This document shows positions 1 through 64,000 of a stretch of 64,000 nt of DNA, in pieces; position 1 is the stretch's first letter, and every line of letters starts with the position of its first letter. A program made the translations under genes and the position numbers. The DNA comes from Spirochaetota bacterium (GTDB lineage Bacteria; Spirochaetota; UBA4802; UBA5550), in the NCBI GenBank assembly GCA_963663865.1, contig OY760686.1, positions 1,408,001-1,472,000 on the forward strand, given 5' to 3'. The notes below the pieces were generated by a model. That model was not told where the DNA came from. It did not search any database and saw nothing but the letters and a program-made list of their open reading frames with translations.

Positions 1-1
1 T

Positions 2-655
2 GCCGTTTTTATTTACGCCAATCCCTCTAATCCGGATGTCTCAAGCAGCCTCTTTGTTCCATTTATCAACGAGGCGGTTGCCGAGATGGGGTGGATGTGG
101 ATAGTTTTTGCCGTTATTGTAATCGTCGGAAGCTCCAACGCAGTAAACCTCACAGACGGGCTTGACGGACTGGCGACCGGGACGGTAGCCATAGTCGTTG
201 TTGTACTTGCTATCATGACTTATGTGACAGGACATGTAAAGATCGCGGAATATCTCCGTCTGCCTTACATAGCGCAGAGCGCTGAGCTGACGGTATTTCT
301 CGCTTCTCTTGGAGGCGCGCTTCTCGGCTTTCTCTGGTTTAACAGCAATCCGGCCGGCGTATTTATGGGAGATACAGGTTCGCTCGCTCTCGGCGGAATT
401 ATTGGGATAGTAGCCGTAATGATAAAAAAGGAAATCTTTCTTTTTATTGTAGGGGGCGTCTTTGTTATTGAAGCGCTTTCAGTTATCATCCAGGTCATAT
501 CCTACAAGACCCGAAAGAAGCGTGTGTTCAAGATGGCGCCTCTACATCATCACTTTGAGCTTTCAGGGTGGCCTGAACAGAAGGTCGTGGTAAGAATGTG
601 GATTCTTGGAATAGTCCTCGCGATTCTGGGGCTGAGTTCTCTTAAGATTCTGTAG
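2..655 (+). CDS. mraY: Phospho-N-acetylmuramoyl-pentapeptide transferase (5'-truncated by window)
   Basis: Frame open from base 2. Motifs [24 protein letters not shown] and MAPLHHHFE. First gene of the dcw cluster here. Confidence 0.97.
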
Positions 656-659
656 GGGG

Positions 660-2069
660 ATGAAAACGTTAAGCGGAATGATAAATCTTGATAATATAAA
701 CAGCATTCTCGTTGTCGGTCTGGGTTACCGGACCGGTCTGGCGGCGTCAAACTTTTTAGCGGCATCGGGTAAGACAGTGACAGCCAACGACCTCAGAACG
801 GCCGATGAGCTTTTTGAAGTTACAAGCCGCCTTGACCGTCGAGTAGGTGTAATAGCTGGAACACAGGATGCGTCGGTACTTGATAAAGGCTTTGACCTCT
901 TGGTGCTGAGTCCCGGGGTTCCGGCTTCTATTCCCCTGGTCAAATCCGCGGTGGAGAGGAGTATTCCCGTTATCTCCGAAATCGAGCTTGCGGCCGCTTT
1001 TTTAAAGGGAACCGTAATAGCCATAACAGGAACAGACGGAAAATCTACGACAACAGATATGACCGCTTTTATTCTGAAATATCTGGGGATGAAGACCCTT
1101 ATGGGCGGCAATATCGGTATTCCTCTTATATCGCTTGTCGAACAGTCCGGAGATGATACTTTTTCAGTTATTGAGGTATCGTCCTTTCAGCTCGAAACCG
1201 TCAGGGATTTTCGCCCTGATGCCTCCGCGCTTCTTAACGTGACTCCAGACCATCTTGACAGGTACGCGGGAATGGAAGAATACTTTCAGGCGAAGATGCG
1301 AGTAGCCATGAATCAGAAAGAAGGCGATTTTTTTGTGTATAATCTTGATGACGGATTTGCGAGAAGGGGGAGCGCTTCGGTGCAATGCGCTGCCCTTCCG
1401 TTTTCGCTGTCGGACGATGCGGCTTCATGTTTCTTTGACGGAGAATCCATTTTTTTAAGAAAGGGCGCACGTCCCGAGTTCGTGATAAAGGCATCTGATA
1501 TGGGCCTTATCGGGCTGCACAATGTACAAAACGCGATGGCGTCACTTCTGCTTGTTGTTTCAGTTCTGATTAAGAGAGAAATTTCGCCCGATATAGAGAA
1601 AATCGCAGAGGCCCTTAAGCAGTACAGAGGCCTGCCGCACAGAATGGAGCCTGTAGGAGAATATCAGGGGCGCTGCTTTGTAAATGACTCCAAGGCTACA
1701 ACCGTAGGGGCTGTTGAGATGGCTCTCAGAAGTCTGGACGGCAACGGAGTTCTGATTGTCGGCGGAAGGACAAAGGGCGATGACTATTCAAGGCTGGCCG
1801 ATGCGGCTGAAGGACGGGTGCATTCCGTGGTCACCGTTGGAGAATCAGCAGACTATTTTTACGGAATATTCAGCGGCTTCAACAGAGAGAAATCTTCAGA
1901 CCTCAGGGACGCAGTTATGAAGGCAATGAAAATGTCAAAGCCGGGTGATACCATCCTGCTTTCACCTGCCTGTGCCTCCTTTGACATGTTCAAGAGCTTT
2001 GAGGAGCGTGGAGAACTTTTCAGGTCTGTTTTCAAAGAGCTTTCAGAAGGAGCAGCAGCGTGGAGCTGA
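660..2069 (+). CDS. murD: UDP-MurNAc-L-Ala:D-Glu ligase
   Basis: AITGTDGKSTT P-loop, EVSSFQL, NVTPDHLDRY, NDSKATT, LSPACASFD; follows mraY. Confidence 0.97.
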   Translation: MKTLSGMINLDNINSILVVGLGYRTGLAASNFLAASGKTVTANDLRTADELFEVTSRLDRRVGVIAGTQDASVLDKGFDLLVLSPGVPASIPLVKSAVERSIPVISEIELAAAFLKGTVIAITGTDGKSTTTDMTAFILKYLGMKTLMGGNIGIPLISLVEQSGDDTFSVIEVSSFQLETVRDFRPDASALLNVTPDHLDRYAGMEEYFQAKMRVAMNQKEGDFFVYNLDDGFARRGSASVQCAALPFSLSDDAASCFFDGESIFLRKGARPEFVIKASDMGLIGLHNVQNAMASLLLVVSVLIKREISPDIEKIAEALKQYRGLPHRMEPVGEYQGRCFVNDSKATTVGAVEMALRSLDGNGVLIVGGRTKGDDYSRLADAAEGRVHSVVTVGESADYFYGIFSGFNREKSSDLRDAVMKAMKMSKPGDTILLSPACASFDMFKSFEERGELFRSVFKELSEGAAAWS

Positions 2070-3214
2070 GCCGCCCAGCATATTCGCTCAGAAGAAGGGA
2101 GCCTGACATGGTTCTCTTCCTGACGGTGTTTACCATCGCCGGAATGGGGATAGCGATGTGCTACAGCGCGAGCGCCGTATTCGCGCTCAATCACTACGGA
2201 GACGCTTTTTACTTTTTAAAGAAACAGCTTATCTGGTTTTTCGCTGGATTCATCGCGCTGCTTGCTTTTCAGGAGATCGACTACAGAAAGTATTCAAGAT
2301 ATACGGGTATAATGCTCATTGTTATGGCGGCGCTTCTTATTGCTGTCATTATCCCCGGCATAGGTGAAGACGCTAAGGGATCAGCGAGGTGGATAAATAT
2401 CGGCATATTGAACTTTCAGCCGTCCGAGTTCGTGAAGGTCGTGACAGTTATCTATCTGGCCAAGGCCTTTTCATCGGAAAACACTGACAATCCGGTGGTC
2501 CAGATTCTTGTACCACTCACCATAGTCGCTGCTATGTCATTGCTCATACTCCTTCAGCCGGATTTTGGTACAGCTGTTGACATTCTAATTGTTGCAGTGA
2601 CTCTGTTCTTTGTTTCCGGCTTTTCTCTTTTGTATATATTAACCCTTTTCGTGATCAGTATTCCAATGTTTTACCTGATTATATATCAGGTTGATTACAG
2701 AAAAGCCAGGCTTTTGGCCTACCTTGATCCCTGGGCGGACCGTTTCGGGTCGGGATATCATATCATTCAGTCGTTTATAGCCTTTAAGAAGGGAGCCCTG
2801 CTCGGCGTCGGTCTCGGCTTTGGGACTCAGAAGCTGCAGAGGCTTCCCGAGCCCCATACCGACTTTATTTTTGCTGTAATCGCGGAGGAAGTCGGGCTTT
2901 TTGGAACGGTGCTTATTGTCCTTCTATTTTGCATGTTTTTTATGAGGGCGGTGAGCATATCGCTTACTGCACCGGACAGATTCGGAAAACTTCTCGCGAT
3001 TGGTCTGGGACTTATGGTTACGGTACAGGCCTTTATAAATATGGGGGTAGTCACCGGGTTGCTGCCAACTACAGGCATTCCGTTGCCGATGATAAGCTAC
3101 GGCGGTTCATCGTTTCTGACTACCATGATTGCTGCCGGAATACTGCTGAACATATCACGAAACAGGGATTATTCATCGGCGGCTGAAAGACACACAGATG
3201 AGGTATGGAATTGA
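2060..3214 (+). CDS. ftsW: SEDS-family peptidoglycan polymerase FtsW
   Basis: Multi-TM protein with FQPSEFVK, QPDFGT, LPEPHTDFIF and ISYGGSS; dcw position. Confidence 0.96.
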   Translation: MELSRPAYSLRRREPDMVLFLTVFTIAGMGIAMCYSASAVFALNHYGDAFYFLKKQLIWFFAGFIALLAFQEIDYRKYSRYTGIMLIVMAALLIAVIIPGIGEDAKGSARWINIGILNFQPSEFVKVVTVIYLAKAFSSENTDNPVVQILVPLTIVAAMSLLILLQPDFGTAVDILIVAVTLFFVSGFSLLYILTLFVISIPMFYLIIYQVDYRKARLLAYLDPWADRFGSGYHIIQSFIAFKKGALLGVGLGFGTQKLQRLPEPHTDFIFAVIAEEVGLFGTVLIVLLFCMFFMRAVSISLTAPDRFGKLLAIGLGLMVTVQAFINMGVVTGLLPTTGIPLPMISYGGSSFLTTMIAAGILLNISRNRDYSSAAERHTDEVWN

Positions 3215-4320
3215 AAGAAGGATCAGTATTGATAATTGGAGGCGGTACCGGAGGCCATATAAGCCCCGGAATCGCGTTATACGAAGAGTTTATGTCAAGG
3301 GGAGTTAAGGCGGTTTTTCTTGCTTCGAACCGGGACAAAAAGTACACATCTCTTGAGGCGGTTGACTCAGAGCTGCTGAACTTCTATCCGGCGCCGCCTT
3401 TCACGGCTAATCCGGTTAAGCTTCCGATCTTTGCACTGAGGTTTTTTCTTGCTGCGGGAAGAGCTTCACGGATTATGAAAAGGAATCAGGTCAGGGCTGT
3501 AATCGGGATGGGAGGATATACATCAGCGCCGGCCCTTTTTGCGGCTGGTATGAGGGGGATTCCAATTTTCCTTTGCGAACAGAATTCAATACCCGGCAAG
3601 GTCACGAGGCTCTTTGAAAAGAAAGCAAGAAAGATATTCGGAACATTTGAGGTATCAGCACGATATTTGAAAAACAGAGATGCCTTCGTATGTACAGGGA
3701 ATCCTGTCAGGAATAACGCGATATGCTCAGTTCCGAGAGATGAGGCAAGGCGCGCGTTCAACCTTGGCCATTGCAGAAAGGTGCTTCTCGTAATAGGGGG
3801 AAGCCAGGGGGCGATGAGGCTCAATAACCTGATTTTTAGCCTCAGAGAGCGCTATCCTTCAGATTTTAAGGATATTGGAATAATCTGGAGCACAGGCCCT
3901 GCTTCTTTCTCTGATTACAAAAAGAAGGTTCAGGAAGAACTAAGCGGCGGGTCGATATACCTGTCGCCGTATATAGAAAAAGTCGGACTTGCCTACAGAG
4001 CAAGCAATCTGGCCATAAGCCGCTCAGGAGCCGGAGTGATGATGGAGCTTGCCGGAAACGGTCTGCCATCAATACTGATTCCTTATCCTTACGCGGCAGA
4101 CAATCACCAGGCTCTCAATGCCGCCGCTTTTGAGGAAGCAGGCGCATCCCTGAGTGTAGCGGACTCTCAGGCAACAGCCGAGAATGTAGCCCCGATGCTC
4201 TTTCAGCTGCTCTCTGATGACAGAGGACTTGCGGTGATGTCCGAGGCATCCGTTAAGGCAGCCCGTACCAATGCCGCCTCAGAGATCGCGGTAAGGGTCT
4301 GTGATCTGGCAGGGCTGTAG
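3205..4320 (+). CDS. murG: Lipid I GlcNAc transferase
   Basis: GGGTGGHISP, GNPVR, GGSQGA, SRSGA, NHQALNA. Confidence 0.96.
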   Translation: MELKEGSVLIIGGGTGGHISPGIALYEEFMSRGVKAVFLASNRDKKYTSLEAVDSELLNFYPAPPFTANPVKLPIFALRFFLAAGRASRIMKRNQVRAVIGMGGYTSAPALFAAGMRGIPIFLCEQNSIPGKVTRLFEKKARKIFGTFEVSARYLKNRDAFVCTGNPVRNNAICSVPRDEARRAFNLGHCRKVLLVIGGSQGAMRLNNLIFSLRERYPSDFKDIGIIWSTGPASFSDYKKKVQEELSGGSIYLSPYIEKVGLAYRASNLAISRSGAGVMMELAGNGLPSILIPYPYAADNHQALNAAAFEEAGASLSVADSQATAENVAPMLFQLLSDDRGLAVMSEASVKAARTNAASEIAVRVCDLAGL

Positions 4321-4350
4321 GGCGAATTAAACAATTTAGAGGAATCGAAA

Positions 4351-5718
4351 GTGTTCAGAAAGTCAAAAAAAATGCACTTCATAGGAATCGGCGGAATCGG
4401 TATGAGCGGAATTGCCGAGATACTTATAAATATGGGATTTGAGGTTTCAGGTTCAGACCTTCATGAGTCTGACCAGACAAGACGTCTTCAATCGCTGGGG
4501 GCCAGGGTCTTTATCGGCCACCTGCCGTCAAATATCCTTGATTACAATGTCGTAGTGACATCGACAGCGATAAGCCGTTCCAATCCTGAACTGATTGAGG
4601 CAAAAAAAAGAGGCATACCCGTGATTCACAGGTCGGAGATGCTCGCAGAGCTTGTACGGCTCAAGCACGGAATAGGAGTGGCGGGTACACACGGAAAGAC
4701 GACGACATCGTCCATGCTTGCGCATCTTCTATGCCATGGCGGTTATAATCCGACCGCTATAATAGGCGGGAAGGTGCACAACTTTGACAGCAATGCCTGC
4801 ATCGGTGAAGGCGAATACCTTGTCTTTGAAGCTGATGAATCGGATGGTTCATTTCTTAAGCTCCTGCCGACTATTGGAATTGTAACGAATATTGACGCGG
4901 ATCACCTTGACCACTACAAGTATTTTAACAATATCAAGTCCGCCTTTCTTGAGTACATAAACAATATACCGTTTTACGGCTATTCTGTGCTCTGTATTGA
5001 TGATCCGACAGTCAGGGAGCTTTTGCCCGAGGTAGAGAGGCCTCACATGACTTACGGCTTCTCACCCGACGCGGACGTAAGAGCGGCCGAAACCAGGCTT
5101 GAAGACGGCATGATGAAGTTCAAATGCTTCATCAAGGATAACCTTTTCGGAGAGATTGAGCTTGCCTCTCTCGGCAGGCACAATGTTCAGAATTCGCTTT
5201 CGGTAATTGCGGTGGCCCACGAGCTTGGTATGAGCAGTGTGCAGGTAAGGGAAGGTCTTGCCTCATTCCGCGGAGTCGGAAGACGCTTTGAGAGAATTGG
5301 CGAGGAGAACGGCATTCTGGTAATGGATGACTACGGGCATCATCCAACCGAAATAAGAGCGGCCCTTGACGCTTTGAAGGAAATCGGGAGAAGGCTTATC
5401 GTTGTATTTCAGCCTCACCGCTATACCAGAACGCAGCTGCTGTGGGATGAATTTGCCCAGGCATTCAGCAAGGCTGATGAGCTGATATTAGCCGGAATAT
5501 ATCCGGCCGGTGAACAGCCTATTGAAGGTGTTTCATCTGAACTGATTGCTGAGGCCATTATGAAACACGAAAAACGCTCTGTTGATGTGGTCGAGAGGTT
5601 TGAGGATATAGCCGAAGCTGTTCTCGCAAAAGCAGCCCCGGGAGACCTGATTGTGACACTTGGCGCTGGAGATATTTACAAGGCCGGAAGAATGATTATA
5701 GAAAAACTCAGGAAATAG
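4351..5718 (+). CDS. murC: UDP-MurNAc:L-Ala ligase
   Basis: HFIGIGGIGMSG, GTHGKTTT, EADESDGSF, DDYGHHPTEI, FQPHRYTR. Confidence 0.97.
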   Translation: MFRKSKKMHFIGIGGIGMSGIAEILINMGFEVSGSDLHESDQTRRLQSLGARVFIGHLPSNILDYNVVVTSTAISRSNPELIEAKKRGIPVIHRSEMLAELVRLKHGIGVAGTHGKTTTSSMLAHLLCHGGYNPTAIIGGKVHNFDSNACIGEGEYLVFEADESDGSFLKLLPTIGIVTNIDADHLDHYKYFNNIKSAFLEYINNIPFYGYSVLCIDDPTVRELLPEVERPHMTYGFSPDADVRAAETRLEDGMMKFKCFIKDNLFGEIELASLGRHNVQNSLSVIAVAHELGMSSVQVREGLASFRGVGRRFERIGEENGILVMDDYGHHPTEIRAALDALKEIGRRLIVVFQPHRYTRTQLLWDEFAQAFSKADELILAGIYPAGEQPIEGVSSELIAEAIMKHEKRSVDVVERFEDIAEAVLAKAAPGDLIVTLGAGDIYKAGRMIIEKLRK

Positions 5719-6416
5719 TGCCGATTATGCCGAAGTTTTATAGTAGTGTGCTTGCTGTAGTTCTCTGCGTTGTTGTCTGCGCTGAGAAATCTGATGCCTC
5801 AGATATAAGGTATTACAGGAGCATGGACTTTAGCGGTCTGGAATTACTTGATAAGGCTGTAATTTTAAAGGGAGCTGTTTCAGCGGAAAATGGGGCAATC
5901 GCGGCTGATATGGATCAGCTGAGGATGAACCTTTCAGGCAGTGCACTTGTCGATTCTTTCAGACTGGATTCAAATGGGCAGAGGCTATCTGTGATTGTGA
6001 AGGAAAAGAAGATAAGGGCAGCTCTCGCAGTTGTTAACGGCTCAAGGGTCATTCCGGCGCTGCTGACATTTGACAACAGGCTTGTTTCAGGGTCTGAAGC
6101 GGCTTCTATGCCCGTGATCGTGGTAAATGTGGAGAGGTTTGTTAACGGAAAACCGGCAAGATCTCTGCTCAGAGCCGCAGGCCTTGTAAGATGGATATCC
6201 GATAAGGAACCAGATTTTTACAGTCAGATTCTATCGGTGGAGCTGACAGATTCCGACAGGCTTGTTGTTAAGCTTAATGGTAGAAGGACGCTGTTTAGAA
6301 CAGATTTTTCAAGACAGGGGCTGATGATGGTCAAGAAGGCGGCGGCTTTTTTTGACACAAAAGAATACTATCCTGACAAAATGAATATTATCGGAGACAG
6401 AGCGGTCATACGGTGA
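5718..6416 (+). CDS. Probable divergent cell division protein FtsQ/DivIB-like
   Basis: Syntenic between murC and ftsA with overlapping stop/start codons. Has an N-terminal hydrophobic helix, a POTRA-like segment ending LSVIVKEK and a C-terminal MNIIGDRAVIR. Sequence is divergent. Confidence 0.6.
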   Translation: MPIMPKFYSSVLAVVLCVVVCAEKSDASDIRYYRSMDFSGLELLDKAVILKGAVSAENGAIAADMDQLRMNLSGSALVDSFRLDSNGQRLSVIVKEKKIRAALAVVNGSRVIPALLTFDNRLVSGSEAASMPVIVVNVERFVNGKPARSLLRAAGLVRWISDKEPDFYSQILSVELTDSDRLVVKLNGRRTLFRTDFSRQGLMMVKKAAAFFDTKEYYPDKMNIIGDRAVIR

Positions 6417-6430
6417 CCGGGGAGAGCATA

Positions 6431-7651
6431 ATGGAAGAAATAATGGTCGGTCTTGATATAGGTACCACAAAAACATGCGCTGTCATAGGCCGCATGAATG
6501 AGAATAACCAGGTTGAAATTGCCGGAGTGGGTGTCGCTCCCTCGACAGGTCTAAAAAACGGGATTATTGTAAATATTGACAATACGGCAGCAGCTATTCA
6601 GAAGGCTATTGAAGATGCCGAGCTTATGGCCGGCTATGAGGTCACCAATGTCTGTGTCGGAATGAGCGGGCAGCATATTAAGGGGCAAAACTCCAGAGGA
6701 GTTGTGGCGATTTCAAACAGGAACAGGACAATAACTGAAACAGAGGTCAAGAGGGTCGTTGAAGCGGCTCAGGCTGTTGTGATACCTCCTGACAGAGAGA
6801 TTATGCATGTCCTTTCAAAGGAGTTCTCAGTTGATGATCAGACTGGAATCAAAGACCCCATCGGGATGAGCGGCGTAAGGCTGGAAGCTGAAGTGCATAT
6901 TATCACCGGTTCAACCACAAGTATTCAGAACATGATGAAGTCCGTAGACAGAGCCGGTTTCGGATTTAACGACATTATTTTCAACGCTCTTGCTTCCGCT
7001 GATGCCGTAATAAGCAGTGACGAAAAGGAGCTTGGTGTCGCCCTTGTCGATATCGGAGGCGGTACTACGGATATCATCGTATTTCTGGAAGGCGGTGTCG
7101 CGTATTCTTCGGTACTCTCTGTCGGCGGAATTCACGTTACAAACGATATTTCTATCGGGTTGAGGACTCCTCTCGAATCCGCGGAGATGATAAAGCGGAA
7201 GTACGGTTGTGCAGTTCTTGATCTTGTTGACGCTTCAGAGATGGTAGAGGTGCCGTCCGTCGGGGGCAGGGCGCCCCGCAGGCTCTTCAGACAGGAGCTT
7301 ACTCAGATAATCGAACCCAGAATGACTGAGATAATGGAGATGGCCTCGCTTGAGCTGACCAGAAGCGGTAAGAAGGATATTCTCGCTGCCGGCATAGTCA
7401 TTACCGGAGGAGGCAGTATGCTGGACGGCTGTATTGAGGCAGGCGAGCGTGTTTTTAATATGCCCGTTCGAATTGGCGTTCCCAGGGATATCGCCGGACT
7501 TAAGGACGTGGTGAATACTCCTCAGTACGCTAACGGTGTGGGGCTTCTGAAATACGGGATCAGAATGAACCGCTACAAGAAGCCGCGGTTTGAAAAGGGC
7601 AAGGTGTCACTTGCCGGACGTATCAGGAAGTGGATGCAGGATTATCTTTAG
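6431..7651 (+). CDS. ftsA: Cell division protein FtsA
   Basis: GLDIGTTK, DIGGGTTD, GGIHVTNDI, ITGGGS. ATG at 6431 follows GGAGAG (ORF track starts at 6413). Confidence 0.97.
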   Translation: MEEIMVGLDIGTTKTCAVIGRMNENNQVEIAGVGVAPSTGLKNGIIVNIDNTAAAIQKAIEDAELMAGYEVTNVCVGMSGQHIKGQNSRGVVAISNRNRTITETEVKRVVEAAQAVVIPPDREIMHVLSKEFSVDDQTGIKDPIGMSGVRLEAEVHIITGSTTSIQNMMKSVDRAGFGFNDIIFNALASADAVISSDEKELGVALVDIGGGTTDIIVFLEGGVAYSSVLSVGGIHVTNDISIGLRTPLESAEMIKRKYGCAVLDLVDASEMVEVPSVGGRAPRRLFRQELTQIIEPRMTEIMEMASLELTRSGKKDILAAGIVITGGGSMLDGCIEAGERVFNMPVRIGVPRDIAGLKDVVNTPQYANGVGLLKYGIRMNRYKKPRFEKGKVSLAGRIRKWMQDYL

Positions 7652-7887
7652 GATCAAGGGCATTAGTCCGATAAAGTGGTTAAGCTGTTGAAATTGACTT
7701 TAAGCTGCATGAGTCGTGTTTCAAAGGTGAAATTTGATTAATATGGTCATTAATGACCTGGTATATTAATTAAATTTAATATAGATTATTGATTTTTTTG
7801 GCACTTAAATTAATCTGTATCGTTTTTTTCTTGCTTAATGAGACATAATAAATACAATGCTTTTCAACACAGTATTGGGGAGGAACA

Positions 7888-9066
7888 ATGTTCAAGTTAG
7901 AAGAGGAAAAACCCTTAAACACCGTTATAAAGGTTGTTGGTGTCGGGGGTGCCGGAACAAATGCCGTCAACAGAATGATCGCGACCGGTATGACCGGAAT
8001 TGAATTCATTGTAGCCAATACGGATGCACAGCAGCTTCGTGACAGCCTTGCGTCTGAAAAAATTCAGCTCGGAAACAAGCTGACTCGCGGTCTTGGTGCG
8101 GGAGCAGACCCAGAAATAGGCAGAAAGGCGGCCACTGAGGATAGAGACCGGATAGAAAAGGCGCTTGCCGGCGCTGATATGATATTTATTACAGCCGGTA
8201 TGGGCGGTGGAACAGGAACAGGAGCCGCTCCCATAGTTGCTGAGGTGGCAAAAGAGCAGGGCGCTCTCGTCGTAGGTGTAGTAACAAAGCCCTTCAAAGT
8301 GGAAGGGAAGAGGCGTGGAACCCGAGCTGAAGAGGGTATTCAGAACCTTAAGCAGAAGGTTGATACCCTTATTACTATACCAAATGATCTGCTCCTGAAG
8401 ATAATAGATAAAAGGACGCCTATCGAGGACGCGTTCAAACTCGCTGATGATATTCTGCGCCAGGGCGTTCAGGGCATAGCCGATCTAATCATGATTACAG
8501 GCATAGTCAATGTAGACTTCGCAGACGTCCGCACTGTCATGAGCGAGACTGGAGACGCTTTAATGGGAGTTGGAATCGGCAGCGGTGAAAACAAGGCTAT
8601 GGAAGCCATATCCATGGCTATAAACAGCCCCCTGCTTGAGGAGACGAGTATTGAAGGAGCAAAGGCGGTACTGATCAATATTGCAGGCGGAAACGATCTT
8701 TCTCTTCATGAGGTTAATGAGGTAACTGAGATAGTTCAGAACCAGGTTGATCCTGACGCCAACATTATTTTTGGAACTACTGTGGATGCCGCTCTGGATG
8801 ACCGAATAAGGGTTACAGTCATCGCGACTGGTTTCGACAAGAAAAAGAACATGCTGACAAAGCAGCGTCCCGTCTCAAGGGAGCTTGACCATAAAACCGG
8901 AACGCCTCTCACAGTTATTGAGGGAAATTCCGAGAATCAGAGGCCATCCGCGGTGCCTGACAGAAATAAGTTCAGCCTTAGCTTCGAAAGAGATACGCGG
9001 AGAAGAACTGATTTCTCCAATGAGGATCTCGATATTCCTACCTTTTTGCGAAGAGGGGCAGAGTAA
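7888..9066 (+). CDS. ftsZ: Cell division protein FtsZ
   Basis: GGGTGTG tubulin signature, NVDFADV, C-terminal DLDIPTFLR; RBS GGGAGG. Confidence 0.99.
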
Positions 9067-9073
9067 TAATTCG

Positions 9074-9104
9074 GGCCGGTTTTGAAACCGGCCGCGTTTT
9101 TTTT
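9074..9104 (+). terminator. Rho-independent terminator after ftsZ
   Basis: GGCCGGTT-ttga-AACCGGCC stem followed by a T8 run, between convergent genes. Confidence 0.85.
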
Positions 9105-9105
9105 G

Positions 9106-10836
9106 TTATTTTACTATTTTGTATTCCACCCTGCGGTTGAGGTCATTGTACAGGAGCCCTTTTGTTTTTACGGCAGGCCGTTTTGAACCATAGCCCCGGG
9201 TGGTGAGCCTTTTTGGGTCAATTCCCATCTTAATGAAGTAGTCGCGTACAGCACGCGCTCTTTTCAGGCTGATTGTGTAGTTTGCCTTCCGGCTTCCCCG
9301 TTCGTCCGAATGTCCCATGATTCGAAGTTTGATTTCAGGATTTTGACGCAGGTGTTCTATCGTTCTGTGCAGTCCGGTTATCTCAGAAACACGTATTTTC
9401 GGCGAGTTAAAATCAAAATATACCGGATTAAGCCAGTTTGAAGAGCCTTTCAGATCTGACTTCACCTGAATATCCGCTTTAACAATTGAACCCGGGACTA
9501 CATCGGCGCGGGTATCTCCTTCAATAAGCTTCCCGTCGAGAGGGCAAATCTCTACAGAGGTAACGTCGCTTTTCGGAAAGATAATTACTCTTCCGTCTAC
9601 GATACTTCGAGTGATCTCCCTGACCTTTTCTTCGCCCGAGTAAAGCTTTATAAGGAATCTCCCGTCAGCCTGATTATTTGCGCCGATATTATGTAGATTA
9701 TAAACAATCCTGGTGCGTCCGTCAGCTGCCGTTTTTATGTCGGTTTCATCTGCGTCATTTGCCGGCTGAACGGGAATCTCAGCCGGTTTTTGAGGTTCGG
9801 GGGGCCTGGAGGCAGGCGAGTCTTCGAGCATTACAAGCTCCGGAAGCGATATTTGCACGTTTGCTTTATCATTGTCATTTACAGATTTTTCGGGAGACGC
9901 GGTTTTTTCGCCTGATAGGGGTTGTTGAAAGCTGGGCGCTGAGGGTAAAGTCAGCTCATAGATATCATATCCGCCGAAGGAGTTGAGCCGGTCGGAGCAA
10001 AAATATGCTTTTTTTTCTGATGAACTCATGAACAGCTCATTGGAACTTGAATTTATCTCCGGGCCGAGGTTGACAGCACGCGAGTCGGCAGTAAGCGGCT
10101 CACTGACATGGTAGATATCCCATCCGCCAAAACCGCCGGCCCTTCTTGAAGCGAAATAAAACCCTCCGCCCGGCGACGGGGTCGGGGCCATCTCGTAGGA
10201 GCCGGTATTTACGGGATAAGGCATTTCAACCGCGCCTATGTATCTTCCCTCTGTAAAGACAGCGAACATGATTTTTGAATTTCGAATATTGCTGAAACGC
10301 CATCTTGAGAAATAGATAGTCTTTTTGTCAGTGCTCAGAGAGGGCGTTCGTTCATTCCATGTTGTATTTACCTCACCAGGAACCGGAACGGGTATGGACC
10401 ATTCTCCATTGATCTTATGTGAAATATATATGTCATAAGTTATCCTGGCGACACCATCGGCGGTTACCGAAGGCCTTAGGCTGCCCTCGCGGTCTGTTGA
10501 AAAAACAATAGCTGTCCCATCCGGCGATATATATGGCGTTTCGTCGTTGGACGGTGAGTTGAGGATTTCAAAAGGAGCGGGGTCAGACCATGACCCATTT
10601 TCATAGGTCGCCATAAAAATGTCGTGATTATTTGAACCTTCCGGCTGTCTGCTGAAAAGCATAGTCTTGCCGTCGGCTGTGACGGAAGGCCCGTAATCGT
10701 CAAGGGATGTGTTCAAAGTATTCCCGGCATTCAGGGGTTTTGAGCCTGAAACCGGATGTTTGCCTTCGGCTGAAAGCGCTGTGGAAATGAATAACGCAAA
10801 AGCCAAACAGATAATGTTGAATGTATTGTTTTTCAA
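9106..10836 (-). CDS. Exported PD40/TolB-like beta-propeller protein with C-terminal OmpA-like peptidoglycan-binding domain
   Basis: Signal peptide; repeated PxxSxDGxxxxFS (PD40) motifs; C-terminal VYFDFNS, GHSDERGS..N..ISLKRA and NRRVE. Confidence 0.9.
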   Translation of the reverse strand: MKNNTFNIICLAFALFISTALSAEGKHPVSGSKPLNAGNTLNTSLDDYGPSVTADGKTMLFSRQPEGSNNHDIFMATYENGSWSDPAPFEILNSPSNDETPYISPDGTAIVFSTDREGSLRPSVTADGVARITYDIYISHKINGEWSIPVPVPGEVNTTWNERTPSLSTDKKTIYFSRWRFSNIRNSKIMFAVFTEGRYIGAVEMPYPVNTGSYEMAPTPSPGGGFYFASRRAGGFGGWDIYHVSEPLTADSRAVNLGPEINSSSNELFMSSSEKKAYFCSDRLNSFGGYDIYELTLPSAPSFQQPLSGEKTASPEKSVNDNDKANVQISLPELVMLEDSPASRPPEPQKPAEIPVQPANDADETDIKTAADGRTRIVYNLHNIGANNQADGRFLIKLYSGEEKVREITRSIVDGRVIIFPKSDVTSVEICPLDGKLIEGDTRADVVPGSIVKADIQVKSDLKGSSNWLNPVYFDFNSPKIRVSEITGLHRTIEHLRQNPEIKLRIMGHSDERGSRKANYTISLKRARAVRDYFIKMGIDPKRLTTRGYGSKRPAVKTKGLLYNDLNRRVEYKIVK

Positions 10837-11228
10837 TGTATAAGGCCCCCGGAATCAAATTGTTCTCGGAATTGCACGCCCGGATGTATGCAAAAAGCGG
10901 ACAATCGTATTAATAGATATGCTAAATGTATTCAGTTATCAAGCACAATCACGCGATGAGGCGGTAAAGTGCTCATAATGTATTTTCGATAAAAAAACGG
11001 CTCATCTTCAGTCAATAAATGTAACAATGCACATTTATTGAATCTTCTCAAAAAGACATGCTTTATAGCTTTATGTCAGGGTAACTGTCTTGAGCCGCGC
11101 GGATATTGTTTTCTTTCCGGATGCAATCGCGATAATTCACCGCGTTTCATTACAATCATTTTCGAATTCAAATATAAATGAAAATCGGCAATGGGCCGAT
11201 AAGTCTATTAGATAATGGAGGTTCCTTG

Positions 11229-12059
11229 ATGAGGATAATTTGTGCCTGTATAATGACTGTATTTATAGCATCCGCTGCCGTGATACCGGCAGTTTCGCAG
11301 GATAGCTATGAGGACTACCGTTATCAGAGAGATACCTATAACAGGGATTACCCTTACCAGAGATCGGATGACGGCAAGACAAGACGGGAAAGCCCACTTT
11401 CCGATGTAAGCGTAAGGGAAAAGGAGGACTTTCTCGACGATCTCCGCGGTGCTGTACGGGATGAGATAGATACAAGTATTAGCAAGGAAAGGAAAGCCAG
11501 CACCCAAAAAATAAATGAAAACAAGCTGATAAGAGACGTAAGGCGCATTGTCAAAGAAGAAATTGAAGATGCGATTAAGATCAAGGAAAAGAGGTATCTC
11601 ACAGGAGGAACATGGGAATTAGGAGGTTTCGTATCAGCTCAGTTCAAGGGGCTCTCCAGCAGCGAGGAGGACAATAACTTCAGGTTCCGAATTCAGCCTA
11701 CTGTGAACTACTTTATATTTGAAAACATGGCTCTGAGCCTCAGAGGCGAGGCGGACTTCAATGTGACAGCAAGCTCTCAGATATATAATGCCGGAGCAGG
11801 GCCGATGTTTGTTTTCGGGCTCGACAGAAAGGAGACTATCTGTTTCTATACTACCATTTTCGCCGGTGTCAGCATGAACACAACACTGCAGAATCAAATG
11901 GGTTTCCGGTACGGGAACGAGTTTGGATTTAAGTTTATTCTGACAAGCGGAGTGATTCTCAATTTCGGGGCCCTTGTGGCATTTGATAATGCCGGTGATT
12001 CCATGGAGGGATTTCAGAATATCATAATTCCGACAATGGGTGTTACCGCCTGGTTCTAG
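11229..12059 (+). CDS. Putative outer-membrane beta-barrel protein with N-terminal charged/coiled region
   Basis: RBS GGAGG before ATG 11229; signal peptide; alternating beta-strand pattern; C-terminal aromatic motif MGVTAWF. Confidence 0.65.
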   Translation: MRIICACIMTVFIASAAVIPAVSQDSYEDYRYQRDTYNRDYPYQRSDDGKTRRESPLSDVSVREKEDFLDDLRGAVRDEIDTSISKERKASTQKINENKLIRDVRRIVKEEIEDAIKIKEKRYLTGGTWELGGFVSAQFKGLSSSEEDNNFRFRIQPTVNYFIFENMALSLRGEADFNVTASSQIYNAGAGPMFVFGLDRKETICFYTTIFAGVSMNTTLQNQMGFRYGNEFGFKFILTSGVILNFGALVAFDNAGDSMEGFQNIIIPTMGVTAWF

Positions 12060-13021
12060 AGCCCTCTCTCGTCAGATGACGGGTAATCCTCAATGATTTT
12101 AAGTGATGAGTATTTCGGATGTTTTGAAGACTCGTGTTTTCTTCCGAAAATTATTATTATCTCTGTCTTGAAGTTTTCCCTGATTATAAAATAGTATTCC
12201 GCGGCAAGCTTTCTCAGAAGGTCAATGCCGCGTCCTGTTTCTGATATCATATCTGAAACATCTTCTCCCGTCTCTGCTGACTTCAGTAGAATTTCCTCCT
12301 GTATAAGCGCTCTGTTGATGCTTGCCAGTATCTTTTCACGGGTCAGTTTGCCGTTGTAGTCGGTAATGGAAACGCCATAGCAGCTGGCCGACAGGGCAAG
12401 AGCTATATCCACCCTGCTGCCGGTAAGTGTAACCGGAAGTCTTCTTTCCTTTTCAGCAGTCAGCCCGTGGGAATGATAAACGGCGTTTACCGTCATCTCA
12501 TTTAAAAGCAAATTGAAGGCCATTCTGTTTTTGACCTCATAGCCGCCCTTAATCAGCTTTTCGTAGAGAAGCTGAATGGAGCTGGCGATCTGTCCGGACT
12601 TTGTTATGCTGATCCTGAAGGACTGCAGCGGGCCGGGCATATAGTTGTTCAGCCCGAAGATGTTTTCACGGTTAATCAGCTTGTCGCTGAGAATCAGCAG
12701 CTCATGTTCATCGATAGGCCAGGCGAGCACATTGCCTATTCCCTCCTTAAAAATACGGTTGAAGTAGTAGTCAATCTCGCGGTCTGATATCATAATCGCG
12801 GGAATAAAAGGATAGTTTTCCTTCAGATACTCGTAAAGGGCGAATGAGTTGTCGCCGGGCAGCTCAATCGCGCTTACGACAAGGTCAAAGCTCAGCGAGT
12901 TTAGTTTGAGTATCGCGTCGAAAGCGTTTTTCGAAAGCAGAGGTACGTATCCGTTTCTTTGATAGATGCCGCAGAGAAGGTGTCCGCAGTTTGAGTTATC
13001 GACGATAAGAATATTTTTCAT
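12056..13021 (-). CDS. Receiver-like domain fused to HATPase_c (RsbW/anti-sigma-type) domain
   Basis: N-terminal ILIVD...FDLVVS.IELP receiver fold; C-terminal N-box LNEMTVNAVYH, ITDYNG and ETGRGIDLL. Confidence 0.75.
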   Translation of the reverse strand: MKNILIVDNSNCGHLLCGIYQRNGYVPLLSKNAFDAILKLNSLSFDLVVSAIELPGDNSFALYEYLKENYPFIPAIMISDREIDYYFNRIFKEGIGNVLAWPIDEHELLILSDKLINRENIFGLNNYMPGPLQSFRISITKSGQIASSIQLLYEKLIKGGYEVKNRMAFNLLLNEMTVNAVYHSHGLTAEKERRLPVTLTGSRVDIALALSASCYGVSITDYNGKLTREKILASINRALIQEEILLKSAETGEDVSDMISETGRGIDLLRKLAAEYYFIIRENFKTEIIIIFGRKHESSKHPKYSSLKIIEDYPSSDERGL

Positions 13022-13191
13022 TTAATAACATAACCCGCTTTTTGAAGCATTAAAATGATAATAAAAACACTAAATATTTAATTGAGTATTGACTTTGTTG
13101 TGATACTGAATAAACTTATATTATAGAAGGGCAACCGGCCTGTTTTGTCAACCCAGATAGGCGGTTTTTATTACATTGCGGAGAGAGAGCT

Positions 13192-13911
13192 ATGAAAAAA
13201 ACAGCTTTACTGTTAGTATGCATTGCGGCGGCTGGATTGTCTGCCGACTTGGGCGCGCAGGATAATACAAAGCAGAAAGAGTACAGCCTCAGCTCTAAAG
13301 TCCTTGAGGAACAGTGCAAAGAGCTTGATACGGAAATACTCAATATCACAAAAAAACTGGCTACTATAGTAAAGGACACCGATCTTCTGAAGACAAAGGA
13401 TATCCGGATTTTGCCATATCAGAGCTCGTATAGAATAGGCGATGACTATATTGAGATTGAAAGGCATAAGTATATAAAGGCAAACTCCTATCTGAATAAT
13501 CCGGCAGGCATTGGAGACATAAGGGGTATACGCAAGAAGAGTCTGAGAGTTTATATCTCCGGGCAGACAATCAGCAAGCTTGAATCGAGAATCAGCGAAA
13601 AGATGTTTAACTCGGGAGAGCTTTTGGAGATTACAATAACCGACACATCGCCTCTTGACGAGAATACGGACGATATAACATTCACTCAGATGTACAAGAA
13701 CAGGAAGATATTTGAGAATAAGAAGCTTGGAGACATTAAAAATACAACTGCTTCTCCTATACGAAACGAAATCAAGAGGGATTTTATAGTGCCTCATCTT
13801 ACACAGTTTTTTAATTCGCTGATGTTTATTACCGAGGCCTATGCGCGTTCGAATAAGGATTCTGACAAGGACATGGCGGAGTTTTTAAGAAAAGCGGCAC
13901 AGTTTCAATAG
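13192..13911 (+). CDS. Exported protein resembling Leptospira flagellar-coiling protein FcpB
   Basis: Signal peptide. Segments KELDTEI..ITKKL, IRILPYQ and IKNTTASPIRNEIKRDF resemble FcpB as recalled from memory; not searched. Confidence 0.6.
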   Translation: MKKTALLLVCIAAAGLSADLGAQDNTKQKEYSLSSKVLEEQCKELDTEILNITKKLATIVKDTDLLKTKDIRILPYQSSYRIGDDYIEIERHKYIKANSYLNNPAGIGDIRGIRKKSLRVYISGQTISKLESRISEKMFNSGELLEITITDTSPLDENTDDITFTQMYKNRKIFENKKLGDIKNTTASPIRNEIKRDFIVPHLTQFFNSLMFITEAYARSNKDSDKDMAEFLRKAAQFQ

Positions 13912-13923
13912 GAAATCTGCTCA

Positions 13924-14706
13924 TCAGCTTAAATCAAGTTTAAATATTCTGGCTGTGTTTGCGGTTGCGGCGTCCGCCGTTTCCTCAGTACTCAGCCCGA
14001 GCAGTTCAGCCGCGGCCCTGAGATTGAATACGATATTTGCAGGCTCATTGAACTGTTCATCTCCGTGCTTTTTTTCAACGGGGGGGATGTCCGGGCTGTC
14101 GGTCTCAAGCAAAAAGTGATCCGGGAAAATCCTTCGGAGCATCTTTGCTCTTTTTGGGCTGTTGCGGTAAGTCAGTATACCGCCAAGTGAAAAGGCTATG
14201 TTGAGCCTGATGAAGACCTCGGCAATCTCAGCGCTTCCCGAGAAAGAGTGAATGATGCCCCCCGCCGGCAGGCCGCCGATCCTTATGATTGACCTTGCCG
14301 CTTCCTCGAAGGCTCCGCGGCAGTGCATGATGACGGGAAGTCCGAGCTCTTTCGCTATGGACAGCTGAGCTTCGAAGAATTCAAGCTGCATGTCGAAAGG
14401 GACCGGCGCTTTTTTTTTGTCGAGCCCGATTTCTCCGATGGCTGCGGCCCCTCTTTTCCCGGCGAGATACAGGGCGTCAAGGCTTACACTGTCACACTGT
14501 TTGATATACCAGGGATGAATCCCGTTAGCGAATTCAACCTGGGGGAAACGCCCGGCAAGAGATTCTGAAAGCTCCCACTGTTCCGGTGTGATGGAGCATG
14601 TAATCATCTTTACGACGCCGGCTGAATCAGCTCTCTGGACAATACTGTCAATTCGCTGCAGAAGGCTTTCGCTTTCGAGGTGGCAATGGCAGTCGACAAG
14701 CTTCAT
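13924..14706 (-). CDS. tatD: TatD-family metal-dependent nuclease
   Basis: DCHCHL, GIHP, IGEIGLD, MHCR, IHSFSG, LLETDSP. Confidence 0.93.
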   Translation of the reverse strand: MKLVDCHCHLESESLLQRIDSIVQRADSAGVVKMITCSITPEQWELSESLAGRFPQVEFANGIHPWYIKQCDSVSLDALYLAGKRGAAAIGEIGLDKKKAPVPFDMQLEFFEAQLSIAKELGLPVIMHCRGAFEEAARSIIRIGGLPAGGIIHSFSGSAEIAEVFIRLNIAFSLGGILTYRNSPKRAKMLRRIFPDHFLLETDSPDIPPVEKKHGDEQFNEPANIVFNLRAAAELLGLSTEETADAATANTARIFKLDLS

Positions 14707-14707
14707 T

Positions 14708-15124
14708 TTATTCTCCGATTATCTTCACCATCACCCGTTTGGGCCTTCTCCCGTCAAATTCGGCATAGTAGATCTGCTCCCAGGGGCCGAAGTCGAGCTT
14801 GCCTTCGGTAACGGCAATAACCGCTTCGCGTCCCATAATAGTACGCTTGATGTGTGCGTCACCATTGTCCTCTCCGGTCCTGTTATGCAGGTAGCGCCGG
14901 GGCTCGTGAGGCACGAGTTCTTCCAGAAATTTGTCGAAGTCTTGAATGAGCCCGCTTTCGGCATCATTAATATGGATAGAAGCGGTGATATGCATGGCAT
15001 TGACCAGGCAGAGGCCTTCTGTTATTCCGCTTTTGCGCAGTGCCTCTTCAACGTCCCTGGTAATGTTGATGTATTCGCGTCTTGACTCTGTGCTGAAGGT
15101 TAGATATTCCCTGTAAGATTTCAT
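14708..15124 (-). CDS. yjbQ: YjbQ/UPF0047 family protein
   Basis: [47 protein letters not shown] before ATG at 15124. Confidence 0.92.
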
Positions 15125-15221
15125 GTTTCCTCCTTTGCGGTGGTATTTGTTCATTTTGAAAGTATTTTATCCAGCGTTTTTTATGTGCTTTGAAGCGGGA
15201 ATCTGAAAACAGAGGTCTATA

Positions 15222-15839
15222 CGCAGGCGGGGATAATATGAGAGCCGTAACACCGAAGGCGAAACGCGGCGCATTCTCCGCCGCAGTCGGGGATATTACA
15301 AAAGCCGCAACGCCGAAGGCGAAACGAGGCACATTCCCCGCCGCAGGCGGGGGATACTGCGAGAGCCGCAACGCCGAAGGCGAAACGAGGCACATTCCCC
15401 GCCGCAGGCGGGGATATTAAAAGAGCTGTAACGCCGAAGGCGAAACGAGGCACATTCCCCGCCGCAGGCGGGGATATTACAAGAACCACAACGCCGAAGG
15501 CGAAACGGGGCGCATTCCCCGCCGCAGGCGGGGGATATTACGAGAACCACAACGCCGAAGGCAAAAGGGGGCGCATTCCCCGCCGCAGGCGGGGGATATT
15601 ACGAGAACCACAACGCCGAAGGCGAAACGGGGCGCATTCCCCGCCGCAGGCGGGGGATATTACAAGAACCACAACGCCGAAGGCGAAACGGGGCGCATTC
15701 CCCGCCGCAGGCGGGGATATTACGAGAACCACAACGCCGAAGGCGAAACGAGGCACATTCCCCGCCGCAGGCGGGGATATTACAAGAACCACAACGCCGA
15801 AGGCGAAACGGGGCGCATTCCCCGCCGCAGGCGGTGATA
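15222..15839. repeat. Tandem array of ~10 units (60-61 bp), each with two GC-rich triloop palindromes (REP/BIME-like)
   Basis: Consensus unit TTAC(A/G)AGAACCACAA-CGCCGAAGGCG-AAACG(G/A)GGC(G/A)CAT-TCCCCGCCGCAGGCGGGG(G)ATA. The CGCAG core recurs at 15222, 15282, 15342, 15403, 15463, 15523, 15584, 15645, 15706, 15766 and 15826. Confidence 0.97.
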
Positions 15840-15880
15840 CGATCCGTCCAGGTGTGTTTTTTGATGAATCCATATAATGC

Positions 15881-15908
15881 TTGACAATTGGTAAATACAT
15901 ATTATAAT
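15881..15908 (+). promoter_or_regulatory. Sigma70-type promoter upstream of coaD-rny
   Basis: TTGACA (15881-15886), 16 bp spacer, TATAAT (15903-15908). Confidence 0.8.
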
Positions 15909-15925
15909 AGTAGTTCTAGGAGTAG

Positions 15926-16426
15926 TTGGATTATAATATGCGAACAGGCATTTACCCGGGATCCTTTGATCCCGTGACTTATGGGCATCTTGATATCATT
16001 AAGAGATCAAGAAATATATGTGATAGATTAATTGTAGCGGTAGCCAGAAACAGCGAGAAAAGCTGTCTGTTTTCTTCGCAGGAACGGATGGAGCTGATTC
16101 AGGGCTGCTGTGGGGAATTCGGTGATTTCATAGAGGTTGTAGCTTTTGACGGATTGCTTGTTGAATATTGCAGAGAAAGGAAGGTTTCCTTCATAATCAG
16201 GGGTCTTCGCTCAGTGAGCGATTTTGAGTACGAGAACCCGATGGCTGCTGTAAACAGGAAGCTATCACCGGAAATAGAGACAGTTTTTTTGACTTCACGA
16301 GAAGAAACCTCCCTGATTTCCTCCCGCCTTGTCAGGGAGGTCGCAGGCTATCACAGTGATGTATCCGCCCTGGTCCCCCCGCTTGTCGCTGGTAAGATCC
16401 GGCAAAAATTTCCGCTGGGCCGCTGA
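15926..16426 (+). CDS. coaD: Phosphopantetheine adenylyltransferase
   Basis: YPGSFDPVTYGHLDII, IIRGLRSVSDFEYE, ISSRLVREVA. Start may be ATG 15938. Confidence 0.96.
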   Translation: MDYNMRTGIYPGSFDPVTYGHLDIIKRSRNICDRLIVAVARNSEKSCLFSSQERMELIQGCCGEFGDFIEVVAFDGLLVEYCRERKVSFIIRGLRSVSDFEYENPMAAVNRKLSPEIETVFLTSREETSLISSRLVREVAGYHSDVSALVPPLVAGKIRQKFPLGR

Positions 16427-16518
16427 TTTCAAAGGCCCTGGGAAGAACTCCTGGTAAATATAAAAGAAGCATCCGATGCTGTTATGTCGCGGGTGTTTCG
16501 GGTTAAAGGGGGTTTGCC

Positions 16519-18048
16519 ATGCTGACGCTTATTTTAATAATCGCTCTCCCTGTTGCGGGTGTTCTCGGGTTTGCTGTAAGAGCCTATATAGGAAAAATCA
16601 AACTCAGCTCCGCAGAGGCCAGGTCCCACCGCATTCTACAGGATGCAGTAAAAGACGCTGAAAACAAAAGAAAAGAGCTTCTTATTGAGGCGAAAGACCA
16701 GCTTCTGAAAGAGAAAAACCTGTTTGAAAAGGAGATGCGCGAGAGACGTATAGAGCTGCAGACAACAGAAAAGAGACTTGTACAGAAGGAAGAGGGGCTT
16801 GAACAACGCTCTGATTCCCTTGAAAAAAGAGACAAACAGATTCAGTTAAAAGAGCAGGAGAACGCGGAAAGAGAGGACGAGCTCCGGAAAGAGTTCGAAA
16901 GACACTACAAAGAGCTTGAAAGGATTTCCGGAATGACAACTGAGGAGGCCAAGTCCCTTCTGCTGAAAAACCTGGAAAATGAGGTGAAGTTTGAGGCCAC
17001 AAAGCTCATTAACAAGATTGAGGATGAGGCCAAGAGGACTGCTGAAAAGAAGGCAAAGGAGATCATAATCACGGCCATACAGAGAAATGCTTCCGAGCAT
17101 ACCTCTGAGTGTACTGTGACAACCGTGTCTCTTCCTTCGGATGAGATGAAGGGCCGTATAATCGGACGAGAGGGGCGGAACATCAGAACTCTCGAGAACC
17201 TTACGGGTGTGGACATGATTATCGATGATACCCCTGAGGTTGTCGTTATTTCCGGTTTTGACCCTGTCAGAAGAGAAATCGCGAGGCAGTCACTCGAAAG
17301 GCTTATTCAAAACGGGCGCATCCATCCCGCCAGGATTGAAGAGGTCGTAAACAAGGTCACTGAGGAGATCGAGTCGGCGATGCTCGAAGAGGGCGAAAAG
17401 GCAGCCTATGAGCTGGGTATTCCAGGGCTTTCCAACGACGCGCTGTATCACATAGGAAAGCTTAAGTACAGGACAAGCTATGGCCAGAATGTTCTCGATC
17501 ACAGTAAGGATGTCGCTAATCTTGCAGGAATAATGGCGGGAGAGCTTGGTCTTGATGTGCATCTTGCCAAAAGAGCCGGCCTGCTTCACGATATAGGCAA
17601 AGGAAGTATTGTCGAGGGCGAGGGTGCTCATGCTCTCGTAGGGGCCGAGATGGCCAGGAAGTTTGGAGAATCAGACAAGTGCGTCAATGTAATCGCTTCG
17701 CACCACAACGACAAGGAACAGGAAAGCTTTGAGGCTGTGCTTGTTCAGGTCGCGGACGCGATATCGGCGTCAAGGCCGGGAGCAAGGAGAGAGTCTCTTG
17801 ACACATATCTCAAGCGTCTTGACAACCTTGAGAAGATTGCAGGAAGCTTTAAGGGAGTTGACAAATGCTACGCCATTCAGGCGGGCCGGGAGCTCAGGGT
17901 ACTTGTGGACAATTCCCTTGTCAACGATGACAGGGCGGAGACCATGGCCCGAGAGATAGCAACACGGATTGAGTCGGAACTCAAGTATCCAGGAATCGTA
18001 CGCGTAACGCTTATACGAGAGACCCGCATTGTTGATTACGCCAAGTAA
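16519..18048 (+). CDS. rny: Ribonuclease Y
   Basis: N-terminal TM, coiled coil, KH domain (GRIIGREGRNIR), HD domain (LLHDIGK). Confidence 0.97.
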   Translation: MLTLILIIALPVAGVLGFAVRAYIGKIKLSSAEARSHRILQDAVKDAENKRKELLIEAKDQLLKEKNLFEKEMRERRIELQTTEKRLVQKEEGLEQRSDSLEKRDKQIQLKEQENAEREDELRKEFERHYKELERISGMTTEEAKSLLLKNLENEVKFEATKLINKIEDEAKRTAEKKAKEIIITAIQRNASEHTSECTVTTVSLPSDEMKGRIIGREGRNIRTLENLTGVDMIIDDTPEVVVISGFDPVRREIARQSLERLIQNGRIHPARIEEVVNKVTEEIESAMLEEGEKAAYELGIPGLSNDALYHIGKLKYRTSYGQNVLDHSKDVANLAGIMAGELGLDVHLAKRAGLLHDIGKGSIVEGEGAHALVGAEMARKFGESDKCVNVIASHHNDKEQESFEAVLVQVADAISASRPGARRESLDTYLKRLDNLEKIAGSFKGVDKCYAIQAGRELRVLVDNSLVNDDRAETMAREIATRIESELKYPGIVRVTLIRETRIVDYAK

Positions 18049-18064
18049 TAAGCAGAAAATATCA

Positions 18065-18097
18065 AATCCGGAGGGGCTCGGCCTCTCCGGATTATTT
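18065..18097 (+). terminator. Stem-loop between rny and ymdB (terminator or processing/stability hairpin)
   Basis: AATCCGGAGGGGC-tcg-GCCTCTCCGGATT followed by ATTT. Confidence 0.6.
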
Positions 18098-18116
18098 CAG
18101 TCATAATCAGGAAATA

Positions 18117-18896
18117 ATGATTAAAGAGTTTAAAATATTAGCGGTCGGCGATGTTGTCGGGCGCGCGGGGCGAGATATTCTCGCGTCAAAACTGCAGGGG
18201 CTTGTAGACGCCGGAAGAATCGACATGGTAGTAGTCAATGGCGAGAACGCGGCCGGCGGCTGGTCGATAACTCCGGAAATATATAGAGACTTTACCGGAC
18301 TTGGTATCCATGTAGTGACAATGGGAAACCATGTCTGGGACAACAAGGATGTTCTGTCCATAATTGATTCCGAAGAAAAGCTCGTTCGTCCGGCCAACCT
18401 TCCGCCGGGGGTGCCCGGAAAGGGCTTCTGCTTTCACAGCGTGAAGGGTACCAGTGTATGTGTTATCAATCTAATGGGACGCACCCACATGCAGCCGATT
18501 GACTGCCCGTTCAGGAAATTTGATTCTGTCTACGAAGAGGTCCGGGAAAGGGCTGATGTTATCGTCGTTGACTTTCACGCGGAGACTACCTCTGAGAAGA
18601 GGGCTTTCGGCTGGTATGTTGACGGGAGGGCGAACATAGTATTCGGGACGCATACTCATGTTCAGACTGCTGACGAGGAAATATTCCCCGGCGGGACTGG
18701 ATATATAACCGACCTCGGGATGACCGGAGCCTTCGATTCAGTTATCGGCATGGGCAAGGAAACCTCAATAAGGCGTTTCCTATACGGCACAAGAGAGAGG
18801 TTTGAGGCTGCGGCCGGCAACCCGAGAATTAACGGAGCCGTGTTCACTATTGGTGAAGACCGGAGAGTATCCGCAATTCGGAGGATCAACGAGTAG
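18117..18896 (+). CDS. ymdB: YmdB-like metallophosphoesterase (TIGR00282 type)
   Basis: GDVVG, NGENAAGG, MGNHVWD, DFHAETTSEK, GTHTHVQTAD; conserved rny-ymdB synteny. Confidence 0.93.
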   Translation: MIKEFKILAVGDVVGRAGRDILASKLQGLVDAGRIDMVVVNGENAAGGWSITPEIYRDFTGLGIHVVTMGNHVWDNKDVLSIIDSEEKLVRPANLPPGVPGKGFCFHSVKGTSVCVINLMGRTHMQPIDCPFRKFDSVYEEVRERADVIVVDFHAETTSEKRAFGWYVDGRANIVFGTHTHVQTADEEIFPGGTGYITDLGMTGAFDSVIGMGKETSIRRFLYGTRERFEAAAGNPRINGAVFTIGEDRRVSAIRRINE

Positions 18897-19911
18897 GCTG
18901 AACTGTAAGGCCAAAGTGCAGTTCAGGTTTTGTTACAGCAGAGGCCGATATTCTCACCTTGATTGAAAAGAAACTTTCCAGCCAGATTATATTTCCCCTT
19001 TTATAGCCGATGTACTCTACCGCTTCCGCTTCAGGCACTTTTATGTCGATGAAGCTGTCCCGAAAATTTTGCAGGATGAGGGCGTGAAGCCTGCGGCGTG
19101 CGAGACGCGATTTTACGAAAAAGCCGAATGAACAATGGTAGGGGCCGGCTATTATCGAGGATGTGTTATCCGCCTCAAGGGGATGAAGGCCTGTCCTGAT
19201 AACAGGGATGTCTGCTTCCGAAAATATCTCGTGCATATCGGCGCAGAGGTCGACGGCTTCATTCAGCTCAAGCGGAATATATTTGCCCGAAATGTGAAGC
19301 TTTTCAAGTTCTGTACCCCTGATAACGACAGTCGGATATATGCGGACCGCGTCCGGCTTAAGGGAGACTGCCTTTCGGGACGATTCAATGGATTTCTCAT
19401 GTGTATCGAGCGGCAGTCCGGGCATGAGCTGGATGACGGTTTTAAAACCGTATTGCCTGAGAAGGCCAATGGCGTTTACGGTGTCTGATGAGGTGTGGCC
19501 CCGATTGGCTGCGTTCAGGACATCGTCGTGGAATGATTGAGCTCCAAGTTCAACGGTCTCGACTCGGGAAGAACGAAGCAGTTCAAGTATATCGGGTGAT
19601 ATGCAGTCAGGTCTTGTTGAGAGCCTGATTGTATCGATCTCGCCTGAATCAAGGTAAGGACGGACAGCTTCGAGAAGCTGCTTCTGGCGTTCAATCGGGA
19701 GGGCGGTGAAGCTGCCTCCGAAGAAGGCGAGCTCTGTCCGTTCAACTGTAGCCGCCTTGAATGAGGTGTACCGTCTGATTGAAGACTCGACTGAGCTTCT
19801 GTCCCGCTCAGGACTGTATCCGCTCGATTTTATCTGATTGCAGAAGGCACACCTGTGAGGGCAGCCCTCGTGGGGGATAAATACAGGCACTGTTATCTGT
19901 TTTTTTGACAT
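18886..19911 (-). CDS. Radical SAM protein (ELP3/YhcC-like subgroup)
   Basis: CPHRCAFC CxxxCxxC motif, FFGGSFT, STRPD, VELGAQS. Confidence 0.9.
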   Translation of the reverse strand: MSKKQITVPVFIPHEGCPHRCAFCNQIKSSGYSPERDRSSVESSIRRYTSFKAATVERTELAFFGGSFTALPIERQKQLLEAVRPYLDSGEIDTIRLSTRPDCISPDILELLRSSRVETVELGAQSFHDDVLNAANRGHTSSDTVNAIGLLRQYGFKTVIQLMPGLPLDTHEKSIESSRKAVSLKPDAVRIYPTVVIRGTELEKLHISGKYIPLELNEAVDLCADMHEIFSEADIPVIRTGLHPLEADNTSSIIAGPYHCSFGFFVKSRLARRRLHALILQNFRDSFIDIKVPEAEAVEYIGYKRGNIIWLESFFSIKVRISASAVTKPELHFGLTVQPTR

Positions 19912-19968
19912 AATACCTGAATAAAGATGACGCAGGATGTGTAAAGTTAAATATTGAACGAGGTGTTT

Positions 19969-20223
19969 ATGGATATTATAAAGGAAAAAATAATCAGTAA
20001 CATCTGTTACACTGAACTTGTTTATGCTCGGATAAACAGGAAGCTTAACCTGGATTTGTCAAATGAACAGATTGAGGAGTTTATTCGTGAAATTCTCGAA
20101 GGAACCCCGGTGAGTGATTATTCACGGGCTGGGAAGAACTATTATGTGTGCAATCATAACAGGCATGTCAGAATAACAATAAACTCGTCTACCTTCAGAA
20201 TTATAACCGCTGATAGAATTTAG
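19969..20223 (+). CDS. Small DUF3781-like protein
   Basis: YTELVYARINRKL...GKNYYV...ITINSSTFRIITA pattern; RBS GAGGTG before ATG 19969. Confidence 0.7.
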   Translation: MDIIKEKIISNICYTELVYARINRKLNLDLSNEQIEEFIREILEGTPVSDYSRAGKNYYVCNHNRHVRITINSSTFRIITADRI

Positions 20224-20401
20224 AAGGATTTTTTAAAATTCCCTGAGAGAGACGGACGGTACGCGGATATAAGTTTTTCACTGAAATCCCAGGAACAAAA
20301 CTCTGTTGACAGCTGATTAAAAGAACAAATAGTAAACTCGTAACAGGAAACAAAACCAGTGCAGCTTATATTTTAAACCGAACTTCTGACAAAGGAAACT
20401 A

Positions 20402-20995
20402 ATGCCTTCACTATTAGTCCCAACATCATCTCACGAAACAGAATTCACTGAAAAGAAATCGAGATTTATCAGCCGGGCCTGCCGCATATCCGATGCCGCA
20501 GAGGCAAGAAGTATTGTCAGGAAGCTCAAGGAGGAGTTTCCTGATTCGAGACATGTCGTATGGGCATTTATATGCGGAAGGGAACGATCGGTATTCGGTT
20601 TCAGCGACGACGGCGAGCCGCACAATACTGCCGGCAGGCCTCTCTTCGAGGTCGTTAAGGGAAGCGCCTTTACTGATGTCCTTGTAGCTGTTATTCGGTA
20701 TTTCGGAGGCGTTAAGCTTGGGACTGGCGGCCTTGTGAGCGCGTACACAAGAGCCGGGCAGGAGGTACTCGCCGGGCTTCCTTCTGAAGAGCTCATTGAC
20801 AGAGTCCCGTTCTGTTTTCATGTTTCATATTCCCTGTATGAGGGGATCAGGCGCCTCGTCACGGAGTTTAATGGGGAGATTACAAACGAAGAGTTCGGGG
20901 GGGATGTGGCCGTAAGCTGTAGTATTCCCCGGGTTTCCTCAGAGGACTTTATCGTCTCTATAAAAGACAGGACAGGAGGCGCGGTCCTGCTCTAA
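20402..20995 (+). CDS. YigZ/IMPACT family protein
   Basis: EKKSRFI, SDDGEPHNTAG, RYFGGVKLGTGGLVSAY. Confidence 0.93.
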   Translation: MPSLLVPTSSHETEFTEKKSRFISRACRISDAAEARSIVRKLKEEFPDSRHVVWAFICGRERSVFGFSDDGEPHNTAGRPLFEVVKGSAFTDVLVAVIRYFGGVKLGTGGLVSAYTRAGQEVLAGLPSEELIDRVPFCFHVSYSLYEGIRRLVTEFNGEITNEEFGGDVAVSCSIPRVSSEDFIVSIKDRTGGAVLL

Positions 20996-21183
20996 AAGCC
21001 TTTTCAGTCAGGATAAGCCCCTATTCGTCCCTGCCGTTAGAGGCGCGGCGAAAAATCTGTTAGAAAATCTTATTGACTAAACCGCATAGCGTTTTTCACT
21101 TGTTAATGGCTTGTTTTATTGCGGGTTAATATCGACCCCTCGAAAAAAACGGCCTTAATGCGATTAATAAAGAGGTATTAACA

Positions 21184-21441
21184 ATGCCAACTTACGAGTA
21201 TAAATGCACTGAGTGCGGTCATGTTTTCAGCGCTTTTCAGTCAATGAACGATGAGCCTCTTGATGAGTGCGTAAAATGCGGCGCCAGAGCCAGGAAGGTT
21301 TTCGGAAACGCAGGTATTATATTCAAGGGGTCAGGTTTTTACGTGAATGACTACAAATCAGGCGGAAGCTCAACGTCAACGTCGGGCAAAAAAGAAGCCG
21401 CCTGTTCCGCGGGCTGTGAAAGCTGCTCAAGCGCCGGATGA
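21184..21441 (+). CDS. FmdB-family zinc ribbon protein
   Basis: MPTYEYKCTECG...CVKCG...FKGSGFY, with a C-terminal Cys-rich tail. Confidence 0.92.
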   Translation: MPTYEYKCTECGHVFSAFQSMNDEPLDECVKCGARARKVFGNAGIIFKGSGFYVNDYKSGGSSTSTSGKKEAACSAGCESCSSAG

Positions 21442-23292
21442 TTAGCGCCTTTTTCTGGCCTTCTTCTGACGGTAGAGGGCCAGAAGGTAGTTTTCTATAG
21501 TTACGATTCCCCTTCCAGGAAGCTGTTCGTCCTTCAGCTTGCTTCCGGCTATTTTTTCTACATACTCTCTTATTGACTCAAGGCTCTCTGCCGCGTCAGG
21601 TTCGGCTATGAGGTATTCGATGTCAGCCATCAGTATTTCCTGGCTTTTTCTTGGATAGAGAACAGCACGTGAATTGTAAACAGGAATTACTATCTTGAGC
21701 CCTGATGACCGGAGCTCATTTATCAGTTTGTCAATTGTGTTCTGATTTTCTGGCGTAATGTCAATAAGCTCTGAAACAGGGAAAATCGGTGACTTTATGG
21801 AGAGTGCCGCCGCTCTAATGTCTTCAGTCTCCCGTGAGAATTTTACCTTTTTTGCGGGTGAGGAGTTCTTTTTTACGGGTATTTGTGTTTTTTTTCTTTT
21901 GCTGCCGAAAATAGATTTTAACGCATGAACAATCCGGGAAACAATACCTTCGGGCTGAGAGTCGATATCATCAAAGGAAATTGACATTTTTTCTTCAACA
22001 GCTCTCTTCCACTGTTCGTATTCATTTTTTAAGAGCCTGAGCTTTTGAATGTTGGCTCCTCCAATTAACGGTGAAGCTTTTTCAGGGGACTTTAAAAGTT
22101 CGCAGCCGGCGCCGTAAAGGATGGTGAGCTGATCAGCGCATTCCTCTTTTTCTCCCTGGGTTAACCTCGCTTCACCCGACATATCCCGTGAAACCTTTGT
22201 CATGAACAGATTGAAGCGCGCTACAAGCTTTTCTCCATCCATCAGATAGTGTACGCCGTCACCGTTAACATGCGGTACTATTTTTTTTGAGGGAGCTGTT
22301 TCCCTTGCCCATTTAGATATCATTTTGCGGTCAAGCTCAGGAAATATTTCGCTGAGATCATCGTCGCGGCATACGGCAAACTCCCTGATATATCGGGCGA
22401 TGTCGTCGCTTAAGGTTATCAGAGGGTCAATGATCTTTTCTACTTTGAGAATGCACTCTCTAAGAGAAGCGAAGTTTTTAATCTCTACTGCGTCTTTCTT
22501 GTCCAGAGAAGCGAATATTTCGTCAATGATTATGTTGAGAAGGTAGTCTACCTTGCTGTCCCTGTAGTCAGTGAAGGCCGTATTGAGAATCCCAAACTTT
22601 TTAAGACGCCTTTCAATGACCGAGTGGTGTTTCTGTATGATGCTTTGCAGCTCGTCGGTGTTAATGCGTTCCCTGACTGCTTCGTAATTCTGGCGGTGAA
22701 AGCAGTAGTCCTCGAAAACCTCGAAGAAATTTTTATCAAGGGAATAGTGTTTGTAGGTAAAAATATTCTTTCCAAGCTCGAGCTTAATCAGTCTCGATAT
22801 GTAAACCCTGTCAGGAGAGTTCTTTATGAGCTTGCTCAGATTGAAGAGCCTGAACTGTGAGAGAAGCGACAGAAGACTTTGTACAGACGATTCATCGTGT
22901 TCTGACTGAATTCGGCCATAGTCATCATTTGACATGCGCACAGTGAATTCAAGCTGCTTGTCAATGGAAAGCTTCCTGGTGGTAGAAGCGACATTGAATC
23001 TGAAGGACACAACCGTTCTGACCTGATCAGGATAGTTTTTCAGGAGCTGATCAACGAGATAGCTTATGTTCTTGTCCCTTGATGGAGAGACCGGCATTCT
23101 TATTTCACGCGAGTTCTTAATGCTCTCAAGTGTCGAGAGTGATGGCGAATTCCCTGATAAGTAATCTGACTGGGCACCATGAATCTCCTGAAGAATTTCA
23201 AGGATATGCGCCTCCCTGATCATATGAGAGTGAAGGAAGCCGAATCTTTCAGCCGGATTATTGTTGGGTTCAGTCATTTGAGGGTTCACCAT
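21442..23292 (-). CDS. Hypothetical protein (616 aa)
   Basis: Long ORF with no recognisable motif, downstream of pcm on the same strand. Confidence 0.75.
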   Translation of the reverse strand: MVNPQMTEPNNNPAERFGFLHSHMIREAHILEILQEIHGAQSDYLSGNSPSLSTLESIKNSREIRMPVSPSRDKNISYLVDQLLKNYPDQVRTVVSFRFNVASTTRKLSIDKQLEFTVRMSNDDYGRIQSEHDESSVQSLLSLLSQFRLFNLSKLIKNSPDRVYISRLIKLELGKNIFTYKHYSLDKNFFEVFEDYCFHRQNYEAVRERINTDELQSIIQKHHSVIERRLKKFGILNTAFTDYRDSKVDYLLNIIIDEIFASLDKKDAVEIKNFASLRECILKVEKIIDPLITLSDDIARYIREFAVCRDDDLSEIFPELDRKMISKWARETAPSKKIVPHVNGDGVHYLMDGEKLVARFNLFMTKVSRDMSGEARLTQGEKEECADQLTILYGAGCELLKSPEKASPLIGGANIQKLRLLKNEYEQWKRAVEEKMSISFDDIDSQPEGIVSRIVHALKSIFGSKRKKTQIPVKKNSSPAKKVKFSRETEDIRAAALSIKSPIFPVSELIDITPENQNTIDKLINELRSSGLKIVIPVYNSRAVLYPRKSQEILMADIEYLIAEPDAAESLESIREYVEKIAGSKLKDEQLPGRGIVTIENYLLALYRQKKARKRR

Positions 23293-23359
23293 CCGCTGCC
23301 GGTTTTCTATACGTTTTCAAAGGCAACATGAAAACGTTTTGAGAGCATTTGTCAATTCA

Positions 23360-24079
23360 TTATTGTCCGGCAGTTTTCGGTGCAGACCTTACCATGGGTA
23401 CAAAACGGACATATTCGATGTGTTCAGTAACATTTCCCCCGGGGGTTTTCGTTATTTTCACGAGCGATTGGACTTCAGTTCCTACTGGTGCAATGAGTAT
23501 GCCTCCAGATTTCAACTGTAGCATGAGCTCTTCAGGGACAACCGGAGGCGCGGCGGTAAGAATAATGACATCAAACGGACTGTGCTCTTTCCATCCGGCA
23601 TAGCCGTCTCCTGTCCTGAGGCGGATGTTTTTATAACCCTGCTTTTCGAGGTGTGAGCGGGCTGATGCGGCAAGCGAATCAAGTATCTCTATTGAGTAGA
23701 CTTCCCTTGCGAGAAGTGAAAGAACGGCAGCCTGATATCCGGAACCTGTTCCGATTTCAAGGACCTTTTCAGTTCCAGTCAGCTCGCACTCCTGCGTCAT
23801 CAGGGCGACTATATACGGCTGTGATATTGTCTGACCGTGTCCGATAGGCAGGGGCATGTCAGCGTAGGCATCCTCAGGCCTGTAGCCGGGGGCGAAGTCG
23901 TGCCTCGGGACAGCCCGCATGGCGGCAAGCACCCTGGAGTCAGATATGCCTCTCGCCTCAATCTGGGTTCTGACCATCCTGTCCCGGTACATTTCCAATG
24001 TTTGTTTTTTGCCTCCGCAGGAGAGAATTAGTGCGGGAAATAAAAGCAGGAGAATTGGATAAACGCTGCCTGATTTCAT
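23360..24079 (-). CDS. pcm: Protein-L-isoaspartate O-methyltransferase with lipoprotein-like N-terminus
   Basis: GQTISQPY, VLEIGTGSGYQAA, PFDVI, VRFVPM. Confidence 0.94.
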   Translation of the reverse strand: MKSGSVYPILLLLFPALILSCGGKKQTLEMYRDRMVRTQIEARGISDSRVLAAMRAVPRHDFAPGYRPEDAYADMPLPIGHGQTISQPYIVALMTQECELTGTEKVLEIGTGSGYQAAVLSLLAREVYSIEILDSLAASARSHLEKQGYKNIRLRTGDGYAGWKEHSPFDVIILTAAPPVVPEELMLQLKSGGILIAPVGTEVQSLVKITKTPGGNVTEHIEYVRFVPMVRSAPKTAGQ

Positions 24080-24140
24080 GCCGGAAATCCCCCTGACATT
24101 AATCTAACAGGGGAATCTCCGTAAATCAACTACAAAAATG

Positions 24141-24365
24141 TCAGGCGGCGAAGAGGTCAACCGACTTAATCTGGGATATCTTTATGCGGGTTTCGCCTTT
24201 CCCCTTTTCGGCAGAGATGAGCTCATCATCAATCAGGCTCCTGTTTTTAAGGAGTTCGACTTCTGTGCCGTCCTGAAGAACGACAACTATGTCGAGTCCT
24301 TTGATATTGATGTATTTCATTAACATTTCTTTAAAATCTCTTTCGGGTTTCCTGGCATTTTTCAT
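24141..24365 (-). CDS. Small hypothetical protein
   Basis: 74-aa ORF with RBS GGAGA and globular composition. Confidence 0.65.
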   Translation of the reverse strand: MKNARKPERDFKEMLMKYINIKGLDIVVVLQDGTEVELLKNRSLIDDELISAEKGKGETRIKISQIKSVDLFAA

Positions 24366-24879
24366 GTCCGTCTCCGGTAATAATATTATGTCACATTGAT
24401 ATTATCGGGAAAACCCGTTTTCTCATTAATCATTTTCATAGTGACTATATAAAAAATCAAAGAAATGGATGATGGATTATTTAGTTGACCGAAAAGCATA
24501 TTGGTTTACGAATATTAAAAAGCAAATCTTGTGAAACTAATTAATTTAGCAAAAATTGGTCAAATATTATAGGCTTTGTCGACATCAAAATATTTCCGTG
24601 CTAAAAATCACTTTATTACAGGGGGATTCCTGATTCTACGGAAAACAAAAGGGTTCAGGTAATTGTTCTATTTGTTTTCCAGGGCGGTATCAATGAGGTT
24701 ATGCTATGACTATTGCGTCTGCCTGAATATTGTGCTTAATTTGGCTGAAGAGATTGGATTATTGACTTATGAAAGGGATGGAAGCTATATCCCTGTGGTC
24801 ATAAGACTTTCTCAGGTCAGGAAGGCAAGGGCAGGCTTATAGTATGGTAAAAATATTATTATTTTGGAGGAGAATTTTT

Positions 24880-26277
24880 ATGAAAAAAGTTCTATCAGCT
24901 CTGGTTCTTTGTCTGTTGACGGTTTTTGCCGCCTGCGGCTCGGACGATGAGGGCAGCAAAAGTCCTAACAGGGATTACGGAATCGATGTCCAGGACATGG
25001 GATCAGTTTCGGACATCTCGAAGGTGAGCGCTGACAGCTCAGTGAACTTTACTGTTTCATTGGAGGTAGTAAGCATAGGGGAGGGAAGCTACAGGGTTTT
25101 TAACAAATCTACAGGTGTTGAGATCACAGAAGAAGCATCTCTCACAAAAGGAACTGTCATACAAATTGTTTCAACTCCTGCAGAGGGATATGCCCTTGAT
25201 CAGGCGTACGCTGCGGTTGCCGGTGGTATGTTTGGCCCTTCCTACGAGCATACATCAACTGAATTGACTTACGAGTTTCCGCTTTTTAACAATGTCATAG
25301 TCGGCGCGGCCTTTATTCAGGAAGCCGACAGGGCAGGTTATGAAATCTATCCTAATATAAAATATGGAGAGACTGCTGAAAAGCACCTTGTGTACGATGT
25401 GTATGTTCCCACAGATGTTGAAGAGGACGAGTATCTGCCGGTTGTCTTTATCATTCATGGCGGGGGATGGACTTCCGGAGATCCGAGTGTTCTAATTCAA
25501 CAGGCCAGGGATATTACTAAGACAGGAAACTACGTTGTATGTCTCCCGAACTATAGATTTATCGGAAACTCAGACGGCGGTTCTTCAAACTATGATGTTA
25601 CACATCAGATTGAAGACTGTATGGGAGCCATGGCGCATTTTATGAACCTCAATCCCGACAAATATCATGCTGACACGACTCGTTTCTGCCTTACCGGGGA
25701 CAGCGCTGGCGGTCATCTGTCGGCTGCTCTTGCTACGATATTTGACAATATTGGAACAGGGGGATTTAACGGAACAAGCTTTGAGCTCTGGCCAACCGGC
25801 CTCGCGCAAGGCGATGTTGCATCCTTTAAGGAACAGTACATCGCGGGAATTAAAGCGATGGCGCCGAGCTACGGAATCTTTGACCTTTCCTCAACCGCTC
25901 TGGTCAATCTTGGTTTTGATTACTTCTCAAAAAATACGGCCGACGATTCAGATGAGGATGTGAAAGATTTGATGCTTCAAAAGGTATCGCCTGAGTATCT
26001 GATTCAGAGTGTCTCTGTCAAGGTGCCCTGCTGGCAATCCAAGGGCTCGGTGGATATGCTGATAAACCTTGAATCAGTTCAGAGGTTCAAAGCATCTCTG
26101 AAAGCCGCGGGCTGGGCTGATGCGGACAACCAGTATTATGAGATGGAAGGAGCCAATCATGCTTTCTATGACTGGAAGCCGAACGCTACAACCCAGGCTA
26201 CGTACGGCCTATACGGCAAGCCCGGGATGGTAAAGATGATAGAATTCTTCGATAAATACTGCTACACGCAGGAGTAG
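24880..26277 (+). CDS. Lipoprotein alpha/beta-hydrolase (HSL-like esterase/lipase) with N-terminal accessory domain
   Basis: Lipobox FAAC, HGGGW oxyanion motif, GDSAGG nucleophile, GANHAF. RBS GGAGG before ATG 24880. Confidence 0.88.
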   Translation: MKKVLSALVLCLLTVFAACGSDDEGSKSPNRDYGIDVQDMGSVSDISKVSADSSVNFTVSLEVVSIGEGSYRVFNKSTGVEITEEASLTKGTVIQIVSTPAEGYALDQAYAAVAGGMFGPSYEHTSTELTYEFPLFNNVIVGAAFIQEADRAGYEIYPNIKYGETAEKHLVYDVYVPTDVEEDEYLPVVFIIHGGGWTSGDPSVLIQQARDITKTGNYVVCLPNYRFIGNSDGGSSNYDVTHQIEDCMGAMAHFMNLNPDKYHADTTRFCLTGDSAGGHLSAALATIFDNIGTGGFNGTSFELWPTGLAQGDVASFKEQYIAGIKAMAPSYGIFDLSSTALVNLGFDYFSKNTADDSDEDVKDLMLQKVSPEYLIQSVSVKVPCWQSKGSVDMLINLESVQRFKASLKAAGWADADNQYYEMEGANHAFYDWKPNATTQATYGLYGKPGMVKMIEFFDKYCYTQE

Positions 26278-26286
26278 GGTTATAAG

Positions 26287-26338
26287 CCGCGCTGTCAATA
26301 CGGGAGCCAGGGTTGAGGCTTCCCTGTTGACAGTGCGG
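26287..26338. terminator. Long imperfect hairpin between convergent genes
   Basis: CCGCGCTGTCAA...GGGAGCC / GGCTTCCC...TTGACAGTGCGG. Confidence 0.6.
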
Positions 26339-26353
26339 TTCCTGTTTCTGACT

Positions 26354-27007
26354 TCAGTTTCCCTGCTCTTTTCGCTGTTCAAGCCGGCTTAGAACCGACT
26401 TCGCCATTTCTGGATACAGTTCATACAGGCAGCTGGGGCATATCCCGTGAGATATCCCGTTTGACAAGGTTTCGATCAGCTGCTGAGTAAGGCTGATCCA
26501 TTCCATTTTGCTTTTTTTTACCCTGCCGCAGTTGGAGCATACAGTCATTACAAAGGATTTGTTGTCAGAAGAGCTGCTTTCAATCAGTTGAATTATTTTG
26601 TCAATCGAAGCGCCGCTTTCGGATTCCTTTCCCAGATCAATAACAATGCCTCTCAATATGGCAGGATTTCCTGACGCGTTCCTTTCTATGACAGTCCCTC
26701 GGTCCATATACCAGTGATACTGAGATGAAGCCGATAGAATTCTGTAGTCAACCTGATATAGGTCTGTGCTGTTTCTCAGGACATTCTTCATTGCATCCAT
26801 AGTACGTTGAAAATCGTCAGGATGAATCAAACGGGTAAACGCACCGTAGCCCTTATCTCTGAATTCTGAAGGATCATAGCCCAGCATTGTTACCTTGCAG
26901 TCGTTAAAAGTGACCCTGTCTTCAGTAATATTCCATTGCCACCACGCAAAAGGCGAATCAAAGAGCAGCTTTCTGAAGTATTCATCTCTGTTGTGTTGAG
27001 TGTGCAT
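26354..27007 (-). CDS. PAS domain protein with C-terminal Cys-rich (CxxC...HGICPxC) domain
   Basis: WWQWNI...LIHPDD...YRI...WYMDRG PAS_3 pattern; CSNC and SHGICPSC. Confidence 0.85.
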   Translation of the reverse strand: MHTQHNRDEYFRKLLFDSPFAWWQWNITEDRVTFNDCKVTMLGYDPSEFRDKGYGAFTRLIHPDDFQRTMDAMKNVLRNSTDLYQVDYRILSASSQYHWYMDRGTVIERNASGNPAILRGIVIDLGKESESGASIDKIIQLIESSSSDNKSFVMTVCSNCGRVKKSKMEWISLTQQLIETLSNGISHGICPSCLYELYPEMAKSVLSRLEQRKEQGN

Positions 27008-27130
27008 TCGTAGAAATCTCCCTTGCAGCTATGATCCTGTTTCTGCTGTAAACTATAACGGTTGATATTGCAGATACAAAAGCATAAACGCAAGCGGTTT
27101 TCTTTGAGTCCCGGCTCTGTTCAGTTGGAA

Positions 27131-27451
27131 TTAAGACTTCTGGTCAGGAGCCGGCGCTTTGACGACAATCAGTTCAAGCGTTTCTTCATCAAGATTGCTG
27201 ACATTCATTTTTGTGTTAACAGGGATTTTAAGCAGTGAGCCCTTACTGTATGTATGAATATCCTGTTCTCCAAGCCTGATGGACAGCCTGCCTCTAAGCA
27301 CTGTCATGTACACCCAGGAGTTTGAAAAATGCTCCGGCAAAGCTTCGCCCCTGTTCAGTATCATCTGTATGTAGTGGATGTTGTCATCAAAAACAACTTT
27401 GTTAATGGTTTTTGTGCTTCCTTCAATGAGTTCAAATCTCTGTTCAATCAT
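27131..27451 (-). CDS. Cupin domain protein
   Basis: GEALPEHFSNSWVYMTVLRG cupin motif. RBS GAGGAG before ATG 27451. Confidence 0.8.
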   Translation of the reverse strand: MIEQRFELIEGSTKTINKVVFDDNIHYIQMILNRGEALPEHFSNSWVYMTVLRGRLSIRLGEQDIHTYSKGSLLKIPVNTKMNVSNLDEETLELIVVKAPAPDQKS

Positions 27452-27602
27452 AATCTTCTCCTCTTGATATCTGTAGTACCATATCATTTTAAGGGTATCT
27501 TGTAATTGATTCAGGTCAAAAGCAGAAGAGATTTGCGTATAACCGGAGCGATGTTTTATCGAAATCGCAAAAAGAACTGGAAAACACCGGCAGATTTCTA
27601 TT

Positions 27603-28538
27603 TCAATAGAACTCAGCTCTCCAGACAGCGTATCCGGCTAAAGAGTGCTTCTTGGCGATTGACCTCATACTTTCCATCAGGGCATTATCGGACAGATAGC
27701 CAACCAGGCTATGACTGTTATGGATAATCCGGACATGAAGAGTTCCGGATGGGTGCCGTGAGCCGGTTCCTTTTGATAGAAAGCGCTTTACCGAAAGCGA
27801 TGAAACAGCAGTGGCCTTGCCTTTCTCATCCCACATGTAGCCGTACGCGGGAATTCCGAGCCTTATTTTTTGAGGGGGGATATGCGTAAGGAGGTACTCT
27901 ATGTTCCGTTCAGCCCAGGCGATGTCGGTTACGGGGCCCGGGTCTGTCCCCGGCCGGTGAAAGTCGTAGCACATGACGGTGATTTCGTCTATCAGAGGGC
28001 CGATAAGCTTCGTGTCGTGAAATTTGCTCCACTTCTCCGGAAAGCCTGTTTGCGGGAAAACTGCCATAGTGATTCTGGTGCCTTTGAGTCTCATCCTCAG
28101 GAATTTTAGAAAAGAAGCCAGCCTCGGAGCATATTCCGGCGGCAGATATTCCAGGTCGAGTTGAATGCTCAGGGATTTTGTTTTCATTATCAATTCTGAG
28201 ATTGAATCTGCGGCATGAATGCTGTTTTTTTTGCCGGATAACAGCTTTATGCCGTCATTCGCTGATGTGAGCGAAATCAGGGGTGTTATCCTCGTTTTTG
28301 GGTAAAGTCCACGTATGCGGTCGATGAGCCTGAGTGTCCTTTCCCGGTATTTCAGAGCGCCGGAAGACGAAAGCCTGAAGCCGGTCACGCATAGTATGTC
28401 CGAGCGTTTTGTGAAAGCACGGAGGCGCTGTGCTGTATGCGCTGCCTCTCCATGGAGATAATCCATGCTGTCAGAGTAAGCAGTATCAATACAGGCGGCT
28501 GACATTATCAACGATATTGCGAGAGCCAGGGTACGCAT
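27603..28538 (-). CDS. Exported glycoside hydrolase family 18-like protein
   Basis: Signal peptide, LDLEY, VMCYDFH, GPVTDIAW, LGIPAYGY, GYAVWR. Confidence 0.85.
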   Translation of the reverse strand: MRTLALAISLIMSAACIDTAYSDSMDYLHGEAAHTAQRLRAFTKRSDILCVTGFRLSSSGALKYRERTLRLIDRIRGLYPKTRITPLISLTSANDGIKLLSGKKNSIHAADSISELIMKTKSLSIQLDLEYLPPEYAPRLASFLKFLRMRLKGTRITMAVFPQTGFPEKWSKFHDTKLIGPLIDEITVMCYDFHRPGTDPGPVTDIAWAERNIEYLLTHIPPQKIRLGIPAYGYMWDEKGKATAVSSLSVKRFLSKGTGSRHPSGTLHVRIIHNSHSLVGYLSDNALMESMRSIAKKHSLAGYAVWRAEFY

Positions 28539-28688
28539 GAGCCTCCGTAAATATTTTTGAATTAGTGCTTGCTTCTATCCAACTATCATTGAATGTAATT
28601 TTTTTCAAGCAGACCTGTGTTTTTTTTATTATGTTTTAGTAAGTCTAATGCAAGATTATGCGGGAAGTAAACGATAACGGAGATTGAA

Positions 28689-28964
28689 ATGCAGATAAGC
28701 AGCGATTTAAAGAGAAAACTCAAGGCGGAGGCCCATCATCTCAAGCCGGTTGTTCTGATCGGGCACAAGGGGCTGACAGATGCCCTTGTTGGAGCGGTTG
28801 ATAAAGCCCTTGAGGATCACGAACTTATTAAGGTCAAGTTTAATGATCTGAAGGAAGAAAAGAAACAGCTTTCAAGTGAAATAGAGGAAAGAACTGGATG
28901 CGCTCTTGTGGCTCTGACCGGCAACGTGGCGATATATTACAGGGAAAACCCTGATAAAGACTGA
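28689..28964 (+). CDS. yhbY: YhbY/CRM RNA-binding protein
   Basis: AHHLKPVVLIGHKGLT, HELIKVK, GNVAIYYR. Confidence 0.93.
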   Translation: MQISSDLKRKLKAEAHHLKPVVLIGHKGLTDALVGAVDKALEDHELIKVKFNDLKEEKKQLSSEIEERTGCALVALTGNVAIYYRENPDKD

Positions 28965-29132
28965 TCTGTGCCGTAGTGGTGTGGTTTAATAGATTTTTTG
29001 ATTATTTTATGGGAAAATTGTATAAAAAAAAATATAGAAACGGACGACACTTATAGGAAGGGCGATAAGCATACTTCAACTCCTGGCTGGACGGGGTTGT
29101 GGTAATAACTCAGAGATAAGGTTGATAGAAGG

Positions 29133-30857
29133 ATGAAAAAGCTTCTCTTGTATTTCGATCCAGGCGCGACAAGGATATTCGTTAATAAGGTTGGCGAGAA
29201 CGGTGAAAAGAAGGTCGGCCTTTCGTCGCCATATAACTTTGTATCCACATCTGAGATAGTAGCCCGTGTTATTGAGATTGAAAGCGAATCGCAGATATCA
29301 ACCCGCCTTGACCCCGGTGCCACCTTTTACAAGGTTATAGACTTTCAGCAGCTCAAGGCAAGGGAAGGCATAATATTTGACAGCAAGGCACAGGCCTTCA
29401 AAGCGGTAAACTACGGCTTTGTAGTTCTTGTCGGAGGAATTCTCAAACTTTTTCCGGTAATGAGCATCACGAAGGACAGGCTTCAGGTTTTTTACAATAT
29501 TTATCCAACCAGGTATGGAAAGCTTCCGTCGGCACAGGAGATACAGGACGTTCTTCATGAGAACAAGATATTGACGGGGATCGGACAGAAAAAGCTTGAA
29601 GAGCTGCTGGCTTCCATCGACCCGGAAAAGCCAAAGCTGTCCCGCATTCTTGTCGCGGCCGGAAAGGCCCCCGTTAACGCCAGAGAGGAAACATTTAAGC
29701 CAATAGTTAACTATGAGAAAAAGGCCGGGGAGATCCGTTCAGACGGAAGGATTGATTTTAAGGAAGTAGGTTCTGTCATACAGGTCTTCAAGGGGCAGGA
29801 AATCCTCGAAAGGATTCCGGAGGTTCTTCCAGAGGAAGGTATGGACGTTTACGGCAATACTATCCCTCCCGGCGTCGAGCAGGTGGAGGGCTTCAGACGG
29901 GGTGATAATATTGTCCAGTCCGGAACCGACAGCAATATATTTCTGTCGGCTATCGACGGCGTGCTTAAGGTGGTACAGAAGAAGATTTCTGTTCTGAAGA
30001 CCGTTGTCATTAACGGCGATGTTGACTATGGGACAGGCAATATCGAGTTTAACGGCTCTGTTGAGGTGACCGGCTCAGTGCTCCCGGGATTTGTTATAAG
30101 AGCAAAGGGAGACGTTACGGTAAAGATGAGCGTTGAAGACGCAATAATTGAAGCCGAAGGAGACGTGAAAATCGGCATGGGGGTTGTCGGCAAGGAATCC
30201 GTTAAAATAATTTGCTCCGGCACATTTCATACAAAATACCTCCAGAATGCCACCGTTGAAGCTGGGGGAGAGGTAACTGTAGAAGACTCTATTATCAACT
30301 CCAATGTTTTCTCAAACAAGTCGGTTAACGTGACAGGTAAAACCGGTAAAATAATCGGAGGGACTACGACTGCGCTTTACGAGGTTGTGGTGAAGACGGC
30401 CGGTGCTGTAAATGAGACGCAGACGGTATTGAATGTCGGGCGGAACCTGTTTATTGAGAAAGAACTCGAAGGCATCAGGCACGATATCGCAAGATGGAGG
30501 GACGAGGTTACAGAGGTAATCAGGAAGCTGAAGGTCAACTTCGGGGAGGGGATTTTTGAGGATCCCAAGGGCTTTATCTCCATCCTGCCTCCGGTCAAGA
30601 AAAAGGGCTGCCTGCTTCTTCTTAATGAGCTTAATCAGGGCAACAAGATATTGAAGGAATTGACCGACAGGAGCAGGGAGGTTGCTGAGAAGCTTAAGCT
30701 TGAAAGGGAGCCAGTCATTATCGCCTATGACCGTGTTTATCCCGGAACTGTCCTCAATATAGGCAAGCGTGTCAGAAAGATTGAACGCGATTACATGAAC
30801 GCAAAATTCTATGAGGATAAGGACTCAAAGGAGATCAAGTTCACTACCGCAGTATGA
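29133..30857 (+). CDS. FapA (DUF342) family flagellar assembly protein
   Basis: GRIDFKE, GDVDYGTGNIEFNGSVEVTGSV beta-helix repeats, VYPGTVL. Confidence 0.88.
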   Translation: MKKLLLYFDPGATRIFVNKVGENGEKKVGLSSPYNFVSTSEIVARVIEIESESQISTRLDPGATFYKVIDFQQLKAREGIIFDSKAQAFKAVNYGFVVLVGGILKLFPVMSITKDRLQVFYNIYPTRYGKLPSAQEIQDVLHENKILTGIGQKKLEELLASIDPEKPKLSRILVAAGKAPVNAREETFKPIVNYEKKAGEIRSDGRIDFKEVGSVIQVFKGQEILERIPEVLPEEGMDVYGNTIPPGVEQVEGFRRGDNIVQSGTDSNIFLSAIDGVLKVVQKKISVLKTVVINGDVDYGTGNIEFNGSVEVTGSVLPGFVIRAKGDVTVKMSVEDAIIEAEGDVKIGMGVVGKESVKIICSGTFHTKYLQNATVEAGGEVTVEDSIINSNVFSNKSVNVTGKTGKIIGGTTTALYEVVVKTAGAVNETQTVLNVGRNLFIEKELEGIRHDIARWRDEVTEVIRKLKVNFGEGIFEDPKGFISILPPVKKKGCLLLLNELNQGNKILKELTDRSREVAEKLKLEREPVIIAYDRVYPGTVLNIGKRVRKIERDYMNAKFYEDKDSKEIKFTTAV

Positions 30858-30866
30858 AAATTCCTG

Positions 30867-31799
30867 TTAAAGATTGAAGTCTGTGTAATCAGAACCTTCC
30901 CTGAAGTAGAGGGGATAGAGTTCAATTTCACCGGTTTCATAGCTATTATTTTCCAGGTATATTTTCAGCCAATCGTAATATCTTTCTGCTTCTTCCTGCA
31001 TGGCTTTGTGAGCTTCCATGTATTGCACAATTCCGTCTGAGTTTTGGTCATTGGAAATATCGGTTTTATATCTAAGAAATAGTTCAATTTCATTAAAGTT
31101 TCTGTCCACCCAGGTTTGTTTGTCTTTTACGGAAGAAGTTGCCAACAGTGAAAACTCTAATGGGGCTTCTGAAAGAAAAACTCCGCCCCAGCATGAACTG
31201 ATTAGAATTAAATTTTTCTTTGATGGAATATGTTTTAGTATTATTTTCAAGTCATGAGGACAAATGTAAGAGTAGAAGTCCGGGAGGCTAATTCCGATAG
31301 GATTGCCATGGCCGCTTATGTATAATACTAAGGTGCTTTCTTTGTTTGCCTTAGATGCGATAGTTTCTGCTGCAAATTTCAGATTCTCAATTGTGAAGTT
31401 GTTTGAATAATTGCCGTTGAAATGCTTTTTTTTTATTTCCTCCGAAGTCTCTGCCAGCTCTTTTTCTGACCAGTCAGGTTCTTGAAATTGATCGCTGTAT
31501 AAAATGAAAATGTTTTCATCGCTGAAACCGGATTTTTTTAGATGCCTGTATATCCGGAGAATGGATATCCATTCAGCATTAATATCGATTGGATCCAGCT
31601 GGGTTTCTTGATAAGAGGGGTTCATGGTAACAGCGGTGCACAGTATAGCATATTTATTTGATCGTAGCCGGGTTGCATCATCAGGGGGTTCTACAGACTC
31701 GATATTGCCGTTATCGTTACATGAAATGGCAAACTGCAGAGCCAGGCAGGAAACAGTTAAGATAAAAACAGCTGTTCTTTTCTTAATCAGCTGATACAT
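30867..31799 (-). CDS. Clan CD cysteine peptidase (C13/caspase-like), probable lipoprotein
   Basis: Lipobox-like AISC, LVLYISGHG catalytic His, ISSCWGG catalytic Cys. Confidence 0.75.
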   Translation of the reverse strand: MYQLIKKRTAVFILTVSCLALQFAISCNDNGNIESVEPPDDATRLRSNKYAILCTAVTMNPSYQETQLDPIDINAEWISILRIYRHLKKSGFSDENIFILYSDQFQEPDWSEKELAETSEEIKKKHFNGNYSNNFTIENLKFAAETIASKANKESTLVLYISGHGNPIGISLPDFYSYICPHDLKIILKHIPSKKNLILISSCWGGVFLSEAPLEFSLLATSSVKDKQTWVDRNFNEIELFLRYKTDISNDQNSDGIVQYMEAHKAMQEEAERYYDWLKIYLENNSYETGEIELYPLYFREGSDYTDFNL

Positions 31800-32052
31800 A
31801 GAGTTCCCGTGTATATTGTTTTTGATCAGTTGAGCACAGGAAAACGATACTCTTTCACCCTGTACAGCTATTACATATTTTTAAGTTGAACAATATATTA
31901 TGTCAATCTTTATATGTCTTTGATGAGCAGACCTGAGGGTTCTTTCAGGGTTATTTACCAGCTATTCTTTATAAGTATTTGACAAATGTCTTCTGAAAGG
32001 CAGATGTGAATCTGTGCCCGCACAGGAAAAAAAATTATTCTGGAGAAAGAGT

Positions 32053-32580
32053 ATGACTTCAAGAGCAGCCGGACTTAAACCCTGCAAAGTCGACGAGGTT
32101 GATGAGCAGATCCTTGATATACTGGCCTTTCAGGCGAAGACAACTCATCAGGATATTGCCAGGCAGCTTAAACTCGACGAGTCAGATGTTACAAAGCGGA
32201 TTGATCGTCTCGAAAAGGAAGGCGTGATAATCGGATACAGAGCTCATATAAACTGGCAGCGTGTAAGGCAGAATCATGTCAGCGCCCTGATAGAGGTAAA
32301 GGTGAGCCCTGAACGCAACGTTGGATTTGATGCGGTCGCTGAAGCAATCTACAAGTTTCCGGAGGTATCTTCCCTCTCTCTTCTTTCCGGGGGATATGAC
32401 CTTCTGGTGCAGATTGAGGGTGACAATCTCAGAGAGGTCGCTCTGTTTGTTGCAGAGAAGCTGGCTCCCATAAGCGGTGTTCAGTCAACGGTTTCACACT
32501 TTCTTTTGAAAACATACAAAGAAGACGGAGTAATGCTTGTGGAACCGGGCGGCAATAACAGGCTGCCAGTTGCGCCCTGA
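32053..32580 (+). CDS. Lrp/AsnC family transcriptional regulator
   Basis: HTH (IARQLKL...RIDRLEKEGVIIGY) and RAM domain (LLSGGYDLLV). Start uncertain (32014 or 32053). Confidence 0.9.
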   Translation: MTSRAAGLKPCKVDEVDEQILDILAFQAKTTHQDIARQLKLDESDVTKRIDRLEKEGVIIGYRAHINWQRVRQNHVSALIEVKVSPERNVGFDAVAEAIYKFPEVSSLSLLSGGYDLLVQIEGDNLREVALFVAEKLAPISGVQSTVSHFLLKTYKEDGVMLVEPGGNNRLPVAP

Positions 32581-32647
32581 CCTTTATTCGGGAAAAAGAC
32601 TGGACAATTCGGGCCTGTTTTTTATTTAAACACCAGAGGTTTAACAG

Positions 32648-35626
32648 ATGGAACAGGCACGTTACCGTATTGAGGTTTTTTACAAAGCGGCTGATTACAG
32701 AAGCCGTGTTATCGCTGAAAAGCTGAACAGACTCGGCTGCGGTGTTGAACAGGCATGGATGACGGACAATTACCTGCTGAATGCCGATATTACTGAAGAT
32801 GATGCCGAAAGGGCGGCCCTATCGCTTGCCCAGGCGGTAACGCAGTCATATAAATTAAACACACCATATAATCCGGGAGATTTCGACTATGCGGTTGAAA
32901 TCGGCTATCTGCCCGGAGTCACAGACAACGTATCCCACACAGTCAGGGAATCCATTGAAGATCTTCTAAAAACAGAACTCGATGTTGAGAAGTCGGTTTT
33001 TACAAGCGTGACGTACTTTTTTAAGCTGAAGGATAGGGCTTCCGTTAAGAAGATTGCTGAGGAGCTTCATAATCCGCTTATTCAGCGTTCCCGAATTATG
33101 ACCGCAGACGAGTACATATCTGAAGGCGGAATGGGGCGCCGCATACCGGTCGTTCACATTCACGAGAGGGCGTCTGCCGACATAGTTGATTTGAATATTT
33201 CCGAGGATGAGCTCGCTGTCATAGGGAAAGAGGGAATCGCCGATAGCGATGGTTCCCGCAGGGGGCCTCTGGCCCTCGACAGGCCTTCGCTCATCGCTAT
33301 AAAAGATTACTTTCTTGAAAAAGAGAAGCGGAATCCACGGGACATTGAGCTTGAGTCAATCGCTCAGACCTGGAGCGAACACTGCAAGCACACCATTTTC
33401 GCCGCCGAAATTGACGAGGTAAAGGACGGTATATTCAAGCGGTACATACGTGAGGCTACAGTGCGTATACGCCGCGAGAAGGGCGACAGGGACTTCTGCC
33501 TCTCGGTGTTCACCGACAACGCGGGCGGAATTGAGTTCGATGACGACTATATAGTCGCTGACAAGGTTGAAACCCACAACAGCCCGAGCGCTCTCGATCC
33601 TTTCGGCGGTTCGATTACCGGCATAGTGGGCGTAAACCGTGATGCCATCGGTTTCGGTATGGCTTCAAAGCCGATTGCGAACCGCTATGGCTTTTGTTTC
33701 GCGAACCCATTCGATGAGAAGCCTTTATACAGAGGAAAGACGCCTGACACCGCGCTCCTATCCCCCCGCAGAATAATGGAAGGAGTAATTCACGGAGTCA
33801 ACGCCGGAGGCAACACGTCGGGTATTCCGACTCCGCAGGGCTTTGTCTACTTTGACGACAGGTACAAGGGCAAGCCCCTCGTGTTCGTGGGAACAATAGG
33901 CCTCATTCCAAAAACAGTGAACGGCAAGTCCTCGGTAATGAAGCGCGCTCTGCCGGGTGACAATATTGTAATAATTGGCGGCAGGGTCGGCCGCGACGGA
34001 ATACACGGCGCGACTTTTTCATCTGAGGCGCTTGACTCGGGCAGCCCCGCCACCGCTGTTCAGATAGGCGATCCAATTACCCAGAAAAAGCTCTCCGATG
34101 CCGTTGTCAAAGAGGCGCGCGACATGGGGCTCTACAATTCTGTTACCGACAATGGCGCGGGCGGCATCTCCTGCTCCGTAGCTGAGATGGCGAAGGAGTC
34201 AGGCGGTTTCGAGGTTGACCTTGAGAAGGTGCCGCTGAAGTATCCCGGCCTGGCGCCCTGGCAGATATGGGTCAGCGAGTCTCAGGAGAGAATGACGCTG
34301 TCAGTGCCCGACGAAAGCCTTGATAAGTTTATTGCGCTGATGAAGTCCCGCGGTGTTGAGTCGTCCGTGATTGGAAAGTTCAACGCGGGAACGAGAGGCA
34401 TAGTCAGATACAATGGCGAGGTTATATTCGATCTCGATATGACTTTCCTACACGACGGCCTTCCTAAGAAGGTGCTTAAAACAACGCTTAATCTGCCTGA
34501 ACAGCATCCATCCAGCCTGCCTGAACCGGAAAGTCTGAAATCCGCATTTACGGCGATGATATCGAGGCTCAACACTGCTTCTTTTGAATTCATTTCGCAT
34601 CAGTATGACCATGAGGTACAGGCCAACAGCATGATTAAGCCGTTGCAGGGTAAGGGCAGAGTCAACGGCAACGCGAGCGTTATCGCGCCTGTGCCGGGTT
34701 CAAAAAGAGCCGTTGTAATGTCGCAGGCCCTATATCCCTCTTACAGTGAAATCGATCCTTATAAGATGGCGGCCTGTTCGATTGATACCGCAGTCAGAAA
34801 TGCGGTGTCTGTCGGAGGCAGCGTTGATTACATGGCGCTGCTTGACAACTTCTGCTGGTGCGATTCGAACAATCCGGAGAGGCTGGGACAGTTGAAAGAG
34901 GCGGCACGTGCCTGTTACGAATACGCTGTCGCATACGGCGCTCCTTTCGTCTCGGGAAAGGACAGCATGTTTAACGACTTTAAAGGCTACGATGAGTGTT
35001 TTAATCCGGTCAATTTATCAGTGCCGCCGACGCTGCTGATATCTTCAATAGGCGTTATCACCGACAGCTCGGTGTGCCAGACGCTCGACTTCAAGGCAGC
35101 AGGCGATATAATCTACGTAATCGGTTCTACCGGCGATGAGACCGGCGGAAGCGAGTATGAGTTGTACCTGAAGGGGTGCTGCATCTCTGCGGACGGCGGG
35201 GCCGGTACTGTTCCAGCCGTCTGCGCTGCTTCAAATATCAGAACATACAGGCTCTATGAAGAGGCGATGAAAAGGGGCCTGATAGCCTCGGGAATTAGCG
35301 TCGAAAGAGGCGGGATAGGCGTGGCTCTCGCGAAGTCGGCCATCGGCGGCATGATGGGCTGCAATGTTGATATCTCGGCAATCCCTTCTGAAAATGTTGA
35401 TCGGCCCGATATTCTGCTTTTCAGCGAGACTCAGGGGAGGTTTATCGTTTCGGTATCTCCGGAGTCAACGGACGAGTTTGAAAAGATCATGGGGAATACA
35501 GCCTCAAGGGTCGGCAGTACCACTTCAGACGGAACGCTGACTTTAAGCAGGGACAAAGAGGAGCTTGTCAGCCTGAAGGTTGACGATTTGAATACCGCTT
35601 ACCGCGGTGTGTTCGCCGGGTTTTAA
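32648..35626 (+). CDS. purL: Phosphoribosylformylglycinamidine synthase synthetase subunit with N-terminal PurS-like region
   Basis: QTWSEHCKH, VETHNSPS, DNGAGG, SESQERM, QYDHEVQ, SGKDSM. Confidence 0.95.
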   Translation: MEQARYRIEVFYKAADYRSRVIAEKLNRLGCGVEQAWMTDNYLLNADITEDDAERAALSLAQAVTQSYKLNTPYNPGDFDYAVEIGYLPGVTDNVSHTVRESIEDLLKTELDVEKSVFTSVTYFFKLKDRASVKKIAEELHNPLIQRSRIMTADEYISEGGMGRRIPVVHIHERASADIVDLNISEDELAVIGKEGIADSDGSRRGPLALDRPSLIAIKDYFLEKEKRNPRDIELESIAQTWSEHCKHTIFAAEIDEVKDGIFKRYIREATVRIRREKGDRDFCLSVFTDNAGGIEFDDDYIVADKVETHNSPSALDPFGGSITGIVGVNRDAIGFGMASKPIANRYGFCFANPFDEKPLYRGKTPDTALLSPRRIMEGVIHGVNAGGNTSGIPTPQGFVYFDDRYKGKPLVFVGTIGLIPKTVNGKSSVMKRALPGDNIVIIGGRVGRDGIHGATFSSEALDSGSPATAVQIGDPITQKKLSDAVVKEARDMGLYNSVTDNGAGGISCSVAEMAKESGGFEVDLEKVPLKYPGLAPWQIWVSESQERMTLSVPDESLDKFIALMKSRGVESSVIGKFNAGTRGIVRYNGEVIFDLDMTFLHDGLPKKVLKTTLNLPEQHPSSLPEPESLKSAFTAMISRLNTASFEFISHQYDHEVQANSMIKPLQGKGRVNGNASVIAPVPGSKRAVVMSQALYPSYSEIDPYKMAACSIDTAVRNAVSVGGSVDYMALLDNFCWCDSNNPERLGQLKEAARACYEYAVAYGAPFVSGKDSMFNDFKGYDECFNPVNLSVPPTLLISSIGVITDSSVCQTLDFKAAGDIIYVIGSTGDETGGSEYELYLKGCCISADGGAGTVPAVCAASNIRTYRLYEEAMKRGLIASGISVERGGIGVALAKSAIGGMMGCNVDISAIPSENVDRPDILLFSETQGRFIVSVSPESTDEFEKIMGNTASRVGSTTSDGTLTLSRDKEELVSLKVDDLNTAYRGVFAGF

Positions 35627-35653
35627 CGGCGGCAGCAAAATAGAAGACAGGAA

Positions 35654-36466
35654 GTGAATATGAAACCAGGGGCTTTAATCCTGACAGGCTACGGAATAAA
35701 CTGCGATGAGGAAACACGTTACGCTTTTGAGCGATCAGGAGCGAGAGCCGATATCGTTCATGTTAACGACCTTATTGCCTCTCCGGGGATGCTTGCTGAT
35801 TATAATATTTTCGTTTTTCCGGGCGGTTTTTCGTACGGAGATGATACTGGAAGCGGCAAGGCGCTTTCAAACCGAATCAGGAACAACCTTTCCGAGGAAC
35901 TCGGCAGCTTTATCGAGAGGGACACTCTGGTGCTTGGTATCTGCAACGGATTTCAGGTCATGGTGAACCTCGGCCTTGTGCCGGCGATTGGTGAGCCGTT
36001 CGGAACAGTTGAGGCGTCGCTTGAGCACAATAAATCCTTCAGATATCAGTGCCGATGGGTTGACCTGAAGGTGGATGCGGACTCTCCCTGTGTTTTTACC
36101 CGCGGCGTGGAGTATATGCATGTTCCTGTCGCTCATGGCGAGGGAAACTTTTACGCTCCTGAAAGCGTCATTGATGTTATCGAAAAAGAGCACCTGTCTG
36201 TTATGAAGTACGTTAACCCGGATGGTTCGCCCGCCTCAGGTTCTTTCCCGGCCAACCCTAACGGTTCACTGAACGATATTGCCGCGCTCTGCAGCCGCTC
36301 GGGCCGTGTAATGGGGATGATGCCGCATCCTGAAAGGGGAATGCTGTTTACCCAGAGAGACGACTGGACCCTTAAGAGGGAAGAGCTTCGCAGAAAGGGA
36401 CAGCCTGTGCCGGAGGAGAGCGACGGCATGATAATCTTTAAAAATGCCGTTTCGTACTTTGAATAG
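35654..36466 (+). CDS. purQ: FGAM synthase glutaminase subunit
   Basis: PGGFSYGD, GICNGFQ, AHGEG, NPNGS, MMPHPER. Confidence 0.96.
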   Translation: MNMKPGALILTGYGINCDEETRYAFERSGARADIVHVNDLIASPGMLADYNIFVFPGGFSYGDDTGSGKALSNRIRNNLSEELGSFIERDTLVLGICNGFQVMVNLGLVPAIGEPFGTVEASLEHNKSFRYQCRWVDLKVDADSPCVFTRGVEYMHVPVAHGEGNFYAPESVIDVIEKEHLSVMKYVNPDGSPASGSFPANPNGSLNDIAALCSRSGRVMGMMPHPERGMLFTQRDDWTLKREELRRKGQPVPEESDGMIIFKNAVSYFE

Positions 36467-36507
36467 AATGCAGGACAGGGAAACGGCCCATAAGCCGGGT
36501 CTGTCTG

Positions 36508-37548
36508 TTGGAGAATAATATGTCATTTATCTATAAAAAGCCGCTTCCCACACCGGAGGAGATAGCTGATAAGTATCCAATGCCGGCGCATCTTCTTAAG
36601 GTTAAGGAGGCCAGGGACAGGGAAATCAGCCGTGTTTTTACGGGCGAAGACAGCAGGCTCGTTGTCATAATCGGCCCGTGTTCGGCGCACGATATAGACT
36701 CAGTCTGCGACTATGCGGGAAGGCTCTCAGCGCTTCAGGAGAAGGTGGCTGAAAAGCTTATTCTGATTCCTCGAATCTACACAAACAAGCCCCGTACTAC
36801 CGGCGAAGGCTACAAGGGGATGTTTCATCAGCCCGACCATCTGAAAGAGACAGATATCGTAAAAGGAATAGAGATGATAAGATACCTTCATTTGAAGTCT
36901 CTTTCCGAGTCACATCTGACTGCCGCGGACGAGATGCTTTACCCTAACAACTATCCCTATCTTGAGGACCTGCTTTCGTATGTCGCCATCGGGGCCCGTT
37001 CCGTGGAAAATCAGCAGCACAGGCTGACCGTAAGCGGGCTTGACATACCTGTAGGCATGAAAAATCCTACTGCCGGTGATATCAGGGTGATGCTTGATTC
37101 CATTTTCGCGGCACAGGTCAGCCATACCTTCGTTTACAGAAGGCATGAGGTTGAGACTTCCGGGAACCCGCTTGCTCATGGAGTGCTCAGGGGCGCTGTA
37201 GACAGAAACGGAAGGAATATCCCAAATTACCACTTTGAAGATCTTCTGCGAGTGGCCAGGATGTATGACGACAGGGGACTAAAAAATCCCGCGCTTATTG
37301 TTGACGCGAACCATGCCAACTCCTCAAAGCTGTTCAAAGAGCAGATACGGATATCAAAAGAAGTCATGTCGAGCAGAACCTACTCGAAGGCTGTACGTGA
37401 TGCCGTTAAAGGTCTAATGATTGAGAGCTATCTCGAGGAAGGTTATCAGGACCCCAATGGTGACAGATACGGATGCTCCATAACCGATCCATGTCTGGGC
37501 TGGGAGGATTCTGAGAGACTTATCCAGGACATAGCCGATATGGTATAG
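36508..37548 (+). CDS. aroF: DAHP synthase (class I-alpha)
   Basis: IGPCSAH, KPRTTGEGYKG, IGARS, GMKN, DANHANS, SITDPCLGW. Confidence 0.93.
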   Translation: MENNMSFIYKKPLPTPEEIADKYPMPAHLLKVKEARDREISRVFTGEDSRLVVIIGPCSAHDIDSVCDYAGRLSALQEKVAEKLILIPRIYTNKPRTTGEGYKGMFHQPDHLKETDIVKGIEMIRYLHLKSLSESHLTAADEMLYPNNYPYLEDLLSYVAIGARSVENQQHRLTVSGLDIPVGMKNPTAGDIRVMLDSIFAAQVSHTFVYRRHEVETSGNPLAHGVLRGAVDRNGRNIPNYHFEDLLRVARMYDDRGLKNPALIVDANHANSSKLFKEQIRISKEVMSSRTYSKAVRDAVKGLMIESYLEEGYQDPNGDRYGCSITDPCLGWEDSERLIQDIADMV

Positions 37549-37554
37549 CCTGGG

Positions 37555-38292
37555 ATGAGCGTCTTGCCAGAAACACCGATTGAGGCTGCGGGAGGGCCCG
37601 GAGACATAGTAGTTGTTCGTGTCAATATCCCCCTCCTCATAAAAAATGCACTTCCGAATCTGGATCTCACTTCCGCTGCAACTCGCGGACCTGAAGAGTT
37701 TGAAGTTTCTGATTTTTGTTCAAATATTTTAACTCCCGAAGAGATTGTATCTCTCAATAATTTCAAGACATTAAAAAAACAGATTGAGTGGATTTCCGGA
37801 AGGGCCGCTGCGAAAGCGGCTCTTGCTGCCTTTAACGGAGCAGCCGGTTCCGGCGCAGCAGTCGCATACCGAGAGGGGGGGGCTCCATTCTTCCCGGGCT
37901 ATAGTAATCTTTCGCTTTCCATTACCCACTCCGGAGAGCTGGCCGCGGCAGCAGTATCATCTGATTACATGCTGGGCATTGACGCGGAGAGAATTGAGCC
38001 GCGGGATATTGGCGCAGTTATGAGAGTAGCCTTTTCAGCTGAAGAAAGGAAGATTCACAGAGATTCCGGACTTGAAGAGGTCCTGACATCATTTTGTATC
38101 AAGGAGGCATGGCTGAAGTATCTGGGCAGGGGCTTTGCCGAGAGCCCCGCTGGAGTTGAGTATCTCGACGGTGGAATTTTCTATCGCGGAAAGCGGCAAT
38201 CTGAAATCCAGCTTCAAATTGAATCTGATCAGGCAGACTATATTTTCGCGCTTATTTACGGCCCTGGTTTCGGCTGTGTTACTATTATGTAA
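37555..38292 (+). CDS. Sfp-type 4'-phosphopantetheinyl transferase
   Basis: EWISGRAAAK, GAP, SITHSG, GIDAE, FCIKEAWLKYLGRG. Confidence 0.88.
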   Translation: MSVLPETPIEAAGGPGDIVVVRVNIPLLIKNALPNLDLTSAATRGPEEFEVSDFCSNILTPEEIVSLNNFKTLKKQIEWISGRAAAKAALAAFNGAAGSGAAVAYREGGAPFFPGYSNLSLSITHSGELAAAAVSSDYMLGIDAERIEPRDIGAVMRVAFSAEERKIHRDSGLEEVLTSFCIKEAWLKYLGRGFAESPAGVEYLDGGIFYRGKRQSEIQLQIESDQADYIFALIYGPGFGCVTIM

Positions 38293-38402
38293 ACTCCATG
38301 TCTCTGGTTAAAAAATAACTTGAACAGTCTCTTTTTTTAATGTAAAATGAGCTTCTTCTCTTAATATACCCCTTTCGGGGTTTTGCAGGGCATGGAGGCG
38401 CG

Positions 38403-40544
38403 ATGGATACAGTATTACTCCGCGGTCTGATTAACAGCGGAGCACTTCTTATGGCGCTCGTTTTTATATACACGCTGATCAGGCCCGATCCATCGGGGCC
38501 GCTCTACAAGCGCAAGCAGGTATTGGCCGGACTGCTGGTCGGATTTATTTGTATAGCTGTGATGCTTAATGCAGTAGTCACCTCTGACGGAATATTCTTT
38601 GACACGCGTTCAATACTGTTGAGTCTCGCGGCCCTGTACTTCGGCCCGCTGGCCGCTGTTATTGCCGGCCTCATAGGGGCCGGTTTCAGGTTTTTACAGG
38701 GCGGATCAGGGACGGCAATGGGAATTGCTGTGATTTTCGTGTCTGTTTTAACCGGCCTTCTGTGGAGAATGTTCAGAAGCAGGAGGCCGGCTGATTACTC
38801 CTTGCTGGAACTCCTCCTCTTCGGGATAACAGTTCATATCGGAATGCTGCTCTGCACTCCACTGCTTCCTGAAATGGAGTTTGCTGGAACTCTCTCCAGA
38901 ATAGCTCTGCCTATCCTGCTGATTTACCCTCCTGTTACGGTGTTTCTGTCAAAAATACTGACGTTTGAAAATTCACGCATAGAAAAGAGCAGGCTTGCCG
39001 AGGCTCTTGCCGAAAGTGAGGAAAAGTACAGGACTATTGTAGAAACTGCAGATGAAGGGATATGGATGATTGACGCGGATAATCTAATGGTGTTTGTTAA
39101 CGGCAAAATGGGAGATATTCTGGGCTGCAGAGCTGAAGAGATGCTTGGTCAAAGCCTGTTTTCCTATATGGATGAGGTTTCAAAGCTTGAGGCGATAGGA
39201 AATCTTGAAAGGGGCCGTTCCGGCAAAAGAGAAACCCTGACCTTCCGTTTCTCTCACTCAAGCGGAAGGGATGTCTGGACCCGCTTATCTTCAACCCCGC
39301 TTTTCGATAAGTCCGGGCGATACAGGGGGGCTCTGGCGATGGTGACCGACATTACCGGGGAAATCAATACCCGTAAGGAGAAGGAGGATGTTGAGCTTCA
39401 GTTGAGAAGGTCGCAGAAGCTTGAAGCAATCGGGACCCTTGCGGGGGGCATAGCTCACGACTTTAACAATCTCCTCTCGGTGATCATCGGTTTTAGCGAG
39501 CTTGCACTCAAAGCGATCCCCGAAGGTTCACCTGCCAGAGATAAGCTGAGCAATGTGCTCATTGCATCCGATAGGGCCAGGGATCTGGTGAGACAGATTC
39601 TCGCATTCAGCGGCTCTGAGGAGAAGGGCAGCCGTGTTATAAGCCTTTCATCTGTTTGTCTGGAGTCTATTGAGCTTTTAAAGGCGATATTGCCTTCATC
39701 TGTCATACTTGAAGAATCAGTCAGTGATGGTATATTCGTGAACGCTGATCCAGTGCAGATGCAGCAGGTTATTATGAATCTGGCGATGAACGCCAATCAT
39801 GCAATGAGAGACAGGGGAGGCAAGCTGCTCATAAGCCTTTCTCTGATGAGAGGAAACGGTGAGGAAGAGCCGGGGTTTAAAGCCGAGGCGGGAGAAGAGG
39901 GATGGGCGTGTCTGGCGGTAAAGGACAGCGGGACAGGTATGACTAAGGAGCTGATGGAACGCATTTTTGACCCTTTTTTTACAACGAGACCAAGGACCGA
40001 GGGAAGCGGACTTGGACTTTCAGTCGTTCATGGTATTGTAAATAAATTCGGGGGAGAGATAAAGGTCGAGAGCAGCAAGGGAAACGGATCGCTTTTCAAA
40101 ATAATCCTGCCGGCATTTAAGGCTCCCCCATTAAGTGAAAAATCTGAATGCGGCGGGGTGCATACCGGGCTGGAGAAGATTCTGTTCGTTGATGATGAGC
40201 CGCTTCTGCTTCTCATGGGAACTGAGCTTTTGCAGGACATGGGTTACGATGTTACCTCATTCGAGAACAGCGTAAGGGCGCTTGAGGCCTTCAGCAGTTC
40301 ACCTGAATCATTTGACCTCGTTATTACTGATATGACCATGCCGGTAATGGGCGGAGAGGAGCTTGCCAGCAGATTACTTAAGATCAGGCCCGATATACCG
40401 GTGATTCTATGTACCGGGTACAGCGCCGGTTTGACGAGAGATCGGGCTTTTTCAATTGGCATAAGGGAGGTGCTTGAAAAGCCGGTTTCAGGCGCGGGCC
40501 TTTCGGAAGCAATAAAGAGGGTAATGGGGAGCAGCAGTGAATAG
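38403..40544 (+). CDS. Hybrid sensor histidine kinase (5TM-LYT, PAS, HisKA, HATPase, REC)
   Basis: FFDTRS membrane domain, PAS, GGIAHDFNN, GSGLGL, VDDE...DMTMP...KP. Confidence 0.94.
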   Translation: MDTVLLRGLINSGALLMALVFIYTLIRPDPSGPLYKRKQVLAGLLVGFICIAVMLNAVVTSDGIFFDTRSILLSLAALYFGPLAAVIAGLIGAGFRFLQGGSGTAMGIAVIFVSVLTGLLWRMFRSRRPADYSLLELLLFGITVHIGMLLCTPLLPEMEFAGTLSRIALPILLIYPPVTVFLSKILTFENSRIEKSRLAEALAESEEKYRTIVETADEGIWMIDADNLMVFVNGKMGDILGCRAEEMLGQSLFSYMDEVSKLEAIGNLERGRSGKRETLTFRFSHSSGRDVWTRLSSTPLFDKSGRYRGALAMVTDITGEINTRKEKEDVELQLRRSQKLEAIGTLAGGIAHDFNNLLSVIIGFSELALKAIPEGSPARDKLSNVLIASDRARDLVRQILAFSGSEEKGSRVISLSSVCLESIELLKAILPSSVILEESVSDGIFVNADPVQMQQVIMNLAMNANHAMRDRGGKLLISLSLMRGNGEEEPGFKAEAGEEGWACLAVKDSGTGMTKELMERIFDPFFTTRPRTEGSGLGLSVVHGIVNKFGGEIKVESSKGNGSLFKIILPAFKAPPLSEKSECGGVHTGLEKILFVDDEPLLLLMGTELLQDMGYDVTSFENSVRALEAFSSSPESFDLVITDMTMPVMGGEELASRLLKIRPDIPVILCTGYSAGLTRDRAFSIGIREVLEKPVSGAGLSEAIKRVMGSSSE

Positions 40545-40567
40545 ACGATTTTTATCAGGAGTACGCT

Positions 40568-41206
40568 ATGGATTTAACTCAATGGAGCTACGAGGCGCTT
40601 GGCAAAAAAGCCTGCGAGGCGCTAAAAAAGAACGGATTTGATGCCCGTTTTGTTTCGACGCCTGCCGAGGCGTTTAGCATCATTATGGGGTTTGTGAATA
40701 AGGCCGGCAATGCCGCCTTCGGAGGTTCTCTGACTCTTAAGGAGCTGGGGATACGGGAAGCGGCTTCTGAAATTGGGGTTTCAATCATTGATCACAGCAG
40801 GCCAGGGCTTTCACCTGAAGAGAAGCTTGATGCAATGAGGCGTGAGCTTACATCTGATCTTTTCCTGACGGGAGCGAATGCGGTAACGCTTGACGGGCGT
40901 ATTATGAACGTGGACATGATCGGCAACCGTCTCGCGGCGATGCTTTTCGGACCAAAAAAGGTCGTGGCCGTCGCCGGCGCGAATAAGATTGTCAGAAACG
41001 AGGATGAGGCCCTGACAAGGATTGAGCTTGCCGCAGGCCCGATGAACAGCAAAAGGCTGGGACTGAACAACCCCTGCGCGGTTACAGGAGTGTGTTCGGA
41101 TTGCAACTCTGATACCAGGATATGCAGGGCCTATCAGGTTCTGAGGAAAAGGCCGCGCGAGACTGATTTTACGGTGATTATTGTCGGCACCGCGATGGGG
41201 CTTTAA
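40568..41206 (+). CDS. LUD-domain (lactate utilization-like) protein
   Basis: FGGSLTL, GANAVTLDG, GNRLAA, GANKIV, NPCAVTGVCSDC..RIC. Confidence 0.88.
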   Translation: MDLTQWSYEALGKKACEALKKNGFDARFVSTPAEAFSIIMGFVNKAGNAAFGGSLTLKELGIREAASEIGVSIIDHSRPGLSPEEKLDAMRRELTSDLFLTGANAVTLDGRIMNVDMIGNRLAAMLFGPKKVVAVAGANKIVRNEDEALTRIELAAGPMNSKRLGLNNPCAVTGVCSDCNSDTRICRAYQVLRKRPRETDFTVIIVGTAMGL

Positions 41207-41491
41207 TCAGCCGAACTTGTGACTTATGCCGCAGCCGCCCTTCGGAAAACGCCACTTAATGTTCTTATACGGGCAGCCTATTCTGCATGAACCGCACTCA
41301 AGGCAGCCCTCGTAGTTTACCGCAATTCTGCCGTCTTCCGGACGGTAGACAAAGGCCGGGCAGAAGGTGACACAGGGCTGGCCCTTGCACTTTGTGAGAC
41401 ATACAGACTGATCAATTATTTCGAGATGGCTGTCCGTGTCGACTCTGAATCGGTTGTGAAACAGCTTATCATCAATGTTTTCCTTTTTCAT
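41207..41491 (-). CDS. fixX: Ferredoxin-like protein FixX
   Basis: PCVTFCPA, YEGCLECGSCRIGC, WRFPKGG. Confidence 0.92.
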   Translation of the reverse strand: MKKENIDDKLFHNRFRVDTDSHLEIIDQSVCLTKCKGQPCVTFCPAFVYRPEDGRIAVNYEGCLECGSCRIGCPYKNIKWRFPKGGCGISHKFG

Positions 41492-42792
41492 CTTACTGAT
41501 ATGAACCCCCTAATAGCTATGAGCGCCAGTTTGAAAAGGCCCGTCTTTTTGCGGATGTGGCGGAATATGGCCTTCTGCTTTTTCTTCTTGGTGATTCCGT
41601 CAACTGTAAGCATCTCCCTTCCGGCGAACTGGGCAGCGTCAGGCAGTGAGTTGAAGAGGGCCGATGTGTTTTGCAGAAAGCCCGGAAAGCCCCTGTACTT
41701 CTTCATGTCCTTCATCACGAAAGACCTTTTCATTCTAACTGCGTATTCAGAGAGCATGGACTTGCTGAAGTCGTGCTTGCGCGCCGCGTGAATAAGCGTA
41801 AGGGCAGCCATTTTTCCGGAGGCCATTGCCAGATTGCTTCCTTCGCGGTGCAGGGCGTTGAACAGCATGGCTGAGTCGCCCGCTATCAGATATCCGTTTC
41901 CGTAGAGATTGGGAATGGTTCTGTAGCCTCCTTCCGCGAGCCAGTGGGCTGTGTACTCAAGCGTGCGGCCTCCTTCAATCAGCGGGGCTATCATCGGGTG
42001 CTGTTTGAATCTATCCATCAGGTCGTAAGGTCTGGTTCCGGTCTTGACAAAGTGTTTGAGGTTAGCCCCTATTACGAGGGATATGGACCCCCGGTTCGTG
42101 TAGAGCGCGCCGACACCGTTCATGCCGGCCGTAATTGATCCGAGTATTTCGGTTGTAACTCCGTTTTCCCGGCCGACATTGAATCGTGTATCAATGATGT
42201 GCGGATCAAGCTCAATGGTTTCCTTGACAGCGAGCGCGACGTGATCCGGATGCGGGTCTGGCCTGTAGCCAGCTTCAACGGCGAGCGGTGAGTTTATGCC
42301 GTCAGCCAGGATTACAGCGTCGGCGAAGACATCTCCGTCAGGGCGGTTAGTCCTCAGGCCGATAACTTTGCCTTTTTTGTCTCTGATAAGCCCTGTAACG
42401 GTTGTCCCTGACACAACGAGGGCGCCCTTTTGAGAGGCTATGCCGGCGAACCAGCGGTCAAACCTGGCTCTTCCGGCTGTAAAGGCGTTGAGCTTTCTTT
42501 CTTCTGAAAACGCTTTATCGCGGTAACCAATGCTGAAACCGGCCTCGTCTGAGAGATAGAATATTCGCGATTCGACAATATTCCTTTCGACAGGACAATG
42601 CAATTCTTCAAAGCCGGGTACTATTTCAGAAAGGTTATGTCCATATAGAACACCGCCGGACATGTTCTTCGCTCCGGGGTATTCGCCTCTGTCGAGAACG
42701 ATAGTTTTAACGCCGGCATCGGCAAGAACACATGCCGCGGAGAGGCCCGCGGGGCCTGCTCCTACTACCGCTACGGTGAATTTCTCTTCCAT
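41488..42792 (-). CDS. fixC: ETF-quinone oxidoreductase FixC
   Basis: VVGAGPAG, RGEYPGAKNMSGG, ADGINS, AGDSA, EGSNLAMASG. Confidence 0.92.
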   Translation of the reverse strand: MEEKFTVAVVGAGPAGLSAACVLADAGVKTIVLDRGEYPGAKNMSGGVLYGHNLSEIVPGFEELHCPVERNIVESRIFYLSDEAGFSIGYRDKAFSEERKLNAFTAGRARFDRWFAGIASQKGALVVSGTTVTGLIRDKKGKVIGLRTNRPDGDVFADAVILADGINSPLAVEAGYRPDPHPDHVALAVKETIELDPHIIDTRFNVGRENGVTTEILGSITAGMNGVGALYTNRGSISLVIGANLKHFVKTGTRPYDLMDRFKQHPMIAPLIEGGRTLEYTAHWLAEGGYRTIPNLYGNGYLIAGDSAMLFNALHREGSNLAMASGKMAALTLIHAARKHDFSKSMLSEYAVRMKRSFVMKDMKKYRGFPGFLQNTSALFNSLPDAAQFAGREMLTVDGITKKKKQKAIFRHIRKKTGLFKLALIAIRGFISVR

Positions 42793-42799
42793 ATAATGT

Positions 42800-44050
42800 T
42801 TACCTTTCTCCCTTGAGCACAGCTTCAGCGCCGCGGGCCTTTATGCGTTCTATCAGCAAAGGCACTATCTCCGCGTAGTCGCCTATTATGGAGTAGTCTG
42901 CCATCGATACCATGGGCGAGTTCCGGTCTGAGTTGATAGCAATTATTTTTTCTGAGCCCTGAATTCCCGCCATGTGCTGAACAGCTCCCGAAACCCCTAT
43001 GCCCACATATAGTCTGGGCGACACAGTACGGCCGGTCTGCCCGACCTGTCTTTCGTAGGGAAATAGCCCGGCTTCGACAAGGGGCCTGGAACAGGCAAGT
43101 GTGCCTCCGAGCAGATGAGCAAGCTCATCAAGCATACCGTAGTGCAGGCTGCTGTTTACTCCCTTGCCAAGGACTATCAGGGATTTGAAGCTTGAGATGT
43201 TAGCTGCCTCAGAGACAGAAGGGATTGTCTGCACAATGCGCGGATATTCAGGCGGGACAACATTGTAGTCTATTGTTTTTACTGTTCCCTTTCTTGAGCC
43301 GTCACGGTCACGTTTTTTCATGACTCCAGGGCGGACGGTGCTCATTTGCGGTCTCTTTTTGCGGCAGAGAATTGTTGCCATGATGTTCCCTCCGAATGTC
43401 GGCCTTGTCATTACCAGAAGGCGGTCATCCGTTATATCGAGTTCGGTGCAGTCGGCGGTAAGACCTGTTTCAAGCTTTGTTGCACAAAGCCCGGAAATTT
43501 CACTTCCGCGGTGAGTCGTGCCGATGAGCAGTATCTCCGGCTTTATCTGTCTGGTCAGCTCCGCGAGCGCCTCTCCGAAGTATCCGGCGGTGTAGCTTTC
43601 GAAATGAGCGCTCTGCATCCGGTAGACAGAGTCGCAGCCCATGGCGATAGCGTCGCTGCATGCGGCATCATCCCCCCCTAAAATAAAACCGATGACCTCG
43701 GTGCCCATTTTCTCGGCCATTTCGCGCGCCTTTCCCGTCAATTCCCAGGAGACATCGGCGACCTTTCCACTTTTGTATTCAAGAAGAACGGCGATTCCCC
43801 GCCAGGTGCCATTGGCTTCGGCTGAGGCCTGGGAAGAGCGTTTGCGAACCGGCCTGCTGAAGATTATCGCATCGCTGGGGCAGCTGCTGACACAGAGCGT
43901 GCATCCGGTGCACTTTTCGGGATCGATGAGGGCCACCCCGTCCTCCATGACAATGGCGTCAAAGGCGCATTCGGCTATGCATATCTGACAGCCTGAACAC
44001 TTTGAGGATATTACTTCGGCAACATCTTTGCCCTTGCTGTTTTTAGGCAT
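42800..44050 (-). CDS. etfA: Electron transfer flavoprotein alpha subunit with N-terminal 2x[4Fe-4S] ferredoxin domain
   Basis: CSGCQICIAEC and CTGCTLCVSSCP; GLTADCT, RPTFGG, QVGQTG, GVSGAVQH. Confidence 0.93.
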   Translation of the reverse strand: MPKNSKGKDVAEVISSKCSGCQICIAECAFDAIVMEDGVALIDPEKCTGCTLCVSSCPSDAIIFSRPVRKRSSQASAEANGTWRGIAVLLEYKSGKVADVSWELTGKAREMAEKMGTEVIGFILGGDDAACSDAIAMGCDSVYRMQSAHFESYTAGYFGEALAELTRQIKPEILLIGTTHRGSEISGLCATKLETGLTADCTELDITDDRLLVMTRPTFGGNIMATILCRKKRPQMSTVRPGVMKKRDRDGSRKGTVKTIDYNVVPPEYPRIVQTIPSVSEAANISSFKSLIVLGKGVNSSLHYGMLDELAHLLGGTLACSRPLVEAGLFPYERQVGQTGRTVSPRLYVGIGVSGAVQHMAGIQGSEKIIAINSDRNSPMVSMADYSIIGDYAEIVPLLIERIKARGAEAVLKGER

Positions 44051-44891
44051 TACTTTTTCCTCCGTTCGCAGCCAGCTCGACGATGCCGGGTTCATCCTTA
44101 AGGAGTTTTTTCAGAAGCGATCTTACTGATTCGGCAGCTCCGCTTTCCGAGCAGTCGAAGACGGGGCCTCCTTTCCGCTGAGGGGGTGCAAAGATGGTCT
44201 TTACTGAAGTCGGAGAGCCCTTCAGTCCGATTTTGCCGGGGTCAACATTGAGCATCTCTGCGGTCCATACAGGAATTTCCTTTCTCACCGAGGCTACAAG
44301 CTCAGGCAGCGACGGATAATGAGGCTCGACGCAGTTGAGTTCTACTGTAATCAGAGCAGGGAGCTTTGACTCAATTATCTCGCTTCCGGCTCCGGTTTCG
44401 CGCCTTACGGTTATAGTGTTTTTTGAGCTGTCCGTTTTTTCTATGGAGATAACGTTTGTAAGGAGCGTGTATCCAAGCCTTGAAGCGATGCCGGGGCCTG
44501 TCTGGGCTGTATCTCCGTCAACCGCCTGCTTTCCGCAGATCACGAGGCTGACGGGGTCGGATTCAGATATTCTGGATATTGCCGCTGAAAGCGTGGCGCT
44601 TGTCGCGAGGGTGTCAGCCCCGGCAAAGGCCCTGTCAGAGAGCAGTACGGCGTCGTCCGCGCCGAGGGCAAGACATTCCCTGAGAGCGCTTTCTGCCTGC
44701 GGTATTCCCATTGTAATGACTGTTACTCTGGCTTTTGACTCATGTGCGATTTTTACGGCGCATTCCGCGGCAACCAGGTCGTAAGGATTGCATATTGATT
44801 CTACTCCCGCCCTCATCAGTGTGTTTGTTTCGGGATCAATTCTGACCTGCGCGGTGTCGGGAACCTGTTTGATGCAGCATACTATATTCAT
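44043..44891 (-). CDS. etfB: Electron transfer flavoprotein beta subunit
   Basis: CIKQVPD, NPYD, FAGADTLATS, CGKQAVDGDTAQTGP. Confidence 0.95.
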   Translation of the reverse strand: MNIVCCIKQVPDTAQVRIDPETNTLMRAGVESICNPYDLVAAECAVKIAHESKARVTVITMGIPQAESALRECLALGADDAVLLSDRAFAGADTLATSATLSAAISRISESDPVSLVICGKQAVDGDTAQTGPGIASRLGYTLLTNVISIEKTDSSKNTITVRRETGAGSEIIESKLPALITVELNCVEPHYPSLPELVASVRKEIPVWTAEMLNVDPGKIGLKGSPTSVKTIFAPPQRKGGPVFDCSESGAAESVRSLLKKLLKDEPGIVELAANGGKSNA

Positions 44892-45254
44892 GTCGATAAC
44901 ACCGGTTACGCGTATTTTTGAGAATCTGGCGCCTCAGCCGGAGGCGCCGTTTAATAAGGGGAACCATTCTGGTATTTCGGGTTTATAAGTCAACGTTAAA
45001 ACCCGGGATACGGTTGCTGTGCCGCGCTAATTCTCGAATTAAACATCTCAGAAGGCATTGAAATATCAATAAGAATTTACTGCTTTATACAGGCGCTGAA
45101 CGGGATGCTCAATTTCTGCTATTTGGATATGAAATTCAGAAAGCTGTATCTCAGGTGAAAATCTTTATAATCTCACTGTATAATCTTTATAAAAAATTAA
45201 CATGGAATTGCGAATTTAGCCGTGTGGTAAAATTTATGGAGAAAAGATTTTTTA

Positions 45255-46961
45255 ATGCGCTTTATTATGGATTTACTAAGACGTTTCAAGTCGGCTTCAA
45301 TCCTCATATCCCTCGCAACAATTGCTCTTCTGGTTTCCGTACAGAACATAATGATCTTTTACTTTGTATCAAAAAAGGATTCGGCGGTTGCTGAAATGCT
45401 GAAAGTACAGGACTCAAACAGTAAAATACGCGACGGCTGCATAGATTTTCTCGCGTGGAAGAACGAGCTCATCGAATCCATTTCCTCCGGCAGGGAATTT
45501 GCAGGAGAACTGAACCATAATGAAACGGGGCTTGCCAGGTGGTATTATTCTTTTTCGGGTACAGCCGAGTACTGGGAGATGGATGATGAACGGAGAGGGG
45601 TCTTCGACTCCATTGGTCCGGCCAATGTTGACCTTCATAATACCGCCAGGATGATGTTCGGAGCCAGGAACGCCGCGGAGAGAATGGAGATATATAACAG
45701 CAGCACGCGGCATGTTTCCGATCATGTCGGAAGCCTCATGCGGCAGTATATTGAGCTGAACAGAAAGTATCTGCTTTCCATGCGTGAGAAGATTGAGGAA
45801 ATATCATGGGAAACTACGGCATACTCTCTCGCCCTGGGTCTGCTGATAACGGCGTTTACAGTCTTTCTCGGATACAGGATTGCACGGTCTCTAATGAATA
45901 ATATGCGCGGATTTTCTGAAAGCTTCAGTAAAATGGCAAGGGGAGACCTGAAGGCTGATATTGAAAAAATATCAAGGGATGAATATGGTACTCTGGCGGT
46001 GGAGTTTAACAGATTTCTGGCGAGCATGAGGACGATGATTTTCGCGATAAGAGAGAACTGCGGTAACCTGGCTCTTTCGACCGAAGAAATCAGCAGAACA
46101 GTATCGAGTTTTACCGGAAACGCGCAAATGCAGGCCTCTCGCTCAGAGGAGATTGCGGCGCTCATGGATGATTTTGGCGGCGAAATAGACGGTATCGCCG
46201 AGGCCGCCGGGAATCACTCGGCCAGCTTTAACGCGTTGACTCAGATTATTTCAAGCCTATCCGATGTGATAATACTCATGAACGAAAATGTCGCATCGTC
46301 GTCGAAAAAGATTGACCGCATTGTTGACGAGGCCGAAGAGAGCCGAAAGCTATTTGCCAATATGAATTCGCTGATGAACAATCTCTCTGAAAGCTCAGGA
46401 GAAATGCGGGAGGCAGTACAGATGATTCATGACATCTCTGAACAGATTAATCTGCTTTCTCTTAACGCGGCTATCGAGGCGGCGAGGGCCGGCAAAGCCG
46501 GCGGAGGCTTCGCTGTTGTTGCGGGAGAAATATCCAAGCTTGCCGATGCTACTTCAAAGGGAATGTCCGGAATTGATTTGATAATCAATAGGAACTTTGA
46601 GGATACAGAAAGCGGTATCGAAGCCGTCAAAGCGGCGTCAGAGAGATTCATGGGCATAGTCAGGGAGATGAACTCAATACGTACCATGATGGGTTCAATA
46701 ATGGAGCTTACTGAGAGCCAGAACATGATCAATGAGGCGGTAAGCTCGGAAAACGAGAGAGTTCACGAGTACGAAAAAGCCGTCAATCACGCCATATATG
46801 AACAGAGGAAGGCGGTTGATGAGATTGTTGAGGCTGCAAAATCCATCGCGGAACTTAGTACGTTGAACGCTGCATGTATTGAAGAGATGTCGCTTTCCGT
46901 TGATTCAATCAACGAGAAGGCCTCCGAGCTTAATCAGATGGCGGGTCTTTTCAATGTTTAA
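45255..46961 (+). CDS. Methyl-accepting chemotaxis protein
   Basis: Two TM helices, HAMP domain (GDL...RDEYG), signalling hairpin [16 protein letters not shown]. Confidence 0.94.
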
Positions 46962-48783
46962 TCTTTCAACTGTTAACGGAGTGAATCCAATGGATGTTCC
47001 CGCGTCCGGTCCGGAGGATATTATCCCCCTTGATGAGAAGTGGCGGCAGGTTGTTGCCGTGCTGGACTTCGCATTTCAGCCCATAGTAAACTACTACAGC
47101 GGTTCCATCTACGCGGTCGAAGCCCTTGTGAGAAACAGCGCCGAGGCGGGTTTCAGAGGCATCTTTGATATGTTTGACCAGGCTTACAGGGACGGTGTTC
47201 TCTATTCTTTCGATCTCGCTCTTCGCGACATGGCAGTAGGCAAGTTCAGTGAGCTGCCTTTTCATTCCCGAATTAAGCTTTTTTATAACTACGACCCCCG
47301 TGTTCACGAGATGCCTGATTATTCCTTCGGCCATACTGAAAGAATACTCGACTTTTACCGTGTGTCGTACGATTCTCTCTGTTTTGAGCTTTCAGAGCAG
47401 CACCGGATAAGCTCAGTGGGTGTTTTTGGTGACTTCATCGCGAAGACAAGGGGCAGAGGCTTTAAAATAGCGATGGACGATTTTGGTGCCGGATTCGCGG
47501 GATATGAGCTCTTTTACCACTCCGAGCCGGATTTTCTAAAGGTTGACAGGTTTCTGATCAGCGGGATTGACTCTGATATGAAGAAGAAGACCTTCTGTTC
47601 TTACATAATAGGCCTGGCAAAGTTTCTCGGTGTTGTCGTCATAGCGGAAGGGATAGAAACCGAGAGCGAGTTTCTTGCATGCCGTGACCTCGGATTTGAC
47701 CTCATGCAGGGATACTTTGTGAGCAGGCCGGTTACTGACATGAGCTGTATTCAGGAGGATTATCAATGTGTCAGATCCGCTATCATTATGAAGAGAAGAG
47801 GGCCGGATGCCGGGCGTGACCTGATTGGGCGTGAGATAATGTATCTTGATCCTATCTCGGTGAACGACCCGGTTGAAATACTCTTTAAAAGGTTTAACAG
47901 AAATTCGGAGTTAAACTTTTTTCCCGTCCTCGATACGCATGGAATGCCGCTTGGGATAATCCACGAGCGCAGCATCAAGAAATACATATATTCCCCATTC
48001 GGATACGATCTTCTGCATAACACGTCGGTGACGGAGTCGATATCCACGTTTATCGAAACGTGCCCGGTCGTAGATGAATCAATGAGTCAGGAAAAGATAC
48101 TGGAGATTGTCGCGAACAGCCCTGAACTCGACGGTGTTATTGTGACTTCAGAGCTTAAGTACAGGGGCTTTCTGTCAGCGAGGTCGATTTTAAAGATACT
48201 AAACGAGAGCAATCTGGCCTACGCGAGGGAGGTTAATCCCCTGACCAAGCTTCCCGGCAATATTCTCATCTCCCGTTATATTACAGTTTCAATGCAGACT
48301 GGAGCGAAGTATTCAATTTTCTTTTACTTTGATTTCAACAACTTCAAGCCTTTTAACGACAAATACGGTTTTAGAAAAGGTGACAGGGTAATAATGCTGT
48401 TTGCCGACATCCTCCAGAAGGAGATGGGAAGCTCAGGTTACTTTATCGGGCATGTGGGGGGCGACGACTTCTTTGCGGCCTGCTCATCGTCAGTTGATGA
48501 TGTTGATGTTCATATTCAGAAGGCTGTAAAAATATCAAAGGCATTTTCAGAATCAGTGACAGCCTTTTACGACAGGAAGGATATTGAGTCAGGCTATTAT
48601 CTTTCCGTTAACAGAGGCGGGGTTATGAAACGCTACCCTCTTCTTTCGGTAAGCTCTGCGGTTTTAAGAGTCTCGCCGCGTACTGTAAGTGAAGCGGAGC
48701 TTTCCGACAGGCTTGCCGAAGTTAAGGGGCGAGCGAAGCTGGATCCTGAAAATCTGGCCTATCTTGATCTGGTTTCCAGCTAG
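46879..48783 (+). CDS. EAL-(CBS-like)-GGDEF c-di-GMP turnover protein
   Basis: FQPIV..VEALVR, MDDFGAG, KVDR, AEGIE; NPLTKLPGN, FKPFNDKYG, GHVGGDDF. True start is probably near 46953-46990. Confidence 0.92.
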   Translation: MKRCRFPLIQSTRRPPSLIRWRVFSMFNLSTVNGVNPMDVPASGPEDIIPLDEKWRQVVAVLDFAFQPIVNYYSGSIYAVEALVRNSAEAGFRGIFDMFDQAYRDGVLYSFDLALRDMAVGKFSELPFHSRIKLFYNYDPRVHEMPDYSFGHTERILDFYRVSYDSLCFELSEQHRISSVGVFGDFIAKTRGRGFKIAMDDFGAGFAGYELFYHSEPDFLKVDRFLISGIDSDMKKKTFCSYIIGLAKFLGVVVIAEGIETESEFLACRDLGFDLMQGYFVSRPVTDMSCIQEDYQCVRSAIIMKRRGPDAGRDLIGREIMYLDPISVNDPVEILFKRFNRNSELNFFPVLDTHGMPLGIIHERSIKKYIYSPFGYDLLHNTSVTESISTFIETCPVVDESMSQEKILEIVANSPELDGVIVTSELKYRGFLSARSILKILNESNLAYAREVNPLTKLPGNILISRYITVSMQTGAKYSIFFYFDFNNFKPFNDKYGFRKGDRVIMLFADILQKEMGSSGYFIGHVGGDDFFAACSSSVDDVDVHIQKAVKISKAFSESVTAFYDRKDIESGYYLSVNRGGVMKRYPLLSVSSAVLRVSPRTVSEAELSDRLAEVKGRAKLDPENLAYLDLVSS

Positions 48784-48912
48784 ACTGTCCCTCCGTCAAG
48801 CCGGGGATTGTTCCGGCCGCATCTATCCTTACCTATTGACTTATCTGCCTCCGGGTAATATTATAGCGATATCTTACAGATGAAGCTGTTTCGCTCACTC
48901 CTGAAAGTCCGG

Positions 48913-48941
48913 TTGACAGAAAGATCTGTGAATAATATAAA
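48913..48941 (+). promoter_or_regulatory. Sigma70-type promoter upstream of the megasynthase operon
   Basis: TTGACA (48913-48918), 17 bp spacer, TATAAA (48936-48941). Confidence 0.6.
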
Positions 48942-49064
48942 ATAATATATACAAATAAGATAAATAGGGCTGAACCACGGTTTTTTTTATTGACATCAAC
49001 CTCAAATCCGGGTGTCTGGTAAATCTTGAAAACGGACGGACGAGTCAGTCCGCAGGAGGAAAAA

Positions 49065-52000
49065 ATGATTAAGAGAATTATCAATACACCGCTGCCCTGC
49101 ATGGTTTACAATCCAGTAAAAACCGCAGATGCTTCTTACGCGGTTGCCGCCTATGAAGCCGGAGCTATGCCGGTTATTGATACCGAGTTTATCCAGACCG
49201 GGGATGTGCTGACGCTTGTGGATCAGCTTGCCGCACGGAACATTATATTCGGAGTCAGGCTGTTCGCTTCTGATACAGAGCTCATCGGCTCCCTGAGTGA
49301 AAGAAGGATAGACAACCTGGATCTGGTGGTGTTAGCCTACAGGAGGGCAGATGAGCTGTCAGGATTCGATTCATCTATGCCTTACCGGATATTCATTGAA
49401 ACAACTGATATAAACATTAATGATAAAATAGATTCAATCTCTCCGCAGGCGCTTATTGTCAAAGGCTTTGAAGGGGCAGGAAAGGTCTCGAAGTACACAT
49501 CGTATGTCCTTCTTCAGTGGTATCTTGACAAGACTTCATATCCGGTCGTCGTACACGGAGGAGTCGGGCAGTACACTGCATCGGGAATGTTCGCTGCGGG
49601 TGCGTCAGGCGTAGTACTCGACAGCCAGCTTTATCTTGCTGATGAGTCCCCGCTTTCAGATAATTTCAGAGACCTGCTCAGAAAGGTTGAGGAGAACAGC
49701 TCTTCGGTGATTGGAAAGGCAACGGGAATACCGTACAGGTTCTTTGCAAAGCTGGGCACAAAAATCGTAAAAGAGCTTAAGGAGAAGGAGAGCGTCCTTG
49801 CAGCTGAGGCTGACGGAAGCGCAAAGCTTTACAGGCTCATTGAAGAGCACTTAACTTCCATGAACGACTCATCGGCCAATACTCTTCAGTCGCTGTTCTA
49901 CCTCGGCCAGGACGGCGTCTTCTCAAAAAACTTTGTAAAAAACGGCACAAAGCTTAAAGATATGCTTCACGGCTTCTTCAAAACGGTCGGTGAGAACCTT
50001 GCGGACATCGAAGACTATGACCCGATCAGGGAGAACACAACTCTCGCCAGGGAACATGGAACCAGGTTCCCGATCGTACAGGGCCCTATGGGCAATATCA
50101 GCGACAGCCCTGATTTCGCGAAAAACGTATATGATTCAGGAGCACTCCCTTTCTTCGCTCTCGGAAATCTGCCGGTGAATCTCGCTGAGAATATGGTCAA
50201 AGGCGGAGCGGAAAAGAAGATATCTTTCGGCGCGGGAATGATAGGCATCGGGGCCATGAACAAGAGCTTTCAGGAACACATTGACATGGTGAAGAGGCAT
50301 AAGGCCCCGTTTGCGCTTTTCGCGGCCGGAATACCGGCTCAGGTTCTTGAGCTTGAAGCGGCAGGCACAAAGACCTATCTTCATACCCCTTCAATGCAGA
50401 TGCTTGAGAATGCGATGAAGAGCGGATGCTCCAGATTCATCTTCGAGGGCAATGAGGCTGGCGGCCACGTCGGCGGACAGACCAGCATGGTTCTGTGGGA
50501 GCTTGGAATGAACAGGCTCATGGAACTTGACGCTGAAAAGGTGAAAAACGTCAGAGCCGTATTCGGAGGCGGAATCGGTACCTCAAGAGGATCATGGTTC
50601 GTTTCAGGAATGACATCGTGTCTCGCGAGAAAGGGAGGGATGGTAGGTATACAGGTCGGTACGCTCTACCTGATGACCGAGGAGATCGTAAAGACAGGCG
50701 CCCTGAGCAAGGTGTACCACGAGCTTATACTGAAATCATGCGAGACAATAGTAATGGGAGAGACAGTGGGCCTCATGTCCAGAAGTCTTCCTTCTGTTTT
50801 CTCTCAGAAGATGATTGAGAATGAGCATCAGCGTATCCGCGACGGACTTCCTCTTGGCGACAGAAAGGTTGCCTTTGAGCATGACAATGTGGGAGCGCTT
50901 CTCGTTGGCGCGAAGGGCTACAGGCCAAAGTTCAATCCTGATGGAAAGGTTGAGCTGGTCAAGCATACTGAAAAAGACCAGTTCGATATGGGCAACTTCA
51001 TGGCCGGTGATTCAATCGCTTGCGAGGACAGGCAGATTAACGTTCCAGAGGTCAGCGATATCCTGATAAACAGGAAAAAAGGAATGTTCGCCAACCTTGA
51101 CCGCCTTGAAGTGATGACGAGCCGGGATTCAATTATACACGATGAGATTGCCGTTATCGGAATGGGCTGCGTGCTTCCCGATGCCGGAAGCCCGGAGGAG
51201 CTTTGGAAGAATATTCTCGATAAAAAATACTCTATTACTCGAATTGATGAAAAAAGGCTCTCTTCCGAATACTATTTCAGTGAGGACAGAAAGGCCGAGG
51301 GAAAAGCGTATTCAAGGATAGCCGGGCAGGTAAGCAATTTTAAATTTGATTACAGGAGATTCGGATTTACATCGGAAGAAGCCGGGGGGCTTTCAAGAAG
51401 CCAGCAGATGATCTTGGAATCGGCCGCAAGGGCTGCTGATGATGCTGGACTGTCGAAGGACAGTATTCCCGGTAACAGATCAGCTGTAGTAATAGGAACA
51501 TGCCTGTCAAGCGAGCTGATGAACGACCTGCTTCTCAAGTATAACTATCCCGAAATCAAATACTACATTGAACAGATTGAGGAGTTCAAGAGTCTCGACG
51601 CTAAGACGAAAAAATCCCTTCTGGAGGAATTAAAGAAGGCCGTTTCTCAGGGGCATACAGCTGAGTCTCCTGAAGGAGCCATGAACCACATGGAGGCGTC
51701 CAGAATCGCCGAATACCTGGGCATCAAAGGGCCGAATTACACGGTGGACGCCGCATGCGCGACGTCGCTTGCCGCTATCGACTCGGGAATCAAGGAGCTC
51801 AGGTCCGGGAAAAGCGATCTGGTTCTTGCCGGCGGTATAAACACTAATCTTTCTCCTGAATCCTTCATCGGCTTCTGCAAGATGGGAGCGCTCTCAGGCG
51901 AAGGGTCATATCCGTTCGATGAGAGATCAGGCGGCTTCGTGCTTGGTGAAGGTGCAGGCGTGTTCGTCCTCAAGAGGATGAAGGACGCTCTTAGAGACGG

Positions 52001-55000
52001 CGACAGAATACACGCTGTCATAAAGGCGACGGGCGCCAGCTCAGACGGAAAGGGGAAGGCAATTGCTGCTCCGAACCCTGCAGGCCAGGAATACGCGCTC
52101 AACCGTTGCTTTGAAAACATGCTGGATAACACCAGGATATCCGATGTTGATTTCATTGAATGTCATGGAACTTCCACTTTGATGGGCGACCTCGTTGAAA
52201 CGCAGACTGTAAAGAAGGTTTACAATACAGGAAAGGACGTTTACGTCAGTTCCGTAAAATCACAGATAGGCCACCTTCTGGGAGGGGCAGGCTCTGCCGG
52301 TATGCTGAAGCTCGTCATGGCTCTGAAGAACAAAATCCTTCCCCCAAACGGCCAGTTTAAAAAGCACTCACCCCGCCTTGAAATAGAGGGCACTCATATT
52401 AAGGTGGTAACTGACGCACTCGAATGGAAGAAAGCAGAAGGCCCGAGAATTGGAGCTATCAGTTCATTCGGTTTCGGCGGGATAAACTATCACTGCGTAG
52501 TCCAGGAGTTTACTGAAGGCTATACTAAGATCAGAAGGCGCATATTCTCGGAACCGTCATTCAACTACAACATGAACCGAGTGGTCATAACCGGTGTGGG
52601 AGTCAAGCTTCCCGGAGCTGAGAGCGTCGAAGAGATGTGGGCGGTTCTCGATTCCGGAAAGAGCGTGCTCGGGGCTATTCCGGAGGCCCGCTATCACGCT
52701 GAGGCTTTCACAACAGAAGAGGACTCTTTGTTCCGCCTCGCTCCCGTAAAAGCGGGTGTCATCACGGGAGATGTTGACAGCAAATCCTACCGCGTCCCTC
52801 CGGCTGCTGCAAGGGTCATTGACAGAGGACAGTTCTACGCTCTTGAGGCGGCGGGAAGGGCAATGAAGCAGTGCGGTCTTGACAAAAAGCTCGATAAGGG
52901 AAACAAAATCGCAGCAGTGTTCGGCGCCCTGACCGGCGAGATGCTGATGGAGAATGTTATACGAATCAGAATTCCGCTGCTGCAGGAGGCAATCCATTCT
53001 GTTAAGGGGCTCAGCGATTCTCTGAAAAACTCCATCTCGGAAAAGATTGCCGAGAGCCTGAAGGAGAGATACGCGGCGATAAACGAAGACACCGTTCCGG
53101 GCATGCTCAGCAACATCATAAGCGGAAGAGTCGCAAACTTCTACGGACTTAACGGAGCCAACTTCATAGTTGATGCTGGAAGCATGTCATCCGCTGTAGC
53201 GTGCAATCTCGCCATGAAGGGGCTGCAGTCAGGGGAATACGACTTCGCTCTTGCCGGCGGTGTTGAGTCCAACATTTCGGCCCCGACTATGAGGGCCTTC
53301 CAGAGAATGGGCATTATCGGCGAAAATGGCGGCTCAATCTTTGACGGGAAATCAACAGGAACAAGCCTGTCCGAGGGGGCTGTGGTTTTCGCGCTCACTA
53401 CTCTTGAAAAGGCCCTTGAGAACAACATGCCTGTTCTCGGGGAGATCAACGGCATAGCCATTGACAGCTCGGCGGGCGCCCGCTCGGGAGAGCTTTCAAC
53501 GGAAGCTCTTGTACGTTCAATGAATGACTCATTGAACAATTCTCCTCTGAAAAAGGAAGACATATCATATATTGACATATATGGGGCTTCAAGAGCGGAA
53601 TCAGATAAAAACGAAATAGCTGCCGTCGAGAGGGTTTTCGGAGCTAAGGCGGCTGTCGGAAGCTCAAAGCCGGTATTCGGCTATCTGAGATCAGCAAGCC
53701 CGGCTTTCGCAATCGCCAAGCTCATCGGCGCGAGGAAGTTCGGGAAAACACCGGGTTTCAATGCTATTAAACCCGGCGCTGCGCTGCTCAAGGCATCGTC
53801 AGCTAAAATTGAAGGCGCAATGTCGATAGGCAAACATGATTACGCTGCCGCAAATATATTCGGAATCGGCGGCAATCACGGATTTGTTGTTACGGGCGCT
53901 GTCCCTGACTGGGCTATGAAAAAGACAAGACAGTTTCCGGCCGGCGCTGTTGTGCCGAGGCCTGTCCCTCTTGCCGCTCAGCCGTCAGTAAGGGGAGGCG
54001 GAGATAAAATAACGGCGCTTCTATCCGGCCAGGGCGCTCAGCGTTCGGGCATGATGAAGGAACTCTATGAGTCTGTTTCAATTATCAGAGATACCCTTGA
54101 CCGTGGAAACGAGATATTCAGGAAGGAGCGTGGACAAAACCTCCTCGATATCATGTTCGGTGATGATCCCTCAATTAACTCGACTGAGATTACTCAACCC
54201 GCGGTATTCCTTTCGTCAGCGGCACTCTATGATTACGCCGCTTCGTCAGGGTTCTCGCCTGATTACTTCATCGGCCACAGCCTCGGCGAAATCACGGCTC
54301 TTTACTGCTCGGGAATTCTCGCTTTTGAGGATGCCATGAGGCTTGTAATAAAGCGTTCTGAGCTTATGAAGGCTGACGCCGAAAGAACAGCCGGAAGGAT
54401 TATGGTTCTGTTCAAGGGATGGGAGGAGTCTCAGGGGCTGATAGATGAATCCGGAATAAAGAACGTGTTTGTGGCCAACAAAAACAGCGAGGTCCAGACG
54501 GCTGTTTCAGGAGCGGCGGGGGATATAGACTCGTTCATGTCATATCTCAAGCAGAAGAACGTCACTTTTAAAGCACTGAACCTGTCCGGAGCGTTCCATA
54601 CTCCTTTCTATGCTCAGGCTTCGGACTCTATAAGGTTGTTCCTTAAAGATGTAAAATTCAAATCCGCTGATTACACAAAGGTAATATCAAATGTGACAGG
54701 ACTCCCTTATCCGCAAAACGAGGATGGGGTAAAGGACCTTGTAGCGAGACAGATCGTTTCGCCGGTGAACTTCATTCAGTCGGTCGGTTACGCTTTTAAC
54801 AATGGAAGCGGGCACTTCGTTGAGTTCGGCCCCGGCAGGCTTCTTGTAAACCTTCTTAAGAATATCACCCTCAATTACAGGACTGTGGAATCCGCGGTTG
54901 ATGTTAAAGCAGGCGAGCTTGCCTCACTCCGTTCATTAGATTCACACCTGAAGTCTCTGACAGGCGGGGCGGCATCTTCTGCGGCGTCGATTGCATCAGA

Positions 55001-58000
55001 CAGCAGCGACCCGGAGTTCAAGAGATTCCTTGAGGAAAAGAAAGACGAGATTAACACCTTGCTTGCCAACGAGTTTAATAAGTACAAAATGGAAGATGCC
55101 GGCAACGCGGTGAAGCGCTTCGGCTTCTACACCGGGAAAATTGTTGTTTCCGGCGCGGCAATAGGACTTCCGGGCTCCGCCAACAGGGTATTTGCCGAGA
55201 ATAACTTTGACCGTATCATCGCAGGCGAGAACTTTATTGATTCGCTCACCGCACAAGATAAGGCAGAGATGCTTAATAAAAACATCGTCAGGGTATATAA
55301 GGATCCTGCCGGCAACGCTAAGTTTATTCAGATCAGCAAAGAGGAAGAGGTTATTCAGCTTGCGGGAAAGCTCGGCTATTTCAGCCTCGCCAATGACTAC
55401 GGGATCGACTTTGAGCACGACTACCCCGAGGCGCTTGCCATGGCAGCGGGAATAGAGGCTCTGAAAGACGCGGGCATCCCGCTGGTACAGGGATTCAAAA
55501 AAGCCTCCAATGGCGCCATGATTCCAGGAGCCTATGAACTGCCGCAGGAAATGCAGGACCGCACGGGGGTAATATGCACCTCTGTATTTGCCGGACTTGA
55601 GACGTTTTCGAAGGAGCTCAGGGCTTACTATGAGCACAGGTTCCTCACTGAGCCATATGAAGAGTTCAAGAAGATGTACTACTTCATGATGGAGAAGATA
55701 TCCGATACCGGAGTCAAAGACAGGCTTACCGAATGGTTCTCGTCGCTCAGAAAGGCCGGAAGCGAAAAGGCTTACAACTTCGACAGAACCATTCTGTTCA
55801 AGATTATTAACCTCGCGCCAGCCCACTTTGCCCAGCACATTAAAGCAAAGGGGCCGAACACGCATACAAGCGCAGCCTGCGCTTCTACAACACAGGCGAT
55901 ATGTATCGCTGAAGACTGGATAAGGACCGGACGCTGCGACAGGGTTATTCTTATTGGCGGAGAAGCGGCGAATGGGGAAGGACAGGGACAGTGGATACAG
56001 TCCGGATTTTTAGCCCTCGGGGCCGCAACGGTTAAGAAGACAGTGCAGGAAGCGGCAAAGCCCTTTGACGAAGACCGCAATGGAACGATTGTCGGAAGCG
56101 GAGCAGTGGCCCTAATCATTGAGAAGGAAGAATGCGCCGTCAGACGCGGTCAAAAAGGACAGGCCGAGATTCTCGGTACATATTTCGGCAACAGCGCCTT
56201 CCACGCGACCAGAATTGACGTTGAACATGTCGCCAGAGAAATGAAGAATGCTGTAATTCAGATTGAGAAGCGTCATGGCCTTAACCGTGACGATTACGCA
56301 AGGCACATGGTTTTCATGTCGCATGAGACGTATACTCCGGCAAGAGGCGGAAGCGCGTCGGCAGAGGTAATGGCCCTGAGAGAAGCCTATCCTCAGCATT
56401 ACAGAGAAATAACAATAACCAACACAAAGGGATTTACGGGACATACCCTGGGCGCGGGAATAGAGGACGCCATACTCATCAAGGCGCTTTTAAAAGGGAA
56501 AGTGCCTCCTATTGCGAACCTTGTCAAGATTCCGCAGGAGTTTGCTGACCTTAAGTTCAGCAAGGGAGAACCGGGAGATTACAGATACGGTATGCACTTT
56601 GGTGCCGGCTTCGGTTCTCACTTTGCCTTTGCCCTGATTAAAAAAGGCCAGGAGAACTGTTTCGAGAATAACCCTGAATATACCAGGTGGTTGAAGGAGA
56701 TATCCGGAAGCGACAATCCCGAGCTTGTTGTAATGAACGGGGCCCTCTGCATCAAGTCTGCCGGGAAGCCGCTGATGCCGCGCAGGGCACCCGAGGTAAA
56801 AGCTCCGGCGTCTCAGGCTGTACAGACAGCTGTGACAGCGCCATCTGCCCCGGCAGGTGGAGCCGTTCACGCTGTGAAGGAGATCATTTCCGAGTACACC
56901 GGCTATTCTGAGGACATGCTTGATGAGAACCTCGACCTTGAAGGCGACCTCGGCATCGACACAGTTAAGCAGGTCGAGATATTCGGCGCGGTGTCTCAGA
57001 AGTTCGGTTTTGATGTGCCTGAAGACCTTAAACTCGGAGAGCTCAATACGATAGCGAAGCTCGCTGCCTACATCGCGAAGTCCGTTCCCGGACTGGCTGC
57101 TCCGTCAGCTTCGGCGCTGGTTCAGGCAGCAGCCCCCGCAGCAGCGCCTGCATCAGGCGGAGCTGTTCAAGCGGTGAAGGAGATCATTTCCGAGTACACC
57201 GGCTACTCTGAGGACATGCTTGATGAGAACCTCGACCTTGAAGGCGATCTTGGCATCGACACAGTGAAGCAGGTCGAGATATTCGGAGTGGTGTCTCAGA
57301 AGTTCGGCTTTGATGTGCCAGAAGACCTTAAACTCGGAGAGCTCAATACGATAGCGAAGCTTGCTGCATATATCGCGCAGGCCGTTCCCGGACTCGCTGT
57401 TGCTCCGTCACCATCGGCGCCGGTTCAGGCAGCAGCCCCCGCGGCAGCGCCTGCATCAGGCGGAGCTGTTCAAGCGGTGAAGGAGATTATTTCTGAGTAC
57501 ACCGGCTACGAGGTGGAGATGCTGGATGAGACACTTGACCTTGAAGGCGACCTCGGCATCGACACAGTAAAGCAGGTCGAGATATTCGGCGCGGTGTCAC
57601 AGAAGTTCGGATTTGACGTGCCGGAAGACTTGAAGTTAGGCGAGCTCAATACGATAGCAAAGCTTGCTGCATATATAGCGCAGGCTGTTCCCGGACTTGC
57701 TGTTGCTCCGTCAGTTTCGGCGCCGGTACAGGCAGCAGCGCCTGCGTCAGGCGGAGCTGTTCAAGCGGTGAAGGAGATTATATCGGAGTACACCGGCTAT
57801 GAGGTGGAAATGCTGGATGAGACACTTGACCTTGAAGGCGATCTCGGCATCGACACAGTCAAGCAGGTCGAGATATTCGGCGCGGTGTCACAGAAGTTCG
57901 GCTTTGATGTTCCTGAAGATCTTAAACTCGGCGAGCTCAATACGATAGCGAAGCTTGCTGCATATATAGCGCAGGCCGTTCCCGGACTCGCTGTTGCTCC

Positions 58001-61000
58001 GTCAGCATCGGCGCAGGTTCAGGCAGCAGCCCCCGCGGTAGCGCCTGCATCGGGTGGAGCTGCTCAAGCGGTGAAGGAGATTATATCGGAGTATACCGGC
58101 TATGAGGTGGAGATGCTGGATGAGACCCTTGACCTTGAAGGCGACCTCGGCATCGACACAGTTAAGCAGGTCGAAATATTCGGCGCGGTGTCTCAGAAGT
58201 TCGGCTTTGACGTGCCGGAAGACCTTAAACTCGGCGAGCTCAATACGATAGCGAAGCTCGCTGCATACATCGCGCAGGCCGTTCCCGGACTCGCTTCTGC
58301 TCCGTCAGCTTCAGCGCCGGTTCAGGCAGCAGCCCCCGCTGCAGCAGCACCTGCATCAGGCGGAGCGGCTCAAGCGGTGAAGGAGATTATATCGGAGTAC
58401 ACCGGCTATGAGGTGGAGATGCTGGATGAGACCCTTGACCTTGAAGGCGACCTCGGCATCGACACGGTCAAGCAGGTCGAGATATTCGGCGCGGTGTCAC
58501 AGAAGTTCGGCTTTGATGTTCCTGAAGACCTTAAACTCGGCGAGCTCAATACTATAGCGAAGCTTGCGGCTTACATCGCGAAAGAGGTTCCGGGCGCCGG
58601 TGCAGCAGTTCAGCCATCTGCGGCAGAACAGCCCGCTGTAGCGGTTGCAACTGAGGCTGGCGGATCGGGAATAAAGCGCTTTGAGGTCGGAATAGCTGAG
58701 GCGGCACCTGTTTCACAGAAGGTGAAAGACCTCAAAGGGAAGACCTATCTTGTAACGCTTGATAAATCCGGATTTTCAGACCGGGTAACTAAAAGGCTCA
58801 AAGCAATGGGCGCAAAGGTTGTAACTCTTGGAGTTAAAGGCGCCGACTACAATTCTATGGGCAGCTTCGAGAAGCTTGAGTCTGACATCAGGGCCATTGC
58901 ATCAGATGAAAGCCTGTACGGAGTTATTCACTGCGCACCTGTTGCCTGGGCAGGCAAGCCTGCTGATGAAGAGTCGATAAATGTTTCAGTCAAAAGTCTG
59001 TTCCTTATAATAAAGGGGCTCTACGGGCTGCTGAACAGAAAGGGAGGAATCATTGCAGCTCCCGCATTTGACTCTGTTGTGTTCCCGTATTCAGGAGAAG
59101 AGGCATCCATCTCGCCGGTTTCAGGAGGAGTGGCAGGAATGCTGAAGACCGCTTCAAAGGAGATGAAGGACACGGCCTGCAAGGTCGTTGACTTCAGCTT
59201 CAGGAAAGCCGGCGAGAGCTTTGACATAGCTGCCGATATCTTCATGAACGAAATCTTTTCCGGTGACAGGACAGTTGAAACCGGATACAGGGACGGCGTT
59301 AGATATAAAATATCACTGAAGGAAGCTGCGGCAGTGAAGGGCGATTTCGTACTGAAAGAAGGCGATACCGTCATAGTCACAGGCGGTGCCGGAGGTATTA
59401 CCTTTGAAATGCTCAAGGATATCGCCTCAAGAATTAATGTGAAATTCGTAATACTCGGAAGAAGCCGTATCGACGGTATTGAGCCTGACTTTATGAGGCT
59501 GGAAGCTGATGAGAGGTATATCCTGGGCAAGCTCAAGGACAGAATGCAGGGAGCCAAACCGCTTGAGCTGAAAAAAGAGGCCGGCAGAATAATCCGTGCC
59601 AGATCGGCGGCAGACAATATTGAGACGCTCAGAAAAACCGGATGCGAGGTTGAGTACCATGCCGCGGATGTCGCTGACGCTGTCTCTGTCGAAAAAGCTC
59701 TGAAGGGAATCAAAAATGCCGCTGGAATTATTCACGCGGCTGGAATTGAGGAAAGCCAGTTCATAGAAAAAAAGGAATTCTCCCAGTTCAATCGGGTATT
59801 TGATGTAAAGGTTTACGGTGCCCTTAATATTCTGAAGGCTGTGCCGAAATACAGGTTCCTGGCAACCTTCTCTTCGGTAGCTGCCAGATTCGGGAACGAG
59901 GGGCAGATTGATTACAGTTCAGCAAACGATCTTCTTTCGAAGATAGTTCTGAGAGAGAACCAGCTTAACAGCGGTAAAATATGCAAGATCATTGACTGGA
60001 CAGCCTGGGATGGCGCGGGTATGGCGACAAACGAAACCGTAATGAAGGTCCTGAAGGAGAGAGGCATGAAATTCCTTCCGTTGAAGGAAGGTGTGCGCTT
60101 CTTCATGGATGAGCTGTCAGATCCGAGAAGCATTGAAACCGCGGTAATGGGCCTCGATCTGGAATTCGACCCTGACCGTATTCTTCCGGGATCAGGTTCG
60201 CCGTCGTGCGGAAGATATCCTTTCCTGGGTACGCCAATATCCTCTGACGAAAAAAAAGCCGTCTATTCGCGTGTTCTCGATATAAACACGGACCTCTTCC
60301 TGCTTAATCACTCAAGGGAAGGAGTACCTCTGTTCCTTGGCGCTACCGGGGTTGAATCACTCGCAGAAGCATCTTCAAGGGTTATGCCGGAAGGACGCAG
60401 ACTTATCAGCCTGAAGGACTTCACGATACCCTATGGAATCAAAATTCTGCAGGGACGTCCAAAGGAGATTATGATAGAGGCCGAGGCCCTCGGAGATGAG
60501 GCTGCCTGCCGCATAGTGTCCCAGTTTAAAAACAAGGCCGGCATTGCTATGGGTGACATGACAGTTCATTACAACGGCACATGTGTTTTCAGCGGCGCCG
60601 AAGCGAAGGCAAAGAAGATAAGTCTGCCGGAATTCAAGCCGGTAACTGTTGAAGGAGATTTCCAGGAGCTTATATATCATCCTGAAAGGCTCTTTATGGA
60701 TGGCGTGTTCAGAAGTATTCAGGGAATTCTTTCTTTCGACGGCAAAAAGCTTGTTACGAAGGTGAGAAACCCTCTCAGCGGAGAATTCTTCAGGGGATGC
60801 GTTGAGCCCGAGTTTGTCACAGATCCGGTGCTCGTTGACGCAATGTTCCAGACCGGAGGTGTCGTTGAATTTCTGACTTCCGGGGTCATCATTCTTCCGT
60901 CGTCAATTCGCGTGATGAATTTTTACGCGGGTACTGAGGCGATGAAGGATTACCTGTGCATTACAGAGAAAAAACATGACGGTGAAGAGACGAACACCTT

Positions 61001-61124
61001 CGATCTCTGGCTCACAGACGAAGCGGGAAATGTCTTCGTTGAGGTTCTCGATTTTCAGATGATCAAGATTAAGGGAACATCAGGAGACACAAATCTAAAA
61101 AATAGAATTAGGACGTCGTTCTGA
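49065..61124 (+). CDS. Single-chain Pfa-like iterative type I fatty acid/polyketide megasynthase (ER*-ER-KS-CLF-AT-KS-ACPx6-KR-DH)
   Basis: RBS AGGAGG before ATG 49065. FabK/PfaD-like domains (QGPM, EAGGH); KS with DAACATS/HGTST/GHLLG; Cys-less KS (DAGS); AT with GQGAQ/GHSLG/AFH; second KS with SAACAS/SHETYT/GHTLG; six LGIDT ACPs; KR with TGGAGGI/YSSAN; DH with NHSREG/DAMFQ. Confidence 0.93.
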   Translation: MIKRIINTPLPCMVYNPVKTADASYAVAAYEAGAMPVIDTEFIQTGDVLTLVDQLAARNIIFGVRLFASDTELIGSLSERRIDNLDLVVLAYRRADELSGFDSSMPYRIFIETTDININDKIDSISPQALIVKGFEGAGKVSKYTSYVLLQWYLDKTSYPVVVHGGVGQYTASGMFAAGASGVVLDSQLYLADESPLSDNFRDLLRKVEENSSSVIGKATGIPYRFFAKLGTKIVKELKEKESVLAAEADGSAKLYRLIEEHLTSMNDSSANTLQSLFYLGQDGVFSKNFVKNGTKLKDMLHGFFKTVGENLADIEDYDPIRENTTLAREHGTRFPIVQGPMGNISDSPDFAKNVYDSGALPFFALGNLPVNLAENMVKGGAEKKISFGAGMIGIGAMNKSFQEHIDMVKRHKAPFALFAAGIPAQVLELEAAGTKTYLHTPSMQMLENAMKSGCSRFIFEGNEAGGHVGGQTSMVLWELGMNRLMELDAEKVKNVRAVFGGGIGTSRGSWFVSGMTSCLARKGGMVGIQVGTLYLMTEEIVKTGALSKVYHELILKSCETIVMGETVGLMSRSLPSVFSQKMIENEHQRIRDGLPLGDRKVAFEHDNVGALLVGAKGYRPKFNPDGKVELVKHTEKDQFDMGNFMAGDSIACEDRQINVPEVSDILINRKKGMFANLDRLEVMTSRDSIIHDEIAVIGMGCVLPDAGSPEELWKNILDKKYSITRIDEKRLSSEYYFSEDRKAEGKAYSRIAGQVSNFKFDYRRFGFTSEEAGGLSRSQQMILESAARAADDAGLSKDSIPGNRSAVVIGTCLSSELMNDLLLKYNYPEIKYYIEQIEEFKSLDAKTKKSLLEELKKAVSQGHTAESPEGAMNHMEASRIAEYLGIKGPNYTVDAACATSLAAIDSGIKELRSGKSDLVLAGGINTNLSPESFIGFCKMGALSGEGSYPFDERSGGFVLGEGAGVFVLKRMKDALRDGDRIHAVIKATGASSDGKGKAIAAPNPAGQEYALNRCFENMLDNTRISDVDFIECHGTSTLMGDLVETQTVKKVYNTGKDVYVSSVKSQIGHLLGGAGSAGMLKLVMALKNKILPPNGQFKKHSPRLEIEGTHIKVVTDALEWKKAEGPRIGAISSFGFGGINYHCVVQEFTEGYTKIRRRIFSEPSFNYNMNRVVITGVGVKLPGAESVEEMWAVLDSGKSVLGAIPEARYHAEAFTTEEDSLFRLAPVKAGVITGDVDSKSYRVPPAAARVIDRGQFYALEAAGRAMKQCGLDKKLDKGNKIAAVFGALTGEMLMENVIRIRIPLLQEAIHSVKGLSDSLKNSISEKIAESLKERYAAINEDTVPGMLSNIISGRVANFYGLNGANFIVDAGSMSSAVACNLAMKGLQSGEYDFALAGGVESNISAPTMRAFQRMGIIGENGGSIFDGKSTGTSLSEGAVVFALTTLEKALENNMPVLGEINGIAIDSSAGARSGELSTEALVRSMNDSLNNSPLKKEDISYIDIYGASRAESDKNEIAAVERVFGAKAAVGSSKPVFGYLRSASPAFAIAKLIGARKFGKTPGFNAIKPGAALLKASSAKIEGAMSIGKHDYAAANIFGIGGNHGFVVTGAVPDWAMKKTRQFPAGAVVPRPVPLAAQPSVRGGGDKITALLSGQGAQRSGMMKELYESVSIIRDTLDRGNEIFRKERGQNLLDIMFGDDPSINSTEITQPAVFLSSAALYDYAASSGFSPDYFIGHSLGEITALYCSGILAFEDAMRLVIKRSELMKADAERTAGRIMVLFKGWEESQGLIDESGIKNVFVANKNSEVQTAVSGAAGDIDSFMSYLKQKNVTFKALNLSGAFHTPFYAQASDSIRLFLKDVKFKSADYTKVISNVTGLPYPQNEDGVKDLVARQIVSPVNFIQSVGYAFNNGSGHFVEFGPGRLLVNLLKNITLNYRTVESAVDVKAGELASLRSLDSHLKSLTGGAASSAASIASDSSDPEFKRFLEEKKDEINTLLANEFNKYKMEDAGNAVKRFGFYTGKIVVSGAAIGLPGSANRVFAENNFDRIIAGENFIDSLTAQDKAEMLNKNIVRVYKDPAGNAKFIQISKEEEVIQLAGKLGYFSLANDYGIDFEHDYPEALAMAAGIEALKDAGIPLVQGFKKASNGAMIPGAYELPQEMQDRTGVICTSVFAGLETFSKELRAYYEHRFLTEPYEEFKKMYYFMMEKISDTGVKDRLTEWFSSLRKAGSEKAYNFDRTILFKIINLAPAHFAQHIKAKGPNTHTSAACASTTQAICIAEDWIRTGRCDRVILIGGEAANGEGQGQWIQSGFLALGAATVKKTVQEAAKPFDEDRNGTIVGSGAVALIIEKEECAVRRGQKGQAEILGTYFGNSAFHATRIDVEHVAREMKNAVIQIEKRHGLNRDDYARHMVFMSHETYTPARGGSASAEVMALREAYPQHYREITITNTKGFTGHTLGAGIEDAILIKALLKGKVPPIANLVKIPQEFADLKFSKGEPGDYRYGMHFGAGFGSHFAFALIKKGQENCFENNPEYTRWLKEISGSDNPELVVMNGALCIKSAGKPLMPRRAPEVKAPASQAVQTAVTAPSAPAGGAVHAVKEIISEYTGYSEDMLDENLDLEGDLGIDTVKQVEIFGAVSQKFGFDVPEDLKLGELNTIAKLAAYIAKSVPGLAAPSASALVQAAAPAAAPASGGAVQAVKEIISEYTGYSEDMLDENLDLEGDLGIDTVKQVEIFGVVSQKFGFDVPEDLKLGELNTIAKLAAYIAQAVPGLAVAPSPSAPVQAAAPAAAPASGGAVQAVKEIISEYTGYEVEMLDETLDLEGDLGIDTVKQVEIFGAVSQKFGFDVPEDLKLGELNTIAKLAAYIAQAVPGLAVAPSVSAPVQAAAPASGGAVQAVKEIISEYTGYEVEMLDETLDLEGDLGIDTVKQVEIFGAVSQKFGFDVPEDLKLGELNTIAKLAAYIAQAVPGLAVAPSASAQVQAAAPAVAPASGGAAQAVKEIISEYTGYEVEMLDETLDLEGDLGIDTVKQVEIFGAVSQKFGFDVPEDLKLGELNTIAKLAAYIAQAVPGLASAPSASAPVQAAAPAAAAPASGGAAQAVKEIISEYTGYEVEMLDETLDLEGDLGIDTVKQVEIFGAVSQKFGFDVPEDLKLGELNTIAKLAAYIAKEVPGAGAAVQPSAAEQPAVAVATEAGGSGIKRFEVGIAEAAPVSQKVKDLKGKTYLVTLDKSGFSDRVTKRLKAMGAKVVTLGVKGADYNSMGSFEKLESDIRAIASDESLYGVIHCAPVAWAGKPADEESINVSVKSLFLIIKGLYGLLNRKGGIIAAPAFDSVVFPYSGEEASISPVSGGVAGMLKTASKEMKDTACKVVDFSFRKAGESFDIAADIFMNEIFSGDRTVETGYRDGVRYKISLKEAAAVKGDFVLKEGDTVIVTGGAGGITFEMLKDIASRINVKFVILGRSRIDGIEPDFMRLEADERYILGKLKDRMQGAKPLELKKEAGRIIRARSAADNIETLRKTGCEVEYHAADVADAVSVEKALKGIKNAAGIIHAAGIEESQFIEKKEFSQFNRVFDVKVYGALNILKAVPKYRFLATFSSVAARFGNEGQIDYSSANDLLSKIVLRENQLNSGKICKIIDWTAWDGAGMATNETVMKVLKERGMKFLPLKEGVRFFMDELSDPRSIETAVMGLDLEFDPDRILPGSGSPSCGRYPFLGTPISSDEKKAVYSRVLDINTDLFLLNHSREGVPLFLGATGVESLAEASSRVMPEGRRLISLKDFTIPYGIKILQGRPKEIMIEAEALGDEAACRIVSQFKNKAGIAMGDMTVHYNGTCVFSGAEAKAKKISLPEFKPVTVEGDFQELIYHPERLFMDGVFRSIQGILSFDGKKLVTKVRNPLSGEFFRGCVEPEFVTDPVLVDAMFQTGGVVEFLTSGVIILPSSIRVMNFYAGTEAMKDYLCITEKKHDGEETNTFDLWLTDEAGNVFVEVLDFQMIKIKGTSGDTNLKNRIRTSF
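56857..58592 (+). repeat. Six tandem ~300-bp ACP-coding repeats with Ala/Pro-rich linkers
   Basis: Near-identical AVKEIISEYTGY...DLGIDTVKQVEIFG...LNTIAKLAAYIA units; Thr codons at 56961, 57261, 57564, 57855, 58158 and 58464. Confidence 0.97.
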
Positions 61125-61134
61125 TTGAAACGTG

Positions 61135-61180
61135 ACGGGGATCATCCTGCCCGATTTTTGGCGGGGGGATGATGTCCCGG
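61135..61180 (+). other. Imperfect GC-rich hairpin between the megasynthase gene and birA
   Basis: CGGGGATCATCCTGCC...GGCGGGGGGATGATGTCCCG. No poly-T tail, so more likely a stability or processing element than a terminator. Confidence 0.4.
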
Positions 61181-61196
61181 AAAACCGGAGGCGGCA

Positions 61197-61925
61197 ATGA
61201 ATCACGTCAGACTTGAAAGCGTCGACTCAACCAACAGCTATATAAGAAGAACGCCGTCTCTTCTGGCTGAAAAGTGCGTGCTCGTGTCAGCGCGAGAACA
61301 GACATCCGGCCGGGGCAGGGATGAACGCTCCTGGTATTCAAGGCCGGGGCTGGACCTGACTTTTTCGATGTCCTTCAGAACGGACTGCCGGACATCCGAT
61401 GTTCCGGCCTTCACCGCGGCCGCCGGGGTTTCACTATACAGGGCGGTAAGACCGCTTGTCGGGGAAGGCCTTTTTTTGAAGTGGCCGAATGATCTCTATT
61501 TCAAAGGCCGAAAGCTCTCGGGCATACTGTGCGAGTTTGTACAGGAAGGGGATATTCAGGCCGTTATCGTCGGCATTGGAATCAATGTCAGGGCGGGCGC
61601 TTTCTGTCAGGCGATTGCCACGGAAGCTGTTTCGCTTGAAGAGGCCGCAGAACGGAGCTTTGAGCTTGATTCGCTGCTCTATCTAATAAGCAGCCGTTTG
61701 AGAGATGAGCTTGTTGCTTTTTCGGGTCAGCTCGATAAAAACACCTGCGAAGACTGGATTGAATTTTCAGACCGGGACCGCGTGGTGATGACTGAGATGA
61801 AAGGGGTTTTGCGAAGCGGATACATTGCCGCCCTCAACCCTGACGCGTCGCTGAGAATACAGGACGCTGAGACAGGACAAATAAACAATTACAGAGGCGA
61901 GGTATTTTATGCCGGCGAAAGGTAA
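61197..61925 (+). CDS. birA: Biotin-[acetyl-CoA carboxylase] ligase (no N-terminal HTH)
   Basis: SVDSTN, QTSGRGR, KWPNDL, KLSGIL, GIGIN. Confidence 0.94.
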   Translation: MNHVRLESVDSTNSYIRRTPSLLAEKCVLVSAREQTSGRGRDERSWYSRPGLDLTFSMSFRTDCRTSDVPAFTAAAGVSLYRAVRPLVGEGLFLKWPNDLYFKGRKLSGILCEFVQEGDIQAVIVGIGINVRAGAFCQAIATEAVSLEEAAERSFELDSLLYLISSRLRDELVAFSGQLDKNTCEDWIEFSDRDRVVMTEMKGVLRSGYIAALNPDASLRIQDAETGQINNYRGEVFYAGER

Positions 61926-64000
61926 ACATACTGGCGAAGCGATGAAAGGGGCGGTCCTTCCCGCGCTCACTGATACGGAAAAGCAGGATTTCAATAAATC
62001 ACTGGAATACCTGAAGAAGCTGAACGTATCTGCTGACGGGAGGAGTTCAACTGAGCCCGCGCGGAAGGAAGGTAAGCTGAAGAAGGTCCTTATTGCCAAC
62101 AGGGGGGAAATAGCCAAAAGGTTTTTTCTGGCGCTCCATGAGGAGAATATTCCTTCAGTGGCAGTAATCACAGACGCCGACAGGGGTCAGAGCTGGTATG
62201 AATTCGCCGACGAGGAGCTGTATATCGGCGCCAATGAGAACTACACAGGTATCAACATAATTATTGCTGCTGCGGTCCTCTCGGGCGCAAATGCGATATA
62301 TGCGGGTTACGGCTTCCTGTCTGAAAATCACGGCTTCGTAAAGCGGATCAGGCAGATTTCAGAATGGCTCGGCACTGAATTGATATTTATGGGACCGCGC
62401 TATGATGTAATGGAGGTCATGGGTGATAAGATCAGTGCCCGTGAGGTAGCTCGTAAAAACGGGGTACCTCTCTTCGAAAGCTCCGACGCTTTAAGCGACA
62501 GCGATATAGACCACGTTAAAAAAGAAGCCGCAAGAATCGGCTATCCGGTAATCATTAAACTCTCAGCGGGAGGCGGGGGCAAGGGAATGTACCCTGTGTT
62601 CTCTGAGGGCGAAATTGAGTCGGCTGTCCAGTCGACATGCCGGATAGGACGCGAGCTGTATAATGACAGCTCATTCTATATGGAAAAGTTTATACAGCGG
62701 CCTGTTCACATAGAGGTGCAGGTTTTCAACGGCAGCGCTATTGGAATCAGAAAATGTGCGGTTCAGAGACGTAATCAGAAGATAATCGAAGAGAGCGGCC
62801 ATACATTTCTGGAAGATCATCAGTTTATGTCGTTTCTCTCATCAGCTGAAAGGCTTGCGATTGCTTCAGGTTATTCGGACGGTTGCGGCGCCGGTACGGT
62901 TGAGTTTCTTATAGACAGTGAGAACGGAAGCTTCGGTTTCATGGAGATGAATACAAGGCTTCAGGTCGAGTATGCTGTGACTGACCAGTCACTCGGCATA
63001 GACCTTGTCAAGTGGCAGATTATGTTCTACGACGGACGGGGTAATGAAATTGCTAATCCCCAGATGATGAAGTACAAGACCCTTGACCGCTATCATTCAA
63101 TCGAGTGCCGAATATACGCTGAAGACCCGGAGAATGACTATCTGCCTTCGCCGGGTTCAATTGTTGAGGTAGATCTTCCCACCTTCAACGGAATCAGGTG
63201 CGACTTCGGATTTACAAAGGGCGATAACATTCTGCCGATGTACGATCCTATGATAGGAAAGCTGATCGCACACGGCAGCACGAGGCGTGAAGCGATAATC
63301 AGGCTGGAAAGGGCCCTGCAGGAGTTCTACGTTAAGGGAATCAAGACGAACACCAACCAGTTGCTGCAGATAGTAAGGCATCCTGAATTTCAGGACGGAG
63401 GTTACTCAAACAAGCTGCTTGACGATAATCCGGAGCTTCAGTTTAAGGCCGAAGCTGAAAAAAACAATGCCTGCTCTTCGGCTGATACCATTGAACCGGT
63501 AATATTCGGGGCATTCTGCGAATACATTTCGGCTCTGCACAGGGCCGCCCAGGATTACGCGGTCATAGTCTCGCTTGAGGGGGCCGGCAACGCTCCCGCG
63601 GTTACTCTGCCTCCAGCAGCATTTACTGTTCAGTACAGGGGGGGCAGCAGCAGGGTTGATTTTCTGCAGACAGAAATTGACAGCTTTATCGTCTCTCTTA
63701 ACGGTGTTAATCACGGCAGGGTGACGCTAAGCTACTTCAATGACAGGGACGATGATTTTATTGTTCAGTACGGCACTGGCTCAAAAAGGATAAGGTGCGA
63801 AAGACAGTCCGACATGCTTGTGGTCAAGCTACGTGACTCGCAGAACAAAGCTAATTACCACAGGATGCTTATTGTCCCCGAGGGGCAGGGCGCAGCGGCC
63901 AATGAAGGACTTGTGAAGTCTCCATTTCAGGGGACATTTGTCTCGCTTGGAAGTGCCGGCCTTGAGGTTGGCGCAGATGTTAAGGCTGGAGACCCGCTGA
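61909..64000 (+). CDS. Biotin carboxylase fused to biotin carboxyl carrier domain (3'-truncated by window; absent from ORF track)
   Basis: Translation from ATG 61909 gives KKVLIANRGEIA, GYGFLSEN, GGGGKGM, QRRNQKIIEE, EMNTRLQVE and YDPMIGKLI. It ends in VKSPFQGTF...VGADVKAGDPL, the start of a BCCP domain. Confidence 0.92.
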   Translation, partial: MPAKGKHTGEAMKGAVLPALTDTEKQDFNKSLEYLKKLNVSADGRSSTEPARKEGKLKKVLIANRGEIAKRFFLALHEENIPSVAVITDADRGQSWYEFADEELYIGANENYTGINIIIAAAVLSGANAIYAGYGFLSENHGFVKRIRQISEWLGTELIFMGPRYDVMEVMGDKISAREVARKNGVPLFESSDALSDSDIDHVKKEAARIGYPVIIKLSAGGGGKGMYPVFSEGEIESAVQSTCRIGRELYNDSSFYMEKFIQRPVHIEVQVFNGSAIGIRKCAVQRRNQKIIEESGHTFLEDHQFMSFLSSAERLAIASGYSDGCGAGTVEFLIDSENGSFGFMEMNTRLQVEYAVTDQSLGIDLVKWQIMFYDGRGNEIANPQMMKYKTLDRYHSIECRIYAEDPENDYLPSPGSIVEVDLPTFNGIRCDFGFTKGDNILPMYDPMIGKLIAHGSTRREAIIRLERALQEFYVKGIKTNTNQLLQIVRHPEFQDGGYSNKLLDDNPELQFKAEAEKNNACSSADTIEPVIFGAFCEYISALHRAAQDYAVIVSLEGAGNAPAVTLPPAAFTVQYRGGSSRVDFLQTEIDSFIVSLNGVNHGRVTLSYFNDRDDDFIVQYGTGSKRIRCERQSDMLVVKLRDSQNKANYHRMLIVPEGQGAAANEGLVKSPFQGTFVSLGSAGLEVGADVKAGDPL

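What the first reader, a model, noticed from the sequence alone, without database searches (positions are those of the whole stretch)
56857..58592. All six ACP domains of the megasynthase have Thr in place of the phosphopantetheine-accepting Ser
Seen: every ACP copy reads DLGIDTVKQVEI (Thr codons ACA x5 and ACG x1 at 56961, 57261, 57564, 57855, 58158, 58464). No Ser-containing ACP is visible in the protein or elsewhere in the window. Known: carrier proteins are primed on the Ser of a GxDS motif (PfaA-type LGIDSIKRVE), and Ser substitution normally blocks priming. The KS, AT, KR, DH and ER motifs look intact, and the gene sits directly upstream of birA and a carboxylase, so pseudogenisation is unlikely. 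Inference: the system may use O-phosphopantetheinyl-threonine carriers, or a different tether. Either would be non-canonical fatty acid/polyketide chemistry.
Basis: partly seen in the sequence, partly recalled or inferred. Interest (0 to 1): 0.9.

Follow-up and report, generated by a model that had tools for sequence, protein, structure and literature searches.

The report
Fatty acid synthase with threonine carriers
A giant fatty-acid synthase, apparently the only one in this bacterium, carries threonine instead of the universal serine at the cofactor attachment site of all six carrier domains; hundreds of relatives share this, which points to an undescribed threonine-linked form of the cofactor.

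Summary
ORF 49026-61124 (4032 aa) has six tandem ACPs, all reading DLGIDTVKQVEIF, with Thr codons ACA x5 and ACG x1 at the stated positions.

The Thr is a family trait, not a lesion:
- 395 Thr against 3 Ser in the ACPs of 119 homologues.
- 212 of 212 scorable sites are Thr in 80 genome loci, using all four Thr codons.
- A second ~3000-aa synthase family (KS-AT-KS'-ACPn-KR-DH) also has Thr.
- On an ACP tree, Thr-type ACPs cluster beside the PfaA-type Ser ACPs (DLGIDSIKRVEIL), with about 4 Ser/Thr switches among 158 rows.

The Thr aligns with the Ppant Ser of solved ACPs and is the first residue of helix II in the model.

The genome (one contig, 98% complete) has no other KS, AT, FabA/Z, FabH or PlsX, so this enzyme looks like the sole fatty acid synthase.

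Sfp-type PPTases sit next to Thr-ACP synthases in many loci. In 15 representative proteins a PPTase is fused to a synthase in which only Thr-type ACP sites were detected.

Best reading (about 0.7): Thr is phosphopantetheinylated by a dedicated Sfp-type PPTase. I found no paper reporting this. Mass spectrometry is still needed.

The parts
49026..61124 (+). Megasynthase ORF, 4032 aa from TTG 49026. The database copy P0002 has 4019 aa, which suggests the start is ATG 49065. Domain order: ER(NMO)-KS-CLF-AT-KS'-6xACP-KR-DH.
49026..51100 (+). N-terminal enoyl-reductase-like region (nitronate monooxygenase/PfaD-like; best Pfam stretch at residues 412-587).
51141..52358 (+). KS1 with active-site Cys (DAACATS, residue 908).
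52572..53414 (+). Second KS-like domain without the Cys (GSMSS, residue 1385), i.e. chain-length-factor-like.
54021..54863 (+). Acyltransferase domain (GHSLGE). It is the only PF00698 match in the genome.
55143..56756 (+). Third KS-like domain (KS') with Cys (SAACAST) and the family motifs AEDWIRTGR and FMSHETYTPARGGSA. It is shared with the ~3000-aa Thr-ACP synthase family.
56871..57074 (+). ACP 1; Thr codon ACA at 56961-56963.
57168..57374 (+). ACP 2; Thr codon ACA at 57261-57263.
57471..57677 (+). ACP 3; Thr codon ACA at 57564-57566. This domain was modelled; the Thr is the first residue of helix II.
57762..57968 (+). ACP 4; Thr codon ACA at 57855-57857.
58065..58271 (+). ACP 5; Thr codon ACA at 58158-58160.
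58371..58577 (+). ACP 6; Thr codon ACG at 58464-58466.
59367..60011 (+). Ketoreductase domain (YSSAN at residue 3630).
60219..61070 (+). PKS-type dehydratase (PKS_DH_N plus PS-DH).
37555..38292 (+). Sfp-type PPTase, the only one found in the genome besides AcpS. It is the nearest relative of the PPTase that lies 157 bp upstream of the synthase in the closest related locus (L021). It is the proposed priming enzyme.
61197..61925 (+). Biotin-protein ligase (birA-like), directly downstream.
61909..63999 (+). Biotin carboxylase N-terminal part of a large carboxylase; the ORF runs off the window. The same synthase-birA-carboxylase order occurs in the Spirochaetota loci L021 and L022.

Best explanation
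The gene encodes an iterative, PUFA-synthase-like type I fatty acid synthase (ER-KS-CLF-AT-KS'-ACP6-KR-DH). It belongs to Shulse and Allen's 'Type S' secondary lipid synthases and appears to be the organism's only fatty acid synthase. Its six tandem ACPs are working carriers. Their 4'-phosphopantetheine arm is attached to the hydroxyl of Thr, the first residue of helix II in D-L-G-I-D-T-V-K-Q, instead of the canonical Ser. Priming is by a dedicated Sfp-type PPTase (window 37555-38292) using CoA. Malonyl loading, condensation, reduction and dehydration then run on the Ppant thiol as in PfaA-type synthases. Shown here: the Thr is at the canonical site; it is conserved across two synthase families and hundreds of sequences; PPTase genes are adjacent or fused; the genome lacks type II FAS enzymes. 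Inferred: that the Thr really carries Ppant, which PPTase does it, and what the product is.
For: 1. Site identity. The Thr aligns with the Ppant Ser of solved ACPs: PigH DLGVDSI, Aquifex DLGADSL, AcpM DLDIDSL. In the AF2 model (pLDDT 83.5) helix II spans residues 41-55 and Thr41 is its first residue. The model matches solved ACPs at TM 0.71-0.83.
2. Selection for a hydroxyl, and for Thr.
- In 119 homologues, 395 ACPs have Thr and 3 have Ser (410 domains including the query counted twice).
- In 80 genome loci, 212 of 212 scorable sites are Thr, with codons ACG 117, ACC 54, ACA 28, ACT 13; 8 further partial hits were not scorable.
- Among the 146 further best representatives, there are 345 Thr, 285 Ser and only 7 other or gap.
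- No other Ser or Cys is invariant in the domain.
- The six copies differ at 287 synonymous against 134 non-synonymous codon comparisons.
3. Functional equivalence with Ser carriers. Thr-type ACPs cluster beside the PfaA-type Ser ACPs, with about 4 state changes among 158 rows against 42 when shuffled. Ser variants occur in the same sequence context: DLGIDSVKQ in P0009, P0191, P0236 and P0264.
4. PPTase linkage.
- An Sfp-type PPTase gene lies directly downstream in 4 of 4 fetched loci of the ~3000-aa Thr-ACP family, and directly upstream of the orthologue in L012.
- It lies downstream in 15 of 57 and upstream in 2 of 50 evaluable Type S loci.
- A PPTase domain is fused to the C-terminus of 15 representatives in which only Thr-type ACP sites were detected (3 of them also have one partial or degenerate hit reading G, D or Q), and of 1 Ser-type representative. 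Pfam confirms this in the four proteins checked: P0183, P0221, P0238 and P0164.
- The catalytic motifs are invariant.
- The window PPTase is sister to the synthase-adjacent PPTase of the closest locus, SH-aLRT 91.
5. Need. The three KS domains and the AT of this protein are the only ones in a 1-contig, 98%-complete genome. No FabA/Z, FabH C-domain or PlsX was found. birA and a carboxylase follow the gene.
6. Complex model: PPTase + CoA + Mg + ACP scored 0.89 (three runs 0.89-0.90) against a best control of 0.00. This mark was reached by 58 of 80 solved complexes and 2 of 110 mismatched pairs. The runs agree in at least 98% of contacts and partner pLDDT is at least 87. The interface includes ACP residues 40-42 and PPTase residues 145 and 184. 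PPTase-carrier complexes have been solved, so this pass may only reflect likeness, and my own alignments and riding ligands were outside the calibration.
Against: - There is no chemical evidence (no MS) that any Thr carries Ppant.
- E. coli ACP S36T cannot be modified with 4'-PP and is non-functional (PMC3340395, passages read). So at least AcpS-type priming rejects Thr.
- In the window the PPTase is 10.7 kb from the synthase.
- 42 of 57 Type S loci with downstream flank show no PPTase downstream.
- The genome keeps a Ser-type acpP-like gene and an AcpS.
- PPTase homologues also occur in relatives with no Thr-ACP synthase hit: G004, G006, G032, G038.
- The complex model cannot tell Thr from Ser.
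Confidence: 0.7

Rival explanations
1. The tandem Thr-ACPs are unprimed pseudo-carriers with a structural or docking role. The real acyl carrier would be the stand-alone Ser-type AcpP-like protein (genome 1365601-1365834, next to rnc), primed by AcpS and acting in trans on the megasynthase.
For: The genome holds an acpP-like gene with GIDSIDMVEL and an AcpS, although it has no type II FAS enzymes. E. coli ACP S36T is not modified (PMC3340395).
Against: The 13-residue motif around the Thr, which is the PPTase/partner recognition helix, is almost invariant in about 400 domains. Copy number varies from 1 to 8 as in throughput-tuned PfaA arrays. The Ala/Pro-rich linkers are those of mobile carriers. 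PPTases are fused to synthases in which only Thr-type ACP sites were detected. The column tolerates only Ser or Thr. Spirochaete relatives that lack both FabA/Z and the synthase are common, and keeping acpP and acpS for salvage would fit the Aas-like fusion found.
Confidence: 0.1
2. The Thr carries a different tether: another prosthetic group (for example the phosphoribosyl-dephospho-CoA of citrate lyase-type ACPs), or acyl groups bound directly as oxo-esters.
For: There is no precedent for Ppant on Thr, so another chemistry cannot be excluded from sequence alone.
Against: The linked and fused enzymes are Sfp-type PPTases with all Mg/CoA motifs intact. KS, AT, KR and DH are standard thioester-dependent domains. 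Sister proteins of the same architecture use Ser (P0164).
Confidence: 0.06
3. Thr is phosphopantetheinylated, but by AcpS or promiscuously, and the Sfp-type PPTase in the window serves other carriers such as the Aas-like fusion or the DltC-like protein.
For: The window PPTase is not adjacent to the synthase. The genome has three other Ser carriers that need priming.
Against: Its closest homologue is synthase-adjacent in the nearest locus, and it sits in the clade of Type S-linked PPTases. AcpS of E. coli rejects S36T.
Confidence: 0.08
4. Decayed gene or sequencing/assembly artefact.
For: None found.
Against: The frame is open for 12.1 kb. The trait recurs in hundreds of independent assemblies with synonymous variation.
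Confidence: 0.01

Closest known systems
PfaA-type tandem ACPs of PUFA synthases (NCBIfam TIGR02813 omega_3_PfaA)
   Same: Tandem ACP array followed by KR and PS-DH. The motif frame is DLGID-x-[IV]K. ACP-KR-DH aligns to PfaA model positions 1267-2546. Thr-type ACPs are the nearest relatives of the PfaA-type ACPs.
   Different: Thr instead of Ser, and VKQ-E-F instead of IKRVEIL. The score of 979.7 is below the curated cut-off of 1010.1. ER, KS-CLF, AT and an extra KS' are fused into one chain. There are no FabA-like DH domains.
'Type S' secondary lipid synthase of Desulfobacterium (Desulforapulum) autotrophicum HRM2 (Shulse and Allen 2011, PMC3098273; passages read)
   Same: The HRM2 protein (P0111) is a full-length homologue (46% identity, 72% coverage) with 3 Thr-ACPs. 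The paper suggests it may be the 'core' FAS because HRM2 lacks fabA and fabZ. The same pattern holds here.
   Different: The paper's main text contains neither 'threonine' nor 'serine', so the Thr was not noted there. I could not see its supplements.
E. coli AcpP S36T
   Same: The same substitution at the same position.
   Different: It is an engineered, dead apo-mimic that cannot receive 4'-PP (PMC3340395). Here the Thr is natural and conserved.
Sfp/HetI/AcpT-type PPTases
   Same: ACPS and 4PPT_N domains and the invariant G-R, S-x-x-H, D-x-E and K-E-A-x-x-K motifs.
   Different: Only weak matches to curated models (HetI 42 bits against a cut-off of 370). The partner carriers have Thr. In the sister synthase family the PPTase is often fused to the synthase C-terminus.

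Membership tests
Carrier protein (PP-binding, PF00550) | Sequence match above the curated threshold | tested here: met
   182.7 bits against a cut-off of 20.8, six stretches.
Carrier protein (PP-binding, PF00550) | Helical-bundle ACP fold with the attachment residue at the N-terminus of helix II | tested here: met
   AF2 model pLDDT 83.5, helices 5-20, 41-55 and 71-81, Thr41 first in helix II. TM 0.71-0.83 to solved ACPs.
Carrier protein (PP-binding, PF00550) | Conserved Ser in the (D)S(L/I) motif as Ppant acceptor | tested here: not met
   Thr in 6 of 6 domains. It aligns with the Ser of solved ACPs.
Carrier protein (PP-binding, PF00550) | Covalent 4'-phosphopantetheine | not testable with these tools
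   Needs mass spectrometry. The only indirect support is PPTase adjacency and fusion.
Pfa (PUFA) synthase | PfaA model above the curated cut-off | tested here: not met
   TIGR02813 scores 979.7 bits, below 1010.1.
Pfa (PUFA) synthase | FabA-like DH/isomerase domains (PfaC) | tested here: not met
   No PF07977 match in the protein or the genome.
Pfa (PUFA) synthase | Tandem ACPs, KS-CLF pair, KR, PS-DH, PfaD-like ER | tested here: met
   Pfam domains and active-site motifs.
'Type S' secondary lipid synthase (Shulse and Allen 2011) | Full-length homology to the D. autotrophicum HRM2 protein | tested here: met
   P0111: 46% identity, 72% query coverage, E = 0.
'Type S' secondary lipid synthase (Shulse and Allen 2011) | Host lacks fabA/fabZ (the proposed core-FAS role) | tested here: met
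   No PF07977 match in this genome. Also none in relatives G002, G008, G010 and G019, which carry the synthase; G026 has both.
Sfp-type PPTase (window 37555-38292) | ACPS and 4PPT_N domains with catalytic D-x-E and K-E-A motifs | tested here: met
   Invariant D143, E145, K183, E184, A185 and K188 in 24 sequences.
Sfp-type PPTase (window 37555-38292) | Transfers Ppant to the Thr-ACPs | not testable with these tools
   There is only a complex model (0.89 against a best control of 0.00) and gene linkage in relatives.

The most novel reading that the evidence does not exclude
O-(4'-phosphopantetheinyl)-threonine is a natural, widespread post-translational modification. It would be the obligatory carrier chemistry of a large clade of PUFA-synthase-like fatty acid synthases, made up of two architectures and at least 83 all-Thr clusters among the 146 further best 50%-identity representatives. 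That clade includes the sole FAS of this spirochaete-like organism and of cultured Desulfobacterales. The modification would be installed by co-evolved Sfp-type PPTases, some fused to the synthase, and may keep these carriers orthogonal to AcpS and AcpH.
Probability: 0.65. Interest if true: 0.9.

Novelty: new variant of a known kind. Interest (0 to 1): 0.85.

Why it matters
As far as I recall, every textbook, motif definition and annotation rule treats Ser as the only Ppant acceptor, and S-to-T is used as a dead-ACP control. A large natural clade of Thr carriers would have several consequences:
- It would add a new protein modification.
- It would change how carrier domains are scored in genome mining. 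Tools that require Ser would call these ACPs inactive.
- It would offer PPTase/carrier pairs that may be orthogonal to AcpS and Sfp, useful for labelling and pathway engineering.
- It would identify the primary fatty acid synthase of many sulfate reducers and some spirochaetes as a PUFA-synthase-like type I enzyme.

It is directly testable, because cultured hosts exist, including Desulfobacula toluolica, Desulforapulum autotrophicum and Desulfocicer vacuolatum.

Tried and rejected
- **Literature.** Nine searches found no report of a natural Thr Ppant site and no paper containing the motif strings. The library omits most subscription journals, so prior publication cannot be excluded. Supplements were closed, and those of PMC3098273 might list ACP motifs. 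PMC11744666 and bioRxiv 2025.01.28.635281 were checked with 'find' only and had nothing relevant.
- **Expression.** No RNA holder was listed for the stretch, so expression was not assessed.
- **Read laying.** Only contigs were available, and they break in the repeat. In the rows shown, no other letter is listed at 56961-56963, but 12 rows were not shown. I draw nothing from it.
- **Pseudogene or artefact.** Rejected; see Rival explanations.
- **Alternative genetic code for ACN.** I considered this and dropped it without a test. I recall no code that reassigns ACN, and the rest of the 4032-aa frame reads normally.
- **PPTase pocket.** I did not analyse which PPTase residues might accommodate the Thr methyl, because no coordinates are returned.
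- **Exclusive PPTase co-occurrence.** Not supported. Homologues of the window PPTase also occur in four relatives with no Thr-ACP synthase hit. The PPTase fused to the one Ser-type synthase (P0164) nests among those fused to Thr-type synthases.
- **Naming organisms of Thr-type representatives.** This gave mostly unnamed metagenome bins.

Full report
**Observation**

The window holds one ORF, 49026..61124 (+), of 4032 aa. Pfam reads it as NMO-type ER, KS, a second KS, AT, a third KS, six PP-binding domains, KR and a PKS-type DH. The pattern for DLGIDT occurs six times where none is expected in 100 shuffles. Active-site motifs of KS1 (DAACATS), KS' (SAACAST), AT (GHSLGE) and KR (YSSAN) are present, and the second KS lacks the Cys, so it is CLF-like. 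The six ACP copies are 81-92% identical at the DNA level. They differ at 287 synonymous against 134 non-synonymous codon comparisons, the latter by eye mostly in the linkers. Each copy is therefore under purifying selection.

**Surroundings**

- Downstream lie a biotin-protein ligase (61197-61925) and a biotin carboxylase ORF that runs off the window.
- An Sfp-type PPTase lies at 37555-38292.
- Between the PPTase and the synthase are a hybrid sensor kinase, a LUD-domain protein, three unexamined minus-strand ORFs, an MCP and an EAL-GGDEF protein.

**The genome**

The window is part of a 3.16-Mb single-contig genome, 98% complete.

- The three KS domains and the AT of this protein are the only PF00109 and PF00698 matches in the genome.
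- There is no FabA/FabZ, no FabH C-domain, no PlsX and no LpxC.
- So the megasynthase is the only recognisable fatty acid synthase. That fits its position in front of birA and a carboxylase.
- Outside the window there are three Ser-type carriers: a 77-aa acpP-like gene directly upstream of an RNase III-like ORF, an AMP-ligase-ACP-PlsC fusion, and a DltC-like protein. There is also an AcpS.

**Family-wide conservation**

A search with the whole protein returned 972 hits, of which the 120 best were listed. One is the window's own protein. The other 119 share 42-51% identity and come from Desulfobacterales, including Desulfobacula toluolica, Desulforapulum autotrophicum HRM2, Desulfospira, Desulfobacter and Desulfoluna, and from Spirochaetes MAGs.

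- An HMM of the six ACPs finds 410 domains in the 121 stored proteins (the query is stored twice). Of these, 407 are Thr and 3 are Ser, i.e. 395 Thr and 3 Ser in the 119 homologues.
- One of the three Ser sites is a plain T-to-S in the same context (DLGIDSVKQ, P0009). The other two are extra, divergent C-terminal ACPs (P0053, P0115).
- A scan unbiased for the ACP, using the KS' domain alignment A1, found 572 relatives in genome contigs. In the 80 loci kept, 75 had ACP hits and 212 of 212 scorable sites are Thr. All four Thr codons are used: ACG 117, ACC 54, ACA 28, ACT 13. Eight further hits were partial.
- In 26 aligned ACPs the invariant block is D36-L-G-I-D-T41-V-K-Q44, and no other Ser or Cys is invariant.

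**A wider Thr clade**

Among 40 relatives' genomes I found five Type S orthologues and a second family of about 3000 aa with the order KS-AT-KS'-ACPn-KR-DH. Its ACPs also read SDLGIDTVKQAE[LM]F.

One ACP searched against 1.84 billion representatives gave 4851 hits at E <= 1e-3 and 2111 at E <= 1e-10. Of the 150 listed, four were already stored. Among the 146 others, 83 proteins are all-Thr, 55 all-Ser (PfaA-type DLGIDSIKRVEIL), 2 mixed and 6 have a partial or degenerate hit. By domain that is 345 Thr, 285 Ser and 7 other or gap. The list is ranked by likeness to a Thr-type query, so the proportions are biased.

On an ACP tree built without the trait column, 109 Thr rows and 49 Ser rows need only 4 changes, against a mean of 42 when labels are shuffled. 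The tree is short and poorly resolved. Ser forms in a Thr-like context exist (P0191, P0236, P0264, P0206, P0164). The column toggles between the two hydroxyl residues and almost nothing else. That is what one expects if the hydroxyl is the functional group.

**Site and fold**

The Thr aligns with the Ppant Ser of solved ACPs. The AF2 model (pLDDT 83.5) has helices at 5-20, 41-55 and 71-81, with Thr41 first in helix II. Foldseek matches solved ACPs at TM 0.71-0.83.

**Link to PPTases**

- In all 4 fetched loci of the ~3000-aa family, an Sfp-type PPTase gene directly follows the synthase. In L012 one directly precedes the Type S orthologue.
- In the 80 Type S loci, 18 hold such a gene. It is downstream in 15 of the 57 loci with at least 900 bp of downstream flank, mostly 4-363 bp away, and upstream in 2 of 50.
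- Fifteen Thr-type representatives and one Ser-type (P0164) carry the PPTase as a C-terminal fused domain. Pfam confirms this in P0183, P0221, P0238 and P0164. A PPTase fused to a synthase in which only Thr-type ACP sites were detected is hard to explain unless those domains are its substrate.
- The PPTase motifs are invariant in 24 sequences.
- On a PPTase tree the Type S-linked enzymes form one clade (SH-aLRT 100), which includes the window's PPTase. It is sister (SH-aLRT 91) to the PPTase 157 bp upstream of the synthase in L021, the closest locus. The PPTase of Ser-type P0164 nests among the Thr-type fused ones.
- The genome has only two PF01648 matches, AcpS and this enzyme.
- A complex model of PPTase + CoA + Mg + ACP scored 0.89 against a best control of 0.00. 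That mark was reached by 58 of 80 solved complexes and 2 of 110 mismatched pairs. The runs agree in at least 98% of contacts and partner pLDDT is at least 87. ACP residues 40-42 touch PPTase residues 145 and 184. PPTase-carrier complexes have been solved, so this may only show likeness, and it cannot distinguish Thr from Ser.

**Known context**

Shulse and Allen (PMC3098273; passages read) listed the D. autotrophicum HRM2 cluster as uncharacterised 'Type S'. They suggested it may be the core FAS because fabA and fabZ are missing. Their main text contains neither 'threonine' nor 'serine'. NCBIfam's nearest curated model is PfaA, just under its cut-off. E. coli ACP S36T is described as unmodifiable and non-functional (PMC3340395). 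Nine literature searches found no natural Thr Ppant site.

**Mechanism and rivals**

I rate at about 0.7 that the Thr hydroxyl is phosphopantetheinylated by the Sfp-type PPTase and that the six ACPs work like PfaA ACPs.

The rivals are:
- unprimed pseudo-carriers with AcpP acting in trans (0.1);
- Thr priming by AcpS or by promiscuous enzymes (0.08);
- another tether (0.06);
- an artefact (0.01).

The main weaknesses of the leading reading are the lack of any chemical evidence, the E. coli S36T precedent, and the fact that PPTase linkage is frequent but not universal.

Why Thr is preferred is unknown. Orthogonality to AcpS or AcpH, or greater stability of the phosphodiester, are guesses.

**Verdict**

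This is a real, conserved and apparently unreported deviation in one of the most invariant sites in biosynthetic enzymology. It occurs in an enzyme that seems essential to its host, and it can be tested by routine MS.

Noticed in passing
window 55143-56756: A third KS-like domain (KS') lies between the AT and the ACP array. It has an active-site Cys and invariant AEDWIRTGR and FMSHETYTPARGGSA blocks. It is shared by Type S and by the ~3000-aa KS-AT-KS'-ACPn-KR-DH family, with 572 relatives in genome contigs. Its role is unknown.
   Followed up: partly
genome G000:C1:1365601-1365834 and 2674890-2675261 (outside the window): The genome keeps an acpP-like Ser ACP next to an RNase III-like ORF, and an AcpS, although it has no FabF/B, FabD, FabH, FabA/Z or PlsX. 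How acyl chains leave the megasynthase and reach lipids is open, since no TE domain was seen.
   Followed up: partly
genome G000:C1:787033-789567 (outside the window): An AMP-ligase - ACP (Ser) - PlsC-type acyltransferase fusion, Aas-like by eye. It suggests salvage of free fatty acids alongside de novo synthesis.
   Followed up: no
window 49026-49065: The mechanical ORF starts at TTG 49026. The stored database copy (P0002) has 4019 aa, which implies a start at ATG 49065.
   Followed up: partly
P0053, P0115, P0125 (homologues): Some Thr-array proteins carry one extra, divergent C-terminal ACP with Ser (ELGIDSMKMVEICQ-like). P0053 and P0115 are longer proteins (4385-4494 aa); P0125 is a 752-aa protein. 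This may be an added off-loading module.
   Followed up: no
P0164, P0226 (representatives): Two synthases with a fused PPTase are labelled by their sources as coming from archaeal MAGs: Heimdallarchaeota for Ser-type P0164 and Thermoplasmatota for Thr-type P0226. This could be a binning error or gene transfer.
   Followed up: no
window 61909-63999 and loci L021, L022, L031, L034, L039: The carboxylase downstream is probably a very large single-chain enzyme. Its homologous ORFs in Spirochaetota loci span about 5.2-5.8 kb, and two of those ORFs run to the end of the fetched locus. The synthase-birA-carboxylase order recurs in L021 and L022.
   Followed up: partly
relatives G001-G040: Most genomes of the same family show neither FabA/Z nor the megasynthase, so they are probably fatty-acid auxotrophs. 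The synthase is patchily distributed, which may point to horizontal transfer between Desulfobacterales and Spirochaetota.
   Followed up: no
window 45255-46961 and 46879-48783: The MCP ORF and the EAL-GGDEF ORF overlap by 83 bases as listed. The true start of the second is probably further downstream.
   Followed up: no
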